A stretch of 64,000 nt of DNA from Escherichia phage phiWec187. Location of the stretch: sequence record LC739536.1; one strand, 5' to 3'. Both the position numbers and the translations under genes were made by a program. Positions 1 through 64,000 of this stretch are shown here, piece by piece (positions within the stretch are counted from its first letter, which is position 1; every line of letters begins with the position of its first letter). The notes beneath the pieces were generated by a model. It ran no database searches. It saw only the letters and a list, made by a program, of their open reading frames with translations, and was not told the DNA's origin.

Positions 1-20
1 TTTTTTTAAGGAGTAAAACC

Positions 21-116
21 ATGCCCTATTTACATTTATTTTTCGGTATCTTATTGACAGGATCTTTTTTCTTCTGTATGCTTGTTTCTATTGTAAACCA
101 CGTTTTAAGACATTAA
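21..116 (+). CDS. small hydrophobic peptide (31 aa)
   Basis: ATG at 21 with AGGAG RBS upstream; hydrophobic ORF MPYLHLFFGILLTGSFFFCMLVSIVNHVLRH; below track size cutoff. Confidence 0.3.
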   Translation: MPYLHLFFGILLTGSFFFCMLVSIVNHVLRH

Positions 117-125
117 GGAAACAGC

Positions 126-245
126 ATGAAAATTATTCCCGTACAATATAGCGTAATAAATCCAGCATATGAGGAAGGAAGGAAAACAAGCATGGTTTTA
201 TGCTGTATTGCTACTATAGCCATGTTGTTATATATTGTGTTTTAA
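126..245 (+). CDS. small membrane peptide (39 aa)
   Basis: ATG at 126 with AAGGAA RBS; hydrophobic C-terminus MVLCCIATIAMLLYIVF. Confidence 0.3.
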   Translation: MKIIPVQYSVINPAYEEGRKTSMVLCCIATIAMLLYIVF

Positions 246-274
246 TAGGTTTTATAGTTGTACGCTTTAAAGGC

Positions 275-326
275 TTGACAATTTTTTGTTATGCTTTAAA
301 CTATATCTTGAAAACGGCAAAGGCCG
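275..326 (+). promoter_or_regulatory. sigma70-like promoter plus leader stem-loop
   Basis: -35 TTGACA 275-280, candidate -10 TAAACT 297-302; hairpin CGGC-AAAG-GCCG 315-326 before RBS. Confidence 0.4.
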
Positions 327-345
327 CAAACAAAAGGGTAAAATT

Positions 346-669
346 ATGAAATCTGTGATCGGTGTTTATTTGGATAACTCTGATTTTTTCTATCATCGCG
401 CTCGTTTCCTTGATGCGATTGAAATGATAGAATCAGGCTTTAAAGAGTATCGCCTTGCACATGATGACCTGGAAGCACTACAGGGCAATAGTGTTTTTAC
501 ATTGCAAGCGAAAGCACTATGCAAAAGCCGGATCGACATTGCGAGCAAAAATATAGAACGCGGCATGTCCTGGTTGCGCACCGCAGAAATCAACATGGGG
601 CAATGGTACGGCAAAAACTTAGAAAATAAACATACTTTTGTCAATGTAGAAAATATTGAAGATTATTGA
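346..669 (+). CDS. hypothetical protein
   Basis: track ORF 286-669 trimmed to in-frame Met21 (ATG 346) downstream of promoter and hairpin. Confidence 0.5.
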   Translation: MKSVIGVYLDNSDFFYHRARFLDAIEMIESGFKEYRLAHDDLEALQGNSVFTLQAKALCKSRIDIASKNIERGMSWLRTAEINMGQWYGKNLENKHTFVNVENIEDY

Positions 670-732
670 TTGACAGCACACCTGACAGATAGTATATTGT
701 ATCTCATAGAGCGGGGAAATGGTTTCCCGCTC
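670..732 (+). promoter_or_regulatory. sigma70-like promoter plus leader stem-loop
   Basis: -35 TTGACA 670-675, 17 bp spacer, -10 TATATT 693-698; hairpin GAGCGGGG-AAATGGTT-TCCCGCTC 709-732. Confidence 0.6.
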
Positions 733-751
733 ACAACAGAAGAGATAAGAT

Positions 752-1036
752 ATGAAAATCACAAAAGCACTTTCCAACTATGCAGCACGTCGCGGCTTAT
801 GCTTAACCGTTGAAAACTTAGGGAAAGAAGATTTTTTGTGCTTTTGGGAGCTTGAGAATGATAATGAGTGGATCTTCTCTTATTCTATCTGCGAAGATCA
901 AAACGGTTGTTTATTAACCTGGCGCGGTAATATCTATCTACCGGAAGAAATCAAAGAAGAATTGCCAGGCACGATCATGACTGAGAAACAGCTTAAGGAA
1001 GTGATTAATTTTGTAGGGCAAAACATTAAAAAATAA
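752..1036 (+). CDS. hypothetical protein
   Basis: track ORF; ATG 752 after AGAAGAGA RBS-like stretch and leader hairpin. Confidence 0.55.
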   Translation: MKITKALSNYAARRGLCLTVENLGKEDFLCFWELENDNEWIFSYSICEDQNGCLLTWRGNIYLPEEIKEELPGTIMTEKQLKEVINFVGQNIKK

Positions 1037-1037
1037 T

Positions 1038-1096
1038 TTGACACTAGGCAAACAACGTAGTAAAGTTTATCACATAGGGCGGCAATAGTGCCGCTC
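1038..1096 (+). promoter_or_regulatory. sigma70-like promoter plus leader stem-loop
   Basis: -35 TTGACA 1038-1043, 17 bp spacer, -10 TAAAGT 1061-1066; hairpin GGGCGGCA-ATAG-TGCCGCTC 1077-1096. Confidence 0.6.
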
Positions 1097-1117
1097 ATAA
1101 CAGAAGAGAAACAAATC

Positions 1118-1288
1118 ATGATCCCAACTATGTTTTATGTATCGCGCAAAGGTCACAATATTTTTTGGTCTGAAGATTTAAATGAAGCCATGACGTTTGC
1201 CCGTGATCGTGTTGCTATTGGTGGCGTTAATATCACCGTAACCGATGAAAACGGCATTGAATACTATAACGGCGACGATGAAGAGTAA
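1118..1288 (+). CDS. hypothetical protein
   Basis: track ORF 1088-1288 trimmed to Met11 (ATG 1118) downstream of hairpin. Confidence 0.5.
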   Translation: MIPTMFYVSRKGHNIFWSEDLNEAMTFARDRVAIGGVNITVTDENGIEYYNGDDEE

Positions 1289-1296
1289 TTAATGAG

Positions 1297-1317
1297 GCGG
1301 GGGAGTATTCCCCGCCG
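1297..1317 (+). promoter_or_regulatory. intercistronic GC-rich stem-loop
   Basis: GGCGGGGG-AGTATT-CCCCGCC between stop at 1288 and RBS of next gene; no T-run so not a terminator. Confidence 0.4.
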
Positions 1318-1335
1318 TCAATAAAGAGGTAAATC

Positions 1336-1605
1336 ATGAAAATATCATTGGACGTTGCAATCAAGGCCATCGAATCCGGTTACACCCTGGTAAAAGATGA
1401 TAAGGCTAAAATAGTGCATCTTGTTAACAAGGAAACAGGCGAAAGCATGATCACATATAAAGCCGCCTACTTTCTCCAATCAGTAGCAGATCCGCGCGTA
1501 CAACGCCAGGTTACAGCGGCTATTGCTAAAAAATTATGTGCTTTACAGGGCACAAGTTTTAACGAGATCGCCCCGTGTTTTGACTGGTCGAGCTTGAAAA
1601 AATAG
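1336..1605 (+). CDS. hypothetical protein
   Basis: track ORF; RBS AAGAGG 8 nt before ATG. Confidence 0.55.
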   Translation: MKISLDVAIKAIESGYTLVKDDKAKIVHLVNKETGESMITYKAAYFLQSVADPRVQRQVTAAIAKKLCALQGTSFNEIAPCFDWSSLKK

Positions 1606-1606
1606 T

Positions 1607-1668
1607 TTGACAATACGCGGTTATCTGGTAAAGTGTACTACATAGGGCGGGGCAATAAGGCAACGCCC
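1607..1668 (+). promoter_or_regulatory. sigma70-like promoter plus leader stem-loop
   Basis: -35 TTGACA 1607-1612, 16 bp spacer, -10 TAAAGT 1629-1634; hairpin GGGCGGGG...CAACGCCC 1645-1668. Confidence 0.6.
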
Positions 1669-1686
1669 ATTAATGAGGGTAGAATC

Positions 1687-1791
1687 ATGTTAGAGAAAAT
1701 TTTTACGGTTGTAGTAGTTGGCCTGGCGTTATCGGTTGGATTGGTTGCAACTATGGCTAACATGATCCTATCTTCCCACGGTATCGGCTAA
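1687..1791 (+). CDS. small hydrophobic peptide (34 aa)
   Basis: ATG 1687 after GAGGGT RBS; ORF MLEKIFTVVVVGLALSVGLVATMANMILSSHGIG. Confidence 0.3.
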   Translation: MLEKIFTVVVVGLALSVGLVATMANMILSSHGIG

Positions 1792-1805
1792 AAGAGAAAC
1801 ACAAC

Positions 1806-2192
1806 ATGAAAACAGAAATCATTATTGAAATCATCAACGGTTATAAAGAAGCCTTTATTTTTGCCGAACCAGCGACGGATCACAATGGGGAATATATTGA
1901 GAATCTAGACGATTATGATTTTTCTCCTAGCGCCCTGAAACGTATTACCAGCGATGTGACCGCCTTTTGTAGTGCCAATGTTGCCGCTATCTCTGAGGCA
2001 ATGAGCGACGGCGCTACAGCAAACCAGATCGGGAATGATTTACATTTTACCCGTAACGGTCACGGCGTAGGTTTTTGGGATCGCCCTGAAATATACACTA
2101 CTAACACCGCCAACCGTTTAACTGATGCAGCTAAATTAATGCCATTGGTGCATGCTTACATTGGTGAAGATAATTTGATTTATATTGAATAA
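1806..2192 (+). CDS. hypothetical protein
   Basis: track ORF; AAGAGAAA RBS-like region before ATG. Confidence 0.55.
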   Translation: MKTEIIIEIINGYKEAFIFAEPATDHNGEYIENLDDYDFSPSALKRITSDVTAFCSANVAAISEAMSDGATANQIGNDLHFTRNGHGVGFWDRPEIYTTNTANRLTDAAKLMPLVHAYIGEDNLIYIE

Positions 2193-2198
2193 AAAGTA

Positions 2199-2257
2199 TT
2201 GACACCGATCCCCAATATGTTACTATTTACCACGTAGGCGGGAAATGGTTTCCCGCC
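2199..2257 (+). promoter_or_regulatory. sigma70-like promoter plus leader stem-loop
   Basis: -35 TTGACA 2199-2204, 16 bp spacer, -10 TACTAT 2221-2226; hairpin GGCGGG-AAATGGTTT-CCCGCC 2237-2257. Confidence 0.6.
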
Positions 2258-2280
2258 AGGTAATCAAAAAGGTAAATACT

Positions 2281-2670
2281 ATGCGCAACCTGGTTTCTGT
2301 TTCTAACGTTGAAAAATTCCAATCTTTACAGGGTATCGTTAACAACGTAGCGCCTTTTTTAGTAAACGGCTTGATTGCAAAGATGAAAAATAAACATCAT
2401 GCGGCATGGTCTGCTTACTGCTTTGATAATGATGAAAAAGCGGCTGAAATGATGTTAAATATGCTGTTAGACAGTGTAGAATCATCTTTACCGGAAAACA
2501 TCGCAGAAGAGATCACCTATCGTTATAATATGGCGATCACTTATCAGGAGGTTGCACAATTCAACATGATGGATGATGACGAACAACAGGATCAAGAAAT
2601 GTTTTGGGAGTATGCAGATCGTCAATCGGCTTTTGATGAAAAGTTAGCGATGTATTATAACGAATATTAA
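2281..2670 (+). CDS. hypothetical protein
   Basis: track ORF 2245-2670 trimmed to Met13 (ATG 2281), RBS AAAGGT upstream. Confidence 0.5.
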   Translation: MRNLVSVSNVEKFQSLQGIVNNVAPFLVNGLIAKMKNKHHAAWSAYCFDNDEKAAEMMLNMLLDSVESSLPENIAEEITYRYNMAITYQEVAQFNMMDDDEQQDQEMFWEYADRQSAFDEKLAMYYNEY

Positions 2671-2686
2671 TACACGGTAGAAGAAA

Positions 2687-2711
2687 GGGGCGCACTAAGC
2701 GCCCTTTTTTG
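2687..2711 (+). terminator. rho-independent terminator
   Basis: GGGGCGC-ACTAA-GCGCCC hairpin followed by TTTTTTG. Confidence 0.7.
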
Positions 2712-3397
2712 TATTCTTTTTTCACGATGGAAACAACACGTAAAGAATAGGCGTAAAGGTGGCGTAAAACAGCCTAAAACCGATTATAACCGCTTAAACA
2801 AGGTATTAATGACTAATCACCTTGCCAGGATGAAAAAGCTGTTATAAAGCTGTTTAGAGCGTTTAGAGCACATAGGAAATAATTTGCTTTTTATCTTGCC
2901 TTTTATCCTGCTTTTGATTATTATTATGGAACGGGCGGCACCTGGGGACAGGGGAAGATAATCACCGGAAGATCCCGCTATATATTGATAGCTTCCACCT
3001 ATCAAAAACGTTCACCGAAAAAAGTGAATAGATCGCGGTATCGAGCTAATCAAGGAGCAGATGAATAACCATACCATGAAGATCATAAGGCGTTTACAAC
3101 GTGTTTTAGACCGCTTGTTTTTAATTTCTTCATGCAACTATCTGGCAAAAACAGCCTTTTTCTTGTCTTTCCTCTTAAATAATAATCATTCTCATTTATA
3201 GCTGATTATTTATGCAATAAACTGAATAATGTAATAATGATAATCATTCTTAACTTAAGACCATCTAACTTATAAAATAATAAGTTATCTAACTAAATTA
3301 AAACTAATTATCTTACTTTTATTTATAACATACTGTTACTATCTTATTGATAACCTTATATTAAACAACAATAAGCAATGTAAATCATTACTAAGCT

Positions 3398-3441
3398 AAC
3401 TATAATCTATCTAACCCTTAAAACTATAACTATAATCTATC
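3398..3441. repeat. direct repeat AACTATAATCTATC x2
   Basis: identical 14-mer at 3398-3411 and 3428-3441 in ORF-free AT-rich region. Confidence 0.7.
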
Positions 3442-3528
3442 GAATTGTTGCACAAAGTAACTATTAAATTGTTAGTAACATTGCTAAATAATTAATATCC
3501 TATCTATTTATGATCTAATCTTTACCTT

Positions 3529-3552
3529 CCTATTTATTACCTATTTATTACC
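3529..3552. repeat. tandem repeat CTATTTATTAC x2
   Basis: CCTATTTATTACCTATTTATTACC read directly. Confidence 0.7.
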
Positions 3553-3565
3553 TAACTAATCATTT

Positions 3566-3591
3566 CATACAGTAATCATTGCATACAGTAA
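3566..3591. repeat. direct repeat CATACAGTAA x2
   Basis: TCATACAGTAATCATTGCATACAGTAACT. Confidence 0.6.
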
Positions 3592-3640
3592 CTATAACAA
3601 GAAATATAATTCGCAAGCGTATCATTAGCAGCCTATGCCG

Positions 3641-3799
3641 GACACATAGGCGGCTAATAATAACGCAACTACACACCCCACATAATAACCATCACCGATA
3701 GTTATTATTTGTGTTTATGTAGCTTGCAACAATTGCAAGCGCAACAATATACATGGTATATTGTATCCCTTACATTGTTGCGGTGCGTTATTATTAGCT
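3641..3799. repeat. nested inverted repeats / palindromic region
   Basis: GCCTATG..CATAGGC; GCTTGCAA-CAA-TTGCAAGC; outer arms ATAATAACGCA (3661-3672) and TGCGTTATTAT (3786-3799). Confidence 0.6.
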
Positions 3800-4017
3800 A
3801 ATGTTTAGAACATTGGCTATAATATAAGCTAAGTAATAAGCTATGCAATAATAAACATGGCGAATAATGACACTGATGATCATAATGCGCCACCCTCCAG
3901 GGGGCGCTATGTGAACACAAAGAAATCTTTCTTGTCAAGAAAAATATCATCATTATTGCGCAAAATTATTTACATCTGAATAGATGATTTTTCATACTAT
4001 TGCCCCCATATAACTTA

Positions 4018-4072
4018 CTATTTGTTGCAATGTATTCCCCTATTTGTTGGATAAAACTATCCCTATTTGTTG
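4018..4072. repeat. iteron-like repeats CTATTTGTTG x3
   Basis: copies at 4018, 4040 and 4063, spacing 22-23 bp (about two helical turns). Confidence 0.65.
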
Positions 4073-4143
4073 AGCCTACTTTCTTAAAAGCGTAATAAAT
4101 CAGAATTATCTTGATTTTTAGGGCGTTTTATAGTACAGAAAGT

Positions 4144-4352
4144 ATGCAAATGATAATCATTATCAGCTATCTTCCACGGGTGGCACTATTTCACGCAGGA
4201 TCATTTCATTTGGCAAGGTGTATATAGATGTTTAGACTTGCCAAGCCATTGATTTACTTAGAATTTATCTGTTTTGTTGTGAGTAGTACCTTTCTTGCTC
4301 AGAAAATAATCAAAAGTCTTATAAGTCATTGAATGATAATGCAAATGATAAT
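4144..4352. repeat. dispersed direct repeat ATGCAAATGATAAT
   Basis: 14-mer at 4144-4157 and 4339-4352, each beside an imperfect palindrome TGATAATCATTATCA. Confidence 0.6.
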
Positions 4353-4820
4353 TATTCTCATTGATATTTGAGGGGGACGGGCGGCAGAAATCGGGGGGCG
4401 CTGAAAATCGCGTTAAGCACCTCTCGCAAGCGAGCAGTATTTTGCGGCAAGTTATTGATATTATTGACTTTACGCTTATGAAAAGGGGGTGTGTCGAAAT
4501 AAATCGGGTATACCGGAAAATTTTTGTGGCATAGATATTTATTTGTCTATATTATGTACAAAGAGGTGTGTTAAAAATAATAGGTATATATAGAATAATT
4601 GATAGGGAAATCCTATACTAATCCCTATACTAATTCCTCCATTAATGATGTTCCTATGTTACTGTTCTTGTAATAGATGAAAAGATGCTATATGATGTGT
4701 GGCATGAAACGTAAATTTATAAGATGCAAATAATGCTTGCATTGAATAGAAATGCCTGTACACTGTGTTCCATAAGATATGCAATATCGCGCATAACAAA
4801 ACTACTAATGAGAGGTGTAA

Positions 4821-5138
4821 ATGAGAACCTTAGCTTTGTATATTGATCCTCACTCCATTCGAGAAATGCGAGATGTACAACAGGATTATGAATTCTACCC
4901 AGAAATTTGTGAACGCTATGAAACTATTCTTAGTTCTGTAGAAGATCCAGATACCAGTGAAACAGGTGTTTCCCACTTACTGTGGATGTTGAATGAAGTT
5001 CAGGATGGGTGTAATGGTATGTCTGAAACCAAACGCCATCGTTGGCTAGGCTATATTCAGGGTGTTATGGTTATGAAAAACCTTATTACAGTGGATGATG
5101 AACGTAACGCTACACGCCCCGTCTTTAATGGAGCATAA
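4821..5138 (+). CDS. hypothetical protein
   Basis: track ORF; GAGAGGTG RBS before ATG; first gene after the noncoding region. Confidence 0.55.
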   Translation: MRTLALYIDPHSIREMRDVQQDYEFYPEICERYETILSSVEDPDTSETGVSHLLWMLNEVQDGCNGMSETKRHRWLGYIQGVMVMKNLITVDDERNATRPVFNGA

Positions 5139-5139
5139 C

Positions 5140-5355
5140 ATGAAAAGCATTCAGGTGTGTATTGAAAATAATTGTGGTTATCTGGGATTGACACACGTTG
5201 CTTTCCCTCTTATATTAGATGCCGATATCGCTTACAGCGGAGTTGCTTATGTGTCATTCAAGACAATGAGCCAAGTACCTGGCTGGAAGTGGGAAGTAGT
5301 TGATGTTGTTGAAGGAGAAGACTATGTTTTCCTTCCACACGAATATACTGTTTAA
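5140..5355 (+). CDS. hypothetical protein
   Basis: track ORF 5095-5355 trimmed to Met16 (ATG 5140) directly after upstream stop; GGAG RBS. Confidence 0.5.
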   Translation: MKSIQVCIENNCGYLGLTHVAFPLILDADIAYSGVAYVSFKTMSQVPGWKWEVVDVVEGEDYVFLPHEYTV

Positions 5356-5369
5356 AAGAGGAAAAGAAG

Positions 5370-5540
5370 ATGAATAAAGAGACTACTGTGTACTTAGTAA
5401 CAAAGAATACCCCAGGCTGGAGCCAATGCAGCACTGTACCTTATAAAATCTGTGCAACACTAGCACAACGTGCAGAAGCAGAAGTGAATGCCATGCAATA
5501 CAGCTATGGTGAAATCATTCCTTTTACTCTTGAACAATAA
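5370..5540 (+). CDS. hypothetical small protein (56 aa)
   Basis: ATG 5370 with AAAGAGGAAAAG RBS; not in track because under 60 aa. Confidence 0.45.
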   Translation: MNKETTVYLVTKNTPGWSQCSTVPYKICATLAQRAEAEVNAMQYSYGEIIPFTLEQ

Positions 5541-5551
5541 GGAGTTGTGTA

Positions 5552-6004
5552 ATGTTTGAAATTGGTAAAGTGTATCGTTTTAAGAACCCATCTTATATCC
5601 GTAAGTTTGCTAACGTGTCTGAGTGCAATAGCAGGATTGCTTCTTTTTTAGGTGATTCCTATTTTCGTGTATTAGATGTGGATGATTGGTATGGTGTCAC
5701 TGCTTTGCAATCCTTAGCAGGAGAACAAGAAATTATCGCTCAAAATGAAGGAGACTTTCTTCAGTGTTACACGTTGCTTGCAAAAAGTGAGTTTGAATAC
5801 TTTGTAGAAGTATTAGAAGAAGCACCAAAAAGTAAGCATGAAGAGAAATACCTGCTTGTAGTGGATGGAGTTCCGATCATGGAAACCATCTCCCGTGAGG
5901 AAGTTGAAAAAGAGGCGAAACGTTACAAGCTGGATCGTACACAGAGTGTAGTTGAAGTCTATTCTCTTGTTGGTGTTGCAGATATTAGTGTGAACATCGT
6001 ATAA
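5552..6004 (+). CDS. hypothetical protein
   Basis: track ORF; AAGGAG RBS. Confidence 0.6.
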   Translation: MFEIGKVYRFKNPSYIRKFANVSECNSRIASFLGDSYFRVLDVDDWYGVTALQSLAGEQEIIAQNEGDFLQCYTLLAKSEFEYFVEVLEEAPKSKHEEKYLLVVDGVPIMETISREEVEKEAKRYKLDRTQSVVEVYSLVGVADISVNIV

Positions 6005-6007
6005 TAT

Positions 6008-6220
6008 ATGTGTAATGACAGATACATTCTTCGTGTATCTGATAAGTCTCCTATGTTTGACTGGCGGGGCTGGTGGCTACTAGCTCCGATGCAAGGTCTG
6101 ACAGACGTGGAAAAGGAGGCTTATGTGTATACAAAAGAAGAGATAGAAGATAGTCTTTATTTGACAGATAACATTAAGAATGGTATCTTTGAGTGTAAAT
6201 TGAAAGGAGAGGAAGAATGA
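6008..6220 (+). CDS. hypothetical protein
   Basis: track ORF; stop/start overlap with next gene. Confidence 0.5.
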   Translation: MCNDRYILRVSDKSPMFDWRGWWLLAPMQGLTDVEKEAYVYTKEEIEDSLYLTDNIKNGIFECKLKGEEE

Positions 6221-6516
6221 CTATTACAGAAAAACTGCGCTGTATTGCAAAGCAAAGTGGAGAAGGTTTATGGTTTCCTATTGAGGAAATTATTCAGGAC
6301 TGTTATGATCAGGCTAAGACTGGCAAATACTCCAAAGCATTTAAACCGTCTGTTTTCGGTTTGGATGATTATCCAAAAAATGAACAAGCAAAGAAACGAC
6401 AAGTTGATTTGATTGATCTTGCTATGGAAGCACTACGAGAGCATGGGCTTAGTAAGGTGTATGCTTTAAACACCAAAGAGGGCTTTGTAGATTCAGTGAT
6501 CGTAGACTGGTATTAA
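6217..6516 (+). CDS. hypothetical protein
   Basis: track ORF; ATGA overlap with upstream gene. Confidence 0.55.
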   Translation: MTITEKLRCIAKQSGEGLWFPIEEIIQDCYDQAKTGKYSKAFKPSVFGLDDYPKNEQAKKRQVDLIDLAMEALREHGLSKVYALNTKEGFVDSVIVDWY

Positions 6517-6525
6517 GGAGAAGTC

Positions 6526-6894
6526 ATGCAAGAGAATAGTAAAGTGTGTAGCATGAAAAGCAGCCCTTATTTGCTACAATTTTATGAGTGGTGGTTAGAA
6601 CAAGAAGATACAAACTTTAGCAAAAAGCATTATGGTCTTTGCACGTGTCTTGTAGACTTCTTGTACAATATTGCTTGGATAAAAGATGTTGAGAATGTAT
6701 CAAAGCTCCAATCCTCTGTACGAGAGGAAATGAAGGAACAATTTAAGAAAGCGGGTTTGAACCATTTACATCCGTTTAATACGGATTTCTCGCACTACTT
6801 TACGGAAACAGAACTAGGCATTGCACACCTTAATAAAGAACGTGTACAATGGGTGATTGATCGTATTCGTGATATGGAGGAATACAATGGTTAA
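6526..6894 (+). CDS. hypothetical protein, paralog family A
   Basis: shares LLQFY, LxHLHPFN and HLNKERVxWV blocks with ORF 7518-8102. Confidence 0.55.
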   Translation: MQENSKVCSMKSSPYLLQFYEWWLEQEDTNFSKKHYGLCTCLVDFLYNIAWIKDVENVSKLQSSVREEMKEQFKKAGLNHLHPFNTDFSHYFTETELGIAHLNKERVQWVIDRIRDMEEYNG

Positions 6895-7105
6895 GTTTAA
6901 AACTTTCTGTGCAATCACTGTTTGTCTTATTCTTGCATACGTGTTATTCTCTAGTATCATTCGTTTAGGTGAGTATATGGCAAGAGAAGCTCGTGAAAGT
7001 GAAGCTAAAAAAGAACAGTGTATTGTGTTCAAGCATCAAAGAGATGCTGAAAAGTTTCTCGCACTTGATTGCAATCGCTATGTATCTTATCAAATGTATG
7101 AGTAA
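6887..7105 (+). CDS. small membrane protein, paralog family B
   Basis: track ORF trimmed to Met11 (GGAGGA RBS); N-terminal TM helix; C-terminal ExCIxxKHxxxAExFL block shared with ORF 11599-11823. Confidence 0.5.
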   Translation: MVKFKTFCAITVCLILAYVLFSSIIRLGEYMAREARESEAKKEQCIVFKHQRDAEKFLALDCNRYVSYQMYE

Positions 7106-7114
7106 GGAGGATTT

Positions 7115-7339
7115 ATGGTAAAACGTCTGGAATGGGATGCGTGTACTGCTCACGCTTGTCACTGCGATATTGTTGAAGATCCTAATGGAGAAATGGTGTA
7201 TTATGAAGATTACGAAGCATTGCACAATGCTGTGATTGCTTTGCTGGATGATATTAGCTCACGCTATCCAGGACAACAGTTTACGTGTCCACATATTCAA
7301 CTGTTAGCCAAACTTACGGAGTATCCAAGTGTTCCATAA
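7115..7339 (+). CDS. hypothetical Cys-rich protein, paralog family C
   Basis: CDIVxDPxGExV...DY block shared with ORF 12475-12747; AAGGAGGA RBS. Confidence 0.55.
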   Translation: MVKRLEWDACTAHACHCDIVEDPNGEMVYYEDYEALHNAVIALLDDISSRYPGQQFTCPHIQLLAKLTEYPSVP

Positions 7340-7340
7340 T

Positions 7341-7508
7341 ATGGGTGTCCCTGAACAACTCCTCTTTATTGTAGGACTAGTAGGCTTATTGGCGGCTGGC
7401 GCTAAAGCCGCTTCTCACACGCATCACATAATGTTAAGATTTCTATTCCTACTCCCTTCTATCCTCGTATTATTAGTCATACTGATCGACAACATTTTTC
7501 ACAATTAA
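7341..7508 (+). CDS. small membrane protein (55 aa)
   Basis: ATG 7341 right after upstream stop; two hydrophobic segments; no clear RBS. Confidence 0.3.
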   Translation: MGVPEQLLFIVGLVGLLAAGAKAASHTHHIMLRFLFLLPSILVLLVILIDNIFHN

Positions 7509-7517
7509 GGAGAGGTC

Positions 7518-8102
7518 ATGAGTAAAATTATACCAAGCAGTTATGAATTATTGCAGTTTTATGTATATTATATAGACTGGGTTACTAGATCGAATGTTAA
7601 AGACAATGCGATGTTTAGTAAAAGCATCTGTTTAACAGAAAGTATCTTCCGTTACTGGCACACAGGTAGAAAGTGTACACACAGTGAAGCTATGCGCATT
7701 GTAGGTGAATACCTGGAGCAATTGCAAAAAGCAGAGTTACCTGTCCTTCACCCATTCAATGAATCTAAAGAAGAATTAGAACAAGAATGTAAGGAAGGTA
7801 AGTGCCATTTGAATGAAAAACGTATCGAATGGGTAAGGCAACGTTTAGCCGATGCAGGAAAGCCTCCTAGTGACTCTGACTATACGTGGTATGATGTAGA
7901 GGGTTTAGTTCAAGGTTTTGAGGCTTGTGCTATAGATAATACCAACTTTGCCAAAGTTTTATGCGAGGCTTATGACCTGGCAGATAAAATCCGAAATCAT
8001 GGATGGAAACAAGAGCATAAAGAATCATATGAACGCCTTGACAAGATTTTCAAACAGATCTATTCTAACCACAAGAAGATGTTCCAAATGGAGGATGTGT
8101 AA
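7518..8102 (+). CDS. hypothetical protein, paralog family A
   Basis: AAGGAGAGG RBS; conserved blocks with ORF 6526-6894. Confidence 0.55.
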   Translation: MSKIIPSSYELLQFYVYYIDWVTRSNVKDNAMFSKSICLTESIFRYWHTGRKCTHSEAMRIVGEYLEQLQKAELPVLHPFNESKEELEQECKEGKCHLNEKRIEWVRQRLADAGKPPSDSDYTWYDVEGLVQGFEACAIDNTNFAKVLCEAYDLADKIRNHGWKQEHKESYERLDKIFKQIYSNHKKMFQMEDV

Positions 8103-8788
8103 TGAAAGAGATTATGTTTGAAGGGCATCGTTACGAAGTTCCAGACAATGCAAATTTCATGGCTCGTGATATCACTGGAGATGTGTTCTGGTTTGAAGAT
8201 GAACCTGTGTTTTCTTCGAACAAACACTGGTTTTCACAACAATCTTCTTCGGAAAATATGACTTTTGGCTACGTAGAGCCTAAAGTGCGCTGCAAAGCAG
8301 CTTCTTCTTTGGTAAAAATTTCCCAAGATGATCAAGAAAATACTCCAGATGTTGTTAGTGCACTACTGAAGTACATTGCAGAACTTGAGAAGAAAATTAA
8401 AGAAGCAGAAACTAAGGTGAAAGCACGATCAGCAATCATCGAAGCTATGTCTGAACGTATTTTAGAACTAGAAGATTTGTGTGGAGAGGCTTATCAAGTG
8501 GTCGGTGCACTGGCTTATGAAGCACAAATGTTTGAAACTTCAGAACAAGTTTCACATATGTTAGATAATTTAAGTGAATGTAAAATGATTCATGATGATG
8601 TATTGCCATTTTGTTGCAATGTTAACAAAACAGAGCAAACAGAAGATTCAGAAACAGTTTATGTTCCGCTGATGTGTGTTCCAGATCATCTAAAAGGTGT
8701 ATTCTCTTGTAAATGGTCACTGTTGAGCGTTACTAATTGTGGTGAAAACTATTCTGCCAACATTGAATTGCTAAAACACGTTAAATAA
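8102..8788 (+). CDS. hypothetical protein
   Basis: track ORF; start overlaps upstream stop; coiled-coil-like middle segment. Confidence 0.55.
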   Translation: MKEIMFEGHRYEVPDNANFMARDITGDVFWFEDEPVFSSNKHWFSQQSSSENMTFGYVEPKVRCKAASSLVKISQDDQENTPDVVSALLKYIAELEKKIKEAETKVKARSAIIEAMSERILELEDLCGEAYQVVGALAYEAQMFETSEQVSHMLDNLSECKMIHDDVLPFCCNVNKTEQTEDSETVYVPLMCVPDHLKGVFSCKWSLLSVTNCGENYSANIELLKHVK

Positions 8789-8798
8789 GGAGAGTAAT

Positions 8799-9203
8799 AT
8801 GTGGTCTGTTAAAATCAAATATAATGCGCAGTATTATGGTGGAAAGCCTTACGAAGTTGTTATTTGTGACTGTATCTCTAAAGAAGTTGCACAGCTTTGT
8901 GGCGCTGGTGTTAGTGAAGCTATGAACAAAATGCATAACTCTACTGTGCGTTACCTGGATCAAGATATTCCAGAAGATGTAAATGACTATGCTTACGAAG
9001 TTATTTACAGTGAAGGTAAGAAGCTCTCTATTGAAGATGCACTTAAAGCACTACCTGCTATGTGCAGCCCAACACCAGAAGCAGTTAAAGAGATTTTACC
9101 AGAATCCAACCCCGATGAATATGCTGCTATGGTTGCTTCGGACATGTGGAATCTCTGTCGAGAAACTATGATTAAAAATCTGGTGGAAATGGCGCATGAG
9201 TAA
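8799..9203 (+). CDS. hypothetical protein
   Basis: track ORF; AAGGAGAG RBS. Confidence 0.55.
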   Translation: MWSVKIKYNAQYYGGKPYEVVICDCISKEVAQLCGAGVSEAMNKMHNSTVRYLDQDIPEDVNDYAYEVIYSEGKKLSIEDALKALPAMCSPTPEAVKEILPESNPDEYAAMVASDMWNLCRETMIKNLVEMAHE

Positions 9204-9414
9204 AACGCACTTTATACATCCGTTTGATCCAAAGAACAAGGCGGTTATACACCGCCGTTGGACTGAAACGCGCATTACAAAATGTCCTGTGCCAGCAGCA
9301 CAGGAATATAACAAAACATATAAAGCAGAATTTGTGGAGTACACCTTTGTAAATAACAAAGGGAAGGAGGTTTATGTTCCAGAATACTGCCTTTGGATAA
9401 AATGGGAGGAATAA
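9196..9414 (+). CDS. hypothetical protein
   Basis: track ORF; overlapping start/stop with neighbours. Confidence 0.5.
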   Translation: MSKTHFIHPFDPKNKAVIHRRWTETRITKCPVPAAQEYNKTYKAEFVEYTFVNNKGKEVYVPEYCLWIKWEE

Positions 9415-9581
9415 TGCAAACATTTTTTATCGACAAGTTCAATAAAAGTATGAACACGTGGATGGCAACATTCACTATGCAATTTGCGTCATTTAAAGAA
9501 GCTCAAGAATGGTGCGATCAACACAAGGATTTTGATTTTTACTATCAAGTTAATGCAAATCTTTCTCCAGAGGAGAAATAA
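9414..9581 (+). CDS. hypothetical protein
   Basis: track ORF 9393-9581 trimmed to Met8 (ATG 9414) with GGGAGGA RBS. Confidence 0.45.
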   Translation: MQTFFIDKFNKSMNTWMATFTMQFASFKEAQEWCDQHKDFDFYYQVNANLSPEEK

Positions 9582-9582
9582 T

Positions 9583-9927
9583 ATGTTAGCTGATATTGAA
9601 ATCCTTATGTACCGACAAGGTATGATCAAAATGTGGCTAGATTCTTTTAGCAACATCTACTGTACAGTGCGATCAGCAGACGAGCGTAAAACGCTTATTT
9701 TATCTGCTATTGTTGATAAACAACGTTTCTTCAAAGAAATTTTGCAAACAGGCTTCTCCGATGCAGGAGTAGAGATTGCAACGCTTAGTCTTGGAGTGCT
9801 GTCTTACTTGGAATCCGTTGTTTTATATGTCTTCTCTTTAGAAGAACACTTGCAATTTGAAGCATTAAAACTTATCTTAGATGCTGCAATTGACATAGAA
9901 CAAAATCGAATTGATTCTTTTGAATAA
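9583..9927 (+). CDS. hypothetical protein
   Basis: track ORF 9484-9927 trimmed to Met34 (ATG 9583), GGAGAAA RBS; avoids overlap with upstream gene. Confidence 0.5.
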   Translation: MLADIEILMYRQGMIKMWLDSFSNIYCTVRSADERKTLILSAIVDKQRFFKEILQTGFSDAGVEIATLSLGVLSYLESVVLYVFSLEEHLQFEALKLILDAAIDIEQNRIDSFE

Positions 9928-9943
9928 AAATAAGGAGGAAACT

Positions 9944-10402
9944 ATGCAAGAGGTTAAACATTATCCACATGGTCGTAGTTTTGTAGCTGTATGGCATGTT
10001 CCTGCTCGTAATGAACTATTTTGCGCATCTTTTCATTACAAAGATGGACAATATTTCACCTATGACGAGACGATGGATGATTTTATCCCAGAGTGCGATC
10101 ATGGGTATACACCAATGTTCTTTAAACGTATGAAAGCTCGTTTCTTCGTTACAGATGTTGATGGTGAACCTACTTGGCACATCGAAGAAGATTGGCAAGA
10201 TTCTGTGGATATTAAAGAAGCCCCAGAATGGGCTACATTACTGGTACACGTCAAAACCCCTACTCTTGACGTTATGGCGTGGGTTAATCATGATGATACC
10301 CATTACCAATACATAAATGGTAGCACAGAGATTTCTGGTGAGATTATTGGTCGTTGGAAGCCTACGAATCAGGTTGCTATTGTCGGGTATAAGACAGTAT
10401 AA
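9944..10402 (+). CDS. hypothetical protein
   Basis: track ORF trimmed to Met12 (ATG 9944) with TAAGGAGGA RBS. Confidence 0.55.
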   Translation: MQEVKHYPHGRSFVAVWHVPARNELFCASFHYKDGQYFTYDETMDDFIPECDHGYTPMFFKRMKARFFVTDVDGEPTWHIEEDWQDSVDIKEAPEWATLLVHVKTPTLDVMAWVNHDDTHYQYINGSTEISGEIIGRWKPTNQVAIVGYKTV

Positions 10403-10403
10403 T

Positions 10404-10598
10404 ATGAAAAATAGTGTAGATTGGGATGATTTATCCGATTTTGAAAAATGGTTCTTAGGTAGTGGTTGTTATGCAGATGGGGATCTCGAAAGAGATCCTT
10501 CTGGAAACTACACTATGCCATTAACCCAAGGTTTTTATGAGTGCTGGTGCGCAGCACAAAACAACGTACTGAATAAGGAGACAACACAATGCAATTAA
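10404..10598 (+). CDS. hypothetical protein
   Basis: track ORF 10317-10598 trimmed to Met30 directly after upstream stop; weak RBS. Confidence 0.4.
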   Translation: MKNSVDWDDLSDFEKWFLGSGCYADGDLERDPSGNYTMPLTQGFYECWCAAQNNVLNKETTQCN

Positions 10599-10828
10599 AC
10601 ATCGGACAACCAATTTTTGATGCAGATACTGGTCAATATGCAGTGATTGTTGCTCGTATGAGCGGTGATGACCTTATTGTTTCAGAACTACTCGGATCAG
10701 ATCCGCAACTGCGCGTAGTATGTGACCTATATCTTCGAGACGAAAGTGATCGCATTGCACTGAAAGAAGATGGTATGCTCTACTATACCTGGACTAGAGA
10801 TCCTGGGGTAACGGAGGTAGAGGTATAA
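10589..10828 (+). CDS. hypothetical protein
   Basis: track ORF; AAGGAGACAA RBS. Confidence 0.5.
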   Translation: MQLNIGQPIFDADTGQYAVIVARMSGDDLIVSELLGSDPQLRVVCDLYLRDESDRIALKEDGMLYYTWTRDPGVTEVEV

Positions 10829-11127
10829 TGGTAAGGAATAGGGGTTTACATAAAAGAAGACACCTTACTTACTGGCATCGTAAAGTACATGAACCTGTAT
10901 CAAAGAAAGAATGGCAATATCTGCCTTATGGGAAGGAGCGAAGAAAGTATCTGTTAGCTCACTTAAGGGTACATGGTTCTCTTCCTGTTAACAGTAAGTG
11001 GCAATTGCAAACAGCTTATGACGAAGATATGAAATATCTGTTAAAGAGAGGCATTATTTGCCTTGTTAAGATAGGACGATGGAAATCTCGTCAATCTTAT
11101 ATCGTACTTAAACAGGAGAAACGATGA
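10828..11127 (+). CDS. hypothetical basic protein
   Basis: track ORF; Lys/Arg-rich, possible nucleic-acid binding (inference). Confidence 0.5.
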   Translation: MVRNRGLHKRRHLTYWHRKVHEPVSKKEWQYLPYGKERRKYLLAHLRVHGSLPVNSKWQLQTAYDEDMKYLLKRGIICLVKIGRWKSRQSYIVLKQEKR

Positions 11128-11375
11128 ATATCAAAGATGTTGTAGCATACGTAGAAGATGAAGTTAAAAACCATACAAGTTTACTGAAAGTAATGGTTGT
11201 GGTTAAAGATGGTATTGGACAAGTAAACGTACAACATGTCTTATCTGACACTGTATATAATGTGTTTGAATGTAAAGAAACACCTCATGGAGTACGTGTT
11301 GTTTATATTGATAACAATTTCAAAGAATGTGTGAGACATACCTTAGAAAATGAACTAAGGATCACAATCTTATGA
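11124..11375 (+). CDS. hypothetical protein
   Basis: track ORF; ATGA overlap with upstream gene. Confidence 0.5.
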   Translation: MNIKDVVAYVEDEVKNHTSLLKVMVVVKDGIGQVNVQHVLSDTVYNVFECKETPHGVRVVYIDNNFKECVRHTLENELRITIL

Positions 11376-11545
11376 GTTATTATGTTGTACCTTATGCCAA
11401 TAAGTGGAGAGTAAGAGAAACTTGTTTTCTATTCTCCTGGTGGGCTACGTTCGGAGATGGTTGTGGAAATGATACAGGAAAGCCTGTAGAGTACGACACA
11501 AAAGAAGAATGTGAACAGTGGATAAAATTAACACAAAGATGTTGA
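11372..11545 (+). CDS. hypothetical small protein (57 aa)
   Basis: ATG 11372 overlapping upstream stop (ATGA); Cys/Trp-rich; under track cutoff. Confidence 0.4.
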   Translation: MSYYVVPYANKWRVRETCFLFSWWATFGDGCGNDTGKPVEYDTKEECEQWIKLTQRC

Positions 11546-11598
11546 CACGATCTTAACTTCTTGTTAGTATCAATGTGTACTAACGATAAGGAGGGTTT

Positions 11599-11823
11599 AT
11601 GAAGTCTGTAAACAAGTTGCAACAATTTTTGTTATCAACAGCAATCTTTTTGCTTTTGTTAATTGGTATTCTGTATGGTGCATCTAACTTATACAATCTA
11701 CATAATGATGTAGAACAGAATAAAGAGAAGTGCATCATTCTAAAACACAAGAAACAAGCAGAAGATTTCTTAAAGAATAAGTGTTACAACTACATTGATT
11801 ATGAGGAGACAAACAATGATTAA
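11599..11823 (+). CDS. small membrane protein, paralog family B
   Basis: AAGGAGGG RBS; N-terminal TM helix; EKCIILKHKKQAEDFL block matches ORF 6887-7105. Confidence 0.55.
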   Translation: MKSVNKLQQFLLSTAIFLLLLIGILYGASNLYNLHNDVEQNKEKCIILKHKKQAEDFLKNKCYNYIDYEETNND

Positions 11824-12058
11824 AGAATTAGGTATGCGAGTATACAGTGAGTGGACTCCAAGCAATGGCCCAGGAGTTGTTGCAGCTAAATGTATCAATG
11901 GTCGTATTGAGTACCTGGAAGGGTATGAAGATAATGAAGAATTAGTAGATTATGCTAAATCTTTTATTGAAGATGATACAGACTTTATTGTATTATATGA
12001 TACAGGAGAGTTAGAGTATGGATATGATGGAGATGGGGATATCTTTGAACTTCAATAA
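11816..12058 (+). CDS. hypothetical acidic protein
   Basis: track ORF trimmed to Met8 (ATG 11816) with GAGGAG RBS. Confidence 0.5.
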   Translation: MIKELGMRVYSEWTPSNGPGVVAAKCINGRIEYLEGYEDNEELVDYAKSFIEDDTDFIVLYDTGELEYGYDGDGDIFELQ

Positions 12059-12265
12059 GAGTAGTAAGTAAGGTATAGAGAGTATATAGTTAGTTATAGA
12101 GTTAGTAACATTACATATACTCTTTCCATGTATAACATGGAATATTCTCTACCTCGCTATCGCTCGGTATATAAGATTAGGGTAGCATGTTTTTTACGAA
12201 AAGTAAAACTGTTTATACCGATTGATAGCAGGTTTTTAATAGATTCTATCTATGAGGAGTAGAAA

Positions 12266-12484
12266 GTGTACAAATTATATAAAGGAAAAGATAAGTTTAC
12301 GGGTAATACATCTGGTTTCTATGTAACACCACGTGGTGTTGCTGTGTTCGATTGGATCTCTGGTACGCCAGATCGTGAAATGATCTCTCTTGTAAAACTG
12401 TCAGAACAAGATTATACTTACGGTGACATTACAACATTCTATTCTCGTGCAGAAAATCCAAAACTGATTGCGGAGTGGGAATAA
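12266..12484 (+). CDS. hypothetical protein
   Basis: GTG start at 12266 with GAGGAG RBS 6 nt upstream. Confidence 0.5.
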   Translation: MYKLYKGKDKFTGNTSGFYVTPRGVAVFDWISGTPDREMISLVKLSEQDYTYGDITTFYSRAENPKLIAEWE

Positions 12485-12747
12485 TGGTTACACGATATGA
12501 TTTAGAGGTGTACAGCCAAGGTGCTGCTGGTCAATGTGATATTGTACCAGATCCAGAAGGGGATTATGTTCTTCTTGCTGATTACAATAAGCTAGAAGAA
12601 AGACTTCTGGCTGTGTATGCTAAAGAGAACAAAACAATCTGTCCTTATTGCAGTGGAATGGGTTGGGTAGTTGCAGATGTTGGACAGATGTATGAATGTG
12701 TGCCTTGTAAAACCACAGGATTTATTGAAAAGGATACTGACAAATGA
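12475..12747 (+). CDS. hypothetical Cys-rich protein, paralog family C
   Basis: QCDIVPDPEGDYV...CPYC...CVPC; block shared with ORF 7115-7339. Confidence 0.55.
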   Translation: MGIMVTRYDLEVYSQGAAGQCDIVPDPEGDYVLLADYNKLEERLLAVYAKENKTICPYCSGMGWVVADVGQMYECVPCKTTGFIEKDTDK

Positions 12748-12992
12748 CTGTAGCAGATAAAATGAGAGAACTGGCAGAAAACGCAGAACTTAACAAAGCA
12801 AAGGAGAGTTTACAAAATATCTACGCGTATATTGAAAGAGCAGCTAAAGATGGAGACAGAGAAGCTGCTATATACACGCTTTATCCAACTTTCGTAAAAG
12901 TTAGCTTGGATGCTGAAGGTTTTTCAACTTTTATCGATACAGAAACATCTCATTACGATGAAAACTTTACTCGAATAGTTATTCGATGGTAA
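12744..12992 (+). CDS. hypothetical protein
   Basis: track ORF; ATGA overlap. Confidence 0.5.
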   Translation: MTVADKMRELAENAELNKAKESLQNIYAYIERAAKDGDREAAIYTLYPTFVKVSLDAEGFSTFIDTETSHYDENFTRIVIRW

Positions 12993-13097
12993 ATTTCTGA
13001 TATTTATGCGCCCTGGCTACCTGGGCGTAATAAATTCAGCTTATATTTGATCCGCGCCTTCGGCGCTTAGGCAAAGCCACGCCACATAGGAGAGTTT

Positions 13098-13508
13098 ATG
13101 TTCAAATGGTTAAAAGAGTTTCTAACATCTTTGGCAGAACCTAAGCAAGATGTTATTAAAAGCTCTATCACAGGAAAACCGCTTGTTATAGTTACAGGCG
13201 GCTTTGGTCATGGGTTTTCTCTTAAACAAACAGACATAGGTTTACAGGGATGTTTGATTAGTTTTAGAATCACTCAATTAGGAGATAATAGACAAACAAT
13301 CTTAGACCTTTTCAATGGGGAGTTTGATGATTATTTATCTAAGAGTGGTAAAGAACGTCTGATCGAACATATAAAACACCGCTATGAGCATGGTGGTTAC
13401 TACTTAGATACAAAACGTAATGCACAAGGTGATCTTGACATAGTTCGTATAGCGTGGGATAATGAATTTAAAACTAAACTTGGTAAACTTCTGGAGGAGT
13501 TATGGTAA
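13098..13508 (+). CDS. hypothetical protein
   Basis: track ORF; GGAGAG RBS; preceded by two GC-rich hairpins at 13008-13068. Confidence 0.55.
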   Translation: MFKWLKEFLTSLAEPKQDVIKSSITGKPLVIVTGGFGHGFSLKQTDIGLQGCLISFRITQLGDNRQTILDLFNGEFDDYLSKSGKERLIEHIKHRYEHGGYYLDTKRNAQGDLDIVRIAWDNEFKTKLGKLLEELW

Positions 13509-13684
13509 ATATTAAAACAGGTGATATTGTACGTCTTGCCAGTGAAGAAATGTTAATGACTGTAATGGTATCTACCTATGATACTTGCGAAGTGGTATGG
13601 TTTGATGTTAATGAACAACTACAGAAAGCTACATTTGATAAACGTATGCTTCGTAAAATTGAAGAAGTGAAGGAGGAAGAATAA
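13502..13684 (+). CDS. hypothetical protein
   Basis: track ORF; overlap with upstream gene. Confidence 0.45.
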   Translation: MVNIKTGDIVRLASEEMLMTVMVSTYDTCEVVWFDVNEQLQKATFDKRMLRKIEEVKEEE

Positions 13685-13685
13685 T

Positions 13686-13898
13686 ATGACAATGTTGCTT
13701 CGTATGTTTGTGTTTCTTATGTTCTGGATTATCGTTGGTAACGGTATTGTGTTTTTGATTTTTCCTGAAGTAATGACAGGTAATGAAAATAAGGCAGTGC
13801 CTTACATTATGCTTATCGGTTACGGTATTGGTACACTTGGATTACTGTTTGCTGACTGGTTAGTCAATACTTTGTTCTCTAAGTACAGGAACAACTAA
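13686..13898 (+). CDS. small membrane protein
   Basis: two hydrophobic helices (FVFLMFWIIVGNGIVFLIF and IMLIGYGIGTLGLLFADWLV). Confidence 0.5.
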   Translation: MTMLLRMFVFLMFWIIVGNGIVFLIFPEVMTGNENKAVPYIMLIGYGIGTLGLLFADWLVNTLFSKYRNN

Positions 13899-13899
13899 T

Positions 13900-14172
13900 A
13901 TGTCGGAAAAATTACCTAATGTTTTCTTTTGTTTTGTAGATTGTGTTACACAAGAAATTATAGTTGACGAAGAAGGTATGTTTACTTATTTTGCATCTGA
14001 AGAAGAGGCAAAACTGTCAGCTATGAAATGTATAAGCCAATTGTCAGTACCTGCTGTCAACAGGTTCGGTATTGCACAGGTGTATAAAACAGTAACAGAG
14101 TTTACACCAGATCGAAAACTAACTTTTCTTAACGTTCACTTTGTTTGTAAGTTTAGTGAACTACGACATTAA
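13900..14172 (+). CDS. hypothetical protein
   Basis: track ORF. Confidence 0.5.
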   Translation: MSEKLPNVFFCFVDCVTQEIIVDEEGMFTYFASEEEAKLSAMKCISQLSVPAVNRFGIAQVYKTVTEFTPDRKLTFLNVHFVCKFSELRH

Positions 14173-14185
14173 ATCAGGAGTGAAA

Positions 14186-14785
14186 ATGAAAGAATATTGG
14201 AGTGGTGAGAAGGGCTTACTAAAGCCAGGAATGCTTTTGCGAGTGAAGAACATGTTGATCACACAAGATTACATAATGCCTAATCCTGGAGCATTAGTAG
14301 AATTCCTTACTGCGCGAGATCAACCTGGGGTTGGTGAAATGTGGATTGTAACGTGGATATCTCTCGATGGTAAATTGCGCGTTGCTCCTATTGACCCAAA
14401 ACACCTAGAATCTCCTTACGCCAGTATTGATCCTCGGATCATAGATTTGGCTAGAGTTTATAAAGCTCGTACTGGTGTAGAATTAAATGTGGAAATTTTA
14501 AATCAATGTATTGACTTCTTACCGGAAAAAGTGCATAATGCACAACAAGAAGGTAACGGTTTAGAAGTTGTTCTTCTTAATGATGGGATGTTCTCTGGTT
14601 TGGCATCCGTAGATTTTCCAATAACATTAAGATTGTTACCTGGAGAATATGTACTGGATGAAGATACTATTGCTATATCCTCTAAAATTTTAGAACTCAT
14701 TCCAGGTGCAAGGTGTGTTGGTGATACATCTTCCTTGCTGTTTACTCTGAATGAAGAAGCCATTATAGTTAAAAAGGAGAAGTAA
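14186..14785 (+). CDS. hypothetical protein
   Basis: track ORF 14141-14785 trimmed to Met16 (ATG 14186) with CAGGAG RBS. Confidence 0.5.
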   Translation: MKEYWSGEKGLLKPGMLLRVKNMLITQDYIMPNPGALVEFLTARDQPGVGEMWIVTWISLDGKLRVAPIDPKHLESPYASIDPRIIDLARVYKARTGVELNVEILNQCIDFLPEKVHNAQQEGNGLEVVLLNDGMFSGLASVDFPITLRLLPGEYVLDEDTIAISSKILELIPGARCVGDTSSLLFTLNEEAIIVKKEK

Positions 14786-14890
14786 ATGATGACGTTTATT
14801 GTTGGTGTTGTTGTTGGTTATTTTGGTCACAAGTACCAAGATGTTATCATCGCTAAAGTTGACGAAGTAATCGAAAAATTTAAACACTAA
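14786..14890 (+). CDS. small membrane peptide (34 aa)
   Basis: ATG 14786 with AAGGAGAAG RBS; MMTFIVGVVVGYFGHK... Confidence 0.35.
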   Translation: MMTFIVGVVVGYFGHKYQDVIIAKVDEVIEKFKH

Positions 14891-14940
14891 TTTTTAAAAG
14901 GCTGTACTGCTGTGCAGCCTATCTTTCAAAGGAGAGTAAA

Positions 14941-15114
14941 ATGTTCAAAGATACCAATTATAAATGTGTACATTGTGGTAAATCTTTTGGTGATCACAAA
15001 GCTAAAACATTCAATTGTCCACGAAAAGGGCGAGGTAGCTTTAAAGGTTTTAATCCATCTCACGTTTATTCTCCCAACTACGAGAAACCAGAAGAAGAAA
15101 AATTTGTAATCTGA
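14941..15114 (+). CDS. small zinc-ribbon protein (57 aa)
   Basis: ATG 14941 with AAAGGAGAG RBS; CxxC...CP motif; preferred over alternate-frame track ORF 14912-15109. Confidence 0.45.
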   Translation: MFKDTNYKCVHCGKSFGDHKAKTFNCPRKGRGSFKGFNPSHVYSPNYEKPEEEKFVI

Positions 15115-15123
15115 GGAGGCAAT

Positions 15124-15411
15124 ATGGAACTAGTGCAAGAAGTTTATGAAAAACTGAAAGAAGAGAATCTTGATTGGCCTGAACATGCTCTTATTGTCGT
15201 CAAAGATACTAATGGTGAAATAAAATTCTCAAGTGTAAGTGAAGATGATGTTGTTTTAAGTCCTACAGGATATTATATGAGAGGTGTTACGTGTCTATTC
15301 AACACCAAAGTGTATCCTGAAATTAAACTTAGTTACGGTGAACCTGATCATCCAGATATCGTTACACGTAATGAATATGAAAATTATTATTTTGCTCGTG
15401 AAAGCAAATAA
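15124..15411 (+). CDS. hypothetical protein
   Basis: track ORF; GAGGAGG RBS. Confidence 0.55.
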   Translation: MELVQEVYEKLKEENLDWPEHALIVVKDTNGEIKFSSVSEDDVVLSPTGYYMRGVTCLFNTKVYPEIKLSYGEPDHPDIVTRNEYENYYFARESK

Positions 15412-15419
15412 GGAAAACT

Positions 15420-15743
15420 ATGCAAAAAATAAACACTGGTTCTCGTCCTAAACAGAAGCAAACAAAAGCAAGGGTATCTTATGTTGACAAATCTTGTTAT
15501 AATTTCAAAAATGTTAAAGAAGTTATCATTGATGAAAAAGAAGGTTTGATTCACATTTCATCTGAACGTTTGAAAGGTAGTGTTACTCTTCGTGAGAATG
15601 TATCTATACCTATGAAAGTTGTGGCTACACTCTGTGTTGATAAACCAGATGTTGTTAACTACTATGTGTTCCGTGATAGTTGTATTTCATTACATAATAA
15701 GATTTTTAAATCTTCGCACGTTAAAACAAAACACATTGTATAA
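15420..15743 (+). CDS. hypothetical protein
   Basis: track ORF; AAGGAAA RBS. Confidence 0.5.
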   Translation: MQKINTGSRPKQKQTKARVSYVDKSCYNFKNVKEVIIDEKEGLIHISSERLKGSVTLRENVSIPMKVVATLCVDKPDVVNYYVFRDSCISLHNKIFKSSHVKTKHIV

Positions 15744-15749
15744 CACATA

Positions 15750-15772
15750 AACCCGCTTCGGCGGGTTTTCTT
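15750..15772 (+). terminator. rho-independent terminator
   Basis: AACCCGC-TTCG-GCGGGTT hairpin plus TTTCTT. Confidence 0.65.
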
Positions 15773-15828
15773 GTATGTGTGTTCTTTATTTGTTATAAGT
15801 ATTCTTAGTATAAACAATAGGAGGTATT

Positions 15829-16050
15829 ATGTCTGTAGTTGTAGAAGGTAGTATTGGTTTCTTAGTAGATAACCCTCACCCTTTCGTGGTTAAGGTTCAT
15901 ATTCAAGAAAAGGTAAGCAACAATACGTGGTTGTGCTTGTTAGATAGTAAGATACACTCTTATACAGAGGTTTATCTTCACACTTGGCAAATTGGTACGA
16001 TAACAGCAGAGGATGAATTGATAATTGAACTATATGAACGAGATTTATAG
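15829..16050 (+). CDS. hypothetical protein
   Basis: track ORF; TAGGAGG RBS. Confidence 0.55.
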   Translation: MSVVVEGSIGFLVDNPHPFVVKVHIQEKVSNNTWLCLLDSKIHSYTEVYLHTWQIGTITAEDELIIELYERDL

Positions 16051-16130
16051 ATGACTTTATTAGAGAGTATTGTAGTGTTAATCATCTTTATCATTGTTGT
16101 CATAGGATATTTTACAGAAGACTAAAATAA

Positions 16131-16160
16131 AGCCCCTAGAATCGCTTCTAGGGGCTTTTG
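16131..16160 (+). terminator. rho-independent terminator ending the plus-strand block
   Basis: AGCCCCTAGA-ATCGCT-TCTAGGGGCT hairpin then TTTTG. Confidence 0.65.
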
Positions 16161-16225
16161 TCTACATTAGGTAGGGAAACGTATTACTAAAATAAAAAGT
16201 GCGTTAGAATGCGTTACAGGAGGTT

Positions 16226-16483
16226 TTAGGAATGCATAAAATCTTCTTCAGGGCAGGTTGAGAGATAAGAGATGCATGTTGGGACAACAACAACATTGTC
16301 TTTAAGGTTTTCAACCAAGCCTTTTGTAATCCCAGCCACTGCCCCGTTAATATCTGCTTGACGGATACCAAAACCTTGTTGTGCGGATAGATAACAAAAT
16401 CCCTCACCTTTCTGTTGATTGTTATTGAAGTAATACACGTAGTGCATCATAAAATGGTCTTTAACGATTTGTTCTGTGGTCAT
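16226..16483 (-). CDS. hypothetical protein
   Basis: track ORF; AGGAG RBS on minus strand. Confidence 0.5.
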   Translation of the reverse strand: MTTEQIVKDHFMMHYVYYFNNNQQKGEGFCYLSAQQGFGIRQADINGAVAGITKGLVENLKDNVVVVPTCISYLSTCPEEDFMHS

Positions 16484-16492
16484 AATATTCTC

Positions 16493-16517
16493 CTATAAGA
16501 AAAGGGGCTTTCGCCCC
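16493..16517 (-). terminator. rho-independent terminator after Sir2-like gene
   Basis: GGGGCTTTCGCCCCC hairpin with T-run on minus strand. Confidence 0.6.
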
Positions 16518-16527
16518 CTTGGTTAAG

Positions 16528-17340
16528 TTATTTAGTCAAATGATCTTCTATCATTTTTATGAAAGCAGGATTGCTAAAAGCATCTGCGGCCTTTTCTCGA
16601 TAAACAAAGACTCCTCTATCTTCGTAAAGAAGAGTTTCTTCGTAATTAATTCCTGGGTTAACAACAATCATTTTTGTACCCATATTAAGTGCAGGGAATA
16701 ATTCCCAATTAAAATTGATAACTTGGTTTGAACATCCTACTACAACAACCAAATCTTGCATGGTCAAAGTATCAAACAAGTGAGCCATATCTGCATACAA
16801 AGGTGCAGCCTCACCAAAAAATACAACATTAGGCTTCACCCAGTTGTAATCATCTATGTTTATACTGTTGTAACCAATATCTACCAGTGTTTTGTAATCC
16901 CCAGGATGCATACGGTAAACTACTTCAGGAAGATATCCGTGCACGTGGATAACAGAATCCCTGTCTACACCTGCTCGCTCTAGTAGATCATCAACGTTTG
17001 TTGTCAAGTTTACTACTTGGTTAGGATATTCCTTAAACCACTTTGCTATTTGAATATGTGCAGCATTAGGTTGTACATCTTTAAGCTCAACACGTCTTTT
17101 GTTATAAAATTCGTGTGTTTTGGCATACAAATCCATACCGTTTTCGTCTACACCACCAACCACTGGAAGATCTGGTGATGTTCTCACACGATAACCTGCT
17201 TGGAAAGCTCCAATATCGCAGATCTCTTCTAAATCCCATTCTTCCCATAGGGCACGACCACTATCTGTGTCTGTTCGGAATGTTCGAATCCCACTATCTG
17301 CACTTAAACCAGCTCCACTAACAAAAATTACTCTTCGCAT
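16528..17340 (-). CDS. Sir2-family (sirtuin-like) NAD-dependent protein
   Basis: GAGLSADSGIRTFR, PNAAHIQIA, TTNVDDLLERAG, HVHG, KPNVVFFGEAAP, VVVVGCS match Sir2 catalytic-core motifs; no CxxC zinc motif. Confidence 0.75.
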   Translation of the reverse strand: MRRVIFVSGAGLSADSGIRTFRTDTDSGRALWEEWDLEEICDIGAFQAGYRVRTSPDLPVVGGVDENGMDLYAKTHEFYNKRRVELKDVQPNAAHIQIAKWFKEYPNQVVNLTTNVDDLLERAGVDRDSVIHVHGYLPEVVYRMHPGDYKTLVDIGYNSINIDDYNWVKPNVVFFGEAAPLYADMAHLFDTLTMQDLVVVVGCSNQVINFNWELFPALNMGTKMIVVNPGINYEETLLYEDRGVFVYREKAADAFSNPAFIKMIEDHLTK

Positions 17341-17897
17341 TCAATATCCTCTTCGTAATCATCATCCCAAGAAGATGCGTCGTAACGCTCTTCCGCTTCG
17401 AAATCCCAGTTAATTTCTACCCCAAAATCTAAAAACAATTTAACAATGTTTTCTGTAGAGTAGTATTTATCATAAGCATTAGCTAGTTCCCAATACTTAT
17501 CACTCAATTTTTTATAAGTAGGATCATTATAGTCATAATCTACTTTATAACCATAGTCATACATCTCTTGTTCAGCTTTAAGCATAGCTTCTGGTGTAAG
17601 AAGATTAGGGAACGGACGATTTCTTTCTTTTAACTTAGAAGCGATCCAGTTTGCAACATTCGCCACTTCACCATCTCGATTATCACCTAAACAACTTGCA
17701 TAATCTCCATCTTCGTAAGTGCCTAAATCCCCACTTACTTCATGTACAATAGATGAATACGATCCACACGTTTCACAATCTGAAAAAGTGTCTACTGTTG
17801 TAATATCAATAGATAAAACTGGTAAAGCCATAGCTTCTTTCACACAAGCCTCCTCATATAATAACATGTCATCAAAACCCATATATCCTCCAGACAA
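17328..17897 (-). CDS. highly acidic protein (possible DNA mimic)
   Basis: Asp/Glu/Tyr-rich 189 aa; 3-prime end overlaps Sir2-like start (coupling). Confidence 0.5.
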   Translation of the reverse strand: MSGGYMGFDDMLLYEEACVKEAMALPVLSIDITTVDTFSDCETCGSYSSIVHEVSGDLGTYEDGDYASCLGDNRDGEVANVANWIASKLKERNRPFPNLLTPEAMLKAEQEMYDYGYKVDYDYNDPTYKKLSDKYWELANAYDKYYSTENIVKLFLDFGVEINWDFEAEERYDASSWDDDYEEDIECEE

Positions 17898-17937
17898 ATA
17901 AAGCCCCTGCTTGGGGGCTTTGGTTAAGTTTTACGGA

Positions 17938-18549
17938 TTATACCAGACTTTTAAGGTACTTGTCAAGGGCTTCTTGATCACCTTGACAAACATAGCAACG
18001 GAAGTCTTGAGCAGAAGGTTCTTTGTCCTCGTCCCAATCCCAATAGACAGTACCTTTATAGCGTGAGCCTGGGAACTCGAAGTATGCCACATGAGTAATA
18101 TGGTGTGGGCCACCCCAAAACTCTGTAAAAGTAAATTGAGGATACGCTGCTTTAACTGTATTTTCAAACCAAGTTTTACGATCTAATGCTTCGTTTATAA
18201 AATAAGCATGGCGTTCCATTTCATCCCAATCTTTCCAAACGCATTTTTCATCCAGAGAGAAAACAAAATTTTCACTGTTAAACTCGTCTGTATCTGATTC
18301 CAAAATATCATAGTCATGTGCACTAGGTATCCACCATCCAGCTTCTAATAGTGCTTTTGCAGGTACAAAACCTTTTTCAGCGTATTGATCAAATTCTTTT
18401 ACTCTACGTACAGTGCAGTATTCATCTTCACCACCAATGTCCAGTAGACAAGCACCTTTGCGTCTTGCTGCAAGACCATGTGTATCAAAAACTACAACAC
18501 TACCTTCACCGTCTTCACGATCTACTTGATATGCAACTTTTTGAGTCAT
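17938..18549 (-). CDS. hypothetical protein
   Basis: track ORF 17938-18705 trimmed to Met53; Trp/Asp-rich; no recognised motif. Confidence 0.45.
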   Translation of the reverse strand: MTQKVAYQVDREDGEGSVVVFDTHGLAARRKGACLLDIGGEDEYCTVRRVKEFDQYAEKGFVPAKALLEAGWWIPSAHDYDILESDTDEFNSENFVFSLDEKCVWKDWDEMERHAYFINEALDRKTWFENTVKAAYPQFTFTEFWGGPHHITHVAYFEFPGSRYKGTVYWDWDEDKEPSAQDFRCYVCQGDQEALDKYLKSLV

Positions 18550-18673
18550 ATTACCCCCCAATGTATATGGGAAATTAACCAAAAGATAAATTCCCAAAAA
18601 CACCAACCAAGAAAAGTTAATGGAATTATAAAGGCTATCAAAGCAGTCTTCCAGCCTTTCCACAATGTTTCCA

Positions 18674-19663
18674 CTATTCCTCCATACATTTAAGAATATG
18701 TGCAATGACAGGTATAGTCCAACCGTTACCTAACATCTTATATGCTTGTGTGTTACTACTCACTTTAAAGTAGTCATCTGGCACACCTTGCAAACGGCAA
18801 CACTCTTTAACGGTTAACTTTCTATAATGTACGCCTTCACTCAATTTTTCAAAAGCATCTAAATATCTTCCAGGTGGAATGTAAGCTAATAGTACGTCTT
18901 TCGGCACAGTCGTGAGGCAACGAGTTTTTTCACTGTCCTGAACTTCCAAACAATGTACCAAACGATCAGTTTTAGATGTACTACGTTTGCCATTTTCATT
19001 AATTCTACGCCCATATATTGCTGCTGGATAAAAAACCAGTTGTCTGCGACTCTTTTCAAAATACTGTTCTATATTACCACCTTTGGCATAATTTGCATCT
19101 ATGCAATAAGCCTTATCTCTGTCTACAATACTATCATCTTCAATGATATCTTGCAACACTTCATTGGTAATATCCCAAGGTTTTATTTCCCAGTTGCACC
19201 AGTATAAACGTTGTCTATTCTGTGCCGTGAAATCTGCGGAATTAATGAATACGGGATCAACACCTAAGTAACTTGTGATCACGTTTTCCCACTCCACTTT
19301 CATCTTAACGTTTTCAAGCATGAACTTAACATTAGGATTAAACTTTTTAATATGTTCAAGAATTTCAACATATTCGAAGAATAGCTTAGATCGCGGATCT
19401 TGAAAGTTCAAACCCTTACCAGAAGAAGAGAAGCCTTGACACGGACTACCACCTAACAAAAGATCAATTTCTCCCCACGGAATATCCCATTCTCTCCATT
19501 TTGTAACATCACCTAACTGAATAATATCTGGAAAATTTGCTTGGCTTTCAGCTATGGCGAATTTGTCTAATTCTGAAGCATAATACTTATCTACTTCAAT
19601 ACCTGCACTTTTTAGTGCAAGCATTCCTCCTGACATACCATCAAAAAGACTTAAAACTTTCAT
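18674..19663 (-). CDS. DNA (cytosine-5)-methyltransferase
   Basis: motif I LFDGMSGG, motif IV GGSPCQGFSSSG, ENV motif (MLENV). Confidence 0.8.
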   Translation of the reverse strand: MKVLSLFDGMSGGMLALKSAGIEVDKYYASELDKFAIAESQANFPDIIQLGDVTKWREWDIPWGEIDLLLGGSPCQGFSSSGKGLNFQDPRSKLFFEYVEILEHIKKFNPNVKFMLENVKMKVEWENVITSYLGVDPVFINSADFTAQNRQRLYWCNWEIKPWDITNEVLQDIIEDDSIVDRDKAYCIDANYAKGGNIEQYFEKSRRQLVFYPAAIYGRRINENGKRSTSKTDRLVHCLEVQDSEKTRCLTTVPKDVLLAYIPPGRYLDAFEKLSEGVHYRKLTVKECCRLQGVPDDYFKVSSNTQAYKMLGNGWTIPVIAHILKCMEE

Positions 19664-20076
19664 TATTGCTTCTTCTCCTTAACACTAGCTGGTAATTCTG
19701 CCTTAAGACAGAAGTTTAAACGGTAAGCCTCATTTTCATTTAAAAGTACAGATTCGCACGATAACCAAAACAAGAGATCCTCAATACTAGGACTGTGAAG
19801 CCAACAGTGCAGAAGAGAATGTTGTTCTATATCAATGTAATTTAGCAACAAGCCTTGTAAGGCATAGCTAGTTCCTGTCGTTTTTGCTTTTTCAAGGATG
19901 ATATTGTGTTTACTAACAACCTTCTTTCTAAGACCAAACCATTTACTAACAACAACAGTCTCTTCTTGCAGTTGTTTTCTTATTTTCTCACATTCTTTAA
20001 CTACAATCTGCATCTTATCCACTGCTGATTGAAGTTGTTCTTTTGTTGGGTTTACAAAATAGTCACTATAATACAT
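19663..20076 (-). CDS. hypothetical protein
   Basis: track ORF; stop overlaps methyltransferase start. Confidence 0.5.
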   Translation of the reverse strand: MYYSDYFVNPTKEQLQSAVDKMQIVVKECEKIRKQLQEETVVVSKWFGLRKKVVSKHNIILEKAKTTGTSYALQGLLLNYIDIEQHSLLHCWLHSPSIEDLLFWLSCESVLLNENEAYRLNFCLKAELPASVKEKKQ

Positions 20077-20126
20077 GCTAATCTCCTCTTCTGTTTTTGT
20101 GTAGTTTATTCGAAAAAACTGGTGTT

Positions 20127-20154
20127 GTCAACAAAAAACCCGCCGAAGCGGGTT
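20127..20154 (-). terminator. rho-independent terminator
   Basis: AACCCGCCGAAGCGGGTT hairpin; TTTTTTGTTG on minus strand. Confidence 0.6.
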
Positions 20155-20158
20155 TATA

Positions 20159-20416
20159 TTATTCTACAGGAATTTCTTCACCAAGAGAAACTTCCAAACG
20201 GAATGCTTTACTTTCAATACATTCACTACCTTTTAAGAAATCGAATTGCACTATAGACTGACTTAATAGAATAGATAGAATCACATCGCAATCTTCACTA
20301 GGAGCTAGATGTTTGTATTCTTCCTTCAAGGTAACATCATAAAAACATAAATCCCCTACTCCGAGTTCATCCCATCCTTCCCACGCATCTACAAAGTTAA
20401 ACTCTAAACCTTTCAT
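20159..20416 (-). CDS. hypothetical acidic protein
   Basis: track ORF. Confidence 0.45.
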   Translation of the reverse strand: MKGLEFNFVDAWEGWDELGVGDLCFYDVTLKEEYKHLAPSEDCDVILSILLSQSIVQFDFLKGSECIESKAFRLEVSLGEEIPVE

Positions 20417-20937
20417 ACAACCTCCTCGTAATTGTTATTGTGTTTTACTGTCTCAACATACAATAAAGATTCCATCTGTAATACATTACCAGAAATAATA
20501 AACCCATAAGCCATTTCAGATGTGTCTATATCATATGCCCCGTCTTCCGGTTTAGCAAAGTGTAAAACTATTTCATCTGGGTTTTCTTCATCCCATATTT
20601 TAGAAATTTTCCGAACCAGAATATTAGCTAAAATAGTTGACATTCGGGATAAAGCTGTATCCTCGTATCTTTTAAAACCTAACCAATAGAGGTTAAGAAT
20701 TTCTACTTCTTCTTGTGTTAAGTTTTTGTCTAAAGTAATCAGATCTGTAGGATACATCGTTTCTGTTGAACCTACTATTACAAAACCTGGAGTGTTATGA
20801 AAAACAATCTTAACTTTATCACGTATGAAGTTTAAACCTTGTGCCTCAACTATATATTGTATTGTAGGTACAATATCGTTTGTTACGTCAATAAAGCTAT
20901 CTTTAATGACGCTTATATTATTTCTGGACAAGACCAT
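20413..20937 (-). CDS. hypothetical protein
   Basis: track ORF. Confidence 0.5.
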   Translation of the reverse strand: MVLSRNNISVIKDSFIDVTNDIVPTIQYIVEAQGLNFIRDKVKIVFHNTPGFVIVGSTETMYPTDLITLDKNLTQEEVEILNLYWLGFKRYEDTALSRMSTILANILVRKISKIWDEENPDEIVLHFAKPEDGAYDIDTSEMAYGFIISGNVLQMESLLYVETVKHNNNYEEVV

Positions 20938-21496
20938 TCTCCTCTAAAATAGGTTTAATAAATTCGAAGATTTGTTTTTTACTTTTACCTCGAATATTAA
21001 AACAAGGAACATTAAACTTTTTAGCCAACATCCAAGCTGTTCTTGTACCACCTAAAGGATCTCCATTTTTATCTGTATTTGCACAAGCTAAAAGAAAACA
21101 AGATGGTTTTGGATTCTCAAGATCTCTGCCAAGAACTTGGTGGATATTTCTTTGATGTAATTTTTTAGCACCTTGAGATAATCTGTCCCAAGCTGGATGC
21201 AATTCTTTTGCATATTGCAAAGTTAGAGCATAGTTTACACTATCTGGTCTGTCAAGAACAATAACCTCTCCATCTATCTCATTACCTTTAAACGAAGGCC
21301 AAGGAATGTATATTTCTTTCTTTGTATTGTTTCCACTATCATATACCCCGCATTCAAATGCGGAATCTGCACCTTCTGCTTTACCAGATCGCAAAATGAA
21401 CCATGTAGATAACCATTTTGCAACAGCTACCATAGTGTCCCATTCTTCGTCTGTAATGTCTCTACTACCAACACCTGTGTAGAATAAATCGCTCAT
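20918..21496 (-). CDS. DprA/SLOG-like Rossmann-fold protein
   Basis: trimmed to Met40 with AAGGAG RBS; GVGSR...SGKAEGADSAFE resembles DprA/Smf nucleotide-binding motif; weak. Confidence 0.35.
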   Translation of the reverse strand: MSDLFYTGVGSRDITDEEWDTMVAVAKWLSTWFILRSGKAEGADSAFECGVYDSGNNTKKEIYIPWPSFKGNEIDGEVIVLDRPDSVNYALTLQYAKELHPAWDRLSQGAKKLHQRNIHQVLGRDLENPKPSCFLLACANTDKNGDPLGGTRTAWMLAKKFNVPCFNIRGKSKKQIFEFIKPILEENGLVQK

Positions 21497-21506
21497 GGTT
21501 TTCTCC

Positions 21507-21827
21507 TTAACAAGTAATATTGGGAATAATATTAGGAGTAACAATTGGAGTAATAGGATACGTATACCAAGGGCTTCCAATTTCCCAGGGATTATAAGGT
21601 GTATGAGGATCAAATGGAGGCGTTACTTGAGGCTTTTTCCAAATCTCCTCTAGTTGTTTCTTCCATTTATCCCTTGCTGTCTCGTTATCTTCATCCAACT
21701 GTTCGTCATTATCTTTTATTTCTGGTTTTGGAAATAAAAGCTCTTTGACTAACTCAACGTCTTCTGTTTCAATAGTAGTTTCTTTCGTAATATTCCCTAC
21801 CGTCTCTTTAATTGTGACTTTATACAT
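21507..21827 (-). CDS. hypothetical protein
   Basis: track ORF; Pro/Thr-rich C-terminus. Confidence 0.45.
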   Translation of the reverse strand: MYKVTIKETVGNITKETTIETEDVELVKELLFPKPEIKDNDEQLDEDNETARDKWKKQLEEIWKKPQVTPPFDPHTPYNPWEIGSPWYTYPITPIVTPNIIPNITC

Positions 21828-22573
21828 TAGTCCTCCTCTAAAGTAGAATAAAATTGTAACGTATTTGAATCATCAAAATATGCAAAGGTTAAATTACCAT
21901 TGAAGCAAGATCCTGTATCCATATATACCCTATTACTGCTAATTACAGGTTTAGGAACATAAGAATGCCCGTGAAATACATAATCTACTCCTGAAACTCT
22001 AGGAAGAAGAATCCCTTCAAGGGCGCAATCTATCATATCACGATCCCACATTAAAGATTCTGTGAATCGAGATACTTGTTCTTTATTCATATTCGAACAA
22101 AATGGCAAAACTTCCGTCACTGGCAGATGTTCCAAAACTGAAGGATATCCCCCGTGAATAAAGCCTAGTTTCATATTACGATAATTGACAACAAGTACAA
22201 CAGGTAAGTCTTCTAGCATCAAAGCAAGAGCAGTTGCACCTTCTTCTCCACACTCATTTAGAACTGTATGGCCTCCGTTCTGAAACCAACATTCGTAATA
22301 TCGCCTATCACCTTCTAGCAACCCTTTAATCATCATATCTTCGTGATTTCCACGAATACCATAGCGATTTAGCTTTCTGGTGAATTCAACGGTACAACGA
22401 AAATTCTGCTTGCCGCGATCTGTAAGATCTCCTAAAGATACAACAACATCTTGATCTCGGATACCTAAAGTATTAACACCTTTCTGGTACAAATCAAAGC
22501 AACCATGTAAATCACCAATAATAAACAGGTCTTGATCATCTTTTACACTAATTTCTTGATATACTAGCATCAA
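21827..22573 (-). CDS. Ser/Thr protein phosphatase (metallophosphatase)
   Basis: GDLHG, GDLTDRG, GNHE, GH motifs of the calcineurin-like PPP family. Confidence 0.75.
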   Translation of the reverse strand: MMLVYQEISVKDDQDLFIIGDLHGCFDLYQKGVNTLGIRDQDVVVSLGDLTDRGKQNFRCTVEFTRKLNRYGIRGNHEDMMIKGLLEGDRRYYECWFQNGGHTVLNECGEEGATALALMLEDLPVVLVVNYRNMKLGFIHGGYPSVLEHLPVTEVLPFCSNMNKEQVSRFTESLMWDRDMIDCALEGILLPRVSGVDYVFHGHSYVPKPVISSNRVYMDTGSCFNGNLTFAYFDDSNTLQFYSTLEED

Positions 22574-22896
22574 CTCTCCTCAAAATCCATAAGTATAAAG
22601 ATATTAACTTTACCTTCTATATTATGTTCTACAACAAGATCTGCAAATTCTTTGTAGGCTTTTTCTTCTATTTGTTCAATGTGAGACGCTACATCTTTAT
22701 ATATAGCATCACCATCTACTTTAACAAGGAGGAATAGAGATCTTACCTCAATCTCTTTATTTTTGCGGGGTAGAAAATCGACGGCTTCTTGTATACGCCA
22801 GCCGAGATACCCTGGAGTCCTTTGAATATCCTCCAAATGACTTTCTAAGATTTCCCTTCCTTTGTCTATTAAAGCCTGTTCTGTCGTTATTTTCAT
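22570..22896 (-). CDS. hypothetical protein
   Basis: track ORF. Confidence 0.5.
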   Translation of the reverse strand: MKITTEQALIDKGREILESHLEDIQRTPGYLGWRIQEAVDFLPRKNKEIEVRSLFLLVKVDGDAIYKDVASHIEQIEEKAYKEFADLVVEHNIEGKVNIFILMDFEES

Positions 22897-22906
22897 CCCC
22901 TTCTCC

Positions 22907-23479
22907 TTAATGTGTTAATGAAACTGCGTAACTAAACACAGGTTCAGATATTACATCGGCTACAGTAATAAAAACGTCTTCGTCTTGAGTTGTTTCTACA
23001 CGACATACAGTTACACCATTCACCACGAATTCAACGCAATGTGGAATATCTTCACAAACGAAGGTAGTGTAAGTAACACCAAAAGCATCATACAAAGATT
23101 TAACAGTGTTTGCAAGTGCCGCAGTTTCTTCTTTTTCTGAGACAATGAATGCTGTAACAACAAGATTGTTTGCATAGTTTAGACTGTCCTCTATAGCCAA
23201 TGATTTACAAGGTAGTAATGCAAAATATTTACCTGGTTTAATCAGACCTGCTTCCCATTGATTCAAAATTGCCTGGGATGGTTTAGTAATATAAAACAGA
23301 TTTTCACTTGGGTTATCAATATTACTTCTGGCGATACAACGTGAAGGATTATTAATATCAAATACATGATCAAAATCTACACAAACAGGTAAACTGAAAG
23401 GTGTGAATTTTTTACCTAATAATCCTATGGCTGATAATATGTTTGCTGTGCTTATCTTCCCGTTAAAAGCTAAACGCAT
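22907..23479 (-). CDS. hypothetical protein
   Basis: track ORF. Confidence 0.5.
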   Translation of the reverse strand: MRLAFNGKISTANILSAIGLLGKKFTPFSLPVCVDFDHVFDINNPSRCIARSNIDNPSENLFYITKPSQAILNQWEAGLIKPGKYFALLPCKSLAIEDSLNYANNLVVTAFIVSEKEETAALANTVKSLYDAFGVTYTTFVCEDIPHCVEFVVNGVTVCRVETTQDEDVFITVADVISEPVFSYAVSLTH

Positions 23480-23490
23480 ATTTAACTCCT

Positions 23491-23694
23491 TTAACTAGCA
23501 ACCGTAACTTCCGAACTTTCTTCTTTCGTACTGTCTACGATATGCCTGGTGGCAATATACGAGACTTGCCAGTTACCATCTGGTGTAGTCTCAATAAGTA
23601 CCCTATCTACTTCGAGAAAATGCAAAAATTCAACCATCGCTCGCTTCGATAGGAATTGTTTTTTAACAGTCTCCTCAAAAGATTGAACTGCCAT
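23491..23694 (-). CDS. hypothetical protein
   Basis: track ORF. Confidence 0.45.
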   Translation of the reverse strand: MAVQSFEETVKKQFLSKRAMVEFLHFLEVDRVLIETTPDGNWQVSYIATRHIVDSTKEESSEVTVAS

Positions 23695-23703
23695 GTTTCC
23701 TCC

Positions 23704-24366
23704 TTATTTAATATTCAATTTTGCACAAAGACGTTGTACAGCTTTGGCATCGAACAAACTCCCACGAATAGTTCTCTTTCCTGATTCATTCAGATGCTTT
23801 GCAATCGTCATATATGGCGTTTTACAAGCTCTGTATGCAACTAAAGAATCTTTTAAAGAAAGTGCAAACTCTTTTGAGCGTTTTGCTTCTTCCGTTTTCG
23901 TATAATCTGTTCTTTTGTATTTAGGGTTTGCTGCACCAAGAAGCGTTCCCTTCGCTTTTGCTACCTTAAGGCTCTTCTTAACACGATCAGATATTGCACG
24001 AGCCTCTTCTTCTGCCAGAACTGCTAAAATATTTATTATCATATTTTCAGCGGAGGGCATAGTGGCTATCCGTACATTAATCATCTCTAACAAGGTTGCA
24101 ACAGAAGCTGTGTTACGTCCAAGACGGTCAACCTTAGCAACAACAAGTGTAGCACCTGTTTCTTTGCAAAGATTAACAGCTTTTACAAGCTCTCTACGTT
24201 GCTTCCAATCTCCTTTACCCGAATAAAACTCTGCAAAGCTACCTACAATAGTATAATTTTCTTGTGAATCCAGGAAGCGTTGGATATCTGCTTCCTGTGA
24301 TTCTATACCATACTGGTTGCCTTGTTGTTTCTTCTTAGAAAGTCGATGATACAGTACAAACTTCAT
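23704..24366 (-). CDS. serine recombinase (resolvase/invertase family)
   Basis: YHRLSKKKQ catalytic-Ser block, VDRLGRN, ILAVLAEEEARAISDR, C-terminal HTH; 220 aa. Confidence 0.75.
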   Translation of the reverse strand: MKFVLYHRLSKKKQQGNQYGIESQEADIQRFLDSQENYTIVGSFAEFYSGKGDWKQRRELVKAVNLCKETGATLVVAKVDRLGRNTASVATLLEMINVRIATMPSAENMIINILAVLAEEEARAISDRVKKSLKVAKAKGTLLGAANPKYKRTDYTKTEEAKRSKEFALSLKDSLVAYRACKTPYMTIAKHLNESGKRTIRGSLFDAKAVQRLCAKLNIK

Positions 24367-24423
24367 AATACCCTCCTGTTCTGTTACAGGAAGTATGCAC
24401 TACCTTAACGTTAAAGTCAACAG

Positions 24424-24627
24424 TTAAGTAGTGGTAATATCATCTTCTTGAATACCAGGGTCAACTTCTGCAAAGATAGCCTCTACAGGAATTTCTTCAC
24501 CTGCTATTCTAGAAAGAAGCACTGAACCAATAGCTTTTGCGTGTTCTTCGGATTCCGCATAAACATTAGTTCCTGTGTCTTTTTTCTTAGTTTCGTTAAA
24601 ATATACCAGATAGTAATTGTATGCCAT
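24424..24627 (-). CDS. hypothetical protein
   Basis: track ORF. Confidence 0.4.
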   Translation of the reverse strand: MAYNYYLVYFNETKKKDTGTNVYAESEEHAKAIGSVLLSRIAGEEIPVEAIFAEVDPGIQEDDITTT

Positions 24628-24878
24628 TATTCATCCCAATCGCCGTTACGAGCACTTTCAAGAACCTTGACAACTTCTGCATACTCTACAGCTAAACCAG
24701 CACATACTTCAGCTTGTTTTGCAATTGCTTGTTTAAAGAACATAGCGATTGCAACACTCTGTGTTGTGTGAATGTTATCTGCTTTAGTTGATACATGAAG
24801 ATCAAAATCTTCTTCATCAAAGGTGAGTTCCATAGTAACAATAAATTTCTCGGTCATAAAAATGCTCCTCTTAAACAA
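24627..24878 (-). CDS. hypothetical protein
   Basis: track ORF. Confidence 0.45.
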   Translation of the reverse strand: MFKRSIFMTEKFIVTMELTFDEEDFDLHVSTKADNIHTTQSVAIAMFFKQAIAKQAEVCAGLAVEYAEVVKVLESARNGDWDE

Positions 24879-25380
24879 AATAGAAAGGTTGAGTTAAACC
24901 CAGCCTGTTTTTTGGGTCGTAGACGTACCAAGCATATGCTGTCTTATCAGTACCACCTGCAACAAAAGATGGTCGTTCAGAAAGAACAATCAAATTTGTT
25001 GGTGGATTCTGTTTATGGAATTCCCTTCGTTTAATAGACTCTAGGAACCCAAGACGCAACAAGTATATGCAAACGTCTGCTTCTTTTAAGCTCTTTTGCA
25101 AGAACTCAAGTGCAAGTTTGAATGGGGGATTTGTGATTATAATATCCGGCTTAGTATGCCATTCGTGGTTAAAATAATCTTTCCCTTCTTCTAACTCACA
25201 ATATTCTGATCCTTCTGGAAAATGTTGATAAATTGCAGCAGCAGCGCCTTTACACGGTTCTGCAAAAATAAAACCTTCTTCTTTAAGGTTATTAAAATCT
25301 ATTACACTAAATAATGCATTTATACATTTTTGTGGAGTAGGATAGTAATCAGTTGGTGGACGATCATACTTATTTGCCAC
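24871..25380 (-). CDS. DNA N6-adenine methyltransferase (phage Dam-like)
   Basis: DYYPTP block and catalytic NPPF (DPPY-type) motif. Confidence 0.65.
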   Translation of the reverse strand: MANKYDRPPTDYYPTPQKCINALFSVIDFNNLKEEGFIFAEPCKGAAAAIYQHFPEGSEYCELEEGKDYFNHEWHTKPDIIITNPPFKLALEFLQKSLKEADVCIYLLRLGFLESIKRREFHKQNPPTNLIVLSERPSFVAGGTDKTAYAWYVYDPKNRLGLTQPFYFV

Positions 25381-25798
25381 TACTTAAAATCTCCTCTTTT
25401 GTGATTTCAGGGTCTTCTTCAAAAACCATAATATCTCTTAAGAACGTTAATTCTTCCATAGATACTGGTATTATATCTTCTTCTGTTTTTCGTTTACATA
25501 AATCGTCAAGAAAGTTTTTAAAGTTTTCTGACAAATCGTAAAATTTCAACAGTTGATAATCACAGGAGGAGATCCTATCTAGTTCTAACATTCTTTCTAA
25601 GATATTTTCTGTGTTGCCATACAGCACACGAACTTCTCCGAAAGGGTTGACTGAATATTGTGAAGTTCTGAACCATCCCTTTTTAGATACAGTGTAACAC
25701 TGTTCTGCTAAACTTTCAATAAAATTTTTAGCTCTTTTACAGTTTTGTTCTAAAGAGTAGTAGGCTTTTTCTACAAAGGTTACAGGTACTGGTAACAT
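25370..25798 (-). CDS. hypothetical protein
   Basis: track ORF. Confidence 0.5.
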   Translation of the reverse strand: MLPVPVTFVEKAYYSLEQNCKRAKNFIESLAEQCYTVSKKGWFRTSQYSVNPFGEVRVLYGNTENILERMLELDRISSCDYQLLKFYDLSENFKNFLDDLCKRKTEEDIIPVSMEELTFLRDIMVFEEDPEITKEEILSSGK

Positions 25799-25838
25799 AT
25801 CTCCTCCTAATAACCCCCTTGCGGGGGTTTATACTAGA

Positions 25839-26492
25839 TTAATTATCAGAGGATACTTTATCAAGTTTTTCAGAGACTGTCAATACTTTTTCTTGTGATT
25901 CTTTCATTTCTGCTAAAATACTTTCAGCTTCATCACTATCAGGATCACCAGTCAACAGCATACTAATTAGTTGCTCCTTGCTGAAGTTCAGAATATCTTC
26001 CGCTGTTAGCTCCAGTTGTTCTTCGATCTCTTCGATAAAAGTTTCACCGCCTGAAAAAGCATCTCGCAGTTTTGCAACTTCCATCGCTTCTTCTGGGGTT
26101 GCCCCAGCATCTAAAGCTGCTAAAGCAAAATCTGCCCCACTACCCACAGCATAATAATCTTCAGTTAAAGGATATGCTCGCGTGGGATTATTACCCTCGT
26201 GCATATAAATTTTACCGTCTGGGTGAACAACCAATGCCACAAATTCTTCATCTTCTTTATCAGGATCTGACTGGATCACCAAACCTGGGATTGTCTCTTG
26301 TGCTGCTTGGCATTGTAAGTTTTGTTCGAACCAAGAAAAGAAAGTCAGGATAGAAGACAGACGTCCTGCACCACCAACAAGGTAATCCCCAATTTTACGC
26401 ACTTTCTTGAAATTTAAAGTGTCTACACGACTACCTACTGTTACTTTACCGTCAGACAGAATTTTGTTACGTGTTGCAATAATTGTTGTCAT
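25839..26492 (-). CDS. hslV: HslV-like Ntn-hydrolase peptidase
   Basis: N-terminal MTTI (Thr nucleophile), KKVRK, GGAG, AVGSGADFALAA resemble HslV; acidic C-terminal extension. Confidence 0.55.
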   Translation of the reverse strand: MTTIIATRNKILSDGKVTVGSRVDTLNFKKVRKIGDYLVGGAGRLSSILTFFSWFEQNLQCQAAQETIPGLVIQSDPDKEDEEFVALVVHPDGKIYMHEGNNPTRAYPLTEDYYAVGSGADFALAALDAGATPEEAMEVAKLRDAFSGGETFIEEIEEQLELTAEDILNFSKEQLISMLLTGDPDSDEAESILAEMKESQEKVLTVSEKLDKVSSDN

Positions 26493-26983
26493 TGTACTTC
26501 CTCCTGTAGTGTTTTAAGGACTGCTTTACCACCGCTCACATATTTACGGAGGTAATCAATAGCTCTTAGTGTTTCTTTATCCACAAGAATTTTATTAGTT
26601 CTTGTTAGTGGATGATTTAGTAAATCACTGCAATTTCTTACTAACATAGATTTCTTGTGAAAGATACTGCTAAGAAAAAGAAGTTTAGAATCTTCTTCAT
26701 CAATCAGGAGTAATTCTGAATTAGACCCAGCTATATTTATTATACACTCAAACAAGCCTTCTTGACTATCAGATAATTCCTGGTGATATTTAGTTAACCA
26801 ATCCTCGCCTTTTAACCAACTAAAAAACATCTGAACTTTTTGCAAAGTTGTCATGTTCTCTAAACGAAGAGATATTTCTTTTTCAATCTTGTCAATATAA
26901 ATCTGTCTAAACTCATTCGGCTTAACTAAGCCAGCTTGATAGCATTCATCAATACCATTGCGATCAATCTCAATTAGCGTCAT
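26489..26983 (-). CDS. hypothetical protein
   Basis: track ORF; stop overlaps HslV-like start. Confidence 0.5.
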   Translation of the reverse strand: MTLIEIDRNGIDECYQAGLVKPNEFRQIYIDKIEKEISLRLENMTTLQKVQMFFSWLKGEDWLTKYHQELSDSQEGLFECIINIAGSNSELLLIDEEDSKLLFLSSIFHKKSMLVRNCSDLLNHPLTRTNKILVDKETLRAIDYLRKYVSGGKAVLKTLQEEVQ

Positions 26984-27019
26984 TTAACCTCCATAACAGG
27001 CATCCTTGCCTTGTAATTA

Positions 27020-27772
27020 TTAATATACTTCCGTGATAAACTGAGACAAACGGGAACGTTGGTTATCAGCAGTTGTCATTTCAACATAACCAATAAAATC
27101 CACAATAGCTTCCCTTTCTCCTTCTTCATTAATAGGAACAACACGATCTAACAAATCACCTAACCCGTTAGCTCTTCGTTTAATTGCATATGTTTGATTA
27201 ACATCGCCCATAATGACAATACGTGTATTAAGACCTGCTCGCTCAAGGAGAAGTTTTACTGTATTTGGTGACATAAGTTGAACTTCATCAATAAGAATAA
27301 TGCTGTTATCCCACGTAGCACCTAGTGCATAGTTTGGAATATTAAGTTCAATTTTGCCACTTGCAATATCGTTTTCCAATTTATTTGCAGTCATAAACTG
27401 TTGGAAAATTCTTTTAGTTGATTCGTAGTGTGCTGCTAGTTTATCAGTCTTATCTCCAGATAAGAAACCAATTTGATCATCACCTACTTCTGTCGGGTTT
27501 TTAAGGAAAATCAACTTTCTGAAATCACCAGCTTTAAGCATTTGCAATGCTTTCCACAGTGCTGTTGTCGTTTTTCCTGTTCCTGCTGGGGCATTAACAA
27601 TGGTTAAATCATTCCAAACCATGCTTCTTACAATAGCTTCTTGATTCCCAACAGGGGTAAATTCATCAAGACGGTAATCATCATTTCCTACTGCTTTAGC
27701 CGCATAACGACTGGCACGTTTGTCATCATTGGCTGCTGATTGACGACGAGCCTTTGCGGTTTTATTTCCCAT
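27020..27772 (-). CDS. phoH: PhoH-like ATPase
   Basis: Walker A APAGTGKTT, Walker B IILIDEVQ; typical PhoH length. Confidence 0.75.
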   Translation of the reverse strand: MGNKTAKARRQSAANDDKRASRYAAKAVGNDDYRLDEFTPVGNQEAIVRSMVWNDLTIVNAPAGTGKTTTALWKALQMLKAGDFRKLIFLKNPTEVGDDQIGFLSGDKTDKLAAHYESTKRIFQQFMTANKLENDIASGKIELNIPNYALGATWDNSIILIDEVQLMSPNTVKLLLERAGLNTRIVIMGDVNQTYAIKRRANGLGDLLDRVVPINEEGEREAIVDFIGYVEMTTADNQRSRLSQFITEVY

Positions 27773-27784
27773 GTTTGCACTCCT

Positions 27785-27805
27785 TATAAAAGGGGCTTTC
27801 GCCCC
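27785..27805 (-). terminator. terminator-like hairpin after lysozyme gene
   Basis: GGGGCTTTCGCCCC at 27792-27805 with T-rich tract on minus strand. Confidence 0.5.
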
Positions 27806-27810
27806 TTTGT

Positions 27811-28311
27811 TTAGTTATAAGCGTCTAATGTTCCAGTTTTAAGTACCTGAATTACACGCTCTGCGCGATTAGGCGTTTGGCGATACCATTTACTTTTACG
27901 TAAATTTATAGAGGCTTGAGTATAATATGAATTACTCACTAAAGTCAAGCTATTTTTGAAAGATTCTGCACCTTTCAATCCCATTTGAAATACCATATTG
28001 ATAATAGCCATTTTACGATTAGGACTTACTTTATCGTAAATAGGAGATAATATGGTACTTGAATGGATTTGTTGTATCGCTTTCTTTACGTCACTTTCAA
28101 AGATTCTTCTAGCTTCCGCTTCAGTAATAACTCCATTGGTTTTTCTACCTACTAAGTTATCAAGAATGCATATAGCTTCTGCTTTATCTTTGAGTTTTGT
28201 CAGAAGGTGTCCAATACCAACTGTCCAATACCCTTCGGTATCAGGATACACAGTTAGCTTTAGTCCTTCATCAAAACGTAACATATCAAACACATCAACT
28301 ACTTTAGCCAT
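27811..28311 (-). CDS. T4-type lysozyme (GH24 endolysin)
   Basis: near-collinear with T4 lysozyme from memory: DEGLKLTVYPDTEGYWTVGIGHLLTK, NGVIT, INMVFQMG, KSKWYRQTPNRAERVI, GTLDAY. Confidence 0.85.
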   Translation of the reverse strand: MAKVVDVFDMLRFDEGLKLTVYPDTEGYWTVGIGHLLTKLKDKAEAICILDNLVGRKTNGVITEAEARRIFESDVKKAIQQIHSSTILSPIYDKVSPNRKMAIINMVFQMGLKGAESFKNSLTLVSNSYYTQASINLRKSKWYRQTPNRAERVIQVLKTGTLDAYN

Positions 28312-28323
28312 GTTTTCCTTATA

Positions 28324-28467
28324 TTAGTCGCCCTCCCCATGATCTAGCTCTTGAAACAGTAGGTGTTCAGGAGACATTTCACGTTTAGGCTTCGTCTTTT
28401 TAGTTTGGGACTTAAGCTCTGTTGCCAAAGCACGAGAAAAGATCTTACGTTTCTGTTTACCTTTCAT
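28324..28467 (-). CDS. small basic protein (47 aa)
   Basis: ATG with GGAGT RBS; Lys-rich; between glutaredoxin and lysozyme genes. Confidence 0.3.
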   Translation of the reverse strand: MKGKQKRKIFSRALATELKSQTKKTKPKREMSPEHLLFQELDHGEGD

Positions 28468-28471
28468 ATTG

Positions 28472-28738
28472 TTACTCCGCAATCTGAGCCATGAATTCAC
28501 GTAGTTCAGAAAAACCTCCTACGTGGGTTAGCTGTTCACCATCTTCCACAAAAATCTGAGGAAATGTGCGTGGTAGAACACCTGTTTTCTCTAAAACCAG
28601 ATTCTGAATCTGATCTAAAGAATAGTCTTCATCTAAGGTAAGGTATTTAAAATCCTGTTCACGCTGTTCTAGTAGAATCTTAGCGTTAGTGCAGAAAGGA
28701 CAATTTGGTTTACCGTAGATAATAAAATTCATTTTCAC
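28472..28738 (-). CDS. glutaredoxin-like protein
   Basis: CPFC active site in 88-aa thioredoxin-fold protein; likely RNR reductant. Confidence 0.7.
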   Translation of the reverse strand: MKMNFIIYGKPNCPFCTNAKILLEQREQDFKYLTLDEDYSLDQIQNLVLEKTGVLPRTFPQIFVEDGEQLTHVGGFSELREFMAQIAE

Positions 28739-29565
28739 TCCTTGTTTAAAAGTATAGTTAAAGTTCTTACAATACCACTATCAACACTTCGCGGATTTAA
28801 AGTAGGATCTGTTTTTAAATAAGATGTTGCTGGTCTGACTGCTTTGGAATTATAGGTTGAAGCAGATACAGGATTAACTGTAACAGACAAATCTATAACA
28901 AGAAATATCTTTCGTGCAAAATCATACCAAGAAATATAATCTGCACCTGCATAGTGTACAATTTTACTATTTACACCATCTTTTACAAGTTTAAAAATTG
29001 TTTCTGCAAGATCAGGTGCATAAGTAGGACACGACAAATGATCACATACTACATTAAATTCTTTTTGACCACCATTGTAGCGTTCCAACATTGTTTTCAA
29101 AAAGTTATGTCCAAATTCACTATAAACAGAAGCTGTTCTGATAATAAGTGCTGTAGGACAAACTGCTTGTACTAAAGTTTCACCTAATTGTTTACTGTAA
29201 CCGTAGGTGTTCAAGGGGTTTGTTTTACTCTCTTCTGTGCCAGCAACATGCCCATCAAAAACATAGTCTGTTGAAATATGTACAAACTGTATCAGTAAAT
29301 CATTACATGCTTTGGCAATGTTTGTTGCACCGTATGCATTAACATTTATACAGGTGTTAACATCTTCTTCAGCTTTATCTACTGCCGTGTAAGCCGCACA
29401 ATTCACAACAACATCAGGCACGTGCTGTACAAGACTATTCATAACATCTTTAAAGTTGGTAATGTCTATATCACTTGCTTCAATCAAAACAACATCTTCT
29501 GGTGCAACTTTTGCCAAAGATTGTCCTAATTGACCTTTTGAACCAAAGACTAAAAATTTTGTCAA
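28735..29565 (-). CDS. rmlD: dTDP-4-dehydrorhamnose reductase
   Basis: FGSKGQLG Rossmann motif, STDYVFDG, YGYSK; last gene of rml cluster. Confidence 0.75.
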   Translation of the reverse strand: MTKFLVFGSKGQLGQSLAKVAPEDVVLIEASDIDITNFKDVMNSLVQHVPDVVVNCAAYTAVDKAEEDVNTCINVNAYGATNIAKACNDLLIQFVHISTDYVFDGHVAGTEESKTNPLNTYGYSKQLGETLVQAVCPTALIIRTASVYSEFGHNFLKTMLERYNGGQKEFNVVCDHLSCPTYAPDLAETIFKLVKDGVNSKIVHYAGADYISWYDFARKIFLVIDLSVTVNPVSASTYNSKAVRPATSYLKTDPTLNPRSVDSGIVRTLTILLNKE

Positions 29566-30116
29566 AATATGATCTCCTTTAGTGTTTTGGCTTGCTGATC
29601 TTTTTGTGACAAGATAGGTTTAAAATTAATATCATTAAAGATTAAATCAAAACCCCAATCTATATTGATATCTGGATCATTCCACGCAAGACTACACTCT
29701 GAAGTCGGATCGTAATATTCTGTACATTTATATTCAAAATCAGCAATGTCGCTAATCACAACAAAGCCATGAGCGAAACCAGGAGGAATCCAAAATTGTG
29801 TTTTATTCTTTTCAGATAAAAGAACACCTACCCATTCTCCAAATGTTGGACTACCAACCCTAATATCTACAGCAACATCATAAACTTCACCACGAACACA
29901 ACGTACTAACTTCCCTTGTGGGTTTTTCTTTTGAAAATGAAGCCCACGTAGAACTCCTCGAATAGAACGTGAGTGGTTATCTTGGACAAAGTTTTGTTTA
30001 CCTATGTATTGATCATATAAAGCCTGATTAAAACTTTCTAAGAAAAAGCCACGTTCATCTCCGTAAACGTCAGGTTGAATGATCAACAAATCTTCGATTT
30101 TTGTTGCTTGAATCAT
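29562..30116 (-). CDS. rmlC: dTDP-4-dehydrorhamnose 3,5-epimerase
   Basis: DERGFFLE, RGLHFQ, FAHGF cupin motifs typical of RmlC. Confidence 0.75.
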   Translation of the reverse strand: MIQATKIEDLLIIQPDVYGDERGFFLESFNQALYDQYIGKQNFVQDNHSRSIRGVLRGLHFQKKNPQGKLVRCVRGEVYDVAVDIRVGSPTFGEWVGVLLSEKNKTQFWIPPGFAHGFVVISDIADFEYKCTEYYDPTSECSLAWNDPDINIDWGFDLIFNDINFKPILSQKDQQAKTLKEIIF

Positions 30117-30128
30117 TTAATTCCCCCT

Positions 30129-30998
30129 TTATTTTAATTTAAGTAAATACTTACCGTAGTCTGTTTTACTTAAAACCTCTCCAGAACTTTTTACAGAGTC
30201 TAAAGTAATCCATTCATTTTTAAAAGCAATCTCTTCTAGGCATGCAACCTTCATACCTTGTTGCTTTTCTATTGCATGAACAAATTGAGATGCTTCCATA
30301 AGACTTTCATGTGTTCCTGTATCCAGCCAAGTGAAACCTCTTCCTAGTTTACAGACACGTAAAGTCTTTTCTTTCCAGTACATCTCATTTATATCTGTAA
30401 TCTCTAACTCCCCTCTAGCAGAAGGTTTAACGCTTTTAGCTTTCTGTATAACAGAATTATCGTAAAAGTACAAGCCTGTAACTGCATAGTTGCTTTTTGG
30501 TGTTTTTGGTTTTTCTTCAATACTCACCACTGTACCTTCAGAATCAAACTCAACAACACCAAATCTTTCAGGATCATTTACGTGATACCCAAAAATATTA
30601 GCTCCACCATTCTTTTCAATATGTTCTTTAGCAGAATCTAAAATGCTACCAAAACTCTGACCAAAGAATAAATTATCACCTAGCACAAGTGCTACAGAAT
30701 CTTCACCAATAAAGTTCTCACCAATAATAAACGCTTCTGCTAAACCTCTTGGGCTATCCTGTATTGCATACTGTAGGGAAATACCAAAAGAAGAACCATC
30801 ACCTAGAAGATTTACAAAATTAATTTGATCTTCTGGTGTTGTAATTATTAGTATTTCCCTAATTCCAGAAAGCATTAGGACAGAGAGTGGATAATAAATC
30901 ATAGGCTTATCATAAATTGGTAATAGTTGTTTACTAACCCCTTTAGTAACTGGGTAAAGTCTTGTTCCACTACCACCTGCTAAGATAATACCTTTCAT
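30129..30998 (-). CDS. rmlA: glucose-1-phosphate thymidylyltransferase
   Basis: [19 protein letters not shown]-terminus, [23 protein letters not shown]. Confidence 0.85.
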
Positions 30999-31006
30999 AC
31001 TCCTCC

Positions 31007-31996
31007 TTAAACTTTATTTTCCCACCACTCTTTGTTATCTACATACCAATCAATGGTTGAATAAAGTTTTTCTTCAAATGTGCCTTTAGCTTTCCACCCT
31101 AATTCCTTTTCAATCTTATAAGGATTCACTTCGTATCTTAAATCATGCCCAGGTCTATCTGTAACCATCTCAATGAGGCTACAAGCATCTGTTTCAGATG
31201 GATACACCGCATCCATATAATCACAAATCATATAGATTACATCAATATTAGTTCTAGGGTTTCTGCTCCCAATATTATATGTTTCTCCAGATTTGCCTTT
31301 AGTTACTACTAGGTGTAATGCTTCTGCGTGATCGTCAACGTATAACCAATCTCTTACTTGAAGACCATTGCCATAAACAGGGATTGGTTTATTCATTAAG
31401 ATATTTGTTATCGTCTTAGGTATTAGTTTTTCTGGATGATGATATGCTCCAAAATTATTTGAACAATTTGTTATAACTGTCGGAATACCATAAGTACGAT
31501 GCCACGCTCTTACCAAATGATCGCTTGCAGCTTTAGATGCAGCATATGGACTACTTGGTTTATAAGGATTCTGTTCTGTAAACGGATAATCCCCTTCTTC
31601 CAGATCACCATACACTTCATCTGTTGAAATATGATGGAACATTTTAAGATTTGATTTATCTCCTATTAAACGAACAGCTTCTAAAAGATTAAATGTCCCA
31701 ACAATATTTGAATTTATAAAAACACTCGGTGATGCTATTGAATTATCTACGTGACTCTCTGCTGCAAGATGCATTATATAATCTGGATTAACATCTGCCA
31801 CAATCTTAGCAGTTAACTGAGCATTTGTCAAGTCAACACGACAAAACTTTACATTAGGTGTTTCTGATAAATTCCTAGGGTCTGAAGCGTAACCCCATTT
31901 ATCTATAACGTAAATATCATTCTTAGTATTTTTAGCCAGGAAACGAACTACTGCACTTCCAATAAAACCTAAACCACCTGTTACTAAGTATTTCAT
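31007..31996 (-). CDS. rmlB: dTDP-glucose 4,6-dehydratase
   Basis: [10 protein letters not shown] Rossmann motif, [19 protein letters not shown] (YxxxK). Confidence 0.85.
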
Positions 31997-32190
31997 TTAG
32001 TCTCCTTCCAATTATTCCCTTCAGTAAAAATAATACCTTCATAAAACAACCATCTGGAACCTTTTTCAACAGGAACAGGAAGCTCTTCTTCAGTAAAGTT
32101 ATAAACCTCTCTAGCATCTTCTAAAAGTGATGCAAATGTTTTTGGACTTACTGTTACGCGAGGAGCATTGATCAGTTGATCTAGCATCAT
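31993..32190 (-). CDS. hypothetical protein
   Basis: track ORF 31993-32283 trimmed to Met32 with AAGGAGG RBS. Confidence 0.45.
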   Translation of the reverse strand: MMLDQLINAPRVTVSPKTFASLLEDAREVYNFTEEELPVPVEKGSRWLFYEGIIFTEGNNWKETK

Positions 32191-32203
32191 TCTACTATCC
32201 TCC

Positions 32204-32530
32204 TTACCAAACGTGTTGAGAAATAATAGTTTCCGTTTCAATGTTATATTTTTCAAGAATTTGTGCATAGGCTTCTTTTGCATTCTTATTTAGTTGCTCA
32301 AGATCTACAGCTACACTTCCTTCGCCACCTTCTAAATAAATCCCATATATGCAATAAGATGCATCAGCGTCATAGAAAGGTGAGATACGGCTTAAATCAA
32401 GACCTTCTTGTAAGAACCAATTAAAATCTCCATCAAATTCTTCTTCAATTCTAGGATCTTCTCCTACAGCCTCTTCCCATTTATTAAAAGGTGCACCCTG
32501 TAACATACGCCATTCAGTGGCAACTCCCAT
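32204..32530 (-). CDS. hypothetical acidic protein
   Basis: track ORF; GGAGG RBS. Confidence 0.5.
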   Translation of the reverse strand: MGVATEWRMLQGAPFNKWEEAVGEDPRIEEEFDGDFNWFLQEGLDLSRISPFYDADASYCIYGIYLEGGEGSVAVDLEQLNKNAKEAYAQILEKYNIETETIISQHVW

Positions 32531-32666
32531 TATCTTCCTCCTCTTCTTTTTCTTCCGTGTGAACGAAGCCTAAACCGTTACAATTCCAACACGGAATAAA
32601 TTGTTCCATACTAACAATAAAATTCCCAGTACCACCGCAGATAGGACAAATACTTACATCATCCAT
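32514..32666 (-). CDS. small zinc-finger protein (50 aa)
   Basis: CPICGGTG and CWNCNGLG (DnaJ-type CxxCxGxG repeats); GAGGAG RBS; under track cutoff. Confidence 0.4.
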   Translation of the reverse strand: MDDVSICPICGGTGNFIVSMEQFIPCWNCNGLGFVHTEEKEEEEDNGSCH

Positions 32667-32668
32667 TA

Positions 32669-32851
32669 TTAAAGCTCCTCAATCTTTTCTAACATCTGTT
32701 TTAACTCATTCTCTGTTAACAGAATTTCTGTGATACCATCATAAGTTTCTACCATCAGAGTAAAACATTTCTCTCCATCTGAACACACAAAAGCACCACC
32801 TTCATCTTCTGTTAAGTCAGAATTAATATCTACATCAACAAAATCAATCAT
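32669..32851 (-). CDS. hypothetical protein
   Basis: track ORF trimmed to Met9 with AGGAG RBS. Confidence 0.45.
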   Translation of the reverse strand: MIDFVDVDINSDLTEDEGGAFVCSDGEKCFTLMVETYDGITEILLTENELKQMLEKIEEL

Positions 32852-33062
32852 CTTTTTCTCCTTTGATAATTTCAAACTTGGCTACACCATTAACTATAAT
32901 GTGACCGCAAGACATAACTCCTAGCCAATGATCACCATTCTTTTTTAAACGTTTACCGTAAACATCACAGAAACCATTCTGTAATTCGGAAGCCTCATAA
33001 GAGGCTCCCTTTTCGAAAACGTCTTTGAAGTCAGAAATTAATCCAACACAAAGTAGTTTCAT
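32844..33062 (-). CDS. hypothetical protein
   Basis: track ORF; Cys/His-containing. Confidence 0.45.
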   Translation of the reverse strand: MKLLCVGLISDFKDVFEKGASYEASELQNGFCDVYGKRLKKNGDHWLGVMSCGHIIVNGVAKFEIIKGEKDD

Positions 33063-34147
33063 TAAAAGTCTAACTCCTCGTCATCACTTACATCTTTATT
33101 TGCTGAATTCAGTTTGTAAGCTGTAATTTGGATCTCCTGTGCTGCTGCTTGAATTTGATCTGGATTTAACCAAACATCCATCCAAGGCAGTGGACTTTTC
33201 TTCGGTGCACGGAATTTGTGTTTCATTTTCAGTCTGCGATAGATAGGCGCAGCATTGAAGTAAACCCAAAGTTTGAACAACTCTGCGTTACCACCAACGA
33301 TAATCCTTCCTTCACTAAACAGATAGTCACACCAATCTTCCTCTTGTCCAACTACCGTGTCAAGAATTTCTGTCAGAACGTAGATATTATCTTCGTATAC
33401 TTTTCTCCAGACAGGATCTTTCAGCAGTGCATCAATAATAGCATAATCCATTTTAACGTGCAATAGTTCATCCAACATAATTTTTTGAATGAGTTTAGCT
33501 GCACCTACAAACAGTTGCTGCTCTGCTAAGGCAAATGTTGCAGCAAAAGATGATATGAATTGAATGCCTTCCAGACCGATAAGTGCAATCATTCCTTTCA
33601 GAATCAGTAGACGAAGGTTATCATCCTTCTCAATCAGACCTAGAGCATACTTATGCCCTGCCTCTGCCAGATCACTCATTATCTCTTCAACTATACCCAT
33701 CCTCTGGAAGATTCTTTCGTTCTCCATAATCTGATCGATAACTTCATTTGGATTAGGGATACACTGACGAATAATTTCAGAATATGTCAAAGCGTGTAAA
33801 ACTTCCATTTCTGATTGCTTCATCATCATTGCACATGCTTCGTTGTTGCTTAAAAATGGTGCAAACAAAGTGATAATTGATTTAGCAAGTGAGTCATTTT
33901 CCCATTGGAAAGATAGGTTTTTGATCATAACATCATAGTTGCTTTTAGAACAAGCTACGAAATCTTTTCGTGTCTGATCTAAGTTTACTTCGTTTTCATC
34001 CCAATCTTGCTGTTTTTGTAGTTTGTACAGACGATGCATTTCTGGGTATGTTACATTAATAGAATCAAAAATACCTAACTGTTCTCCCAAAAATACAGGG
34101 TAGAAACCTTCTTTGTAAGTGTCGTTGTATAAATTAATCGCTGCCAT
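33062..34147 (-). CDS. nrdB: ribonucleotide reductase small subunit
   Basis: 361 aa; ferritin-like di-iron His/Glu pattern; position next to nrdA. Confidence 0.8.
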   Translation of the reverse strand: MAAINLYNDTYKEGFYPVFLGEQLGIFDSINVTYPEMHRLYKLQKQQDWDENEVNLDQTRKDFVACSKSNYDVMIKNLSFQWENDSLAKSIITLFAPFLSNNEACAMMMKQSEMEVLHALTYSEIIRQCIPNPNEVIDQIMENERIFQRMGIVEEIMSDLAEAGHKYALGLIEKDDNLRLLILKGMIALIGLEGIQFISSFAATFALAEQQLFVGAAKLIQKIMLDELLHVKMDYAIIDALLKDPVWRKVYEDNIYVLTEILDTVVGQEEDWCDYLFSEGRIIVGGNAELFKLWVYFNAAPIYRRLKMKHKFRAPKKSPLPWMDVWLNPDQIQAAAQEIQITAYKLNSANKDVSDDEELDF

Positions 34148-34469
34148 TTAAATCCTCCACAATATCACACATTGCTTTTATTGTATCAATGTGTTTTCTC
34201 TCCATACCATTCTCTATGTAAGCCTTCTCTAATGCGTTCCATACACTCTTTGTGAGTAGTACAGTAACCTCTCCGTCATATCTTGCCCTGGTTAAAGCAT
34301 ACCAGGTAGCTATGGGATCATTGGAAGCCCATATTTCAACACTGGAAAATTGAAAACCTGCAATATAATGACAACACCAATCGAATGTAAAATCTTTACT
34401 ATCTACCAGTGTATAATTTCCCCTGCGTCTTTGTGGTGTTGCCCCAGGTAATACAACTAATGTAGGCAT
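34134..34469 (-). CDS. hypothetical protein
   Basis: track ORF trimmed to Met15 with AAGGAGG RBS; between nrdA and nrdB. Confidence 0.45.
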   Translation of the reverse strand: MPTLVVLPGATPQRRRGNYTLVDSKDFTFDWCCHYIAGFQFSSVEIWASNDPIATWYALTRARYDGEVTVLLTKSVWNALEKAYIENGMERKHIDTIKAMCDIVEDLNGSD

Positions 34470-34510
34470 ATTCCTCCTTAAGAAAGGGGGGACAAAGCCC
34501 CCTAGTTTCA

Positions 34511-36775
34511 TTACATTTTACAGGCGCTACACCCCTCGTCTTCAGAATCTTCTTGAGCGAGTGAGGATGCCGATTTTGTTCTGCTATTTAGATAGTACAA
34601 AGATTTACCACCAAGTTTTGCAAACTGAAGGATATATTGCATTTCTGATTTAATGGATAAACGACCACCTTCCATCTTAGAGTAGTCAATCCACTTATCA
34701 CATGATGCACCTTGATCTAAGAATTTAGTCAACAGGCCATATGCTTCAGCCATATCTTTATCTGGTGTATCCCAAGCCGATTGGTAAATATCTTTTAGTT
34801 TATCGTAGTCTGGCACAATAAACAGAACATTACCCTTTTGGCTTTGTTTATAAACTATAGTATCACGTACAGGATACACAGAGTTAGTCGTATTACTTAC
34901 AAGACTACTGGACTCATTTGGAGCAATAGCTGCTAATACGCTATTTCGGATACCACCTTGTGCAATGATATCTTGTCGTAAACCTTCCCAATCCATTTTA
35001 AGTTTAAAATTGCCAATATCGTCTACAGCTTTAGCGTAGGTATCAATAGGCAACCATCCTTCAGGCCATTTGGTTTTATGCATCCATTCTGCATTACCTT
35101 TCTCTTTTGCCAAACGAAGAGAAGCTCTTGCTAACCAATAATAATGTCTTTCTGCTAATTCGTGAATTAGTTTTTTGCCGTAAGGATCTGAATAAGTAAC
35201 AAAATTACTTGCCAGATAATGTGCAAGGTTTGTAATACCTACACCGATAGACCTACGTGCTTTAGCAGTGATTTCGTTATGTTTAAACGGATACTGCATT
35301 GTTTCAATAACATTATCAATAGTCAGAACGGTATAATATGCAACATCTTCATATTCTTCTGGTGTAACACGACCAGCTACAATAGAAGACAGGAAGCATA
35401 ATGCCAATTCTTGATCTTCTGTATTCTCACCTGTGAAAAGATCAGTCATATTGTGAAATGCTTTCGTAGGTAAGAAAATTTCTTGGCACAAGTTTGACTG
35501 GTAAATAACATCCTTAAACGGAGTATGCTTATTAGCATTATCCGCAAAGAACATATAAATACGTCCTGTCTCTGCTCTTTGTGTAATAATTTCTGCCAGA
35601 AGATCTCGTGCTTTTACAAACTTCTTCTTAATTCGTTTGCGACTAACTTTTTCATATACTTCTTCAAACTCTTCCTCGCTTTTATAAAGCGCCTCATAGA
35701 GTTCTGGTGCTTCGTCATAACTGACTAGCATCCAATCTTTACCTTTTGCTGCACGGCGCAGGAAAGCATTGTTTACTACAATAGAGTAATCAAGTTTATC
35801 TACTCGTTTTTCACTAACAGTAGTTGGGTTTTTCAAACGTACCAGATCTTCAAAATCAGGTTCTAGTATTGTAAACGTTACTGTTGCACTTCCACCACGA
35901 CTTGCTTGTTTTGATGCTCCAACACTTGTCTCCATCCATTTCAGATATGGTAAAAGACCACCGTGAACGATACGGTTGTTCTTAACACCTTGTCCTGTGG
36001 CACGGGTTTGAAGGTTAACACCAATACCTGCATTATTCAATGTATATTCATGCGCAAGATAGTTAGCAATTGCTAAAGATTCTGCTGTATCGTCTGCTCT
36101 AAACAGACAACAAGAAGCACTACCTTTAATCTTAGTACGCAAAGTTGTTAAATAAGGCGATGGTAAATTAATCTTAAGATCACTTACGTAGGTATATAGA
36201 CGTTTAATGTCTTCTACTCTGCGGTCTTTTGGTTGGATTTCCATTACCTTCATTGCTACACCAATGAATAAAAACTGTGGTGATTCAAAAACAACATCAT
36301 TGATCGCATCTTTCACAAGATACTTATCAACCATCTGGCGCAGTACGGAATAACCATAAGTTAGGTTTTTATCGTGATTGACAATCTTACCAATCTCAAT
36401 AATTTCTTCTTCTGTATAATCCATTTTCCCCCAATAGCCTTTACTTACAGACATATTGTAGAAATCCAGGAGGGAGGGGATATTGTGATATCCCCCATGA
36501 GCCTGTTTATAGATCATACCAAGAAGTAACCGACCTGCCATATCACTATATGCCTGATCTTTCTTATCAATACATGCTGCTATCATAGCTTTATGTAAAT
36601 CACGAGTAGGCACACCGTCGTAACAACGTTTAACAGCTTCGAGTTCGATTTCAGACCAATTTAATTTACCAGCAGCAAACTCTGACCATTTACGAAGTTT
36701 TTCTGGATTAAATTCTTCTTTCTTGCCGTTTGTTTTTGTTACATAACGGATAGATTTGCTTAGATACTGAGTCAC
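34511..36775 (-). CDS. nrdA: ribonucleotide reductase large subunit (class Ia)
   Basis: 754 aa; N-terminal ATP-cone-like region; catalytic-core motifs (NLCQEI, CCLF-type Cys); length matches NrdA. Confidence 0.85.
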   Translation of the reverse strand: MTQYLSKSIRYVTKTNGKKEEFNPEKLRKWSEFAAGKLNWSEIELEAVKRCYDGVPTRDLHKAMIAACIDKKDQAYSDMAGRLLLGMIYKQAHGGYHNIPSLLDFYNMSVSKGYWGKMDYTEEEIIEIGKIVNHDKNLTYGYSVLRQMVDKYLVKDAINDVVFESPQFLFIGVAMKVMEIQPKDRRVEDIKRLYTYVSDLKINLPSPYLTTLRTKIKGSASCCLFRADDTAESLAIANYLAHEYTLNNAGIGVNLQTRATGQGVKNNRIVHGGLLPYLKWMETSVGASKQASRGGSATVTFTILEPDFEDLVRLKNPTTVSEKRVDKLDYSIVVNNAFLRRAAKGKDWMLVSYDEAPELYEALYKSEEEFEEVYEKVSRKRIKKKFVKARDLLAEIITQRAETGRIYMFFADNANKHTPFKDVIYQSNLCQEIFLPTKAFHNMTDLFTGENTEDQELALCFLSSIVAGRVTPEEYEDVAYYTVLTIDNVIETMQYPFKHNEITAKARRSIGVGITNLAHYLASNFVTYSDPYGKKLIHELAERHYYWLARASLRLAKEKGNAEWMHKTKWPEGWLPIDTYAKAVDDIGNFKLKMDWEGLRQDIIAQGGIRNSVLAAIAPNESSSLVSNTTNSVYPVRDTIVYKQSQKGNVLFIVPDYDKLKDIYQSAWDTPDKDMAEAYGLLTKFLDQGASCDKWIDYSKMEGGRLSIKSEMQYILQFAKLGGKSLYYLNSRTKSASSLAQEDSEDEGCSACKM

Positions 36776-36786
36776 TTCCTCTCCTA

Positions 36787-37047
36787 TTAATTGTGCATGT
36801 TTAGAACATCTACATCATAACCGCCACGCATCTCGTTATATAAGCCATTTGCGTATAGAAAACCTTCAAAATGATCTATACCTTCAAAACCTTTTGCCTT
36901 TGCTTTGCGGTCTGCTTCTTGTCTTTTTGGTGATAATCTTTTAGATGTATCAAGGATAACTGTTACATTGCAACCTAATGTTTCATCAAAATAGACTTCA
37001 ATTTCACAGCCTTCATATTTATTACTTTCTGTCATTTGGCCTCTCAA
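36787..37047 (-). CDS. hypothetical protein
   Basis: track ORF. Confidence 0.45.
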   Translation of the reverse strand: MRGQMTESNKYEGCEIEVYFDETLGCNVTVILDTSKRLSPKRQEADRKAKAKGFEGIDHFEGFLYANGLYNEMRGGYDVDVLNMHN

Positions 37048-37458
37048 TTAGAATTCAGAATCATCATCTCGTGATGGATCATGTTCATTTCCGAAGTCTT
37101 CCATTTTGATATGAGAGCTACCCCAACCTGTAAAATCTTCTTCTCCAAAGTGCAAAATATCTACACCTTGATAGATTCGCTTATATTTATAGTCTTGTCG
37201 AACTGGGAAAGTATACAATGTAGTATTTGCAAACACCACACGTCGATTGTTGTTACTACGAATATTAACACCACGTTCTACTGTATAATGTCCATCGGTA
37301 GACATACCAAGCATTACTAATGCTGCTCGCAATGTGGTGTTATGATACTCGTGAGGAATTTTTCCTCCATGCTTTTTAGCCATTTCTTTCCAGATCGGTG
37401 TAGCCTTAATGGTAGACATACTTACGGTCGCCCAAATGGTTGTATTAATTAGTGACAT
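37048..37458 (-). CDS. hypothetical protein
   Basis: track ORF; downstream of minus-strand promoter. Confidence 0.5.
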   Translation of the reverse strand: MSLINTTIWATVSMSTIKATPIWKEMAKKHGGKIPHEYHNTTLRAALVMLGMSTDGHYTVERGVNIRSNNNRRVVFANTTLYTFPVRQDYKYKRIYQGVDILHFGEEDFTGWGSSHIKMEDFGNEHDPSRDDDSEF

Positions 37459-37509
37459 AAATTCTCCTTCTCTCTTTTAAGGAGAGCATAGCTCTCCTAA
37501 CGTTAGCCT

Positions 37510-37538
37510 ATACTACACGAATCTCAATTAAAAGTCAA
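37510..37538 (-). promoter_or_regulatory. sigma70-like promoter (minus strand)
   Basis: reverse complement reads TTGACT - 17 bp - TAGTAT; sits between thyX stop and next gene. Confidence 0.5.
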
Positions 37539-37555
37539 CTATAATTTTAAGTTGA

Positions 37556-38527
37556 TCACCATTTTGTATGGTTCGTCAAAAGTTGACGATGTTGAATCCA
37601 ACCACAGAAGTTTCCACTCCACAAACGATGTTTACGATCCATATGTGTAATACCTTCTTCCCAAGAGGAAGGGAACGGAGGAATATTAATACCACCTTTC
37701 TGTTGTTTTAATCCTGACAAATCCATTTCTTTCATTGGCGTTGCCTGGTGTTCAAACGGGGATGCATGTACCTTTTGTCCAGACAGCAAACGAGAATAGA
37801 TATCCAATGCTTTATCTTTAGTATCATTCAACTTACGATAACTTACCTGAGCGCAACAAGAAGCTGAAATAGCTTTTGCTTCATCTTCTGTCAACATTTT
37901 CTCGTTGGAGAAGGTTTCACCCAAGAAATAACGGATCATACCAGTTTCTGGATCTCGATCACGATTAACGTAAGGTGTATGCCATTCTCCTGGGAAAAGA
38001 AGATATGGTTCAGAAGATTCATACAGTTTTTTAATTTCTTTAGCAAGAGCCTCAATAGTAGGATCTGCATCAGCATCTACGCGCAACCACAAGAAGTTTT
38101 CTAGTTCTGTAGTGGTTACTACAGTCTTCATACGCTGAAATGGTTCTAGTAGGCGGTTTGCAACCTGTTTATGATAACCAGCAAGGGCAAACTCTTCTGC
38201 AAAACGTGCAGCACTTAGTGCAGCCAAGTCCCACCATTCTTTTGCAGTATAACCTGCATCAATCAGGGCATCATGATCTGTGCCTTTATCTTGCATACCT
38301 GGTTGGTTAGCACCAAAACGATAAGGACGTGCTGGAGATTGCCGTACCATTTCAATCAGGGTTTTAACAGGGATAGCTCGACTTGATGCGGCATTACGAG
38401 AAAACAAACGATGCGTCATCAATTCAGAGTGAATGATTCGAGGATATTCAAGTTCAAAGGTAACAATATCCTTACCTTCAGATGTTTGAGAGTGTGCAAT
38501 AATTTTTGCTGAAATAGAATCTGTCAT
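37556..38527 (-). CDS. thyX: flavin-dependent thymidylate synthase
   Basis: ThyX signature MTHRLFSRNAASSRAIP (RHR-x7-S); 323 aa, longer than typical. Confidence 0.75.
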   Translation of the reverse strand: MTDSISAKIIAHSQTSEGKDIVTFELEYPRIIHSELMTHRLFSRNAASSRAIPVKTLIEMVRQSPARPYRFGANQPGMQDKGTDHDALIDAGYTAKEWWDLAALSAARFAEEFALAGYHKQVANRLLEPFQRMKTVVTTTELENFLWLRVDADADPTIEALAKEIKKLYESSEPYLLFPGEWHTPYVNRDRDPETGMIRYFLGETFSNEKMLTEDEAKAISASCCAQVSYRKLNDTKDKALDIYSRLLSGQKVHASPFEHQATPMKEMDLSGLKQQKGGINIPPFPSSWEEGITHMDRKHRLWSGNFCGWIQHRQLLTNHTKW

Positions 38528-38536
38528 TATTTCTCC

Positions 38537-39127
38537 TTAAGGTAGTAAAATACTTTCAATTTCTTCCCACTGATTATCTAAACCAGTGATAATTACATTA
38601 GGAAGTTTCTTTAACTCTTCCAAGTATGGATCTTCGTAAATAGTGTTGAAATATATTTTCAACGTTTCATCTGGAAATAGGACAAGATTTTCAGCCCTAT
38701 CGTCAATAGTTACGTCGCAAGGTAATAAGTATTTTTCTTTTGTTGCGAAAAAGCCATTACCAGATGTTCTACTAAAGTCCACTTTATCTAAAGATCGTGT
38801 TACGTGTCTATATTTAGAACTAAGGTGTCCACCCTTAGTGTGGCTTGCTATAGATATATTAGCTCCATTTGCAATTATACGATGAACAACATCTGTACTA
38901 TTAGGTACTACTCCCATAGTATCATATAGATGTTGGTTATCCCAAAAAGAGTAAGGATCTACACCAAATTGCTTTTTAAAATCAGGAAAATATTTCGTAA
39001 TATCATAATGCACAGTCTTATGTGCCTTATCAAATTTGATATTAGATCTACTTACCGCATTTAACCAATTTAACCATTCTATATCCGCAGGAGCTATTAC
39101 TAAATCCCAATCACATACTAGACGCAT
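38537..39127 (-). CDS. hypothetical protein (possible HAD-like nucleotidase)
   Basis: trimmed to Met39 with AGGAG RBS; C-terminal TIDDRAEN resembles HAD motif; weak. Confidence 0.35.
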   Translation of the reverse strand: MRLVCDWDLVIAPADIEWLNWLNAVSRSNIKFDKAHKTVHYDITKYFPDFKKQFGVDPYSFWDNQHLYDTMGVVPNSTDVVHRIIANGANISIASHTKGGHLSSKYRHVTRSLDKVDFSRTSGNGFFATKEKYLLPCDVTIDDRAENLVLFPDETLKIYFNTIYEDPYLEELKKLPNVIITGLDNQWEEIESILLP

Positions 39128-39674
39128 TATTTCTCCTGTTATAACATTTTCTACACATTGTTTCGTAAATGTCTTCTCCCCCAATAACAATCTGTTCTTT
39201 AGAGTCGATAAGTCTAGCATTAAAAATAGCCTTTCTTCCACATTTACAAATGCTTTTCAATTCTGTAATTGAATCTGCTATGGCTAATAACCGTTCAGAA
39301 CCTTCAAACAATTCTGTAGCAAAATCTGTTTTAAGTCCATAGCAGAATACAGGAATATCGTAATTATCTACCACATCTCCAAGAATGTCAACCATATCTT
39401 TAGTTAGGAATTGTGATTCATCCACAAATACTGCATCTACTGGATTTTCTTTAAGCTGTGTATAAATTTCCAGCATATCTTCTTTTGTTTTAACTGGTTT
39501 TGCTTCCTCTTTAATACCTATCCTAGAAGCAATAGCACAACCAGATCTGGTATCTAAAGCCGAAGTTAAAAGAAGAACTTTCATATTTCTTTCTTTATAG
39601 TTCCAAGCTGTTTGTAAAAGATGTGTGCTTTTACCACTGTTCATTGGACTATATCGGAAATAAAGTTTAGCCAT
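39111..39674 (-). CDS. tdk: thymidine kinase
   Basis: P-loop YSPMNSGKST, C-terminal zinc ribbon CxxC...CxxC; 187 aa. Confidence 0.85.
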   Translation of the reverse strand: MAKLYFRYSPMNSGKSTHLLQTAWNYKERNMKVLLLTSALDTRSGCAIASRIGIKEEAKPVKTKEDMLEIYTQLKENPVDAVFVDESQFLTKDMVDILGDVVDNYDIPVFCYGLKTDFATELFEGSERLLAIADSITELKSICKCGRKAIFNARLIDSKEQIVIGGEDIYETMCRKCYNRRNNASSM

Positions 39675-39719
39675 ATTTTCTCCTCTAACGCTCCCATTTG
39701 TGGGAGCGATAATACTGTA

Positions 39720-40295
39720 TTATTTCTCTTCGTCAAGAAGAATTTTTACTATTTGTTTTCTTCGCTTACTTACTGTACTTTCTGGTGAAATTCCGCGCTT
39801 CGTTAGCCAATTTTTATCCTTTTTAGACTGGCATAAAGCTATCGCTTCTTTCTCCGCTTTTGCTTCCCTGAATGTCATATCGTGCTTGTCAGCATAAGCC
39901 AGGATAGCGTTACACTGCTTACAAACTACACGCAGGTCGTCTTCTGTTACATACAATAGGCGTAAAACAAAACTTGGGATATCTTCATAACAGGTTAATG
40001 TACCTGCTGCATTAATATGGTCTACTTGAAAGTCTTTCATACCTCCTGTATATCCACACAATTCACATTTACAATTCCAAACCTGTTTCGGTTTGCCTGT
40101 TTTCTTATCTAAAACTACATTGCCATCTTTATCCAACCTATCGGCTTTAAATCGTACAGATTGGATCTTTTTTATCTTATTCGGGTGTCTCACCCATGCT
40201 TTCCTTAAGCAACCCCTTAAATATGTATAAAAGGCTGCTTGAGTTTTCCAAGGTGTTCCATCTCCCCAAATAACTTTAGGTTCTTTATTTTCCAA
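39720..40295 (-). CDS. HNH endonuclease
   Basis: CKCELCGY...VDHI...N HNH/zinc motif; TTG start in track. Confidence 0.6.
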   Translation of the reverse strand: MENKEPKVIWGDGTPWKTQAAFYTYLRGCLRKAWVRHPNKIKKIQSVRFKADRLDKDGNVVLDKKTGKPKQVWNCKCELCGYTGGMKDFQVDHINAAGTLTCYEDIPSFVLRLLYVTEDDLRVVCKQCNAILAYADKHDMTFREAKAEKEAIALCQSKKDKNWLTKRGISPESTVSKRRKQIVKILLDEEK

Positions 40296-40479
40296 TAGTG
40301 CTCACCTTTTTAGCTACATAATCTCCAGGTGGAATGTTATACTTAAAGAAAAGCATACGGTCTAAACCAGCTTTACACATGTTTTCTGGGATTGTGATTG
40401 TATATAGGAGTTTATCTCCACGTTTATTGTATATTTTATATACTTCACCCTCTCCGTATTGTTTACCGTGAGAAGCCAT
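40285..40479 (-). CDS. hypothetical protein
   Basis: track ORF. Confidence 0.45.
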   Translation of the reverse strand: MASHGKQYGEGEVYKIYNKRGDKLLYTITIPENMCKAGLDRMLFFKYNIPPGDYVAKKVSTIGK

Positions 40480-40864
40480 CTACACTCTCCTTCAATGTTT
40501 CAATAGCATCTGCTGCTTCAATATACTTACCTTTGTACATTGCTTTTAAAGCCTTACGAACAAGATCATCGTCTGTGTATAAATCAATTAGCTGATTAGC
40601 TAACTCAATTTTTACAGGATTTTTTAAGTTAGGGTAGGCTTCATACAACATATTGTAATACTTATCACTTAATTCTTTTTCAATATGAATAACGTGAATC
40701 GCTTTGTTTAGGTTGATCACACGATCACCTTTGTTTCGACAAGCATACTTAGCTAACTTAGTGAAACAAGGAGTTGCACCAATTAGATATGCAAGTTCCA
40801 AAGGTTGCATACGCATACGTTTGTAGTGATCACCATCAATTTGAATATCCAGTGCTGTAGTCAT
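40463..40864 (-). CDS. hypothetical protein
   Basis: track ORF; GGAGG RBS. Confidence 0.5.
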   Translation of the reverse strand: MTTALDIQIDGDHYKRMRMQPLELAYLIGATPCFTKLAKYACRNKGDRVINLNKAIHVIHIEKELSDKYYNMLYEAYPNLKNPVKIELANQLIDLYTDDDLVRKALKAMYKGKYIEAADAIETLKESVDGFSR

Positions 40865-40873
40865 AAATCCTCC

Positions 40874-40903
40874 AAAAATAAAGGGGCTTTCGCCCCTTTT
40901 TTA
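40874..40903 (-). terminator. terminator hairpin (bidirectional-capable)
   Basis: GGGGCTTTCGCCCC at 40883-40896 flanked by A-run and T-run. Confidence 0.55.
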
Positions 40904-41866
40904 TTAAATTCCAATAACAGTGTTTACACGCTTCTCTTTGCTACGCAAATTAACACGTCCACGAGACAGGCTATTACATGATGTGCATCTTAGCACTTGG
41001 AATGTACTAACCGCTGTTGTGTAAACCTTACCAGGAACAACTTCAAGGTGCTCTTTACCGCAACGAGGACAACGAAGTTTTTCATCGTCATAGAATGCAG
41101 ATACGTTAGGATGTTGTGGAATCCACGCACGAAGTTTGATGTAAAGATCTCTAAGAGAAACAACATCACCATCATTGTATGTTTGCATACGGAAGAAGGC
41201 ATGTCTGTCCCCTTCACAACATGCTTTCCACAAAGGAAAACCTTCATTATCAAGTTTAAAGTTTTCTGTATCAAAATACAAACACATTTCTTTAAGCGCA
41301 TTAGAAGGTAGTGCAAACTGCTTCTTAGCTGCCTTGAGTGTATCAATTACAACATAATGTGATGGTGGCTCCATACCGTGAAAAGCAAAACGTTGGTTAA
41401 TATAAGCCTTATCAAACTTAATACCATTGTGCGCGATCACAATATCTGCATCGTCAAGTAAGTGCCAGAGATCTTGACATAATTCCCAATCATCTGTATG
41501 ATCTATGTCAAACAAAGGGTAATTGCTAAGGTTCTTACCTTCTACTTCCCCTGTTTCTAAGTCAGCAGATGAATAGGAAAGCAAGTAACCTCGACGAATA
41601 ACTTGTTCAGGTGCAATAAAGGCTTTGAAACGTGAGAAGCTATACACAATCTCCGGTGCTGTCTCTACGTCAATAATTTTAATTACTGGCCCACCTTTAT
41701 CTTGCGGAGCACCGCGATGTGGTGAATTTACACGAGCTAAGTAATCATTTACTGTGCTCTTCTTAGTAGAACTTCCCAACACCTCTTGTGCAATCTTACG
41801 CGAAGAATAACCTTGTGCTTTCATAGATACAATCAAGGCTTTCTGTTCGTCTGTTAATTTACTCAA
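40904..41866 (-). CDS. DnaQ-like 3-prime-5-prime exonuclease with N-terminal HTH
   Basis: Exo I IIDVETAP, Exo II AHNGIKFD, Exo III YNDGD; C-terminal CPRC...CTSC zinc ribbon. Confidence 0.5.
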   Translation of the reverse strand: MSKLTDEQKALIVSMKAQGYSSRKIAQEVLGSSTKKSTVNDYLARVNSPHRGAPQDKGGPVIKIIDVETAPEIVYSFSRFKAFIAPEQVIRRGYLLSYSSADLETGEVEGKNLSNYPLFDIDHTDDWELCQDLWHLLDDADIVIAHNGIKFDKAYINQRFAFHGMEPPSHYVVIDTLKAAKKQFALPSNALKEMCLYFDTENFKLDNEGFPLWKACCEGDRHAFFRMQTYNDGDVVSLRDLYIKLRAWIPQHPNVSAFYDDEKLRCPRCGKEHLEVVPGKVYTTAVSTFQVLRCTSCNSLSRGRVNLRSKEKRVNTVIGI

Positions 41867-42897
41867 TGTTCCTCCTGCTCTGAAATATATGCTTGTAGCA
41901 TACTTTCAAAAGTTGTTTCATCATTCGCCCAACGTTTCATATATACCAACTGAAAAATTGTCTCTATCCATTCATCAGTTGTCATTTCTACTTCTTCACC
42001 ATCCCAAGAAGTAAATTTAACGCCATCTGGGAACCATTCATAATACTGATCTTTAACTGTCTGAAAAAGTTCAGCCTGTGTTTTACATTTGGAAATAAGA
42101 TTAAAGCAAGTAATATCTCCAAACTTAACATCGAAATCTTGGTAAGGTCGAATACTATCTGTCTTATCGCCCATTAGCATTTGATAAGCTAACCAGTAAC
42201 TACCCCAACCCTTAATTTCTTTTTTCTTACCTTTTTCTACGATCCAGATATCACCGATAGATTCATCAATCAGAATAATACAAGGATTTTTATAAACACC
42301 ATCCTCTTTATAAAAGTTAAAGAGTAAACTTGGTGTGTGCAAGCTATCTTTGTCGATAGATGCTACAATATGAGAAAACTTACCAGTTTCCTTGTAGGCT
42401 TTATACCCTGCATATCCATAGATTTCTAAAGCATCGTCTGCCTCAATACCAGTAACAACGTCACCGTTATGTTTTTCAACTAGATAATCTTTAGTATCTG
42501 ATAAATGGATTGGTCTTAAATCTGATCGTTCTGATTTATATTCTTTTGGCATTTTGAAAGAATGCCGGAAGGTTTTTCCTACCCCGATGACACCGCAATA
42601 CTTTTGAAGTTTTAGGTGATCCATCATCTGGGTTATTTTTGTCTTTGCAGCTTGAAACGTAAAAGAAATATTATCTGGGACTATTTGAACATCTTTTATT
42701 TCAAAATCTTCTCTAGAGAACAACTTCTTACCAGCAGCTTCGCGTTGCGCGTTAAGTGCTCCTAACCATCCTCCAATATTTTTTGAAGATTTACCCCAAA
42801 AATCTGTTCTTGTTTCAAACTCTTTTACATTACCGGAAGCCTTGTGTACAGCGTGGATTTTTCTTTGTTCTAAAGCTGAAGACGCTTGGAACGCCAC
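41863..42897 (-). CDS. 5-prime-3-prime exonuclease / flap endonuclease-like
   Basis: GIEADD and LMGDKTDSI resemble FEN catalytic and H3TH motifs; N-terminal region atypical. Confidence 0.45.
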   Translation of the reverse strand: MAFQASSALEQRKIHAVHKASGNVKEFETRTDFWGKSSKNIGGWLGALNAQREAAGKKLFSREDFEIKDVQIVPDNISFTFQAAKTKITQMMDHLKLQKYCGVIGVGKTFRHSFKMPKEYKSERSDLRPIHLSDTKDYLVEKHNGDVVTGIEADDALEIYGYAGYKAYKETGKFSHIVASIDKDSLHTPSLLFNFYKEDGVYKNPCIILIDESIGDIWIVEKGKKKEIKGWGSYWLAYQMLMGDKTDSIRPYQDFDVKFGDITCFNLISKCKTQAELFQTVKDQYYEWFPDGVKFTSWDGEEVEMTTDEWIETIFQLVYMKRWANDETTFESMLQAYISEQEEH

Positions 42898-42989
42898 TTG
42901 ATCGTAGTCTATTGCAAGAATTGTGTTCTCGTCAACATATTTGTGCAGGTCTTCCGGTTGGATTAAAATGTAACCGCTAATATTACCTC

Positions 42990-43202
42990 CTATTCATCAT
43001 CTGAACTCTCTGTTGAGAATGTTCGTGTGTATGGACACTGACGACTTGCAGAAACCTCTATAACCTTGTCGTACATACCGTTAGAGTAAAAACAGTATTT
43101 TGTACTTCCAGAAACTTGTTCTCCAGAATTAATTAAAGTTATTTGACCAGCATAAGAATAAGAACTGATTACTAAAAGTAAACCGACAAGAAGTTTTTTC
43201 AT
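42990..43202 (-). CDS. small secreted protein
   Basis: N-terminal signal peptide MKKLLVGLLLVISSYSYA. Confidence 0.5.
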   Translation of the reverse strand: MKKLLVGLLLVISSYSYAGQITLINSGEQVSGSTKYCFYSNGMYDKVIEVSASRQCPYTRTFSTESSDDE

Positions 43203-43276
43203 GGTGTGTCTCCTTAAAAGCCCACCTAACTAAGTAGGTAGGCATATTAACACATATTAAATTAGTAAGTCAAGTA

Positions 43277-44161
43277 TTATTTTTGAATAGTTGACTTAAT
43301 AAGGTCTTGCATAATACCACGGATTTCATTAAAGCACAGAAGAACAGATGCTTCAAAAGATCCTTCTTCATCGTTAAAGTATTTAGGGAATTTAATACCA
43401 CTCAACTTAAATTCTTTATCAACAATAAAGTTAACGAAACCGTCATATTCCAGGCCAATGGCAACAACGTGCTTACCATCTTCCATAAGTTCTACTGCAC
43501 GAGATTCATAAAGGGATTCTTTACTCCATACAACCACACCTTCCGAATCTTCAAGTTTAATATAATTACCAAGGGTCAGTCGTTCAGCCTCATGTTCTTC
43601 TAAGATGGTATCAAAACCTTTAATAATGGCTTCTTCGTGTACACTAAACGGCAGGACTGGGAAAGTACCCAACACCCCACGAAGAAACACAGCAATATCT
43701 TCACTAATTTTCTTAGTACCATTAAGAACGTAGGTAATACTGTTTTCAGTGTCTACAACAACATAGTTATAGAAATCATCTGCCTCTGTCTCTGGGAGCA
43801 GAGAAAACACGATATCAGCCTCAATTGCTTTTTTACTTTCTTTGTCCAGGAAGAATTCTTTAGTAGGGTTTGCAGCAATAAACTCTTGTTCCATCTCCTG
43901 GAGTTTTTCATTAAGAATGCGTTTAACTTTTTTCTTGTTAACTTTCTTAACAGATTGCCCTACTTTAATAACCTCTAAACCAGAGAACACTTTTACATAG
44001 GAACCATCATCTTCAAAACGAACAAGACCAATGGTATGTGCTTGTTGACCCTGTGCCACAACAAAATCCAGCGGTTTGTCTGTTACTGTGTTCAGTGCGG
44101 AAATAGACAGACCATCACCAGAAATCAGGGTTACGCAAGATTTGAAATTTTTAGCAAACAT
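43277..44161 (-). CDS. rdgC: RdgC-like recombination-associated protein
   Basis: 294 aa; SLLPETEA...VVDTENSITYVLNG...LRGVLGTFPVLPFSV resembles E. coli RdgC core (from memory). Confidence 0.5.
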   Translation of the reverse strand: MFAKNFKSCVTLISGDGLSISALNTVTDKPLDFVVAQGQQAHTIGLVRFEDDGSYVKVFSGLEVIKVGQSVKKVNKKKVKRILNEKLQEMEQEFIAANPTKEFFLDKESKKAIEADIVFSLLPETEADDFYNYVVVDTENSITYVLNGTKKISEDIAVFLRGVLGTFPVLPFSVHEEAIIKGFDTILEEHEAERLTLGNYIKLEDSEGVVVWSKESLYESRAVELMEDGKHVVAIGLEYDGFVNFIVDKEFKLSGIKFPKYFNDEEGSFEASVLLCFNEIRGIMQDLIKSTIQK

Positions 44162-44171
44162 AGTTTTCTCC

Positions 44172-44450
44172 TCAAATAATAACTACAAAATATTTTACAC
44201 CATCATATTCGACAATATGATCAGGATATTTAAATCCTTTATAAGATTTACCAAACAGACTAACAGCCTCATTAGCTTTGTTTTGCGGATTACTCAGCCA
44301 CTGTTCTTCTGTGTAAAACTTAAACTCTGTTCTCTTACCTTCTTTTTCTAAACCAACAATTTCCTGTGTGATATCTTCAATACCTGCATTCTTCAAGGAT
44401 TTGATTACCTGACGCAAACCGTGTTTAAAGATATCTTCTGCTGTTAACAT
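44172..44450 (-). CDS. hypothetical protein
   Basis: track ORF. Confidence 0.45.
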   Translation of the reverse strand: MLTAEDIFKHGLRQVIKSLKNAGIEDITQEIVGLEKEGKRTEFKFYTEEQWLSNPQNKANEAVSLFGKSYKGFKYPDHIVEYDGVKYFVVII

Positions 44451-44485
44451 AATACCTCCAATAAGCCCCGAAGGGGCTTTATTTC

Positions 44486-45208
44486 TTAAGCAATGATTGC
44501 TGCGATATTAGGTTTAACAAAGGTAGATGGTTTCATAATTTTACCTTTGTCATCAAAGAATACGTACACCTTTTGAACTTCGTTATATACAGCATGTACC
44601 CCAGTATAAGAACCTTCTGCACGATCTTTGCTTCGCATCTCGATAGCATCGCACTCTTTTTCAAGAGCTTCAATAATATCCTTAGTTTCCCAAATAGCTA
44701 GGAGTTGCTTCTTGGTAGGATACTTGGACTCATTGCTATTCAACACTTCACGCATAACCTTCTTCTCGTTATAAACAGAACGCACCAAAGTATCTCGTGC
44801 CATACGGGTAAGTGTAAGAGACATTAAGGCAAATTGCAAGTCATTTTCTACCATTTTATCAAATTCAATGATAACATCGTAAATGTTCTCTGCCAGAACA
44901 TCTCCTGTTGGCATTTCCAGAGCTTTATCAACACCTTCTTTACCAAAGAACATAAACGCCAGGTAGGATGCTACCACAAAAATATCTGCTGCTGCATCAA
45001 GTAATTCAACGTGATCATTTTCCTGTGCTGCTGCTTGAAACTCTTTAAGTTCTTCTCGTACAAAAGAAAGTTGAGCTTCAAACATCTCTTGAGTAAATTC
45101 TGGAGTTACTCCACCGCGTGCCTTAGCATTCCAAGCAACAATTTGATCGGCAGCTTTGATAAAGAAGCTATTGTCCACTTTTACTTGTTTGAAAAAATTC
45201 TCGATCAT
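44486..45208 (-). CDS. MazG-like NTP pyrophosphohydrolase (tentative)
   Basis: EELKEFQAA...ELLDAAADI resembles MazG/HisE all-alpha motif; weak. Confidence 0.35.
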   Translation of the reverse strand: MIENFFKQVKVDNSFFIKAADQIVAWNAKARGGVTPEFTQEMFEAQLSFVREELKEFQAAAQENDHVELLDAAADIFVVASYLAFMFFGKEGVDKALEMPTGDVLAENIYDVIIEFDKMVENDLQFALMSLTLTRMARDTLVRSVYNEKKVMREVLNSNESKYPTKKQLLAIWETKDIIEALEKECDAIEMRSKDRAEGSYTGVHAVYNEVQKVYVFFDDKGKIMKPSTFVKPNIAAIIA

Positions 45209-45217
45209 TGTTTCTCC

Positions 45218-45424
45218 TTATTTAAAATATTGTTCTAACAAAACACTAATGCGAACTACCGATTCGCCCATATACGCCCCAGCACAGAGGAAAACAACAA
45301 ATCTACAAAAATTGCAGTACCATTTGTCCACTGGAAACGAGGCTAACATTATAATTGCAATAGCAATTAACATCATAAGAACTGTTACTAATACCATATT
45401 ACCTCTTACTCTGCTGGTTCCCAA
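45218..45424 (-). CDS. small membrane protein
   Basis: hydrophobic stretch VLVTVLMMLIAIAIIMLASF; overlaps ligase 3-prime end. Confidence 0.3.
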   Translation of the reverse strand: MGTSRVRGNMVLVTVLMMLIAIAIIMLASFPVDKWYCNFCRFVVFLCAGAYMGESVVRISVLLEQYFK

Positions 45425-46521
45425 GTACCTGGAATCATCTTACGTAAACGGACACCTGTTGGTTTCGTAGGTATTCCACCATCGGAAAACTCTTCATACT
45501 CAATCTCAACAAATTTACCAATTAACATTTCGGCATTTTCTGCTTTACGATAGTTAATGGTTTCATCTGAATCCTTACGCATCAGGAATTCGACTACTTT
45601 ACCATTTTCCATCTCTCCTGTCAATACCCCGTCACCATTTTTATCACGCTTTGCACTTACCACTTTAACTTCAAGCGTCTGACGTGGTTTACGTTTAATA
45701 ACATCATAAGAACGTTTATCGAATTCGTAAACACCTTTTGCGTTACGATACACCACACCTTCCGCTTTCTCGCGTAGGGCTTTTGCATAGAAAGCCTCAA
45801 ACTGTTCTTGGTTTTCAATGTACTCTGTATGTACTACACAAATAAGTTCATCTAAACCTTTATCTTCAACAACTTCTTTTAGAGCAGCCAAAACTTGAAC
45901 CCTCTTCTCAAATGGTACAGATGCCACAGGAACATCATATACATAGTATTTAAGAAGCGGTGTGTTAGCATTATGCTTTTTCCACGCACTATTAATTTGT
46001 TGAAGGCTAAGGACACCCAAGCCAGCAAAAACTTCACCGTCAAGAGGATGACCAACTACTTCTTTAATGAAGGTTGGAATTTCTTCCCAGTGAGGTGGAA
46101 GTTTATATACCTCCCCAGCTTTAGATAAACATTCACCTTGCATGTTAATCATTGAACGTAGACCATTCAATTTATATTGTGCATAACCTGGGAACAAAAC
46201 ACGGTCAGCATAATCTTTATAATCCTGACATTTCATGGGTGTGGAAGGAACATGGTTTTCAGCTTCCTCTTTTGTTTTATAATACCCATTCTTAAGTTGC
46301 TTTGTCCATTTGGCAAGAGCTTCTATTTCAGCTTGTTCTTCTGCTGTTGTTTCATTTGAGCGACCAATATTTTTAGGTTCTGCCGTATAAGATTTGCTAG
46401 TGATCTTTCCACCTAATTGACCATGAGCAACAGTTACAACACTACCTTCGGTATAGACTGACCACTGTCTAATTTTACCTGTAGAAGTTTTACCATACAA
46501 TGTAGGATTAGTTTGTTTCAT
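45406..46521 (-). CDS. ATP-dependent polynucleotide ligase
   Basis: trimmed to Met17 with GGAGG RBS; motif I KLNG, III DGEVF, IV EGVVYR, V KRK. Confidence 0.6.
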   Translation of the reverse strand: MKQTNPTLYGKTSTGKIRQWSVYTEGSVVTVAHGQLGGKITSKSYTAEPKNIGRSNETTAEEQAEIEALAKWTKQLKNGYYKTKEEAENHVPSTPMKCQDYKDYADRVLFPGYAQYKLNGLRSMINMQGECLSKAGEVYKLPPHWEEIPTFIKEVVGHPLDGEVFAGLGVLSLQQINSAWKKHNANTPLLKYYVYDVPVASVPFEKRVQVLAALKEVVEDKGLDELICVVHTEYIENQEQFEAFYAKALREKAEGVVYRNAKGVYEFDKRSYDVIKRKPRQTLEVKVVSAKRDKNGDGVLTGEMENGKVVEFLMRKDSDETINYRKAENAEMLIGKFVEIEYEEFSDGGIPTKPTGVRLRKMIPGTWEPAE

Positions 46522-46711
46522 CTTTAACCTCCAGTTGCGAAAGAACCCATTTAGCCATTTCAATTTCACCGTGTAGTCTGCCTAGTTCATAGGCATCATC
46601 AATATTACCACCAGTGTAATCATCCACCATAAAGTAAGGATCTTCACTACTGTTAGGCGCGTTTGCAATTCTCGTTAGTTCTTCAATAAATGTCATAGTT
46701 AACCTTACCAA
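46508..46711 (-). CDS. hypothetical protein
   Basis: track ORF. Confidence 0.45.
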   Translation of the reverse strand: MVRLTMTFIEELTRIANAPNSSEDPYFMVDDYTGGNIDDAYELGRLHGEIEMAKWVLSQLEVKDETN

Positions 46712-46929
46712 TTATACACAAGAGTTTGAATTTCTTCCATCAAATCTTCAAGATCTGTATCAACATATTCAGAAGATGTTGCCATAAAGTATGTAATCAT
46801 TATAAACCCTTCCGAAGAAAGGGCATCAAGGATATCATTAAACATATCTTCCATTTCAGTATTCTCACCAAATGAGAATAACATTTGTTGGTCTTCGCTT
46901 ACACCTTTAACATAGATGGCTGTACTCAT
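46705..46929 (-). CDS. hypothetical acidic protein
   Basis: track ORF. Confidence 0.45.
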   Translation of the reverse strand: MSTAIYVKGVSEDQQMLFSFGENTEMEDMFNDILDALSSEGFIMITYFMATSSEYVDTDLEDLMEEIQTLVYNW

Positions 46930-46932
46930 ATA

Positions 46933-47253
46933 TTAATCCTTAAGACGTTCATTTAAATCTGCAATAACATCACCTAAATCTTCACATTCCAGTGTTAACT
47001 CTGAAACTTGTCCACTCAAATAACAAACTTCTTCATTTAGATCTGAAATAATGTTTTCTAATGAATCTACTTGGTCATCATATGAACGTTTTGTTTCTTC
47101 AAGTTCTTCCGTAAGATCATTAATCAAACGGAGCAAAGATAAGATATAACCGTCTCCTGTCTCGTTCCTCCACTCACTTCCGTAGCGATAAATAATAATT
47201 TCACCATTATCAACTACTGTAAAATACTTACCTTCACCAGAATAAATTTCCAT
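46933..47253 (-). CDS. hypothetical coiled-coil protein
   Basis: track ORF; heptad-like acidic region. Confidence 0.45.
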   Translation of the reverse strand: MEIYSGEGKYFTVVDNGEIIIYRYGSEWRNETGDGYILSLLRLINDLTEELEETKRSYDDQVDSLENIISDLNEEVCYLSGQVSELTLECEDLGDVIADLNERLKD

Positions 47254-47262
47254 AAACTCTCC

Positions 47263-47667
47263 TTATTGTAGCTTAAGTGAACTGCGAAGACGTTCCTCTT
47301 GCTGATCACGAATATGTTGTGGAACCTCATGAATTGAATCGTTACCGTGCCTATTCTCCACAACTAAAGAAATAACTTGATAACCAAACTCTTCGGCAAG
47401 AGTTAAATAAGGTTTAAGTTCTTTTTCTGTAGTAGAGGTATTAGAAACAATAATCTTTTCAACACCATACTGCATATATTTTTGTACTTTGACACGACAC
47501 CATTGGTGTGCTTTATGGATATTCTCTTGTTTCCACTCATACACACCATCTTCAGTGTAGTGGTATTGATCTGCCTCACAAATAGGCCAATGATTTTCAG
47601 AGATAATTTCTGCTACTGTAGATTTACCTGCACCTGAAACACCACGTAAAATGATAAGTTGTTTCAT
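47263..47667 (-). CDS. polynucleotide 5-prime-kinase (T4 Pnk kinase-domain-like)
   Basis: LIILRGVSGAGKST P-loop and IIVSNTSTTEKELKPYLTLAEEFGYQV track T4 Pnk N-terminal domain; GGAGG RBS. Confidence 0.7.
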   Translation of the reverse strand: MKQLIILRGVSGAGKSTVAEIISENHWPICEADQYHYTEDGVYEWKQENIHKAHQWCRVKVQKYMQYGVEKIIVSNTSTTEKELKPYLTLAEEFGYQVISLVVENRHGNDSIHEVPQHIRDQQEERLRSSLKLQ

Positions 47668-48600
47668 TTAGCCTCCAAAGAAGTTTTCTATTTCTTTACG
47701 TCGCTCTTGTGGATCTAGAGCAGCCCATTGAACCTTCGTAAAGTTATTTCGAAGCCATTCTAGCAAAGTATAATATTCTTCGTCAACAATTTGTTTAGCA
47801 TTGTTTGGGTTGTCCCAAATCATATCCCACTTCTTATTGCCACCACGCATAAGGAACTTCTTAGCAAGATAGTATGGTGACTTAATCTTTAAGAGTAAGT
47901 TAAACGGATAGTTTGTTTCACGAACAACAAAGCCTTCGTGTCGACAATGTTTAGACATTTCAACAACATCTGAAAATTTAATCATCGGATAAACTTCAGG
48001 ACGTTTAAATTTTGTAATAGATGCAATCCCATCAAGAACACCTTCAGGTAACATGAAACTTGTTCCATCAAGATTTTGAATTCTTGCTCCAATTAAGTAT
48101 GCGCCTGGTTCTTCTTCGACAATATGTGGATCAGAAGGATCACAGATTTCAAAAAGAAAAGTTGCTTTTGCACTCTCTGTCCACTTAATGAAATACTCTA
48201 TGTCGTCACACTCGGAAACAATACGGTTCTTTGCCATAATTGCGAAATCTGATTCTAGGCTCCCTGTTGTTGATACAACAAGTTTCCCTTTGTACACACC
48301 TACAGATGCCATAAAACCGTTTACTTTACGGACAGCATCTACAATTTCGTCTGCTGGAAGATCTGTACCATTTTCAAAACGATTAAAGATTTTAGTAAAA
48401 GGCCAAATAACAACATTGTCTTCTGAGTCAACAACCAACCCACGACAATCTAAAAGTCGTTTGTCAACGTTCCACAAATTATCCCAGAATACATTGTTTT
48501 TGTATTTAAGCACAGCAAGACCAGCATACTCTCCAGATTTAACTTCTTTTTTATGCACTAAACCTTTTGCAATCAGGTCATCACAATTGAACTTAGCCAC
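47668..48600 (-). CDS. RNA ligase (T4 Rnl1 family)
   Basis: LLDCRGLVVD, motif I KVNG, FLFEICDP, EGFVVR, KIKSPYY align with T4 Rnl1 blocks (from memory); GTG start. Confidence 0.7.
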   Translation of the reverse strand: MAKFNCDDLIAKGLVHKKEVKSGEYAGLAVLKYKNNVFWDNLWNVDKRLLDCRGLVVDSEDNVVIWPFTKIFNRFENGTDLPADEIVDAVRKVNGFMASVGVYKGKLVVSTTGSLESDFAIMAKNRIVSECDDIEYFIKWTESAKATFLFEICDPSDPHIVEEEPGAYLIGARIQNLDGTSFMLPEGVLDGIASITKFKRPEVYPMIKFSDVVEMSKHCRHEGFVVRETNYPFNLLLKIKSPYYLAKKFLMRGGNKKWDMIWDNPNNAKQIVDEEYYTLLEWLRNNFTKVQWAALDPQERRKEIENFFGG

Positions 48601-48601
48601 C

Positions 48602-49153
48602 TTAATCTCCTTTGATTATCTTATGATGGTCTACAACAACAATATCACGCTTATCCATAATAGATATGATTTCGTCAAAATGCAAGATTTTCCCGTGTGC
48701 ATCCCAACCAACATCCAACATCTTCCCATACAAATGATCAGGGAATGATCCGTGAGAGTGTCCGTGTAGCATGATTGATCCATGCCCTTGTTTATTCCAT
48801 GCAGCCATAGGGTAATGGCTTAAGACGAAAAACAGCTTCTGATATTTCACTTCGTCATAATAAATCACTTCTCCATACTCTGCAAGCACTTTTCTGTGTT
48901 TACTGTAATCATGGTTCCCAACACAGTAAGTAATATCCCCTTGGAGACGGGAAGCAATCTTACGGGTATCTTCTTCAGTCCCGAAACAGAAGTCCCCAAG
49001 ATGGTACATCTTTACTCCTGGTGTTGTGGCACATTTATTCCATGCTTCGATCAGTGCTTCTGTCATATGCTCCATATCTTCCCACGGGCGATATTCAGGA
49101 GCAAACTCTCGGATACGTTTGTGCATAAAATGCAAATCACTTGTAATAAACAT
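48602..49153 (-). CDS. calcineurin-like metallophosphoesterase
   Basis: DLHF, GDF, GNHD, GHSHG motifs; first gene of three-gene operon with ligase and kinase. Confidence 0.65.
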   Translation of the reverse strand: MFITSDLHFMHKRIREFAPEYRPWEDMEHMTEALIEAWNKCATTPGVKMYHLGDFCFGTEEDTRKIASRLQGDITYCVGNHDYSKHRKVLAEYGEVIYYDEVKYQKLFFVLSHYPMAAWNKQGHGSIMLHGHSHGSFPDHLYGKMLDVGWDAHGKILHFDEIISIMDKRDIVVVDHHKIIKGD

Positions 49154-49515
49154 TAGTATAATCCCTCGCTGAATAGTTCACTGTTGTGACCATTTCTTTC
49201 GTAGTTAATTTGTTTGGCGTTATCTGCAATGATATAAGCATCTTTGCGACTCCACCAATTATAATACTGATCAATAAACCCTTGATTATCAGGTAAGCAA
49301 AACAGTTTATCAATCAATCCTGCATCTTTTAAAACATTAAGTTGTGCAGATAGTACAGGATTTGCATGCCTAACACAAGGAATAATTAACTCTTCACCAT
49401 TGTTGAGAATATACTTATTCGCAGCGCATACTATAACACGTTGAGCATAGTGATCCTCACCAATCCAAGTAAGAGGTTGGTAACAAATATCATGTTGATT
49501 AGTAGCGCACATCAA
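49153..49515 (-). CDS. hypothetical protein
   Basis: track ORF; stop overlaps phosphoesterase start. Confidence 0.5.
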   Translation of the reverse strand: MMCATNQHDICYQPLTWIGEDHYAQRVIVCAANKYILNNGEELIIPCVRHANPVLSAQLNVLKDAGLIDKLFCLPDNQGFIDQYYNWWSRKDAYIIADNAKQINYERNGHNSELFSEGLY

Positions 49516-49670
49516 TTTTCTCCGTACTCTTTTAATCTATCAGCGAAAAAACTGTAGTCAGGAAGTAAAAGATCATTACTCGTATTGCTCCAGTTTTCTT
49601 CCTCTTCATAGATAAAACGCCCTTCATCCTCTTCTTGCTCTGACCAAACTGAGTAATGCATAATACCTAC

Positions 49671-50045
49671 TTAATAGTTAACACGTTTAATTTCAACACC
49701 ATAGGATGAAATAAAATTTTCCTTAGCTAACATATATTTACCAGCAGCAGAAGGATTTGATGTATGAACATAGATAGTTTTAAGAGCATCCCATTCACCC
49801 GCGTACAACATACACTCTACATCTAAGAATGCATGATATCCTTCCTGATCTTCTCCAAGATCATTATCGAAGTGTATCTCTGAGATATCATTGAAATTAT
49901 CTTCATCTGAAATAAAAGATAACCAATCCTCAAAAGATTTTAACCAAATGGCATCCTCATAACCATAATCTTTAGGATCTCTTAAATCGTCTAACCAAAG
50001 AATTTTAGCCACTATTAACCCCCTTCCTGTTTCTCTTCTTTCCAA
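49671..50045 (-). CDS. hypothetical protein
   Basis: track ORF. Confidence 0.45.
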   Translation of the reverse strand: MERRETGRGLIVAKILWLDDLRDPKDYGYEDAIWLKSFEDWLSFISDEDNFNDISEIHFDNDLGEDQEGYHAFLDVECMLYAGEWDALKTIYVHTSNPSAAGKYMLAKENFISSYGVEIKRVNY

Positions 50046-50206
50046 GTTTTACCATTATCTACCAACTTCTTAGAAACAGCAAATCTTTCTCCATTGATAT
50101 AAAACAAATAAAGAATAAAGGATTTTCCTATAGTTACAGTATCTACTACTTCTACACGCTTCACACCTTGCATGTATTTGGCTTTACCTGAATAAATAAG
50201 GAACAT
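50015..50206 (-). CDS. hypothetical protein
   Basis: track ORF. Confidence 0.4.
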   Translation of the reverse strand: MFLIYSGKAKYMQGVKRVEVVDTVTIGKSFILYLFYINGERFAVSKKLVDNGKTWKEEKQEGG

Positions 50207-50484
50207 TACTTATTCCTTTTGTTGTTGATCACATCTAAAGCTGTGTAAGGCTTGTTTGTACCGCTGTATTCCAGAATAATTGGTACATATTCATAGACCA
50301 ACTCAAAAGTACCATACATAGAATCTGCAACTGAAATAAGCATTTCAGTGCTTTTGTCGTTCTTAATTAATGAAAATCTTGCCCCTGGTTTATTGAGCAC
50401 TTCATATTTCTTACCTGCTGTCAGCAAACCTGAATACCATTCATTTTGCACAACAGACAAACACTTCAGATAAGTTTTTCTCAT
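50206..50484 (-). CDS. hypothetical protein
   Basis: track ORF. Confidence 0.45.
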   Translation of the reverse strand: MRKTYLKCLSVVQNEWYSGLLTAGKKYEVLNKPGARFSLIKNDKSTEMLISVADSMYGTFELVYEYVPIILEYSGTNKPYTALDVINNKRNK

Positions 50485-50822
50485 TTCTTTTTGCTCCTTC
50501 TTTTAGGTTTCTCGTATAAACCTAACACAGCCGACTCTTTTGCGCAAATAGGAACTGACTTCATTCCTCGTTTTTTAGCTTCTGGTAGATTCAAAACCCA
50601 CCAGCCAAACCAGTACAATTCATCTTCTGTGAAAGGATCTGCCATAGGATCTGCATCACGTGCTTCAAATTTAGCAAGAGCTTCTTCTATCTTTTCTATA
50701 GGAGTATCAAAGACAAAAGCCTCTGTGTCAAATTTTTGTTTCTTAGGAGCGGCTTTTGCCGCCCCATCTTTAGATGCGCGCTTTGTTACGGATCGCTTCT
50801 TCGGTGTTTTCGCCATCAACAA
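50481..50822 (-). CDS. hypothetical basic protein
   Basis: track ORF; Lys-rich N-terminus. Confidence 0.45.
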   Translation of the reverse strand: MLMAKTPKKRSVTKRASKDGAAKAAPKKQKFDTEAFVFDTPIEKIEEALAKFEARDADPMADPFTEDELYWFGWWVLNLPEAKKRGMKSVPICAKESAVLGLYEKPKRRSKKK

Positions 50823-51009
50823 CCTCCATGCGGTGTAAGAAATCTTGCTGGAATCGCCAATACTGTTGACCAGTCCTTACATCTTCGTAGATCACAACAG
50901 GATCAAATACTTTAGATACACCCGCTGGTTTAGGAAAGCCAACTACACGATATAAACCGCCTTTGCTAATACAAGAATATGTTACATCAGTTAAAATTTC
51001 TTTTTTCAT
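50770..51009 (-). CDS. hypothetical protein
   Basis: track ORF. Confidence 0.4.
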   Translation of the reverse strand: MKKEILTDVTYSCISKGGLYRVVGFPKPAGVSKVFDPVVIYEDVRTGQQYWRFQQDFLHRMEVVDGENTEEAIRNKARI

Positions 51010-51203
51010 TTCTTAATAAACTCCAATACAGGTACGTGATCAGCAGTTAAAGTTACACAATTGTAACTTACCTTTTCAACTTCAGAGAATGCTTCAACCC
51101 ATAGCAAGAAATTCTCTTTAGCTTCTTCATAATTCAATGTTGACTTAACAACATGGAACTCACCAAGGATGACTCTATAGATTGTTTGCATAGTTTGATT
51201 CAT
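51006..51203 (-). CDS. hypothetical protein
   Basis: track ORF. Confidence 0.4.
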   Translation of the reverse strand: MNQTMQTIYRVILGEFHVVKSTLNYEEAKENFLLWVEAFSEVEKVSYNCVTLTADHVPVLEFIKK

Positions 51204-51269
51204 TTATTTTTCCTTTGTTTAAAATGTGTTAAACAATCGCAAATGCTTGTGACGCACTTTGTGATCCCA

Positions 51270-51638
51270 CTAATTAATGTCAGCACTATGATTGTTGAGA
51301 GTATAGGATACTCCATCGCCCAAGTCAACATGAATCTCAACTCCTAACTGTCTTTCTAATGGTAAACGTTTTGAGAATTGATAATTACAAAGTTTACAGT
51401 CTAAGTCAAGCAATTCATGTTTGCTTAAACCTAGGATGATAACTTTGCTTCCCACTGTCCACTCAATACCTTCAAAGTTATCTCTTCTTTTCAAAATGTC
51501 AAGTAAGAAGATGATTTGTTGCCATTCCGTAGACAAGTCTTCTTCATAGAACGCAGAACAAAAAGTTTTATCATCGTAGAAAGCATACATTATGCCTCCA
51601 TCTATTGTTTCACTTCTAACGTAACGTGTGACCCTCAT
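51270..51638 (-). CDS. hypothetical protein
   Basis: track ORF; first gene of minus-strand block; AGGAGG RBS. Confidence 0.5.
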   Translation of the reverse strand: MRVTRYVRSETIDGGIMYAFYDDKTFCSAFYEEDLSTEWQQIIFLLDILKRRDNFEGIEWTVGSKVIILGLSKHELLDLDCKLCNYQFSKRLPLERQLGVEIHVDLGDGVSYTLNNHSADIN

Positions 51639-51979
51639 TATTTCCTCCTGTACGGCTCTGTAACGAGCTAATAGCCTCTAAGATATGCAATCACCTTACC
51701 TCACAGTAAAACTCGTTACAATCGTTTTTAGGAGGTTTAGGTTGTACTTAAAAATAATCTAAAAAGGTGTTGACAAACGCAAAAAAGTATGCTACCCTAA
51801 CCCCCGAAAAACGCCGAGCGCAGCGAGGGGGTGTTATCTAATCTTGTGATACATGATCTAACAGACAACTGAGTAGTCTACATATAGCACTATGTTATGT
51901 CTATAATACTAACATACATACTCTATACTAACAATAGATTCTTTATTAATTTTATTATTAATTAAATAATAAATATCTA

Positions 51980-52008
51980 TTGACTTTAGATCTATCTGTA
52001 TGTAGAGT
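51980..52008 (+). promoter_or_regulatory. sigma70-like promoter
   Basis: -35 TTGACT 51980-51985, 17 bp spacer, -10 TAGAGT 52003-52008. Confidence 0.5.
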
Positions 52009-52047
52009 AGAGAACATAAAGTCCTAACTCAACTAAGGAGATAAACA

Positions 52048-52941
52048 ATGAAAGTTAGTATTCTACATGGTGTTGACTGTTATGTTACTGATGTAGACGT
52101 TAAAGTCTTTACATTCTCTGGTGGAGAACAACATGTTCAACTAGATACGAATCTATCAGGTTTCAATCATGCTACAGACAGAATCTTACTCTCTTTAGAA
52201 GTAAGATCTGCTAAAGACTTGATGACTTTGGTTATGACTAAGAATGCATTGGACAATATGCTATATCATAAACCATATTGTGTTGATTTACTCATGCTGT
52301 ATGTACCGTATGCACGACAAGACAGAGTGTGTGAGCCTGGGGAAGCATTCGGAGTTAAAGCCTTTGCTTCTATAATTAATTCATTAAATTTCTCACGTGT
52401 TATCGTTGCTGATCCACATAGTGATGTTACTCCAGCAGTGTTTGACAGACTCTGTGTAATACCTCAAGAAGAGATTGCTTACGAAACTTTAAAGTGGAAG
52501 TTACGTATGGAGAATTTTGCTCTTGTTAGTCCTGATGGTGGTGCTCTTAAGAAAATATTTAAATTATCTAAGAAAATGTCTTTAGATGTGTTCTGTGCAG
52601 AGAAGGTTAGAGATACTGCAACAGGTGCTATTGTTCGTACAGACATTTCTGTACAGGATTTCAATAAGCGTAACCTGATGATCGTAGATGATATCTGTGA
52701 CGGCGGTAGAACTTTTATTGAATTGGCTAAAGTGCTACGTGCTCGTAACGCAGGTAAGATTGAGTTATATGTTACACACGGTATCTTTTCTAAAGGTCTT
52801 AAAGAGTTAAGTGAGCACTTTGACTGCATTCATTCTCTTAATGTGTGGGAAGATAACATCCAAGAAGATTCCGGTGTTCTTGTTAAGAATCAGTCAGATT
52901 TGCAACAACAAATTGTATCTCCATACGTGTGGAATTTTTAA
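52048..52941 (+). CDS. Prs-like phosphoribosyl pyrophosphokinase
   Basis: hallmark PYARQDR loop and VDDICDGGRT (PRPP-binding-like); AAGGAG RBS. Confidence 0.75.
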   Translation: MKVSILHGVDCYVTDVDVKVFTFSGGEQHVQLDTNLSGFNHATDRILLSLEVRSAKDLMTLVMTKNALDNMLYHKPYCVDLLMLYVPYARQDRVCEPGEAFGVKAFASIINSLNFSRVIVADPHSDVTPAVFDRLCVIPQEEIAYETLKWKLRMENFALVSPDGGALKKIFKLSKKMSLDVFCAEKVRDTATGAIVRTDISVQDFNKRNLMIVDDICDGGRTFIELAKVLRARNAGKIELYVTHGIFSKGLKELSEHFDCIHSLNVWEDNIQEDSGVLVKNQSDLQQQIVSPYVWNF

Positions 52942-52951
52942 ATAATAAGTG

Positions 52952-52986
52952 TTGACAATAGGGAGTATGCTTAGTAAGATACTCCC
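52952..52986 (+). promoter_or_regulatory. sigma70-like promoter with overlapping inverted repeat
   Basis: -35 TTGACA 52952-52957, 17 bp spacer, -10 TAAGAT 52975-52980; arms GGGAGTAT (52961-68) and ATACTCCC (52979-86). Confidence 0.5.
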
Positions 52987-53012
52987 ACACTAACAAACAA
53001 GGAGACATAACT

Positions 53013-54746
53013 ATGAATATTTTTGCACCTTTTGCTACTGATTGGTATAAACCTGGTCACAAGCAGATGTACAACCAAAATACAAAACTCATTTTCTCTA
53101 ATTTAACTCCTCGTAATGATAAAAACTTTGCACACTATGCAGATCGTGAAGCACGTGGTGTAATTGTTTTAGGTATTCGTCGAGCAGTTACTGATGCTCT
53201 TGTAACTATGTGGGATGGCTTCTTTAAAATGTCTCGTAGTGCAGCAGTAAATAAATTTTATCGTATGTCTAAGAATGCATTAGGTGCTTCTGCTCCTTCT
53301 GCTGAATGTTGGGGAGAATTGCACGATTTAGGTTATCTTCCGCTAGAAGTTCGATCTCTGCCAGAAGGTGTTTTGTGTCCTATTGGTGTTCCTGTGTTTA
53401 CTGTGCATAACACTTTAGAAAAATTCTTTTGGTTAACTAACTATGTGGAAACACTCTTGTCAGATGAAACTTGGAAGACAATGACTAATGCCACAGCAGC
53501 TTTTCAGTATAAGCGTATCGCTATGGCGTATGCGATGGCAACGTGTGATAACATTGATCACGTTAATTTCCAGTGTCATGACTTTAGCCTACGTGGTTTA
53601 AGCAATATCGAAGATGGTTATAAGAGTGGTATCGCTCATTTGGCATCTTTCACAGGTACAGATAATATTCTGGCTATTGAAACTGTGCATGATTACTATG
53701 GTATTGATTATGATCAGTTTGTTGCAGGTTCTATTCCGGCAACAGAACATTCAGTAGCAACGACTAACATTGGAGCTATTGTTGAAGATCTGAAGAAACA
53801 TTTCCCACATCTTAAAGATGATGTTGATGGGCTTCGTTATGTAGCAGAGAAAGAGTTTCTTCGCCGCTATATTGAAGAAATTGTTCCAGAAGGTTTTTGT
53901 TCATATGTAGCAGATTCTTATGATTACTGGGCTGTCTTGACTCGCATTCTGGTAGAATTGAAAGAGTCCATTATGTCACGAAATGGTCGTCTTGTTATTC
54001 GTCCAGACTCAGGAGATCCGGTTAAAGTTGTTGCAGGATACAATGTTGAATCTTTTGATAACTATGAAGACCTTTTAAATAATGGTATTGCTACAGCCAC
54101 TGAAGTAGTACATTTGGCTGATGTTAATAAGTATTACAATGTTCTTCAGGATTGCAGTGTTGCTGATTGTATTGATGAAACTTATGAGATTCCTTATTGT
54201 GAAGCAGTAGGTTCTATTCAAATCCTTTGGGAAGTGTTTGGTGGTACTATCAACCGAAAAGGCTACAAGGTTCTTGATCAGCACATCGGTATGATTTATG
54301 GTGATTCTATTACTGTTGAACGAGAACACGAGATCTTACGCCGACTGAAGAAGAAAGGTTTTGCAGCTTCCAATATTGTATTTGGTGTTGGTAGTTATAC
54401 TTATCAGTTCAATACACGAGATACTTTTGGTTTTGCTGTTAAAGCAACAGGTAGTATCATCGGTGAACACGAAATTTTGGTAAGTAAGGAGCCTAAAACT
54501 GATCCTGGTAAACGCTCTGCAAAAGGTTTTATTAAGGTTGTTAAGGATACAAATGGTAAACTTTCTCTTGTGGATAATCTTTCTTTTAAAGATATCCAAG
54601 ATGAAGACAATGAGTTAAAAGTTATCTTCAGGGATGGTACGGTTATTACACCACAAGTAGAAGGACGTGATGAAACATTTACTGATATCCGTAACCGTGT
54701 TGATGTAGAGGTTCTTCGTACTATGGGAACCATCCAGGTTGACTAA
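53013..54746 (+). CDS. nadV: nicotinamide phosphoribosyltransferase-like (Nampt/NadV family)
   Basis: ATDWYK, LPEG, VFTVHNT...WLTNYVETLL, HDFSLRG, FTGTDN, SIPATEHS, IRPDSGDP, KEPKTDPGKRSAKG parallel Nampt blocks. Confidence 0.8.
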   Translation: MNIFAPFATDWYKPGHKQMYNQNTKLIFSNLTPRNDKNFAHYADREARGVIVLGIRRAVTDALVTMWDGFFKMSRSAAVNKFYRMSKNALGASAPSAECWGELHDLGYLPLEVRSLPEGVLCPIGVPVFTVHNTLEKFFWLTNYVETLLSDETWKTMTNATAAFQYKRIAMAYAMATCDNIDHVNFQCHDFSLRGLSNIEDGYKSGIAHLASFTGTDNILAIETVHDYYGIDYDQFVAGSIPATEHSVATTNIGAIVEDLKKHFPHLKDDVDGLRYVAEKEFLRRYIEEIVPEGFCSYVADSYDYWAVLTRILVELKESIMSRNGRLVIRPDSGDPVKVVAGYNVESFDNYEDLLNNGIATATEVVHLADVNKYYNVLQDCSVADCIDETYEIPYCEAVGSIQILWEVFGGTINRKGYKVLDQHIGMIYGDSITVEREHEILRRLKKKGFAASNIVFGVGSYTYQFNTRDTFGFAVKATGSIIGEHEILVSKEPKTDPGKRSAKGFIKVVKDTNGKLSLVDNLSFKDIQDEDNELKVIFRDGTVITPQVEGRDETFTDIRNRVDVEVLRTMGTIQVD

Positions 54747-54817
54747 ATAAAAACTTCGTGATAAGATTAAGGTAAGGAGAGCCTGCAACTGCCCTGGATG
54801 GGCTTCACGAAGGATTT

Positions 54818-55039
54818 ATGAAACAACATAATTTTTATTTTCGTTGCCGAGCCTGTAACAGACACTTGACTAATCACTCCCGTAGAGACAGGAATGGTAA
54901 TATTCAAGAGTCGGATCTATGCTCGATTTGTACAAGTTTGGCATTCGACGACAGTCCCGAAAGGGTTTATCAACATCAAAGTGTAACTGATCTTCTTCTA
55001 AATTACACAGCACCAGAGGAGGAATTAGATTTCACATAA
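54818..55039 (+). CDS. zinc-finger protein
   Basis: CRAC...CSIC paired CxxC; AAGGA RBS. Confidence 0.5.
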   Translation: MKQHNFYFRCRACNRHLTNHSRRDRNGNIQESDLCSICTSLAFDDSPERVYQHQSVTDLLLNYTAPEEELDFT

Positions 55040-55052
55040 TTAAGGAAACAGT

Positions 55053-55166
55053 ATGTCTACAGAAATTATTTTTGGCTTATCTGTTTTTATTGCTATTGTA
55101 TCTTTTGTATGCGGTTATACACTATTTTTATTGCTGTTGTATCTTTGGTATGCTGCTCTACACTAG
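55053..55166 (+). CDS. small membrane peptide (37 aa)
   Basis: ATG 55053 with AAGGAAA RBS; hydrophobic. Confidence 0.35.
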   Translation: MSTEIIFGLSVFIAIVSFVCGYTLFLLLLYLWYAALH

Positions 55167-55200
55167 GTTACAGATCAAGAAAAAATATTGTAAAAACTAG

Positions 55201-55230
55201 TTGACAACATAGCTAGTTATTTGCTAAGAT
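55201..55230 (+). promoter_or_regulatory. sigma70-like promoter
   Basis: -35 TTGACA 55201-55206, 18 bp spacer, -10 TAAGAT 55225-55230. Confidence 0.45.
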
Positions 55231-55260
55231 AAGCCCAAGTTAAACAAAAAGGAGAAAACT

Positions 55261-55527
55261 ATGACAGAACGTACTTATGGTAAAGAATTGATTGAGAAGC
55301 ACGTATTGATTGATAATAAAGGTGGAGCAATCTTTATTTTTGAACCTGAATCAGTTCTTACTGAAAACGAAAATGGTAGCGTTAGCCTTAAAACAGAAAG
55401 TTTGGTAATTGACTTCCTTGCTCTTCTGGATGAAATGGGGCTTCCTCACGAAGAAGAAGCAGCTATTGCTTTGATTGCAGTTCTTCTGGAGAAACGCGAA
55501 GCTGGTGAAATGACCCAGTATGCTTAA
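55261..55527 (+). CDS. hypothetical acidic protein
   Basis: track ORF; AAGGAGAAAA RBS. Confidence 0.55.
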   Translation: MTERTYGKELIEKHVLIDNKGGAIFIFEPESVLTENENGSVSLKTESLVIDFLALLDEMGLPHEEEAAIALIAVLLEKREAGEMTQYA

Positions 55528-55534
55528 TATTCAA

Positions 55535-55610
55535 GGTTCCATAGCTCACTGACGAGAGCGCACACCTCATAAGTGTCGAGGGCAGGGATTGTAACCCTGG
55601 GGAACCACCA
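55535..55610 (+). tRNA. tRNA-Met/Ile2 (anticodon CAT)
   Basis: acceptor GGTTCC/GGAACC, anticodon loop CTCATAA, encoded CCA; T-loop ATTGTAA atypical. Confidence 0.65.
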
Positions 55611-55641
55611 TTTAAAAGGAGGTGCTATGCATCTCCTATAT

Positions 55642-55728
55642 GCAAGTGTGGTGGAATTGGTGATACACATTGTGCTTAAAACGCAACGCTTAAATGCTTG
55701 AGGGTTCGAATCCCTCCACTTGCACCAA
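55642..55728 (+). tRNA. tRNA-Leu (anticodon TAA)
   Basis: acceptor GCAAGTG/CACTTGC, loop CTTAAAA, long variable arm, T-loop TTCGAAT, CCA. Confidence 0.8.
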
Positions 55729-55742
55729 AACCTAAAAATATC

Positions 55743-55771
55743 TTGACATTTACTTAGTTTTTTGTTATAGT
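55743..55771 (+). promoter_or_regulatory. sigma70-like promoter inside tRNA array
   Basis: -35 TTGACA 55743-55748, 17 bp spacer, -10 TATAGT 55766-55771. Confidence 0.55.
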
Positions 55772-55782
55772 TACTATGAAAA

Positions 55783-55864
55783 CGGGGTGTATCTCACCTG
55801 ACTTCTAATCAGGCGTTAACCGAGTAATTGGAGTATGCAGGTTCGAATCCTGTCACCCCGGCCA
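55783..55864 (+). tRNA. atypical tRNA-like gene (possible Arg, TCT)
   Basis: perfect acceptor CGGGGTG/CACCCCG, T-arm GCAGG-TTCGAAT-CCTGT, CCA; CCTGA-CTTCTAA-TCAGG arm too close to 5-prime end for a canonical cloverleaf. Confidence 0.4.
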
Positions 55865-55882
55865 AAAAGTTTTAAAAACTAC

Positions 55883-63816: not shown

Positions 63817-64000
63817 ATGGAACTTAATAAAGACACGCTTTGGGAACTCTATAAAACGTTCAGTGGAACGAAAGAGAAAAAGCAAACCCAACAAAATTCC
63901 ACTCCAGAAGAAACACCTGCTACTATCGTCAAACAAAATAAATTTGACGAAGAAAAAATGCAAGTGATTGAAGTGATGTATTGTCCACCAGAACACGATG
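63817..64000 (+). CDS. hypothetical late protein (partial, 3-prime end beyond window)
   Basis: ATG 63817 with GAGGA RBS; ORF runs to window end. Confidence 0.5.
   Translation, partial: MELNKDTLWELYKTFSGTKEKKQTQQNSTPEETPATIVKQNKFDEEKMQVIEVMYCPPEHD

What the first reader, a model, noticed from the sequence alone, without database searches (positions are those of the whole stretch)
18674..25380. Two DNA methyltransferases and a serine recombinase in the early region
A Dcm-type C5-cytosine methyltransferase (LFDGMSGG, GSPCQGFS, ENV), a small Dam-like N6-adenine methyltransferase (DYYPTP, NPPF) and a 220-aa resolvase/invertase-type serine recombinase lie within 7 kb on the same strand, with a Ser/Thr phosphatase between them. 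Orphan methyltransferases point to anti-restriction DNA modification. A small serine recombinase in an apparently virulent phage, away from tail-fibre genes, is unexpected and could drive a DNA inversion or resolve replication multimers.
Basis: partly seen in the sequence, partly recalled or inferred. Interest (0 to 1): 0.5.

Follow-up and report, generated by a model that had tools for sequence, protein, structure and literature searches.

The report
Known phi92-phage methylases and small recombinase
The genes are real, but they are the long-annotated methyltransferase, phosphatase and serine-recombinase genes of phi92-like virulent E. coli phages, and I found no recombinase-type invertible DNA segment among about 55 related genomes.

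Summary
The window comes from a Justusliebigvirus (phi92-like virulent E. coli myophage), about 98% identical to some 55 GenBank genomes. The flagged genes are phi92 gp043 (C5-cytosine methyltransferase), gp049 (lambda-type Ser/Thr phosphatase), gp053 (serine recombinase) and gp056 (small methyltransferase). All are already annotated as such.

- **The small methyltransferase is not Dam-like.** It is a 169-aa N6-amino-methyltransferase core (TP, EPCxG, NPPF) with no target-recognition domain and no Pfam family. Its fold matches RNA m6A enzymes (METTL5, PH1948) as well as it matches M.TaqI-type DNA enzymes.
- **The recombinase is not a Hin or gamma-delta type.** It has an intact catalytic domain (R8, S10, D80, R81, R84) joined to a fragment of the large-serine-recombinase "Recombinase" domain.

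The recombinase is conserved across Stephanstirmvirinae and in Vibrio and Shewanella myophages. It is under strong purifying selection and has its own sigma-70-like promoter.

Whole-genome comparisons show no invertible segment bounded by inverted repeats, and the tail-fibre region is collinear. One three-gene cassette elsewhere in the genome is orientation-polymorphic, but it lacks inverted repeats and tracks sequence haplotype.

Published data show that phi92-like phages stay highly restriction-sensitive. The genome instead avoids palindromes to an extreme degree. The finding is ordinary and already known; the recombinase target remains open.

The parts
18674..19663 (-). C5-cytosine DNA methyltransferase, 329 aa (phi92 gp043). 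All ten-motif landmarks are present; target sequence unknown.
   Evidence: PF00145 E=3.4e-43. TIGR00675 is above its cut-off, while the E. coli Dcm model NF007772 scores 29.9 against 710. Closest solved sequences are the DNMT3A/3B catalytic domain (E=4.6e-24), M.HaeIII and M.HhaI. Motif positions. 105 synonymous against 14 non-synonymous codon differences versus 4 relatives.
19663..20076 (-). Hypothetical 137-aa protein (gp044).
   Evidence: phrog_16551, unknown function; annotated as hypothetical.
20103..20157 (-). Intrinsic terminator hairpin AAACCCGCTTCGGCGGGTTT, followed by a sigma-70-like promoter (TTGACA-17-TAAACT).
   Evidence: The identical hairpin at 15747-15769 produces the only perfect 23-nt inverted repeat in the window.
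20159..20937 (-). Two hypothetical genes, 85 aa (20159-20416) and 174 aa (20413-20937) (gp045, gp046).
   Evidence: phrog_8569, unknown function.
20918..21496 (-). DprA-like (SLOG-type) protein, 192 aa (gp047).
   Evidence: phrog_768 E=2e-60; no Pfam hit. A DprA-like gene also lies next to the recombinase in Shewanella phage 1/40.
21507..21827 (-). Hypothetical 106-aa protein (gp048).
21827..22573 (-). Lambda/NinI-type PPP Ser/Thr phosphatase (gp049).
   Evidence: Metallophos E=2e-13; phrog_246 E=2.1e-75; PrpA/PrpB models E about 1e-27, below the equivalog cut-off; GDLHG, GDLTDRG and GNHE motifs.
22570..23694 (-). Three hypothetical genes: 108 aa (22570-22896), 190 aa (22907-23479; phrog_4806, which PHROGs names 'histidyl tRNA synthetase') and 67 aa (23491-23694) (gp050-052).
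   Evidence: The 190-aa protein has no Pfam hit.
23704..24366 (-). Small serine recombinase, 220 aa (gp053). It has a catalytic domain plus alpha-E helix (aa 1-138), a disordered linker, and a C-terminal four-helix DNA-binding domain (aa 154-216) related to the N-terminal part of the large-serine-recombinase 'Recombinase' domain.
   Evidence: PF00239 E=8.4e-22. R8, S10, Q24, D80, R81, R84, E121 and R128 are conserved across the family down to 30% identity. AlphaFold2 pLDDT 87. Foldseek hits Bxb1, Sin, gamma-delta and PhiC31. PF07508 matches 18 of 26 family members and no HTH_7 match appears among the 25 families listed (of 37). 27 synonymous against 1 non-synonymous codon differences.
24392..24420 (-). 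Sigma-70-like promoter (TTGACT-17-CATACT) immediately upstream of the recombinase gene. Its spacer holds the palindrome TTAACGTTAA.
   Evidence: The equivalent hexamers are present upstream of the orthologues in a Klebsiella relative and in phAPEC8. The palindrome is not conserved.
24424..24857 (-). Two small hypothetical genes, 67 aa (24424-24627) and about 76 aa (24627-24857) (gp054, gp055).
   Evidence: Their positions are kept in the Klebsiella relative.
24871..25380 (-). Minimal 169-aa SAM-dependent N6-amino-methyltransferase core without a target-recognition domain (gp056). Substrate is probably DNA adenine, but this is not shown.
25370..25798 (-). 142-aa ORF overlapping the start of the small methyltransferase gene by 11 nt. 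It is listed only because I tested it as a possible partner subunit and rejected it.
   Evidence: phrog_15078, unknown function. It is not homologous to the overlapping upstream ORFs of two distant methyltransferase homologues.

Best explanation
This is a conserved early/DNA-metabolism gene block of a phi92-like (Justusliebigvirus) virulent myophage, transcribed leftward starting about 12 kb from the left genome end.

It encodes two orphan SAM-dependent methyltransferases.
- One is a complete C5-cytosine enzyme of the DNMT3/HaeIII/HhaI type.
- The other is a minimal N6-amino-methyltransferase core with an NPPF motif and no target-recognition domain.

They most likely methylate replicating phage DNA at a few narrow motifs. 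This would add protection against particular restriction systems on top of the genome's main strategy, which is wholesale avoidance of palindromic sites.

The 220-aa gene is a catalytically competent 'mini' serine recombinase: a resolvase-fold catalytic domain plus a truncated large-serine-recombinase DNA-binding subdomain. It appears to be expressed from its own host-type promoter. It travels with DprA-like, PhoH and ligase genes. I infer that it is a non-essential accessory enzyme of phage DNA recombination and replication, carrying out site-specific strand exchange at a target not yet identified. Candidate roles are resolving or re-joining replication or recombination products, or circularising genomes.

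It is not a tail-fibre or host-range invertase, and it is not an integrase.

**Shown:** gene identity, motifs, folds, conservation, selection, synteny, and the absence of invertible segments bounded by inverted repeats.
**Inferred:** substrates, timing of expression, and the recombinase's role.
For: **Identity and prior annotation:**

**Methylases**
- Motif and fold evidence.
- Homologues of the small enzyme sit in phage replication and nucleotide-metabolism modules (primase, ribonucleotide reductase, 5'-3' exonuclease, dUTPase).
- No adjacent nuclease domain.
- Palindrome avoidance: 19 of 64 hexamer palindromes are absent (AAGCTT 0 against 43 expected), GGWCC 3 against 51, GGCC O/E 0.36. By contrast GATC, GCGC, CCWGG, GANTC, GAATTC and GATATC are not avoided.
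- This fits the published RM sensitivity (PMC8594841).

**Recombinase**
- Catalytic residues are conserved to 30% identity.
- 27 synonymous against 1 non-synonymous codon differences.
- It is 100% identical in protein across nearly all Justusliebigvirus, 78% in Klebsiella relatives, 57% in Phapecoctavirus, and 30-50% in Vibrio and Shewanella myophages of 130-150 kb.
- Its own promoter is conserved in three genera.
- Synteny with DprA-like, PhoH and ligase genes extends to Shewanella phage 1/40.
- The fold matches Bxb1, Sin and gamma-delta, and the PF07508 signal appears in 18 of 26 members.
- Not an integrase: no prophage or plasmid copy in 5,426 E. coli genomes.
- Not an invertase.
Against: - No recombination site of any kind was identified. 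The 57-bp upstream region holds only a non-conserved palindrome.
- Serine-integrase-type sites need not resemble each other, so a sequence search cannot exclude them.
- Schickermooser (a Phapecoctavirus) carries several frameshifts in the gene. The function is therefore dispensable there, unless these are sequencing errors.
- No methylome data were found for these phages.
- The fold of the small methyltransferase matches RNA m6A enzymes at least as well as DNA enzymes.
- RM sensitivity shows that neither methylase gives general protection.
- Early expression is inferred only from consensus promoter matches, which are about as frequent as in shuffled sequence (55 found against 47.5 expected).
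Confidence: 0.55

Rival explanations
1. The recombinase is a DNA invertase that flips a segment of the phage genome. The candidate is the orientation-polymorphic three-gene cassette with a divergent promoter, in the gp212-217 region of phi92, outside the window.
For: - Databases name the gene 'DNA invertase' (phrog_125).
- There is weak full-length similarity to the Bacteroides Mpi master invertase model (33.5 bits).
- PD211 and A150 differ by one in-place inversion of 872 bp (PD211 86102-86972 against A150 59267-58396).
- Of the roughly 55 genomes, 31 have the A150 arrangement and about 24 have the opposite one.
Against: - There is no inverted repeat at the two boundaries; local alignment scores are at chance level.
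- One boundary coincides with a stop codon, and the other lies inside an ORF whose homology continues at protein level. The unit therefore looks like whole genes.
- The left flank also differs between the two arrangements (73% identity plus DNA unique to each).
- Orientation tracks sequence. Identity is 95-100% (mostly >=97%) within the A150-type arrangement (not measured within the other) but mostly 93-96% between them, as expected of old haplotypes and not of an active switch.
- The tail-fibre region is collinear in all records.
- A full genome has no inverted repeat of 23 nt or more apart from a terminator.
- The best short inverted repeat (15 nt, 116-nt spacer) has the same orientation in three genomes.
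Confidence: 0.07
2. The 169-aa methyltransferase acts on RNA (rRNA or tRNA m6A, like METTL5/PH1948) or on a protein, and not on DNA. It would then have no role in anti-restriction.
For: - There is no target-recognition domain.
- No DNA-methylase Pfam family reaches its threshold.
- The phage stays sensitive to EcoRI, EcoRV and other adenine-methylation-sensitive systems, so the enzyme is not a non-specific DNA adenine methylase.
Against: - The sub-threshold Pfam signal is to DNA methylases: EcoRI_methylase in 26 of 29 members, plus N6_Mtase and Eco57I.
- Homologues sit in phage DNA-replication modules.
- Some homologues carry a Zn-ribbon insert that could serve as a DNA-reading element.
Confidence: 0.2
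3. The recombinase acts on DNA other than the phage's own (host chromosome, resident prophages, satellites or defence loci). Alternatively, it is a selfish or relic gene that contributes little to the phage.
For: - No site was found in the phage genome.
- The gene is decayed in Schickermooser.
- Expression from a host-type promoter would suit action at the start of infection.
Against: - Strong purifying selection (27:1) and retention from E. coli phages to Vibrio and Shewanella phages with different hosts argue against a relic, and against a single host-specific target.
- Conserved synteny with phage DNA-metabolism genes.
Confidence: 0.15
4. The recombinase is an integrase that allows lysogeny or a plasmid-like carrier state.
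For: phrog_95 'integrase' E=1.5e-25, and CcrB-type similarity.
Against: - It lacks the zinc-ribbon and coiled-coil domains of serine integrases, at 220 aa with PF00239 as its only hit.
- The region has no match in 5,426 complete E. coli genomes or their plasmids.
- The genus is isolated and used as virulent phages.
Confidence: 0.02

Closest known systems
Escherichia phage phi92 gp043, gp049, gp053 and gp056 (NC_023693), and the same genes in about 55 Justusliebigvirus genomes (PaulScherrer/Bas60, alia, muut and others)
   Same: Same genes, order and strand. DNA is 95-99% identical, and the recombinase protein is 100% identical in most records. They are already annotated as DNA methyltransferase, NinI-like phosphatase, DNA invertase and DNA methyltransferase.
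   Different: Nothing material. The window is another isolate of the same genus.
Small serine recombinases: gamma-delta and Tn3 resolvase, Sin, Hin and Gin invertases
   Same: Catalytic domain fold and residues (R8, S10, D67/R68/R71 equivalents), a long alpha-E helix, and a size near 200 aa.
   Different: - A 10-residue insert follows the catalytic Ser, and the beta-4 region has a 10-residue deletion.
- The C-terminal domain is not the HTH_7 type.
- No res site, hix-like inverted repeats or invertible segment were found.
Large serine recombinases (Bxb1, PhiC31 and TP901-1 integrases; CcrB)
   Same: Bxb1 is the best Foldseek hit (E=1.8e-07, 257 aligned columns). The C-terminal IA..LN..G..T..G motif and PF07508 matches in 18 of 26 family members point to the first subdomain of the 'Recombinase' domain.
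   Different: It is less than half the length. It has no zinc-ribbon or coiled-coil domain, no attachment sites, and no lysogeny.
DNMT3A/3B catalytic domain, M.HaeIII and M.HhaI (C5-cytosine methyltransferases)
   Same: All conserved motifs are present in the canonical order. Sequence E-values are 1e-22 to 1e-24.
   Different: The target-recognition region (about aa 160-270) matches none of them, so the specificity is unknown. It is not an orthologue of E. coli Dcm (NF007772 scores 29.9 against 710).
M.TaqI-type and type I HsdM gamma-class N6-adenine DNA methyltransferases, and METTL5/PH1948 RNA m6A methyltransferases
   Same: Rossmann core with an N-terminal (Y)xTP motif, an acidic SAM-binding loop and NPPF.
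   Different: There is no target-recognition domain or partner subunit. The whole protein is the 169-aa core. It meets no family threshold, and its substrate is untested.

Membership tests
C5-cytosine DNA methyltransferase (PF00145 / TIGR00675) | Profile score above the curated cut-offs. | tested here: met
   PF00145 scores 148.7 bits against 22. TIGR00675 scores 140.1 against 100.65.
C5-cytosine DNA methyltransferase (PF00145 / TIGR00675) | Motif I FxGxG, motif IV PC (catalytic Cys), motif VI ENV, motif VIII QxRxR, motif X GNG. | tested here: met
   LFDGMSGG, GSPCQGFS, ENV, QNRQR and GNGW at aa 6-13, 72-79, 117-119, 148-152 and 312-315.
E. coli Dcm (CCWGG) orthologue | Subfamily model NF007772 at or above its cut-off, with a Dcm-type target-recognition domain. 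| tested here: not met
   29.9 bits against a cut-off of 710. Only the C-terminal motifs align.
C5-cytosine DNA methyltransferase | m5C deposited at a defined DNA motif. | not testable with these tools
   No methylome data were found. Site statistics only exclude little: GGCC and CCGG are avoided, GCGC and CCWGG are not.
Dam family (alpha-class, PF02086 MethyltransfD12, or phage Dam PF05869) | Profile match, and alpha-class order (motif I, then target-recognition domain, then DPPY). | tested here: not met
   No hit at E<=0.01. PF05869 appears only sub-threshold, in 9 of 29 homologues (best E=0.035). Motif I is followed directly by NPPF with no target-recognition domain.
Gamma-type N6-adenine amino-methyltransferase | Class I Rossmann fold with an (N/D)PP(F/Y) catalytic loop and an upstream xTP motif. 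| tested here: met
Gamma-type N6-adenine amino-methyltransferase | A target-recognition domain or specificity subunit, and a DNA substrate. | tested here: not met
   There is no extra domain in 169 aa. The overlapping upstream ORF is not conserved among homologues. The substrate cannot be tested here.
Serine recombinase (PF00239 Resolvase catalytic domain) | Profile above cut-off; catalytic Ser plus the Arg/Asp network (gamma-delta R8, S10, D67, R68, R71). | tested here: met
   78.3 bits against 23.3. R8, S10, D80, R81 and R84 are conserved family-wide. The fold matches Sin, gamma-delta and Bxb1.
Resolvase/invertase subgroup (gamma-delta, Hin, Gin) | C-terminal HTH_7-type helix-turn-helix. | tested here: not met
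   No HTH_7 match among the 25 families listed (of 37) for the 26 family members. PF07508 matches 18 of 26 instead.
DNA invertase system | An invertible segment bounded by inverted crossover sites, with both orientations found in nature. | tested here: not met
   There are no such repeats. The roughly 55 genomes are collinear. The single inverted cassette lacks inverted repeats and is linked to sequence haplotype.
Resolvase system | A multi-subsite res locus next to the gene. | tested here: inconclusive
   The upstream gap is only 57 bp, with a promoter and a non-conserved palindrome. A distant site cannot be excluded.
Large serine recombinase / integrase | Full Recombinase domain, zinc ribbon and coiled coil; attP and attB sites; prophage state. 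| tested here: not met
   220 aa with PF00239 as its only hit. CcrB model 35.8 bits against 900. No E. coli genome match.
PPP-family Ser/Thr phosphatase (lambda PP / NinI / PrpA-B type) | Metallophos domain with GDxHG, GDxxDRG and GNHE motifs. | tested here: met
   The PrpA/PrpB equivalog cut-offs are not reached (95 bits against 326), so it belongs to the family but is not an orthologue.

The most novel reading that the evidence does not exclude
The conserved 'mini' serine recombinase (catalytic domain plus a stub of the large-serine-recombinase DNA-binding domain) may have a dedicated, so far undescribed job in virulent myophages with direct terminal repeats. Possibilities include site-specific circularisation or resolution of replicating genomes, or programmed flipping of the three-gene divergent-promoter cassette (phi92 gp212-217 region) through dissimilar att-like sites that leave no inverted repeat.
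Probability: 0.1. Interest if true: 0.6.

Novelty: already known. Interest (0 to 1): 0.2.

Why it matters
As it stands, little. The genes have been annotated in phi92 and in dozens of therapeutic-candidate coliphages.

Three points may be useful.
- The small 'DNA methyltransferase' that phage annotations carry forward is a bare catalytic core with no recognition domain. Its substrate has never been shown, so inferring anti-restriction from the name is unsafe.
- These phages visibly rely on palindrome avoidance, which explains the pattern of restriction sensitivity reported for them.
- A catalytically intact serine recombinase under strong purifying selection is retained across a whole lineage of strictly virulent phages with no known site. 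This is a small, cleanly testable open question. It also bears on phage-therapy safety screens that flag any 'recombinase' as a lysogeny marker.

Tried and rejected
- **Terminator as crossover site.** The 23-nt perfect inverted repeat at 15747-15769 / 20135-20157 is the same terminator hairpin used on both strands. No genome has the intervening 4.4 kb inverted.
- **Promoter palindrome as recombinase site or operator.** TTAACGTTAA / ACTTTAACGTTAAGGT in the recombinase promoter spacer occurs once, no more often than chance allows at 2 mismatches. It is deleted in the Klebsiella orthologue and absent in phAPEC8.
- **Full-genome repeat search.** PD211 has only three short direct repeats (terminator or promoter-like) and the terminator inverted repeat.
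- **Short-range inverted repeats.** The best case is a 15-nt perfect repeat with a 116-nt spacer at 3653-3798. It has the same orientation and is conserved in three genomes.
- **Inversion screen across GenBank relatives.** I queried most of the genome in 22-25 kb pieces (per-record orientation seen for four of the six, PD211 1-8331 not queried). The only signal was the gp212-217 cassette, dissected and judged an old haplotype.
- **Partner or specificity subunit for the small methyltransferase.** The overlapping upstream ORFs in three contexts are unrelated to one another.
- **Methylase specificity.** I could not infer it from PDB relatives or from homologue names.
- **Literature.** I found no methylome data and no functional work on gp053 or gp056. 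The phi92 genome paper is not held.
- **Prophage or plasmid form.** None among complete E. coli genomes.
- **Crossover site in the terminal repeat.** Reading the 343-bp repeat by eye showed only Fur-box-like palindromes with an odd centre. I did not take this further.

Full report
**What the window is**

The 6.7-kb region is 95-99% identical to 55 GenBank phage genomes, and 53 of them cover at least 80% of it in one place. These are Justusliebigvirus, the phi92-like virulent E. coli myophages of the subfamily Stephanstirmvirinae.

In phi92 (NC_023693) the flagged genes are gp043 'DNA methyltransferase', gp049 'NinI-like serine-threonine phosphatase', gp053 'DNA invertase' and gp056 'DNA methyltransferase'. 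PaulScherrer (BASEL Bas60) calls them 'Dcm-like C5 cytosine methyltransferase', 'putative phosphatase', 'putative site-specific recombinase' and 'putative N6 adenine methyltransferase'.

phi92 has 343-bp direct terminal repeats. Many records start at window position 4073, so the physical left end of the genome lies inside the window, and the block sits about 14-21 kb from it. The whole stretch from about 16 to 52 kb is on the minus strand (GC skew). It carries nucleotide- and DNA-metabolism genes and several sigma-70-like promoters. 'Early region' is plausible but inferred.

**Checking the observation**

All ORFs exist as described.

- **C5 methyltransferase.** It passes the Pfam and TIGRFAM cut-offs and has motifs I, IV (PC), VI (ENV), VIII and X.
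- **Phosphatase.** It has the Metallophos domain and the GDxHG, GDxxDRG and GNHE motifs.
- **Recombinase.** It has PF00239. Aligned with its orthologues and with gamma-delta resolvase and Gin sequences written from memory, it keeps R8, S10, D80, R81 and R84. The PDB sequence search independently aligns the DRLGR segment to Tn3 and gamma-delta resolvase and to Sin.
- **Small methyltransferase.** It has the quoted motifs but no Pfam, NCBIfam or PDB sequence match. Only phrog_799 matches.

**The C5 methyltransferase**

Its nearest solved relatives by sequence are the DNMT3A/3B catalytic domains, M.HaeIII and M.HhaI. The E. coli Dcm model scores 29.9 bits against a cut-off of 710. It is a C5 enzyme but not a Dcm orthologue, and its recognition region matches nothing characterised.

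It belongs to a very large family from environmental and phage sequences: at least 7,986 proteins at E<=1e-30, with recognition regions of variable length. It is less widely kept than its neighbours. The next homologues outside the genus are 84% and then 64% identical, and none is annotated in the fetched stretch of a Klebsiella relative that keeps the rest of the block. It evolves under purifying selection, with 105 synonymous against 14 non-synonymous codon differences.

**The small methyltransferase**

At least 225 homologues of about 160-200 aa exist, and none of the 120 best listed has a Pfam domain. Conserved positions are Y-x-TP, C43 within a near-invariant EPCxG, DY, IxTNPP (F nearly invariant), RPxF and D..Y.W..D (strictly invariant columns). 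Some members carry a CxxC...CxxC insert.

- Gamma-class DNA adenine methylases: MmeI 13.0, M.TaqI 12.9, BseCI 12.2, type I M subunits 11-12.

Sub-threshold Pfam matches are to EcoRI_methylase (26 of 29 members), MTS, N6_Mtase and Eco57I. PF05869 Dam appears in only 9 of 29, with a best E-value of 0.035.

It is therefore an N6-amino-methyltransferase core, not a Dam-family member, and it has no target-recognition domain. Homologues lie in phage replication modules, which mildly favours DNA as the substrate.

I tested whether the ORF that overlaps its start could be a specificity partner. The equivalent ORFs in two distant contexts are unrelated to it and to each other, so I dropped that idea.

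**Anti-restriction**

In a complete genome of the genus (PD211) I found extreme palindrome avoidance:
- 19 of 64 hexamer palindromes are absent, for example AAGCTT (0 against 43 expected), CTGCAG (0 against 32), GGTACC (0 against 21) and GGATCC (0 against 20).
- GGWCC occurs 3 times against 51 expected.
- GGCC has O/E 0.36, CATG 0.55 and CCGG 0.59.
- GATC, GCGC, CCWGG, GANTC, GAATTC and GATATC are at expected frequency.

The last two match the reported EcoRI and EcoRV sensitivity. Avoidance is the dominant visible strategy. The methylases can at best protect narrow motifs, and the sites that are not avoided are the candidates, which is a weak inference. A non-specific adenine methylase is excluded by the RM sensitivity. 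The BME3 paper (PMC12210895) counts four methyltransferase CDS in this genus. At least one further gene lies outside the window, among the replication genes.

**The recombinase**

Eighty-three homologues were found, nearly all of 200-250 aa and many of them on contigs of 135-157 kb. By tblastn the protein is at least 99% identical in 55 records, 78% in Klebsiella relatives, about 57% in Phapecoctavirus, and 30-50% in Vibrio and Shewanella myophages of 130-150 kb.

Across this range Q24, D80, R81, R84, E121 and R128 are invariant, and Y6, R8 and S10 are nearly so. Against four relatives there are 27 synonymous and 1 non-synonymous codon differences.

The AlphaFold2 model (pLDDT 87) has the resolvase catalytic fold, a long alpha-E helix, a disordered linker and a four-helix C-terminal domain. 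Foldseek's best hits are the Bxb1 large serine recombinase, Sin and gamma-delta. PF07508 'Recombinase' matches 18 of 26 family members, and HTH_7 is not among the 25 families listed of 37. All NCBIfam hits (CcrB, Mpi, YneB) are far below their cut-offs. It is a small serine recombinase whose DNA-binding domain is of the large-serine-recombinase type and not the Hin or gamma-delta type.

A sigma-70-like promoter (TTGACT-17-CATACT, 24420-24392) lies directly upstream. Equivalent hexamers are present upstream of the Klebsiella and phAPEC8 orthologues.

The neighbourhood is conserved. In the Klebsiella relative the order is PhoH, HslV-like, small methyltransferase, recombinase, phosphatase, DprA-like. 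In Shewanella phage 1/40 it is PhoH, ligase, recombinase, small ORF, DprA-like.

In Schickermooser the gene carries several frameshifts relative to phAPEC8. It is therefore dispensable there, unless those are sequencing errors.

**Testing inversion and resolution**

- In the window, the only notable inverted repeat is a 23-nt perfect pair, which is the same terminator hairpin used on both strands.
- A complete genome (PD211) contains no other inverted repeat detectable at E<=1e-3.
- The window is collinear with PD211 and A150.
- I queried GenBank with most of the genome in pieces. The replication and glycosyltransferase part gave 132 places for 130 records.
- In the tail-fibre and tailspike part, every Justusliebigvirus record had a single place, apart from records whose ends fall inside the query. 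The missing 10% is tailspike allele replacement.
- The remaining parts are covered.
- The part covering PD211 74.9-99.9 kb showed two places in about half the records.

Local comparison traced the signal in that last part to one in-place inversion: PD211 86102-86972 against A150 59267-58396, 872 bp at 93.6% identity. The segment carries two small genes, a divergent promoter region and the start of a third small gene.

Four observations argue against a recombinase-driven switch:
- There is no inverted repeat at the boundaries.
- One boundary is exactly a stop codon.
- The left flank also differs between the two forms.
- Across the genus, 31 records have one arrangement and about 24 the other. 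Identity is 95-100% (mostly >=97%) within the A150-type class (within-class identity of the other was not measured) but mostly 93-96% between classes.

That pattern is expected of two old haplotypes and not of an active switch. Because integrase-type sites need not resemble each other, I keep a small residual probability.

A 15-nt perfect inverted repeat with a 116-nt spacer near the genome end has the same orientation in three genomes. The palindrome in the recombinase promoter is not conserved. No copy of the region exists in 5,426 complete E. coli genomes, which excludes a common prophage or plasmid state.

**Conclusion**

- The anti-restriction reading is only weakly supported.
- The inversion reading is not supported.
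- The multimer-resolution reading can be neither shown nor excluded.

My best account is an early DNA-metabolism block with two narrow-specificity orphan methylases and an accessory, catalytically intact mini serine recombinase, which acts on an unidentified target, most likely phage replication or recombination products. What remains open, and is worth a small experiment, is the substrate of the recognition-domain-less methyltransferase and the target of the recombinase.

Noticed in passing
Whole genome of the genus (PD211 = L006+L007+L008); also visible in window 1-64000: Extreme restriction-site avoidance. 19 of 64 hexamer palindromes are absent from 150 kb (AAGCTT 0 against 43 expected, CTGCAG 0/32, GGTACC 0/21, GGATCC 0/20). 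GGWCC occurs 3 times against 51 expected, and GGCC has O/E 0.36. GATC, GCGC, CCWGG, GANTC, GAATTC and GATATC are not avoided.
   Followed up: partly
Outside the window: L007 36102-36972 (PD211 86102-86972) and L010 8396-9267 (A150 58396-59267); phi92 about 130.7-132.7 kb (gp212-217): An orientation-polymorphic cassette of about 0.9 kb: two small genes, a divergent promoter region and the start of a third small gene (MQNI...). 31 records have one orientation and about 24 the other. There are no inverted repeats at its ends, and orientation correlates with sequence haplotype.
   Followed up: yes
window 4073-4415: The physical left end of the genome and its 343-bp direct terminal repeat lie inside the window. 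Many GenBank records begin at window position 4073.
   Followed up: partly
window 3233-3251 and 4146-4164: Two Fur-box-like sequences, one of them inside the terminal repeat. GCAAATGATAATCATTATC has 2 mismatches to the 19-bp Fur consensus (written from memory). None are expected in shuffles.
   Followed up: no
window 3630-3800: A conserved structured non-coding element just before the genome end. It has a 15-nt perfect inverted repeat (3653-3667 / 3784-3798) enclosing two further hairpins, in the same orientation in three genomes. It could be an origin, a packaging signal or a small RNA.
   Followed up: partly
window 55535-58453: A cluster of 15 tRNA genes. The query 42000-64000 matches 393 records at 95-99% identity, including T4-like phages. 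This is probably shared tRNA genes or a mobile gene. I did not check which segment matches.
   Followed up: no
GenBank MG065639, MG065645, MG065656, MG065689 (L009-L011): Records named 'Campylobacter phage A150/A145/C3/A110a' (flagged UNVERIFIED) are about 98% identical over their whole length to E. coli Justusliebigvirus. They are probably mislabelled or contaminant genomes.
   Followed up: partly
window 15747-15769 and 20135-20157: The identical 23-nt terminator hairpin (AAACCCGCTTCGGCGGGTTT) is used on opposite strands 4.4 kb apart. A third copy elsewhere in the PD211 genome shares 25 nt with it.
   Followed up: yes
window 16528-17340; about 52.4-55.1 kb (by offset from phi92 48179-50877): A Sir2-family protein (PF02146 E=2.8e-22), together with ribose-phosphate pyrophosphokinase and nicotinamide phosphoribosyltransferase genes (annotation). 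This is an NAD-metabolism gene set that may counter NAD-depleting host defences.
   Followed up: no
window about 28.7-32.0 kb (phi92 24524-27785): Four dTDP-rhamnose pathway genes (annotation). The BASEL paper mentions them as a 'putative dTDP glycosylation machinery' that nevertheless does not protect against RM systems.
   Followed up: no
window 25839-26492: An HslV/proteasome-beta-like protein beginning MTTIIAT, so Thr would be at the N-terminus after Met removal. Pfam Proteasome E=1.6e-05.
   Followed up: no
L019 1000-1746 (Escherichia phage Schickermooser): The recombinase orthologue has several 1-2-bp deletions and a 7-bp deletion relative to phAPEC8, leaving only a 128-aa annotated remnant. 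It is either a pseudogene or the result of sequencing errors.
   Followed up: partly
Outside the window: PD211 100-125 kb (L008 1-25000): A further methyltransferase gene sits among the replication and glycosyltransferase genes. It is annotated variously as a 'type III RM methylation subunit' or a 'DNA N6-adenine methyltransferase'. The BME3 paper counts four methyltransferase CDS.
   Followed up: no

Follow-up and report, generated by a model that had tools for sequence, protein, structure and literature searches.

Three contiguous minus-strand genes of Escherichia phage phiWec187 (sequence record LC739536.1) probably encode a split heal-and-seal pathway that mends RNAs, such as tRNAs, cut by the defense nucleases of the host. 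The genes lie in the window (the 64,000-nucleotide stretch of phage DNA analyzed here) and specify a polynucleotide 5'-kinase-like protein, an ATP-dependent RNA ligase, and a binuclear metallophosphoesterase (MPE). All three products fall into recognizable families and retain intact catalytic motifs, and their genes show conserved linkage and gene fusions. The heal-and-seal logic follows from profile and fold searches, from linkage across 42 lineages of the ligase, and from the existence of kinase-ligase and kinase-MPE-ligase fusions.

Defense systems that cleave tRNA are common in bacteria and include PrrC, RloC, HEPN tRNases, Cas13, PARIS, and retron-associated nucleases. Replacement tRNAs are a known phage answer to such cleavage; as for repair, the T4 pathway is, to our knowledge, the only phage pathway that has been established experimentally. 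A second, differently built, and widespread module would establish repair as a general counter-defense strategy. The module described here occurs in viral contigs across 42 lineages of the ligase, with a fused version in cyanobacteria, and its presence in tractable E. coli phages (phi92, BASEL Bas61) makes it directly testable. Relatives such as Bas61 already label the three genes polynucleotide kinase, RNA ligase, and phosphoesterase. The trio is an ordinary predicted heal-and-seal module, annotated in these relatives and described in silico by Iyer et al. (2022), and the present finding confirms that published prediction rather than constituting a new discovery. A literature search found no experimental work on the phi92 or rV5-type genes or on any member of the three families.

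The three genes and their products

The coliphage phi92 is 98% identical to the window. The open reading frames, all on the minus strand, lie exactly at 47263-47667, 47668-48600, and 48602-49153; the initial annotation had described the genes as tightly coupled through overlapping start and stop codons. The coupling is indeed tight, in that the genes share a strand and abut, but the spacers within the trio measure 1 nt and 0 nt; one-base overlaps are confined to the gp099/gp098 and gp098/MPE junctions. The motifs named in that annotation are present in the sequence and invariant across homologues, and its three family assignments are upheld by profile and fold searches. NCBIfam gave no useful match for the five proteins searched.

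The kinase (phi92 gp095; 47263-47667, minus strand) is a P-loop protein of 134 amino acids that matches Pfam AAA_33 (E 1.8e-10) and PHROG 2071 (E 4.8e-58). Its P-loop reads GVSGAGKST, and the invariant residues comprise R8, G9, G12, G14, K15, T17, and D33, together with S16 within the G9-K15-S16-T17 motif; D33 aligns with Asp35 of T4 Pnk. The best PDB match of a 28-sequence kinase profile is T4 Pnk (1ly1, E 2.6e-9), with coverage of Pnk residues 1-144 only. Further matches include Capnocytophaga Pnkp1 (3e-8), a Rhizopus kinase (9d8a, 1e-7) that we take to be of the Trl1 type, and the 171-amino-acid Clostridium thermocellum chains 4gp7/4gp6 (1.6e-7), which presumably represent the kinase domain of CthPnkp. 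The six best distinct PDB proteins also include a P-loop protein labeled only as such and an adenylate kinase, so that the top of the list consists mostly of polynucleotide kinases; mammalian PNKP (about 8e-7) and tRNA(Sec) kinase stand below these six. Compared with the Pnkp-type kinase domain by hhalign, the phage kinase matches with a probability of 96.7%.

The ligase (phi92 gp096; 47668-48600, minus strand), which begins with a GTG start codon, has 310 amino acids and belongs to the Rnl1/Trl1-LIG group of ATP-dependent RNA ligases (Pfam RNA_lig_T4_1, E 4e-14). Its sequence contains the motifs KVNG, FEIC, EGFVV, and LKIKS, and no variation is seen among 26 homologues in nucleotidyltransferase motifs I, III, IV, and V; K92-V-N-G95, F150-E151, E222-G223, and K238/K240 align with KEDG, FEF, EGYVA, and FKIKS of T4 Rnl1. 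A single-sequence phmmer search of the PDB returned nothing relevant, and a profile was required: the 26-sequence profile matches T4 Rnl1 (2c5u, E 1.3e-10), and Trl1 is absent from its PDB matches. T4 Rnl1 is also the best Foldseek match (E 7.5e-13) of the AF2 model of the ligase (pLDDT 89.7). The top PDB entries in that search (2c5u, 5tt6, and 9do4) lie at E of about 1e-12 and TM 0.62-0.64, and fungal Trl1-LIG comes next at E of about 1e-11, with a TM of 0.65-0.68 as against 0.63 for T4 Rnl1. The profile alignment ends at T4 Rnl1 residue 250, and the Rnl1 C-domain (about 120 amino acids) is unaligned. The C-terminal domain of T4 Rnl1 confers tRNA specificity; the C-terminal ~65 residues of the phage ligase are all helical in the AF2 model, with conserved basic residues. 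The ligase may serve to seal 3'-OH/5'-phosphate RNA ends in broken tRNA anticodon loops.

The MPE (phi92 gp097; 48602-49153, minus strand) has 183 amino acids and belongs to the aq_1665-like clade of binuclear enzymes. It matches the phosphoesterase family PHROG 547 (E 1.7e-54), and its single-sequence Pfam score of 21 bits falls below the 27-bit cut-off. The motifs SDLHF, LGDF, GNHD, and HGHSHG are found in the sequence, and the metal-motif residues D6, H8, G53, D54, G79, N80, H81, H113, G131, H132, and H134 are invariant in 32 homologues. Searched against the PDB, the MPE profile matches Aquifex aq_1665 (1xm7, E 1.3e-21); aq_1665, the nearest solved relative, is a protein without known function. 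The initial annotation had likened the enzyme to the phosphatase of bacterial Pnkp/Hen1 systems, a likeness that holds at the level of the superfamily and fails as closer kinship. The MPE profile has no PDB match to the Pnkp or lambda phosphatases (4j6o, 1g5b) at E<=1, the hhalign probability with the Pnkp-type phosphatase domain is 11% (not significant), and the protein carries DxH, GD, GNHD, and GHxH motifs in contrast to the GDxHG, GDxVDRG, and GNHE motifs of lambda-phosphatase-like enzymes. We propose that the MPE acts on 2',3'-cyclic-phosphate or 3'-phosphate ends.

The surrounding gene block

The trio is not the self-contained three-gene operon of the initial annotation; it lies within a long co-directional block that includes a cREC (cyclic-phosphate-processing receiver-like) gene and other accessory genes. 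Next to the MPE gene is a gp098-like gene for a small protein of 119 amino acids (49153-49512, minus strand), possibly accessory to the trio. A Pfam search with ten longer gp098 homologues found nothing, and the "anti-restriction nuclease" label that some records carry lacks support. It is followed by a gp099-like acidic open reading frame of 49 codons (49512-49661, minus strand) that overlaps gp098 by 1 nt, is annotated in phi92, and is conserved in phi92-like loci only. The cREC gene (phi92 gp100; 49671-50012, minus strand) matches Pfam PF20274 cREC_REC with E 1.4e-14, scoring 54.9 bits where the cut-off is 27 bits; a TTG codon at 50045 is an alternative start. On the other side of the trio are genes for a MazG-like nucleotide pyrophosphohydrolase (phi92 gp089; 44486-45208, minus strand; Pfam PRA-PH, E 3.2e-7; PHROG 671) and an ATP-dependent DNA ligase (phi92 gp091; 45406-46521, minus strand; Pfam DNA_ligase_A_M, E 1.9e-11; PHROG 114, E 2.2e-75). 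The block also holds RdgC and exonuclease genes.

No HAD domain was detected by Pfam or PHROGs in the scanned open reading frames of the block (44.5-51.6 kb); the initial annotation was right in assigning the phosphatase to a separate MPE and not to a fused HAD domain. The same scan, which covered all but the smallest reading frames, detected no methyltransferase domain at 44.5-51.6 kb, and the trio thus appears to have no Hen1 partner among the scanned block genes. Elsewhere in the window, the only methyltransferase-like reading frame noticed, at 18674-19663, resembles a DNA C5-methyltransferase by motif. Promoter-like sites between 44 and 52.2 kb (33, compared with 26.7±4.6 in shuffled controls) and terminator-like sites (7, compared with 4.1±2.2) are no better than the shuffled controls, so operon boundaries are not definable from these scans.

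Several genes outside the block bear on its interpretation. A sirtuin of 270 amino acids (16528-17340, minus strand; motif GAGLSADSGIRTFR; Pfam SIR2, E 2.8e-22) lies ~30 kb from the trio; a sirtuin within the block was also sought, and no scanned reading frame at 37.5-51.6 kb is one by Pfam or PHROGs. Divergent from the repair block is a pair of Prs/Adps-like and NAMPT/Namat-like genes (52048-54746, plus strand; Pfam Pribosyltran/Pribosyl_synth and NAPRTase), which resembles the NARP1 system of NAD+ reconstitution. An array of tRNA genes occupies 55535-58453 on the plus strand. The array itself, reported earlier as lying next to the trio, is confirmed; it is not directly adjacent, since 6.4 kb and other genes separate the two, and it is on the opposite strand. 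ARAGORN finds 15 tRNAs and Rfam adds 1 tRNA-like element, so that the count is 15-16 rather than about 17.

Linkage, mechanism, and alternative readings

Linkage was assessed in 80 IMG/VR loci that contain a relative of the ligase (40-97% identity), grouped at 70% identity into 42 clusters, or lineages. The kinase is found in 72 of the 80 loci and the MPE in 64, nearly always on the same strand and within a few kilobases; by cluster, the kinase is nearby in 38/42, the MPE in 37/42, and both in 34/42. Gene order is shuffled (MPE-ligase-kinase in 12 clusters, kinase-ligase-MPE in 17), and the gap between MPE and ligase is at most 50 nt in 26 of the 64 loci with both. Kinase and ligase are fused in a single open reading frame at 11 viral loci representing two lineages, which are without an MPE. 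A Pfam search of four MPE-lacking loci (one with the fusion, three with a separate ligase) found no replacement phosphoesterase, and the MPE is on both counts not obligatory. An apparent MPE-ligase fusion in one viral locus (L011) was rejected, as its translation contains an in-frame stop.

All three kinds of domain are joined in a Leptolyngbya locus (L103), where a 712-amino-acid kinase-Metallophos-ligase protein adjoins RtcB. Its ligase domain aligns over the full length with the phage ligase profile (hhalign E 2.9e-42), and PDB searches with the protein show its kinase and phosphatase to be CthPnkp-like (4gp6, E 3.5e-11; 4j6o, E 2.5e-24), with no ligase-domain structure among the matches. 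A similar ligase homologue occurs in 28 other cyanobacterial loci; the fusion architecture was read in the Leptolyngbya locus alone. Neighbors of the ligase elsewhere include HAD "Swiss-army-knife" (HAD_SAK) RNA repair domains, Rnl2 ligases, and cREC.

In the proposed pathway, a metal-independent ribonuclease (for example, an anticodon nuclease of the host, or a toxin) would cut a tRNA or another RNA. The MPE, possibly aided by the cREC protein encoded upstream, would open and remove the 3'-terminal phosphate, and the P-loop kinase would phosphorylate the 5'-OH with Asp33 as the general base. The Rnl1-type ligase would be adenylylated on Lys92 and would then seal the 3'-OH/5'-phosphate nick. 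Substrates and chemistry at each step are predictions, and the pathway may have a counter-defense role, including one against anticodon nucleases, that complements the phage tRNA genes.

An NAD+-linked repair pathway of the fungal and plant type is improbable. It supposes that cREC or the MPE leaves a 2'-phosphate, that 2'-phosphate/3'-OH ends are sealed in the manner of Trl1, that a sirtuin removes the junction 2'-phosphate with NAD+, and that Adps/Namat-like genes recycle the ADP-ribose to NAD+. In its favor, the Foldseek TM for Trl1-LIG is as high as that for T4 Rnl1, cREC lies within the block, and a sirtuin adjoins the kinase in rV5-like loci, with a copy 55% identical to the sirtuin of one such locus (L005) in the window. 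Prs-like and/or NAMPT-like homologues are found at most 7 kb from the ligase in 21/42 lineages, Macro, Nudix, and SIR2 domains recur in the Pfam census of its neighbors, and the NARP1-associated phosphatase Adpp is homologous to the yeast tRNA-splicing enzyme Poa1p. A KptA-like role has moreover been proposed for the rV5-type sirtuin by Iyer et al. (PMC9503650). Against this, the sequence profile of the ligase matches T4 Rnl1 and not Trl1, the MPE would be expected to give 2'-OH/3'-OH ends, and the sirtuin of the window is 30 kb away. Sirtuin and cREC homologues are limited to the 13 closest loci (L003-L014 and L016; cREC in 10/80, sirtuin in 11/80), and SIR2 occurs in 3 of 150 neighboring reading frames, whereas the kinase-MPE-ligase trio is general; the NAD+ genes may merely share an anti-defense island with the repair genes. 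It is similarly doubtful that the trio forms the core of a phage NAD+-coupled RNA repair circuit like fungal tRNA splicing, with the sirtuin as a Tpt1 analogue and ADP-ribose-phosphate dephosphorylated and rebuilt to NAD+ by Adps/Namat. Such a circuit, if real, would account for the occurrence of NAD+-reconstitution genes at most 7 kb from the ligase in half its lineages.

The trio is very unlikely to serve in the processing of DNA ends, with the kinase and phosphoesterase cleaning 5'-OH/3'-phosphate breaks in the manner of PNKP for sealing in replication or recombination. The kinase profile does match mammalian PNKP, the block contains an ATP-dependent DNA ligase gene together with RdgC and exonuclease genes, and DNA ligase is the commonest family in the neighbor census (13/150 reading frames). 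However, the conserved and sometimes fused partner of the two enzymes is an Rnl1-type RNA ligase rather than a DNA ligase, the cyanobacterial fusion adjoins RtcB, and the cREC and HAD_SAK domains nearby are RNA repair domains.

About as unlikely is the view that the MPE, the kinase, or both act on small molecules (nucleotide second messengers, ADP-ribose phosphates, or NAD+ intermediates) as anti-signaling or NAD+ enzymes that share an island with the ligase. MPEs commonly hydrolyze nucleotides, the nearest solved relative of this one is uncharacterized, NARP1-like genes are frequent neighbors, and phage phosphatases that feed NARP1 exist. The known phosphatase of this kind, considered as a candidate for the MPE of the trio, is instead a Macro-domain homologue of Poa1p. 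The MPE furthermore tracks the ligase (in 37/42 lineages, and often at close spacing) rather than the NAD+ genes (21/42). As for the kinase, it forms a fusion with the ligase in two lineages, and its closest solved relatives are mostly polynucleotide kinases. Least probable is that the ligase functions mainly in virion assembly (attaching tail fibers, as T4 gp63 does in its second role) or in routine maturation of phage RNAs, for although its PHROG family is labeled "RNA ligase and tail fiber protein attachment catalyst" and a T4 transposon screen found the N-terminal domain of RNA ligase A to be needed even on a laboratory host, all catalytic residues of the ligase are invariant, homologues occur in cyanobacterial chromosomes, and an assembly role explains neither its tight conservation alongside two end-healing enzymes nor the fusions.

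Comparison with known repair systems

Split RNA repair, the preferred reading, has a close parallel in T4, where Pnkp (pseT) and Rnl1 (gp63) act against PrrC. Three implied activities are shared (5'-kinase, 3'-end phosphoesterase, and Rnl1-type ligase), and the phage trio conserves the catalytic Lys/Glu/Lys motifs as well as the Asp of the kinase. In contrast to T4 Pnkp, the phage kinase is a stand-alone protein that lacks the fused C-terminal HAD (DxDxT) 3'-phosphatase, and the phosphoesterase, a binuclear MPE, is encoded separately. The ligase, at 310 amino acids, has a short helical C-domain (about 65 amino acids) that does not align with the C-domain of Rnl1. The repair genes are contiguous here, whereas those of T4 are dispersed in its genome.

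Bacterial Pnkp (Clostridium thermocellum Pnkp/Hen1) shares all three domain superfamilies with the phage proteins. Rather than a single polypeptide, however, the phage system consists of three open reading frames split by stop codons, its MPE comes from another clade (aq_1665-like), and its ligase is Rnl1-like. Trl1, the LIG-KIN-CPD protein of fungi and plants, has the ligase fold and the heal-and-seal logic in common with the trio, and the kinase profile matches the Rhizopus structure 9d8a; the phage system differs in having no 2H cyclic phosphodiesterase domain and, for the ligase, no profile match to Trl1 at the sequence level.

Another close counterpart is the rV5/Mydo-type neighborhood, in which Iyer et al. 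2022 (PMC9503650, section 3.7.3) described a tRNA ligase, cREC, a kinase, MazG, a sirtuin, and sometimes a calcineurin-like phosphoesterase. That neighborhood was independently predicted to function in RNA repair, with cREC as a predicted cyclic phosphodiesterase (PMC9503650). The rV5-type order, with the sirtuin directly after the kinase, is displayed by the L005 locus; in the window the sirtuin is outside the block and three small open reading frames take its place. In rV5-like loci the cREC gene separates the ligase gene from the kinase gene; here it is upstream of the MPE gene, with gp098 and gp099 inserted between cREC and MPE. The ligase, cREC, kinase, MazG, and MPE genes all lie within 44486-50012 on one strand.

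The gene block around the kinase, ligase, and phosphoesterase

The trio comprises three minus-strand ORFs encoding a 183-aa metallophosphoesterase (MPE; 48602-49153), a 310-aa RNA ligase with a GTG start (47668-48600), and a 134-aa P-loop kinase (47263-47667). These correspond to gp097, gp096, and gp095 of phi92, an Escherichia phage of the genus Justusliebigvirus that is 98% identical to the window across this stretch. RefSeq labels phi92 gp095, gp096, and gp097 as ATPase, hypothetical protein, and phosphoesterase, respectively; in the BASEL phage Bas61 the trio is labeled polynucleotide kinase, RNA ligase, and putative phosphoesterase. The initial annotation described tightly coupled genes with overlapping start and stop codons. 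The ORFs do abut, but in the DNA one base separates the MPE stop from the ligase start and the kinase ATG directly follows the ligase stop (spacers of 1 nt and 0 nt); one-base overlaps occur only further upstream, at the gp099/gp098 and gp098/MPE junctions. Shine-Dalgarno-like sequences (AAGGAG and GGAGG) are located within the preceding genes.

Upstream on the same strand are gp098, gp099, and a protein of the cREC family (PF20274 in Pfam, E 1.4e-14), which Iyer, Aravind and colleagues predicted to open cyclic phosphates in RNA repair systems. Downstream are three small ORFs, an ATP-dependent DNA ligase, and a MazG-like pyrophosphohydrolase. Promoter-like and terminator-like sites did not exceed their frequency in shuffled sequence, and no internal terminator-like site sets the trio apart from its neighbors; the proposed “three-gene operon” is therefore too narrow. 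Close homologs of gp098 occur only in phi92/rV5-like phages, a 37% identical copy adjoins the ligase in a distant viral locus (L073), and its ~95-aa domain is widespread (1122 representative clusters). Downstream of the block, a minus-strand cluster of nucleotide-metabolism and replication genes (37556-42897) encodes a ThyX-like protein, an NT5C-like HAD protein (below cut-off), a thymidine kinase, an HNH-like ORF, a DNA polymerase exonuclease subunit, and an exonuclease.

The same type of neighborhood, centered on a sirtuin, has been described in phage rV5 and Proteus phage Mydo (Iyer et al. 2022, PMC9503650). In an rV5-like contig (L005), the gene right after the kinase encodes a sirtuin of 258 aa. 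The window has a 270-aa sirtuin (16528-17340, minus strand; motif GAGLSADSGIRTFR; Pfam SIR2, E 2.8e-22) that shares 55% identity with the rV5-like protein but is 30 kb from the trio and unlinked to it. A 329-aa minus-strand ORF at 18674-19663 contains PCQGFS, a motif characteristic of DNA cytosine-C5 methyltransferases.

Family membership and active sites

The three proteins retain intact active-site residues. The kinase belongs to Pfam AAA_33 (E 1.8e-10). When a profile of 28 sequences from related loci was run against the PDB, the top match was T4 Pnk (E 2.6e-9), as the initial annotation had proposed for its kinase domain, followed by Capnocytophaga Pnkp1 (3e-8), a Rhizopus kinase (9d8a, Trl1-type; 1e-7), a protein labeled only as a P-loop protein (1.5e-7), 171-aa chains from C. 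thermocellum (4gp7, the CthPnkp kinase domain; 1.6e-7), an adenylate kinase (2.1e-7), and mammalian PNKP (8e-7). The P-loop is invariant among the homologs, as is Asp33, which aligns with T4 Pnk Asp35.

The suggested membership of the ligase in the T4 Rnl1 family is borne out by Pfam (RNA_lig_T4_1, E 4e-14), by a profile of 26 homologs that matches T4 Rnl1 (2c5u) over Rnl1 residues 51-250 (E 1.3e-10), and by an AlphaFold2 model (pLDDT 89.7; E 7.5e-13 and TM 0.63 against T4 Rnl1). The model also resembles fungal Trl1 ligase domains (E ~1e-11, TM 0.65-0.68), with archaeal ligases, T4 Rnl2, and Naegleria ligase ranking below both. The motifs align in pairs (profile/T4 Rnl1: KVNG/KEDG, FEIC/FEFV, EGFVV/EGYVA, and LKIKS/FKIKS). 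Those of T4 Rnl1 hold the residues reported from mutagenesis in the Shuman laboratory (Lys99, Glu159, Glu227/Gly228, and Lys240/Lys242), whose phage counterparts are K92, E151, E222/G223, and K238/K240. The last 65 residues of the phage ligase are helical and gave no alignment to the C-domain of T4 Rnl1, which counts as a weak point of the pathway reading.

The MPE as a single sequence scores under the Pfam cut-off and matches PHROG 547 at E 1.7e-54. Eleven residues are invariant among 32 homologs (D6, H8, G53, D54, G79, N80, H81, H113, G131, H132, and H134). Its profile matches the uncharacterized Aquifex protein aq_1665 (1xm7; E 1.3e-21), and hhalign found no likeness to the Pnkp-type/lambda-phosphatase-type domain (probability 11%). 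A second weak point is that the MPE clade has no characterized member.

Linkage and fusion of the three genes

A scan of IMG/VR with the ligase profile yielded 80 loci whose ligases are 40-97% identical to that of the window. Tblastn with the window proteins located a relative of the kinase in 72 of the 80 and one of the MPE in 64; almost all of these share the ligase strand and are no more than a few kb from it. Grouping at 70% ligase identity gave 42 clusters, of which 38 contain the kinase and 37 contain the MPE; the two occur together in 34. Kinase-ligase-MPE is the order in 17 clusters and MPE-ligase-kinase in 12, with a median kinase-ligase gap of 1 nt. Roughly estimated, any gene present once in a 100-150 kb genome would be expected within such a 14-kb span in about one case in ten.

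Kinase and ligase form a single ~420-aa polypeptide in 11 viral loci of two clusters (L043, L048, L055, L057, L059-L061, L064, and L066-L068), none with a detectable MPE within 7 kb. These fusion lineages are another weak point of the pathway reading, and Pfam revealed no replacement phosphoesterase in four MPE-lacking loci (the fusion locus L055 and three others). Ligase homologs also occur in 29 loci of Leptolyngbya-type cyanobacteria, one of which, L103 (Leptolyngbya sp. PCC 7375), was read for fusion architecture and neighbors. At 4768-6906 it encodes a chromosomal 712-aa AAA_33-Metallophos-RNA_lig_T4_1 protein adjoined by an RtcB gene. Its kinase (3.5e-11 against 4gp6) and phosphatase (2.5e-24 against 4j6o) domains are those of a Pnkp like that of Clostridium thermocellum, and its C-terminal ligase domain, short helical tail included, aligns with the phage profile end to end (31% identity; hhalign E 2.9e-42). 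No Hen1 was seen among its neighbors; the protein appears to be a Pnkp variant whose ligase has been exchanged. The best case for the trio serving a single pathway comes from these fusions and from a linkage that persists although the gene order is shuffled.

The predicted pathway and its setting

A split heal-and-seal pathway is the best-supported reading of the trio. The MPE, perhaps with cREC, would take off a 2',3'-cyclic or 3'-phosphate, the kinase would phosphorylate the 5'-OH, and the ligase would close the nick; substrates and biological role would, by analogy, follow T4 Pnkp and Rnl1 acting against PrrC. The “large” array of about 17 tRNA genes said to lie next to the trio is real, but ARAGORN counts 15 (55535-58453, plus strand), 6.4 kb away, with a Prs-like/NAMPT-like gene pair and a divergent intergenic region in between. 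One further tRNA-like element (55783-55861, plus strand; Rfam 38.6 bits), missed by ARAGORN, has a vestigial D-arm of ~4 nt, a long variable region, and the anticodon loop CUUCUAA (UCU, Arg). Array and trio would give the phage two answers to tRNA-targeting defenses, replacement (discussed in PMC10264068) and repair.

The Prs-like/NAMPT-like pair (52048-54746, plus strand; Pfam) is divergent from the repair block and adjoins it, sharing its Pfam architecture with Adps and Namat of the NAD+ reconstitution pathway NARP1. In 40 of the 80 loci (21 of 42 clusters), a homolog of at least one of the two genes is no more than 7 kb from the ligase; 13 clusters have both, and the arrangements are of several kinds. 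No mention of this linkage was found in PMC9503650. Pfam searches of 150 neighboring ORFs identified Macro, SIR2, Nudix, HAD “Swiss-army-knife” RNA-repair, and Rnl2 domains. The NAD+ genes could reflect an anti-defense island. Less likely, and improbable in itself, is an NAD+-dependent step of the fungal kind, in which a 2'-phosphate would be removed and the ADP-ribose product recycled; it would fit with Adpp, a NARP1-associated phosphatase, being a homolog of the yeast tRNA-splicing enzyme Poa1p.

The features first named in the window are real and their functional reading, as a heal-and-seal pathway, largely right. No experimental test of these genes was found in the literature. They are essentially those of phi92, RNA-repair annotation exists in relatives, and the type of neighborhood is known in silico. 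The trio is a predicted member of a known heal-and-seal kind, distinguished by its split architecture and its aq_1665-type MPE.

What the first reader, a model, noticed from the sequence alone, without database searches (positions are those of the whole stretch)
52048..54746. Prs-like plus Nampt-like gene pair: candidate NAD+ reconstitution (anti-defense) module
Adjacent plus-strand genes encode a phosphoribosyl-pyrophosphokinase homolog (PYARQDR loop, VDDICDGGRT) and a nicotinamide phosphoribosyltransferase homolog (many Nampt/NadV blocks), each with its own promoter. Such pairs in phages are known either as classical NAD+ salvage (PRPP plus nicotinamide to NMN) or, per recent work, as an NAD+ reconstitution pathway in which the Prs-like enzyme pyrophosphorylates ADP-ribose and the Nampt-like enzyme condenses it with nicotinamide, countering NAD+-depleting defenses. 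No NMN adenylyltransferase is recognisable in this window, which is compatible with the second route. The Nampt homolog is about 80 aa longer than typical and may hold an insertion.
Basis: partly seen in the sequence, partly recalled or inferred. Interest (0 to 1): 0.6.

Follow-up and report, generated by a model that had tools for sequence, protein, structure and literature searches.

The report
Known phage NAD+ rebuilding gene pair
These two adjacent genes in a phi92-like coliphage are the already catalogued NARP1 pair (Adps and Namat), which rebuilds NAD+ from ADP-ribose and nicotinamide to defeat NAD+-depleting bacterial defences, so the finding is real and correctly read but not new.

Summary
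The window comes from a phi92-like coliphage (Justusliebigvirus). Both ORFs exist exactly as described: 52048-52941 (297 aa, Prs-like) and 53013-54746 (577 aa, Nampt-like). They are phi92 gp107/gp108.

The pair is the known NAD+ reconstitution pathway 1 (NARP1: Adps + Namat), discovered in phage Bas63. The discovery paper's supplementary tables already list the phi92, PaulScherrer and EmilieFrey orthologs as an Adps homolog with a Namat neighbour and as "Adps-associated" Namat.

My own tests agree.
- **Adps:** the Prs-like protein scores like validated Adps on family models, not like cellular Prs. It keeps the catalytic lysine and carries Adps-type motifs.
- **Namat:** the Nampt-like protein carries the published Namat clamp motif (GSYTYQFNTRD). 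PRPP-using Nampts (KVP40-like, H. ducreyi NadV, Xanthomonas) lack it.
- **Structure:** its model best matches the SpβL1 Namat crystal structure.
- **Extra length:** the ~85 extra residues are mainly two surface insertions, at sites where Bas63 Namat is also expanded.
- **NMNAT:** none is recognisable in the genome of the closest annotated relative.

No phi92-type ortholog has been assayed, so substrate specificity remains an inference. Verdict: interpretation supported, already known, low interest.

The parts
51980..52008 (+). Promoter-like site upstream of the Adps gene (TTGACT-17-TAGAGT)
   Evidence: 9 of 12 consensus positions. It lies about 40 nt upstream of the ATG, in the 409-nt divergent intergenic region 51639-52047. 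Pattern match only.
52048..52941 (+). adps: ADP-ribose pyrophosphate synthetase homolog (Prs family), 297 aa; equals phi92 gp107
   Evidence: It is 35% identical to Bas63 Adps (E=7e-43). Its profile scores match validated Adps, not E. coli Prs. phi92's ortholog is listed in Table S1 of the discovery paper.
52306..52326 (+). PYARQDR flexible/catalytic loop of Adps (aa 87-93)
   Evidence: R90, D92 and R93 align with E. coli Prs R96, D98 and R99.
52600..52626 (+). EKVRDTATG segment holding catalytic K186 and R188 (Adps-type K-x-R-D-x-x-T-G)
   Evidence: K186 aligns with E. coli Prs K194. By my own family knowledge (not aligned here, because no B. subtilis Prs or SpβL1 Adps sequence was available), E. 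coli K194 corresponds to B. subtilis K197, whose SpβL1 equivalent K162 was mutated to abolish activity. Cellular Prs read KRRP-RAN here.
52684..52713 (+). VDDICDGGRT ribose-phosphate binding loop of Adps (aa 213-222)
   Evidence: The form is D-G-G, as in Bas63, ICP1 (DGA) and DyoEdafos Adps, against D-T-G-G-T in cellular Prs.
52952..52980 (+). Promoter-like site between the two genes (TTGACA-17-TAAGAT)
   Evidence: It belongs to a motif found 4 times in the window against 0.16 expected. The 71-nt spacer is identical to phi92's.
53013..54746 (+). namat: nicotinamide ADP-ribose transferase homolog (Nampt family), 577 aa; equals phi92 gp108
   Evidence: It is 40% identical to Bas63 Namat (E=9e-137). 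The best PDB match by sequence and by fold is SpβL1 Namat 9W5X (E=1e-117; TM 0.94). phi92's ortholog is listed as 'Adps-associated' in Table S2.
53109..53135 (+). Selectivity-clamp loop (SCL) region, PRNDKNFAH (aa 33-41)
   Evidence: K37 aligns with SpβL1 R40 and the Bas63 K. K37 and F39 are each conserved in 46 of 48 long-form Namats.
53769..53855 (+). Insertion 1 of Namat (aa 253-281; about 22 residues more than SpβL1 Namat)
   Evidence: It is modelled as an extension of a helical hairpin (H246-263, H271-290). Bas63 Namat has a shorter extension at the same site.
54039..54209 (+). Insertion 2 of Namat (aa 343-399; about 46 residues more than SpβL1 Namat)
   Evidence: It is modelled confidently as a small alpha/beta unit. 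It is the least conserved region (0.42 against about 0.76 for the core) and varies from 47 to 93 residues in length. Bas63 has a longer insert at the same site. No Pfam domain matches.
54390..54422 (+). Selectivity-clamp helix (SCH) motif GSYTYQFNTRD (aa 460-470)
   Evidence: [quoted passage not shown]

Best explanation
The two genes are the phi92-type version of NAD+ reconstitution pathway 1 (NARP1). When a bacterial defence NADase (SIR2-HerA/Nezha, Thoeris, DSR1/2, SEFIR and others) cleaves NAD+ into ADP-ribose and nicotinamide, the pathway rebuilds it in two steps. First, the Prs-like enzyme (Adps) uses ATP to pyrophosphorylate the terminal ribose of ADP-ribose, giving ADPR-PP. Second, the Nampt-like enzyme (Namat) displaces the pyrophosphate with nicotinamide and regenerates NAD+ directly, without NMN and without an NMN adenylyltransferase.

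Shown in the literature for other orthologs: both reactions in vitro (SpβL1, DyoEdafos, Paenibacillus foliorum), and counter-defence in vivo (Bas63, Fado, the ICP1 NrsAB pair, and the three-gene operon of Vibrio phage Gary).

Shown here: the window proteins carry the family-specific sequence features, intact catalytic residues, the Namat fold and the right gene arrangement, and they evolve under purifying selection.

Inferred: that the phi92-type enzymes have the same substrate specificities and the same counter-defence role.
For: 1. Identity of the locus. The pair is 97-99% identical in DNA to 55 phage records of phi92-like genomes, and equals phi92 gp107/gp108.

2. Prior classification. Osterman et al. 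(bioRxiv 10.1101/2024.02.11.579819) list phi92 FR775895_00103, and the PaulScherrer and EmilieFrey orthologs, among Adps homologs. The phi92 row reads 'Namat within 10 genes: Yes'. They list the partner genes as 'Adps-associated' Namat homologs. They say the operon recurs in four BASEL phages.

3. Adps versus Prs. On TIGR01251 the window protein scores 118.8 bits, validated or genetically supported Adps score 81.7-138.5, and E. coli Prs scores 422.7. On NF002320 the figures are 99.6, 61-100.8 and 532.6. On phrog_619 they are 305.7, 243-333 and 193. Every solved cellular Prs (bacterial, archaeal, human) scores 59 bits or less, against 136 bits to Bas63 Adps. The protein shares Adps-type motifs and the catalytic K186/R188/H124. 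It nests inside the Adps clade in an NJ tree.

4. Namat versus Nampt. The SCH motif GSYTYQFNTRD matches Namat (SpβL1 GSFTYQYNTRD, Bas63 GSYTYQYMTRD, DyoEdafos GSFTYQHNTRD, ICP1 GSYTYQYVTRD). The KVP40-like Nampt has GGGLLQQSDRD, H. ducreyi NadV has GAQTYQRNTRD and Xanthomonas Nampt has GGALLQKVDRD. Aromatic residues occupy clamp position 3 in 48 of 48 and position 7 in 45 of 48 subfamily members. Catalytic-core residues are invariant.

5. Structure. The AF2 model has pLDDT 90.9, and its best match is the Namat crystal structure 9W5X (TM 0.94).

6. No Nmnat or NadR is annotated or detectable in the closest relative's 146-kb genome.

7. Against phi92, 21 codons differ synonymously and 5 non-synonymously.
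Against: No phi92-type ortholog has been purified or deleted in any paper I could find.

Identity to validated orthologs is only about 26-40%.

The determinants of ADPR versus ribose-5-phosphate choice in Adps are not structurally defined, because no Adps structure is in the PDB copy. The Adps assignment therefore rests on clade membership and synteny.

The residue after the SCL lysine is Asn, not the aromatic stacker reported for Bas63. A conserved Phe sits one position further on.

Namat enzymes keep PRPP-to-NMN activity in vitro, so some classical salvage cannot be excluded.

My tree outgroup was limited to gammaproteobacterial Prs, and deep nodes have low bootstrap support.
Confidence: 0.86

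Rival explanations
1. Classical NAD+ salvage. The Prs-like enzyme makes PRPP from ribose-5-phosphate, the Nampt-like enzyme makes NMN from PRPP and nicotinamide, and host NadR or PncC/NadD finish the synthesis of NAD+.
For: Database annotations give these names. TIGR01251 is passed marginally (118.8 against a cutoff of 113) and NF006629 is passed. [quoted passage not shown]
Against: All specific Prs models fall far below their cutoffs (50-100 bits against 296-536), as they do for validated Adps. SpβL1 Adps yielded no product in the control reaction but made ADPR-PP from ADPR; the figure legend describes that control as ribose-5-phosphate + ATP, while the running text says PRPP + ATP. The Namat clamp motif is present, and PRPP-using Nampts lack it. 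Bas63 still overcame SIR2-HerA in a ΔpncC ΔnadR host.
Confidence: 0.06
2. The same chemistry (ADPR + nicotinamide to NAD+), but the main role is housekeeping for the phage rather than counter-defence. It would recycle the products of the phage's own NAD+-consuming enzymes, such as the phage sirtuin at 16531-17340, or sustain NAD+ during a large-genome infection.
For: The phage encodes a Sir2-family protein in the same window (PF02146, 81 bits). Close relatives also encode a Poa1p/OARD1-type macrodomain protein elsewhere in the genome. Together with Adps/Namat these could close a sirtuin NAD+ cycle.
Against: In Bas63, ADPR-PP appeared only when a defence NADase was present, and deleting the operon had its phenotype on defence strains. 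No data link the phage Sir2 to this pathway. The Sir2 and macrodomain genes are not adjacent to the pair.
Confidence: 0.07
3. NARP2-type pathway: Nampt plus Nmnat, building NAD+ through NMN from PRPP.
For: Overall similarity to NadV/Nampt is high. H. ducreyi NadV gives TM 0.92 and E=3e-100.
Against: No Nmnat is annotated in the genome, and the only 'nucleotidyltransferase' (197 aa) has no Pfam or PDB match. The SCH-equivalent of a KVP40-like Nampt differs. An Adps gene is adjacent. The discovery paper found no phage that carries both pathways.
Confidence: 0.01

Closest known systems
NARP1 of Escherichia phage Bas63 (JohannRWettstein, Felixounavirus), genes 79-80: Adps + Namat (Osterman et al., bioRxiv 10.1101/2024.02.11.579819)
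   Same: Same two-gene order, Adps then Namat, with a short spacer (45 nt in Bas63, 71 nt here). Adps is 293 aa there and 297 here. Both Namats are long forms (593 and 577 aa) with insertions at the same two sites. Both have a Lys at the SCL position and a GSYTYQ(Y/F)xTRD clamp helix. Both match phrog_619 and phrog_448.
   Different: Identity is only 35% (Adps) and 40% (Namat). The phage lineage differs (Stephanstirmvirinae against Ounavirinae). Insertion 2 is 57 residues here and about 83 in Bas63. The residue after the SCL Lys is Asn here and Trp in Bas63. The phi92-type pair has not been tested experimentally.
NARP1 of Bacillus phage SpβL1 (biochemically characterised; Namat crystal structures 9W5X/9W5W, PMC12774641)
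   Same: It is the best PDB match by sequence (E=1e-117) and by fold (TM 0.94, rmsd 2.6 Å, 38% identity). All NAD+-contacting core residues are conserved (D10/Y12, F191, R194, D217, H246, R330, D332, G430-D431, G460-S461, R469-D470). The catalytic Lys of Adps is conserved.
   Different: SpβL1 Namat is 491 aa and lacks both insertions. Its SCL uses Arg40 as the adenine stacker, where the window protein has Lys37. SCH positions 3 and 7 are F/Y there and Y/F here.
NARP2 of Vibrio phage KVP40 (Nampt + Nmnat), and cellular NadV/Nampt (H. ducreyi 9KE8, Xanthomonas 7YQO, human)
   Same: Same Nampt fold and catalytic core. All pass NF006629 and phrog_448.
   Different: The PRPP-using enzymes lack aromatic residues at clamp positions 3 and 7 (GGGLLQQSDRD, GAQTYQRNTRD, GGALLQKVDRD). 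The phage ones pair with Nmnat rather than with a Prs-like gene.
Cellular ribose-phosphate pyrophosphokinase (Prs, class I; for example E. coli b1207)
   Same: Same fold family. The YARQDR loop, the catalytic His, Lys and Arg, and the DD acidic pair are shared.
   Different: Identity is 25%. The N-terminal segment is missing. The motifs differ: DPHS for DLHA, K-x-R-D-x-x-T-G for KRRP-RAN, D-G-G-R-T for D-T-G-G-T. Scores on the Prs models are 4-5 times lower.
NARP1-AP (Adps - Macro-domain phosphatase Adpp - Namat; Vibrio phage Gary; bioRxiv 10.64898/2026.01.28.702374)
   Same: Same Adps and Namat core. Close relatives of this phage encode a Poa1p/OARD1-type macrodomain protein.
   Different: No macrodomain gene lies in or next to the pair, or anywhere in this window. 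In the relative Nernie it lies about 82 kb away.

Membership tests
NARP1 Adps (ADPR-PP synthetase) | Prs-family fold with an intact catalytic lysine (the position of B. subtilis Prs K197 / SpβL1 Adps K162) and the associated active-site residues | tested here: met
   K186, R188, H124, D163, D214/D215 and R90/D92/R93 align with E. coli Prs K194, R196, H131, D170, D220/D221 and R96/D98/R99, and are conserved in Bas63, ICP1 and DyoEdafos Adps. The K162 mutation is described. The step from E. coli K194 to B. subtilis K197 rests on my own family knowledge; it was not aligned here.
NARP1 Adps (ADPR-PP synthetase) | Belongs to the phage Adps clade, separate from cellular Prs | tested here: met
   Profile calibration, shared Adps-type motifs, an NJ tree (narrow outgroup, weak deep nodes), and the listing in Table S1 of the discovery paper.
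NARP1 Adps (ADPR-PP synthetase) | A Namat homolog in the immediate vicinity (97% of clade members) | tested here: met
   The Namat homolog starts 71 nt downstream on the same strand.
NARP1 Adps (ADPR-PP synthetase) | Pyrophosphorylates ADP-ribose, not ribose-5-phosphate, using ATP | not testable with these tools
   This needs an enzyme assay with LC-MS. It has been shown only for orthologs such as SpβL1 and DyoEdafos.
NARP1 Namat (nicotinamide ADPR-transferase) | Nampt-like catalytic core (nicotinamide and ribose-phosphate contacts, catalytic His) | tested here: met
   D10, Y12, F191, R194, D217, H246, R330, D332, G430, D431, G460, S461, R469 and D470 are present, and invariant in 48 subfamily members.
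NARP1 Namat (nicotinamide ADPR-transferase) | [quoted passage not shown] | tested here: met
   The window has GSYTYQFNTRD (aa 460-470). The negative controls K491 Nampt, HdNadV and Xcc Nampt lack the aromatics. Across 48 subfamily members, 48 have an aromatic at position 3 and 45 at position 7.
NARP1 Namat (nicotinamide ADPR-transferase) | Selectivity-clamp loop with Arg, Lys or Tyr at its third position and an adjacent adenine-stacking residue | tested here: inconclusive
   K37 aligns with SpβL1 R40 and the Bas63 Lys. The next residue is Asn (Trp in Bas63). A conserved Phe39 follows one position later (46 of 48). No ligand-bound model was made.
NARP1 Namat (nicotinamide ADPR-transferase) | Prefers ADPR-PP over PRPP and makes NAD+ directly | not testable with these tools
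   This needs a competition assay. It has been shown only for SpβL1 Namat.
NARP2 (Nampt + Nmnat) | An NMN adenylyltransferase encoded in the same phage | tested here: not met
   None is annotated in the closest relative's whole genome. The only 'nucleotidyltransferase' has no Pfam hit and no PDB relative.
Canonical ribose-phosphate pyrophosphokinase (Prs) | Reaches the curated cutoff of a specific Prs model | tested here: not met
   The specific models score 50-100 bits against cutoffs of 296-536. Only the broad TIGR01251 is passed marginally (118.8 against 113). E. coli Prs scores 422.7 on TIGR01251 and 532.6 on NF002320.
NARP1-AP (NARP1 with associated ADPR-1''-P phosphatase) | A Macro-domain Adpp gene within the NARP1 operon | tested here: not met
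   No macrodomain homolog is in the window. The ORFs flanking the pair have no Macro or RyR hit. A Macro-domain gene does exist elsewhere in relatives' genomes.

The most novel reading that the evidence does not exclude
In phi92-like phages the Adps/Namat pair may be the hub of a dispersed phage NAD+/ADP-ribose network. The other parts would be a phage sirtuin (window 16531-17340) and a Poa1p/OARD1-type macrodomain enzyme encoded about 82 kb away in relatives. The macrodomain enzyme could turn O-acetyl-ADPR or ADPR-1''-phosphate into ADPR for Adps. That would either give a NARP1-AP acting in trans, extending protection to aRES-type defences, or recycle the phage sirtuin's own by-products. Separately, the variable 47-93-residue insertion in long-form Namats could have a role of its own, such as docking Adps to hand over the labile ADPR-PP.
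Probability: 0.12. Interest if true: 0.45.

Novelty: already known. Interest (0 to 1): 0.15.

Why it matters
NARP1 is an important recent discovery: viruses rebuild a metabolite that host immunity destroys. This window adds nothing to it, because the phi92-type genes are already in the discovery paper's tables.

The practical value is in annotation. These genes are still labelled 'ribose-phosphate pyrophosphokinase' and 'nicotinamide/nicotinate phosphoribosyltransferase' in every annotated record listed. The clamp motif plus the Adps-type motifs give a simple way to relabel them.

phi92-like phages are used in therapy-oriented collections, so knowing that they probably resist NAD+-depleting defences is useful background.

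Tried and rejected
1. The genome-contig scan with E. coli Prs, meant to supply a diverse cellular outgroup, returned only gammaproteobacterial Prs at 80% identity or more. The tree is therefore weakly rooted. I relied on curated profile scores and PDB scores instead.

2. The first bootstrap run timed out. I redid it with a faster distance routine. Deep nodes are poorly supported.

3. PHROGs and NCBIfam do not separate Namat from Nampt, since all pass phrog_448 and NF006629. Fold search does not separate them either: HdNadV gives TM 0.92 against 0.94 for Namat. Only the clamp motif discriminates.

4. I guessed that the gene upstream of the KVP40-like Nampt in Vibrio phage K491 might be Nmnat. 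Pfam says it is not, so I had no Nmnat query sequence. The absence of Nmnat rests on annotation plus Pfam and PDB checks of the single candidate.

5. P0215 (867 aa) was suspected to be an Adps-Namat fusion. It is not: it is a Namat with a large extra insert.

6. Pfam on the two insertion segments gave only chance-level hits.

7. phi92's 'hypothetical tRNA' inside the Namat gene was not reproduced by ARAGORN.

8. I considered and rejected a decayed or non-functional pair. The catalytic residues are intact and the substitutions are mostly synonymous.
Full report
**What the window is.** The 2.7-kb region is 97-99% identical in DNA to 55 phage records of phi92-like genomes. These include Antha, Nernie, phi92 and the BASEL phages PaulScherrer, EmilieFrey and JohannJBalmer. 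The first 25 kb of the window match the same group. phi92 is classified as Stephanstirmvirinae, Justusliebigvirus. In phi92 the two genes are gp107 ('ribose-phosphate pyrophosphokinase') and gp108 ('nicotinamide phosphoribosyl transferase').

**Observation check.** Each has an AAGGAG Shine-Dalgarno sequence.
- The quoted motifs PYARQDR (aa 87-93) and VDDICDGGRT (aa 213-222) are present.
- The first protein matches Pribosyltran/Pribosyl_synth, TIGR01251 and phrog_619. The second matches NAPRTase, NF006629 and phrog_448.
- The pair sits at the start of a + strand block, just after a switch in gene orientation and GC skew near 52 kb. A 15-tRNA array follows at 55535-58453.

**Promoters.** Promoter-like sites precede both genes.
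- The site between the genes belongs to the motif TTGAC-N18/19-TAAGAT. It occurs 4 times in the window against 0.16 expected, and 0 of 100 shuffles reached 4. Three of the four copies lie on the + strand at 52952, 54739 and 55201.
- No terminator-like site separates the genes.
- 'Each with its own promoter' is therefore plausible, and read-through co-transcription is likely as well. These are pattern matches, not evidence of function.

**What is already known.** Osterman et al. (bioRxiv 10.1101/2024.02.11.579819) noticed a two-gene Prs-like/Nampt-like operon that recurs in four BASEL phages.
- Deleting it from Bas63 made the phage sensitive to SIR2-HerA and lowered NAD+ during infection. The effect did not need host PncC or NadR.
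- With the homologs from phage SpβL1 they showed the chemistry. The Prs-like enzyme (Adps) makes ADPR-pyrophosphate from ADPR + ATP. The Nampt-like enzyme (Namat) joins ADPR-PP to nicotinamide to give NAD+, and prefers ADPR-PP over PRPP.
- They found the pathway (NARP1) in 859 phage genomes, 4.3% of those analysed. A Namat homolog lies next to 97% of Adps-clade genes.
- Bas63 is a Felixounavirus (MZ501086), not a phi92-like phage.
- Their supplementary tables explicitly list phi92 FR775895_00103 and the PaulScherrer and EmilieFrey orthologs among Adps homologs. The phi92 row reads 'Namat within 10 genes: Yes'. The adjacent genes are listed as 'Adps-associated' Namat homologs.
- Later work added Namat crystal structures and a defining 'selectivity clamp' (PMC12774641). 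It also added a Macro-domain phosphatase extension (NARP1-AP) and a RyR-domain glycosidase that feeds the pathway.
- I found no paper that tests a phi92-type ortholog directly.

**Independent test of the Prs-like protein.** Overall identity is low everywhere: 35% to Bas63 Adps by BLASTP (E=7e-43), 26-37% to DyoEdafos and ICP1 Adps, and 25% to E. coli Prs in a common alignment. I therefore calibrated curated profiles with known proteins.

| Model | Window protein | Bas63 / ICP1 / DyoEdafos Adps | E. coli Prs |
|---|---|---|---|
| TIGR01251 | 118.8 | 138.5 / 98.0 / 81.7 | 422.7 |
| NF002320 | 99.6 | 100.8 / 80.1 / 61.0 | 532.6 |
| phrog_619 | 305.7 | 333 / 285 / 243 | 193 |

- All solved cellular Prs, from bacteria, archaea and human, score 59 bits or less.
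- The catalytic residues are intact. K186 aligns with E. coli Prs K194. By my own family knowledge (not aligned here), that position corresponds to B. subtilis K197, whose SpβL1 equivalent K162 was mutated in the discovery paper.
- The window protein shares features with every Adps examined that differ from the cellular Prs in the alignment: DPHS (not DLHA), K-x-R-D-x-x-T-G (not KRRP-RAN), D-G-G (not D-T-G) in the ribose-phosphate loop, THGIFS, and a shorter N-terminus.
- In an NJ tree it falls inside the Adps clade. Its own subgroup, with Citrobacter phage Tr1, Klebsiella phage FKP3 and metagenomic relatives, has 98% bootstrap support. DyoEdafos, Bas63 and ICP1 bracket it.
- Two caveats apply. 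The only outgroup I could obtain was gammaproteobacterial Prs, and deep nodes are weakly supported.

**Independent test of the Nampt-like protein.** It is 40% identical to Bas63 Namat (E=9e-137).
- Its best PDB match is SpβL1 Namat 9W5X/9W5W (E=1e-117). H. ducreyi NadV follows (E=3e-100), then human Nampt (about 1e-48).
- Profile libraries and fold do not separate Namat from Nampt. [quoted passage not shown]

| Protein | Type | Clamp-helix sequence |
|---|---|---|
| Window | this study | GSYTYQFNTRD (aa 460-470) |
| SpβL1 | Namat | GSFTYQYNTRD |
| Bas63 | Namat | GSYTYQYMTRD |
| DyoEdafos | Namat | GSFTYQHNTRD |
| ICP1 | Namat | GSYTYQYVTRD |
| Vibrio phage K491 (KVP40-like) | Nampt | GGGLLQQSDRD |
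| H. ducreyi NadV | Nampt | GAQTYQRNTRD |
| Xanthomonas Nampt | Nampt | GGALLQKVDRD |

- Among 48 long-form relatives, position 3 is aromatic in 48 and position 7 in 45. All catalytic-core residues are invariant.
- In the clamp loop, K37 aligns with SpβL1 R40 and with the Bas63 Lys. The next residue is Asn rather than Trp as in Bas63, and a conserved Phe39 follows (46 of 48). I call this feature inconclusive.
- An AlphaFold2 model built on the 48-sequence alignment is confident (mean pLDDT 90.9, pTM 0.90). It superposes best on the Namat crystal structure (TM 0.94 on the target, rmsd 2.6 Å).

**The extra length.** Relative to the 491-aa SpβL1 Namat, the window protein has two insertions.
- Insertion 1 is aa 253-281 (+22 residues) and extends a helical hairpin.
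- Insertion 2 is aa 343-399 (+46 residues). It is modelled with pLDDT of about 88-96 as a small alpha/beta unit.
- There are also small additions in the clamp loop and near the C-terminus.
- Bas63 Namat, whose function in vivo is established, is expanded at the same two sites.
- Insertion 2 is the least conserved part of the protein (0.42 mean majority frequency against about 0.76 for the core). Its length varies from 47 to 93 residues among relatives. It matches no Pfam domain.
- The PMC12774641 text contains no use of 'insertion', and its only 'inserted' refers to cloning.
- The simplest reading is a variable surface decoration. A specific role is not excluded.

**No NMN adenylyltransferase.** The full annotation of the closest relative (Nernie, 146 kb) contains no Nmnat or NadR. 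The single 'nucleotidyltransferase' (197 aa) has no Pfam match and no PDB relative. This fits NARP1 and argues against NARP2. The discovery paper reports no phage carrying both.

**Selection.** Against phi92, 21 codons differ synonymously and 5 non-synonymously across the two genes. The 71-nt spacer is identical. The genes are maintained by purifying selection.

**Mechanism and confidence.** The pair most likely works as NARP1. Adps converts ADPR, released by defence NADases, into ADPR-PP using ATP. Namat then condenses ADPR-PP with nicotinamide to give NAD+.
- The chemistry and the counter-defence role are shown for other orthologs.
- Here I show family membership by sequence, motif, fold and synteny.
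- Substrate specificity and phenotype for the phi92-type proteins are inferred.
- I put this at about 0.86.
- Classical salvage through PRPP and NMN is the main rival (about 0.06). A phage-housekeeping role for the same chemistry is possible and not exclusive (about 0.07).

**Novelty.** Already known. The gene pair of this phage group is listed by name in the discovery paper's tables. Interest is low.

**Side observations.**
- The phage encodes a sirtuin in this window (16531-17340, minus strand).
- Close relatives encode a Poa1p/OARD1-type macrodomain protein far from the pair. It has a homolog directly next to an Adps gene in Vibrio phage K470.
- Whether these genes cooperate with Adps/Namat is untested.

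Noticed in passing
window 16531-17340 (- strand): The phage encodes a Sir2-family protein (270 aa; PF02146, 81 bits in the 99%-identical Nernie ortholog). This is an NAD+-consuming enzyme family, in the same genome as the NAD+-rebuilding pair. Its role is unknown.
   Followed up: partly
Nernie PP925835.1 117098-117832 (locus L090:17098-17832); not in the window: A Macro-domain protein (PF01661; nearest solved relatives are OARD1/TARG1-type and bacterial macrodomains) lies about 82 kb from the Adps/Namat pair. A homolog (37% identity, E=1e-15) lies directly next to an Adps gene in Vibrio phage K470. It might act as an ADPR-1''-P phosphatase or an O-acetyl-ADPR deacetylase feeding NARP1 in trans.
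   Followed up: partly
window 31803-31831 (-), 52952-52980, 54739-54767, 55201-55230 (+): A recurrent promoter-like motif, TTGAC-N18/19-TAAGAT. It occurs 4 times against 0.16 expected by chance, and three copies cluster around the Adps/Namat/tRNA region.
   Followed up: partly
window 55535-58453 (+): An array of 15 tRNA genes (Met, Leu, Ser x2, Lys, Tyr, Asn, Thr, Gly, Gln, Pro, Phe, Leu, Met, Ile) starts about 790 nt downstream of the Namat gene, interspersed with small ORFs.
   Followed up: no
window about 53605-53755 (phi92 NC_023693 49736-49886): The phi92 records annotate a 151-nt 'hypothetical tRNA' inside the Namat coding sequence. ARAGORN finds no tRNA there, so the feature looks spurious.
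   Followed up: yes
GenBank MG065639, MG065645, MG065656, MG065689 (hits H7-H9, H140): Four records named 'Campylobacter phage' (host given as C. jejuni), about 146.4 kb each, are 99% identical to this E. coli phi92-like phage over the locus and 97-98% over 25 kb. This suggests mislabelling or contamination of those records.
   Followed up: no
Shigella phage Ag3 FJ373894_00125 (Table S1 of the discovery paper); phrog_12872: A 547-aa-type ORF joins the N-terminal two thirds of an Adps to the C-terminal part of a Namat. Both window proteins hit phrog_12872 on complementary halves. It could be a deletion chimera or a sequencing artefact.
   Followed up: no
protein P0215 (867 aa, metagenomic): A Namat homolog with about 290 extra residues in the middle. 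It is not an Adps fusion. It may carry an intein or homing-endonuclease insert.
   Followed up: partly
locus L006 (Vibrio phage ICP1 MW794174) 4410-5729: The Namat (NrsB) gene is annotated as 439 aa, starting at profile position 57, with an in-frame stop just upstream. The N-terminal part that holds the Asp/Tyr nicotinamide contacts and the clamp loop is missing from the annotated ORF in this isolate. This could be a frameshift, a mis-annotation or a real truncation.
   Followed up: no
window 44489-45208 (-), 48605-49153 (-), 21830-22570 (-): Other nucleotide or phosphate-handling genes on the opposite strand: a PRA-PH/MazG-like nucleotide pyrophosphohydrolase, a calcineurin-like phosphoesterase and a NinI-like Ser/Thr phosphatase. 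No link to the NAD+ pathway was tested.
   Followed up: no
proteins P0061, P0062, P0087, P0103 (Thorsellia anophelis; Geminocystis spp.): Adps-clade homologs (43-46% identical to the window protein) occur in bacterial genome records; for two Geminocystis strains the contigs are chromosome-sized (3.9-4.2 Mb). This agrees with reports that NARP1 also occurs in some bacteria. I did not inspect their neighbourhoods.
   Followed up: no
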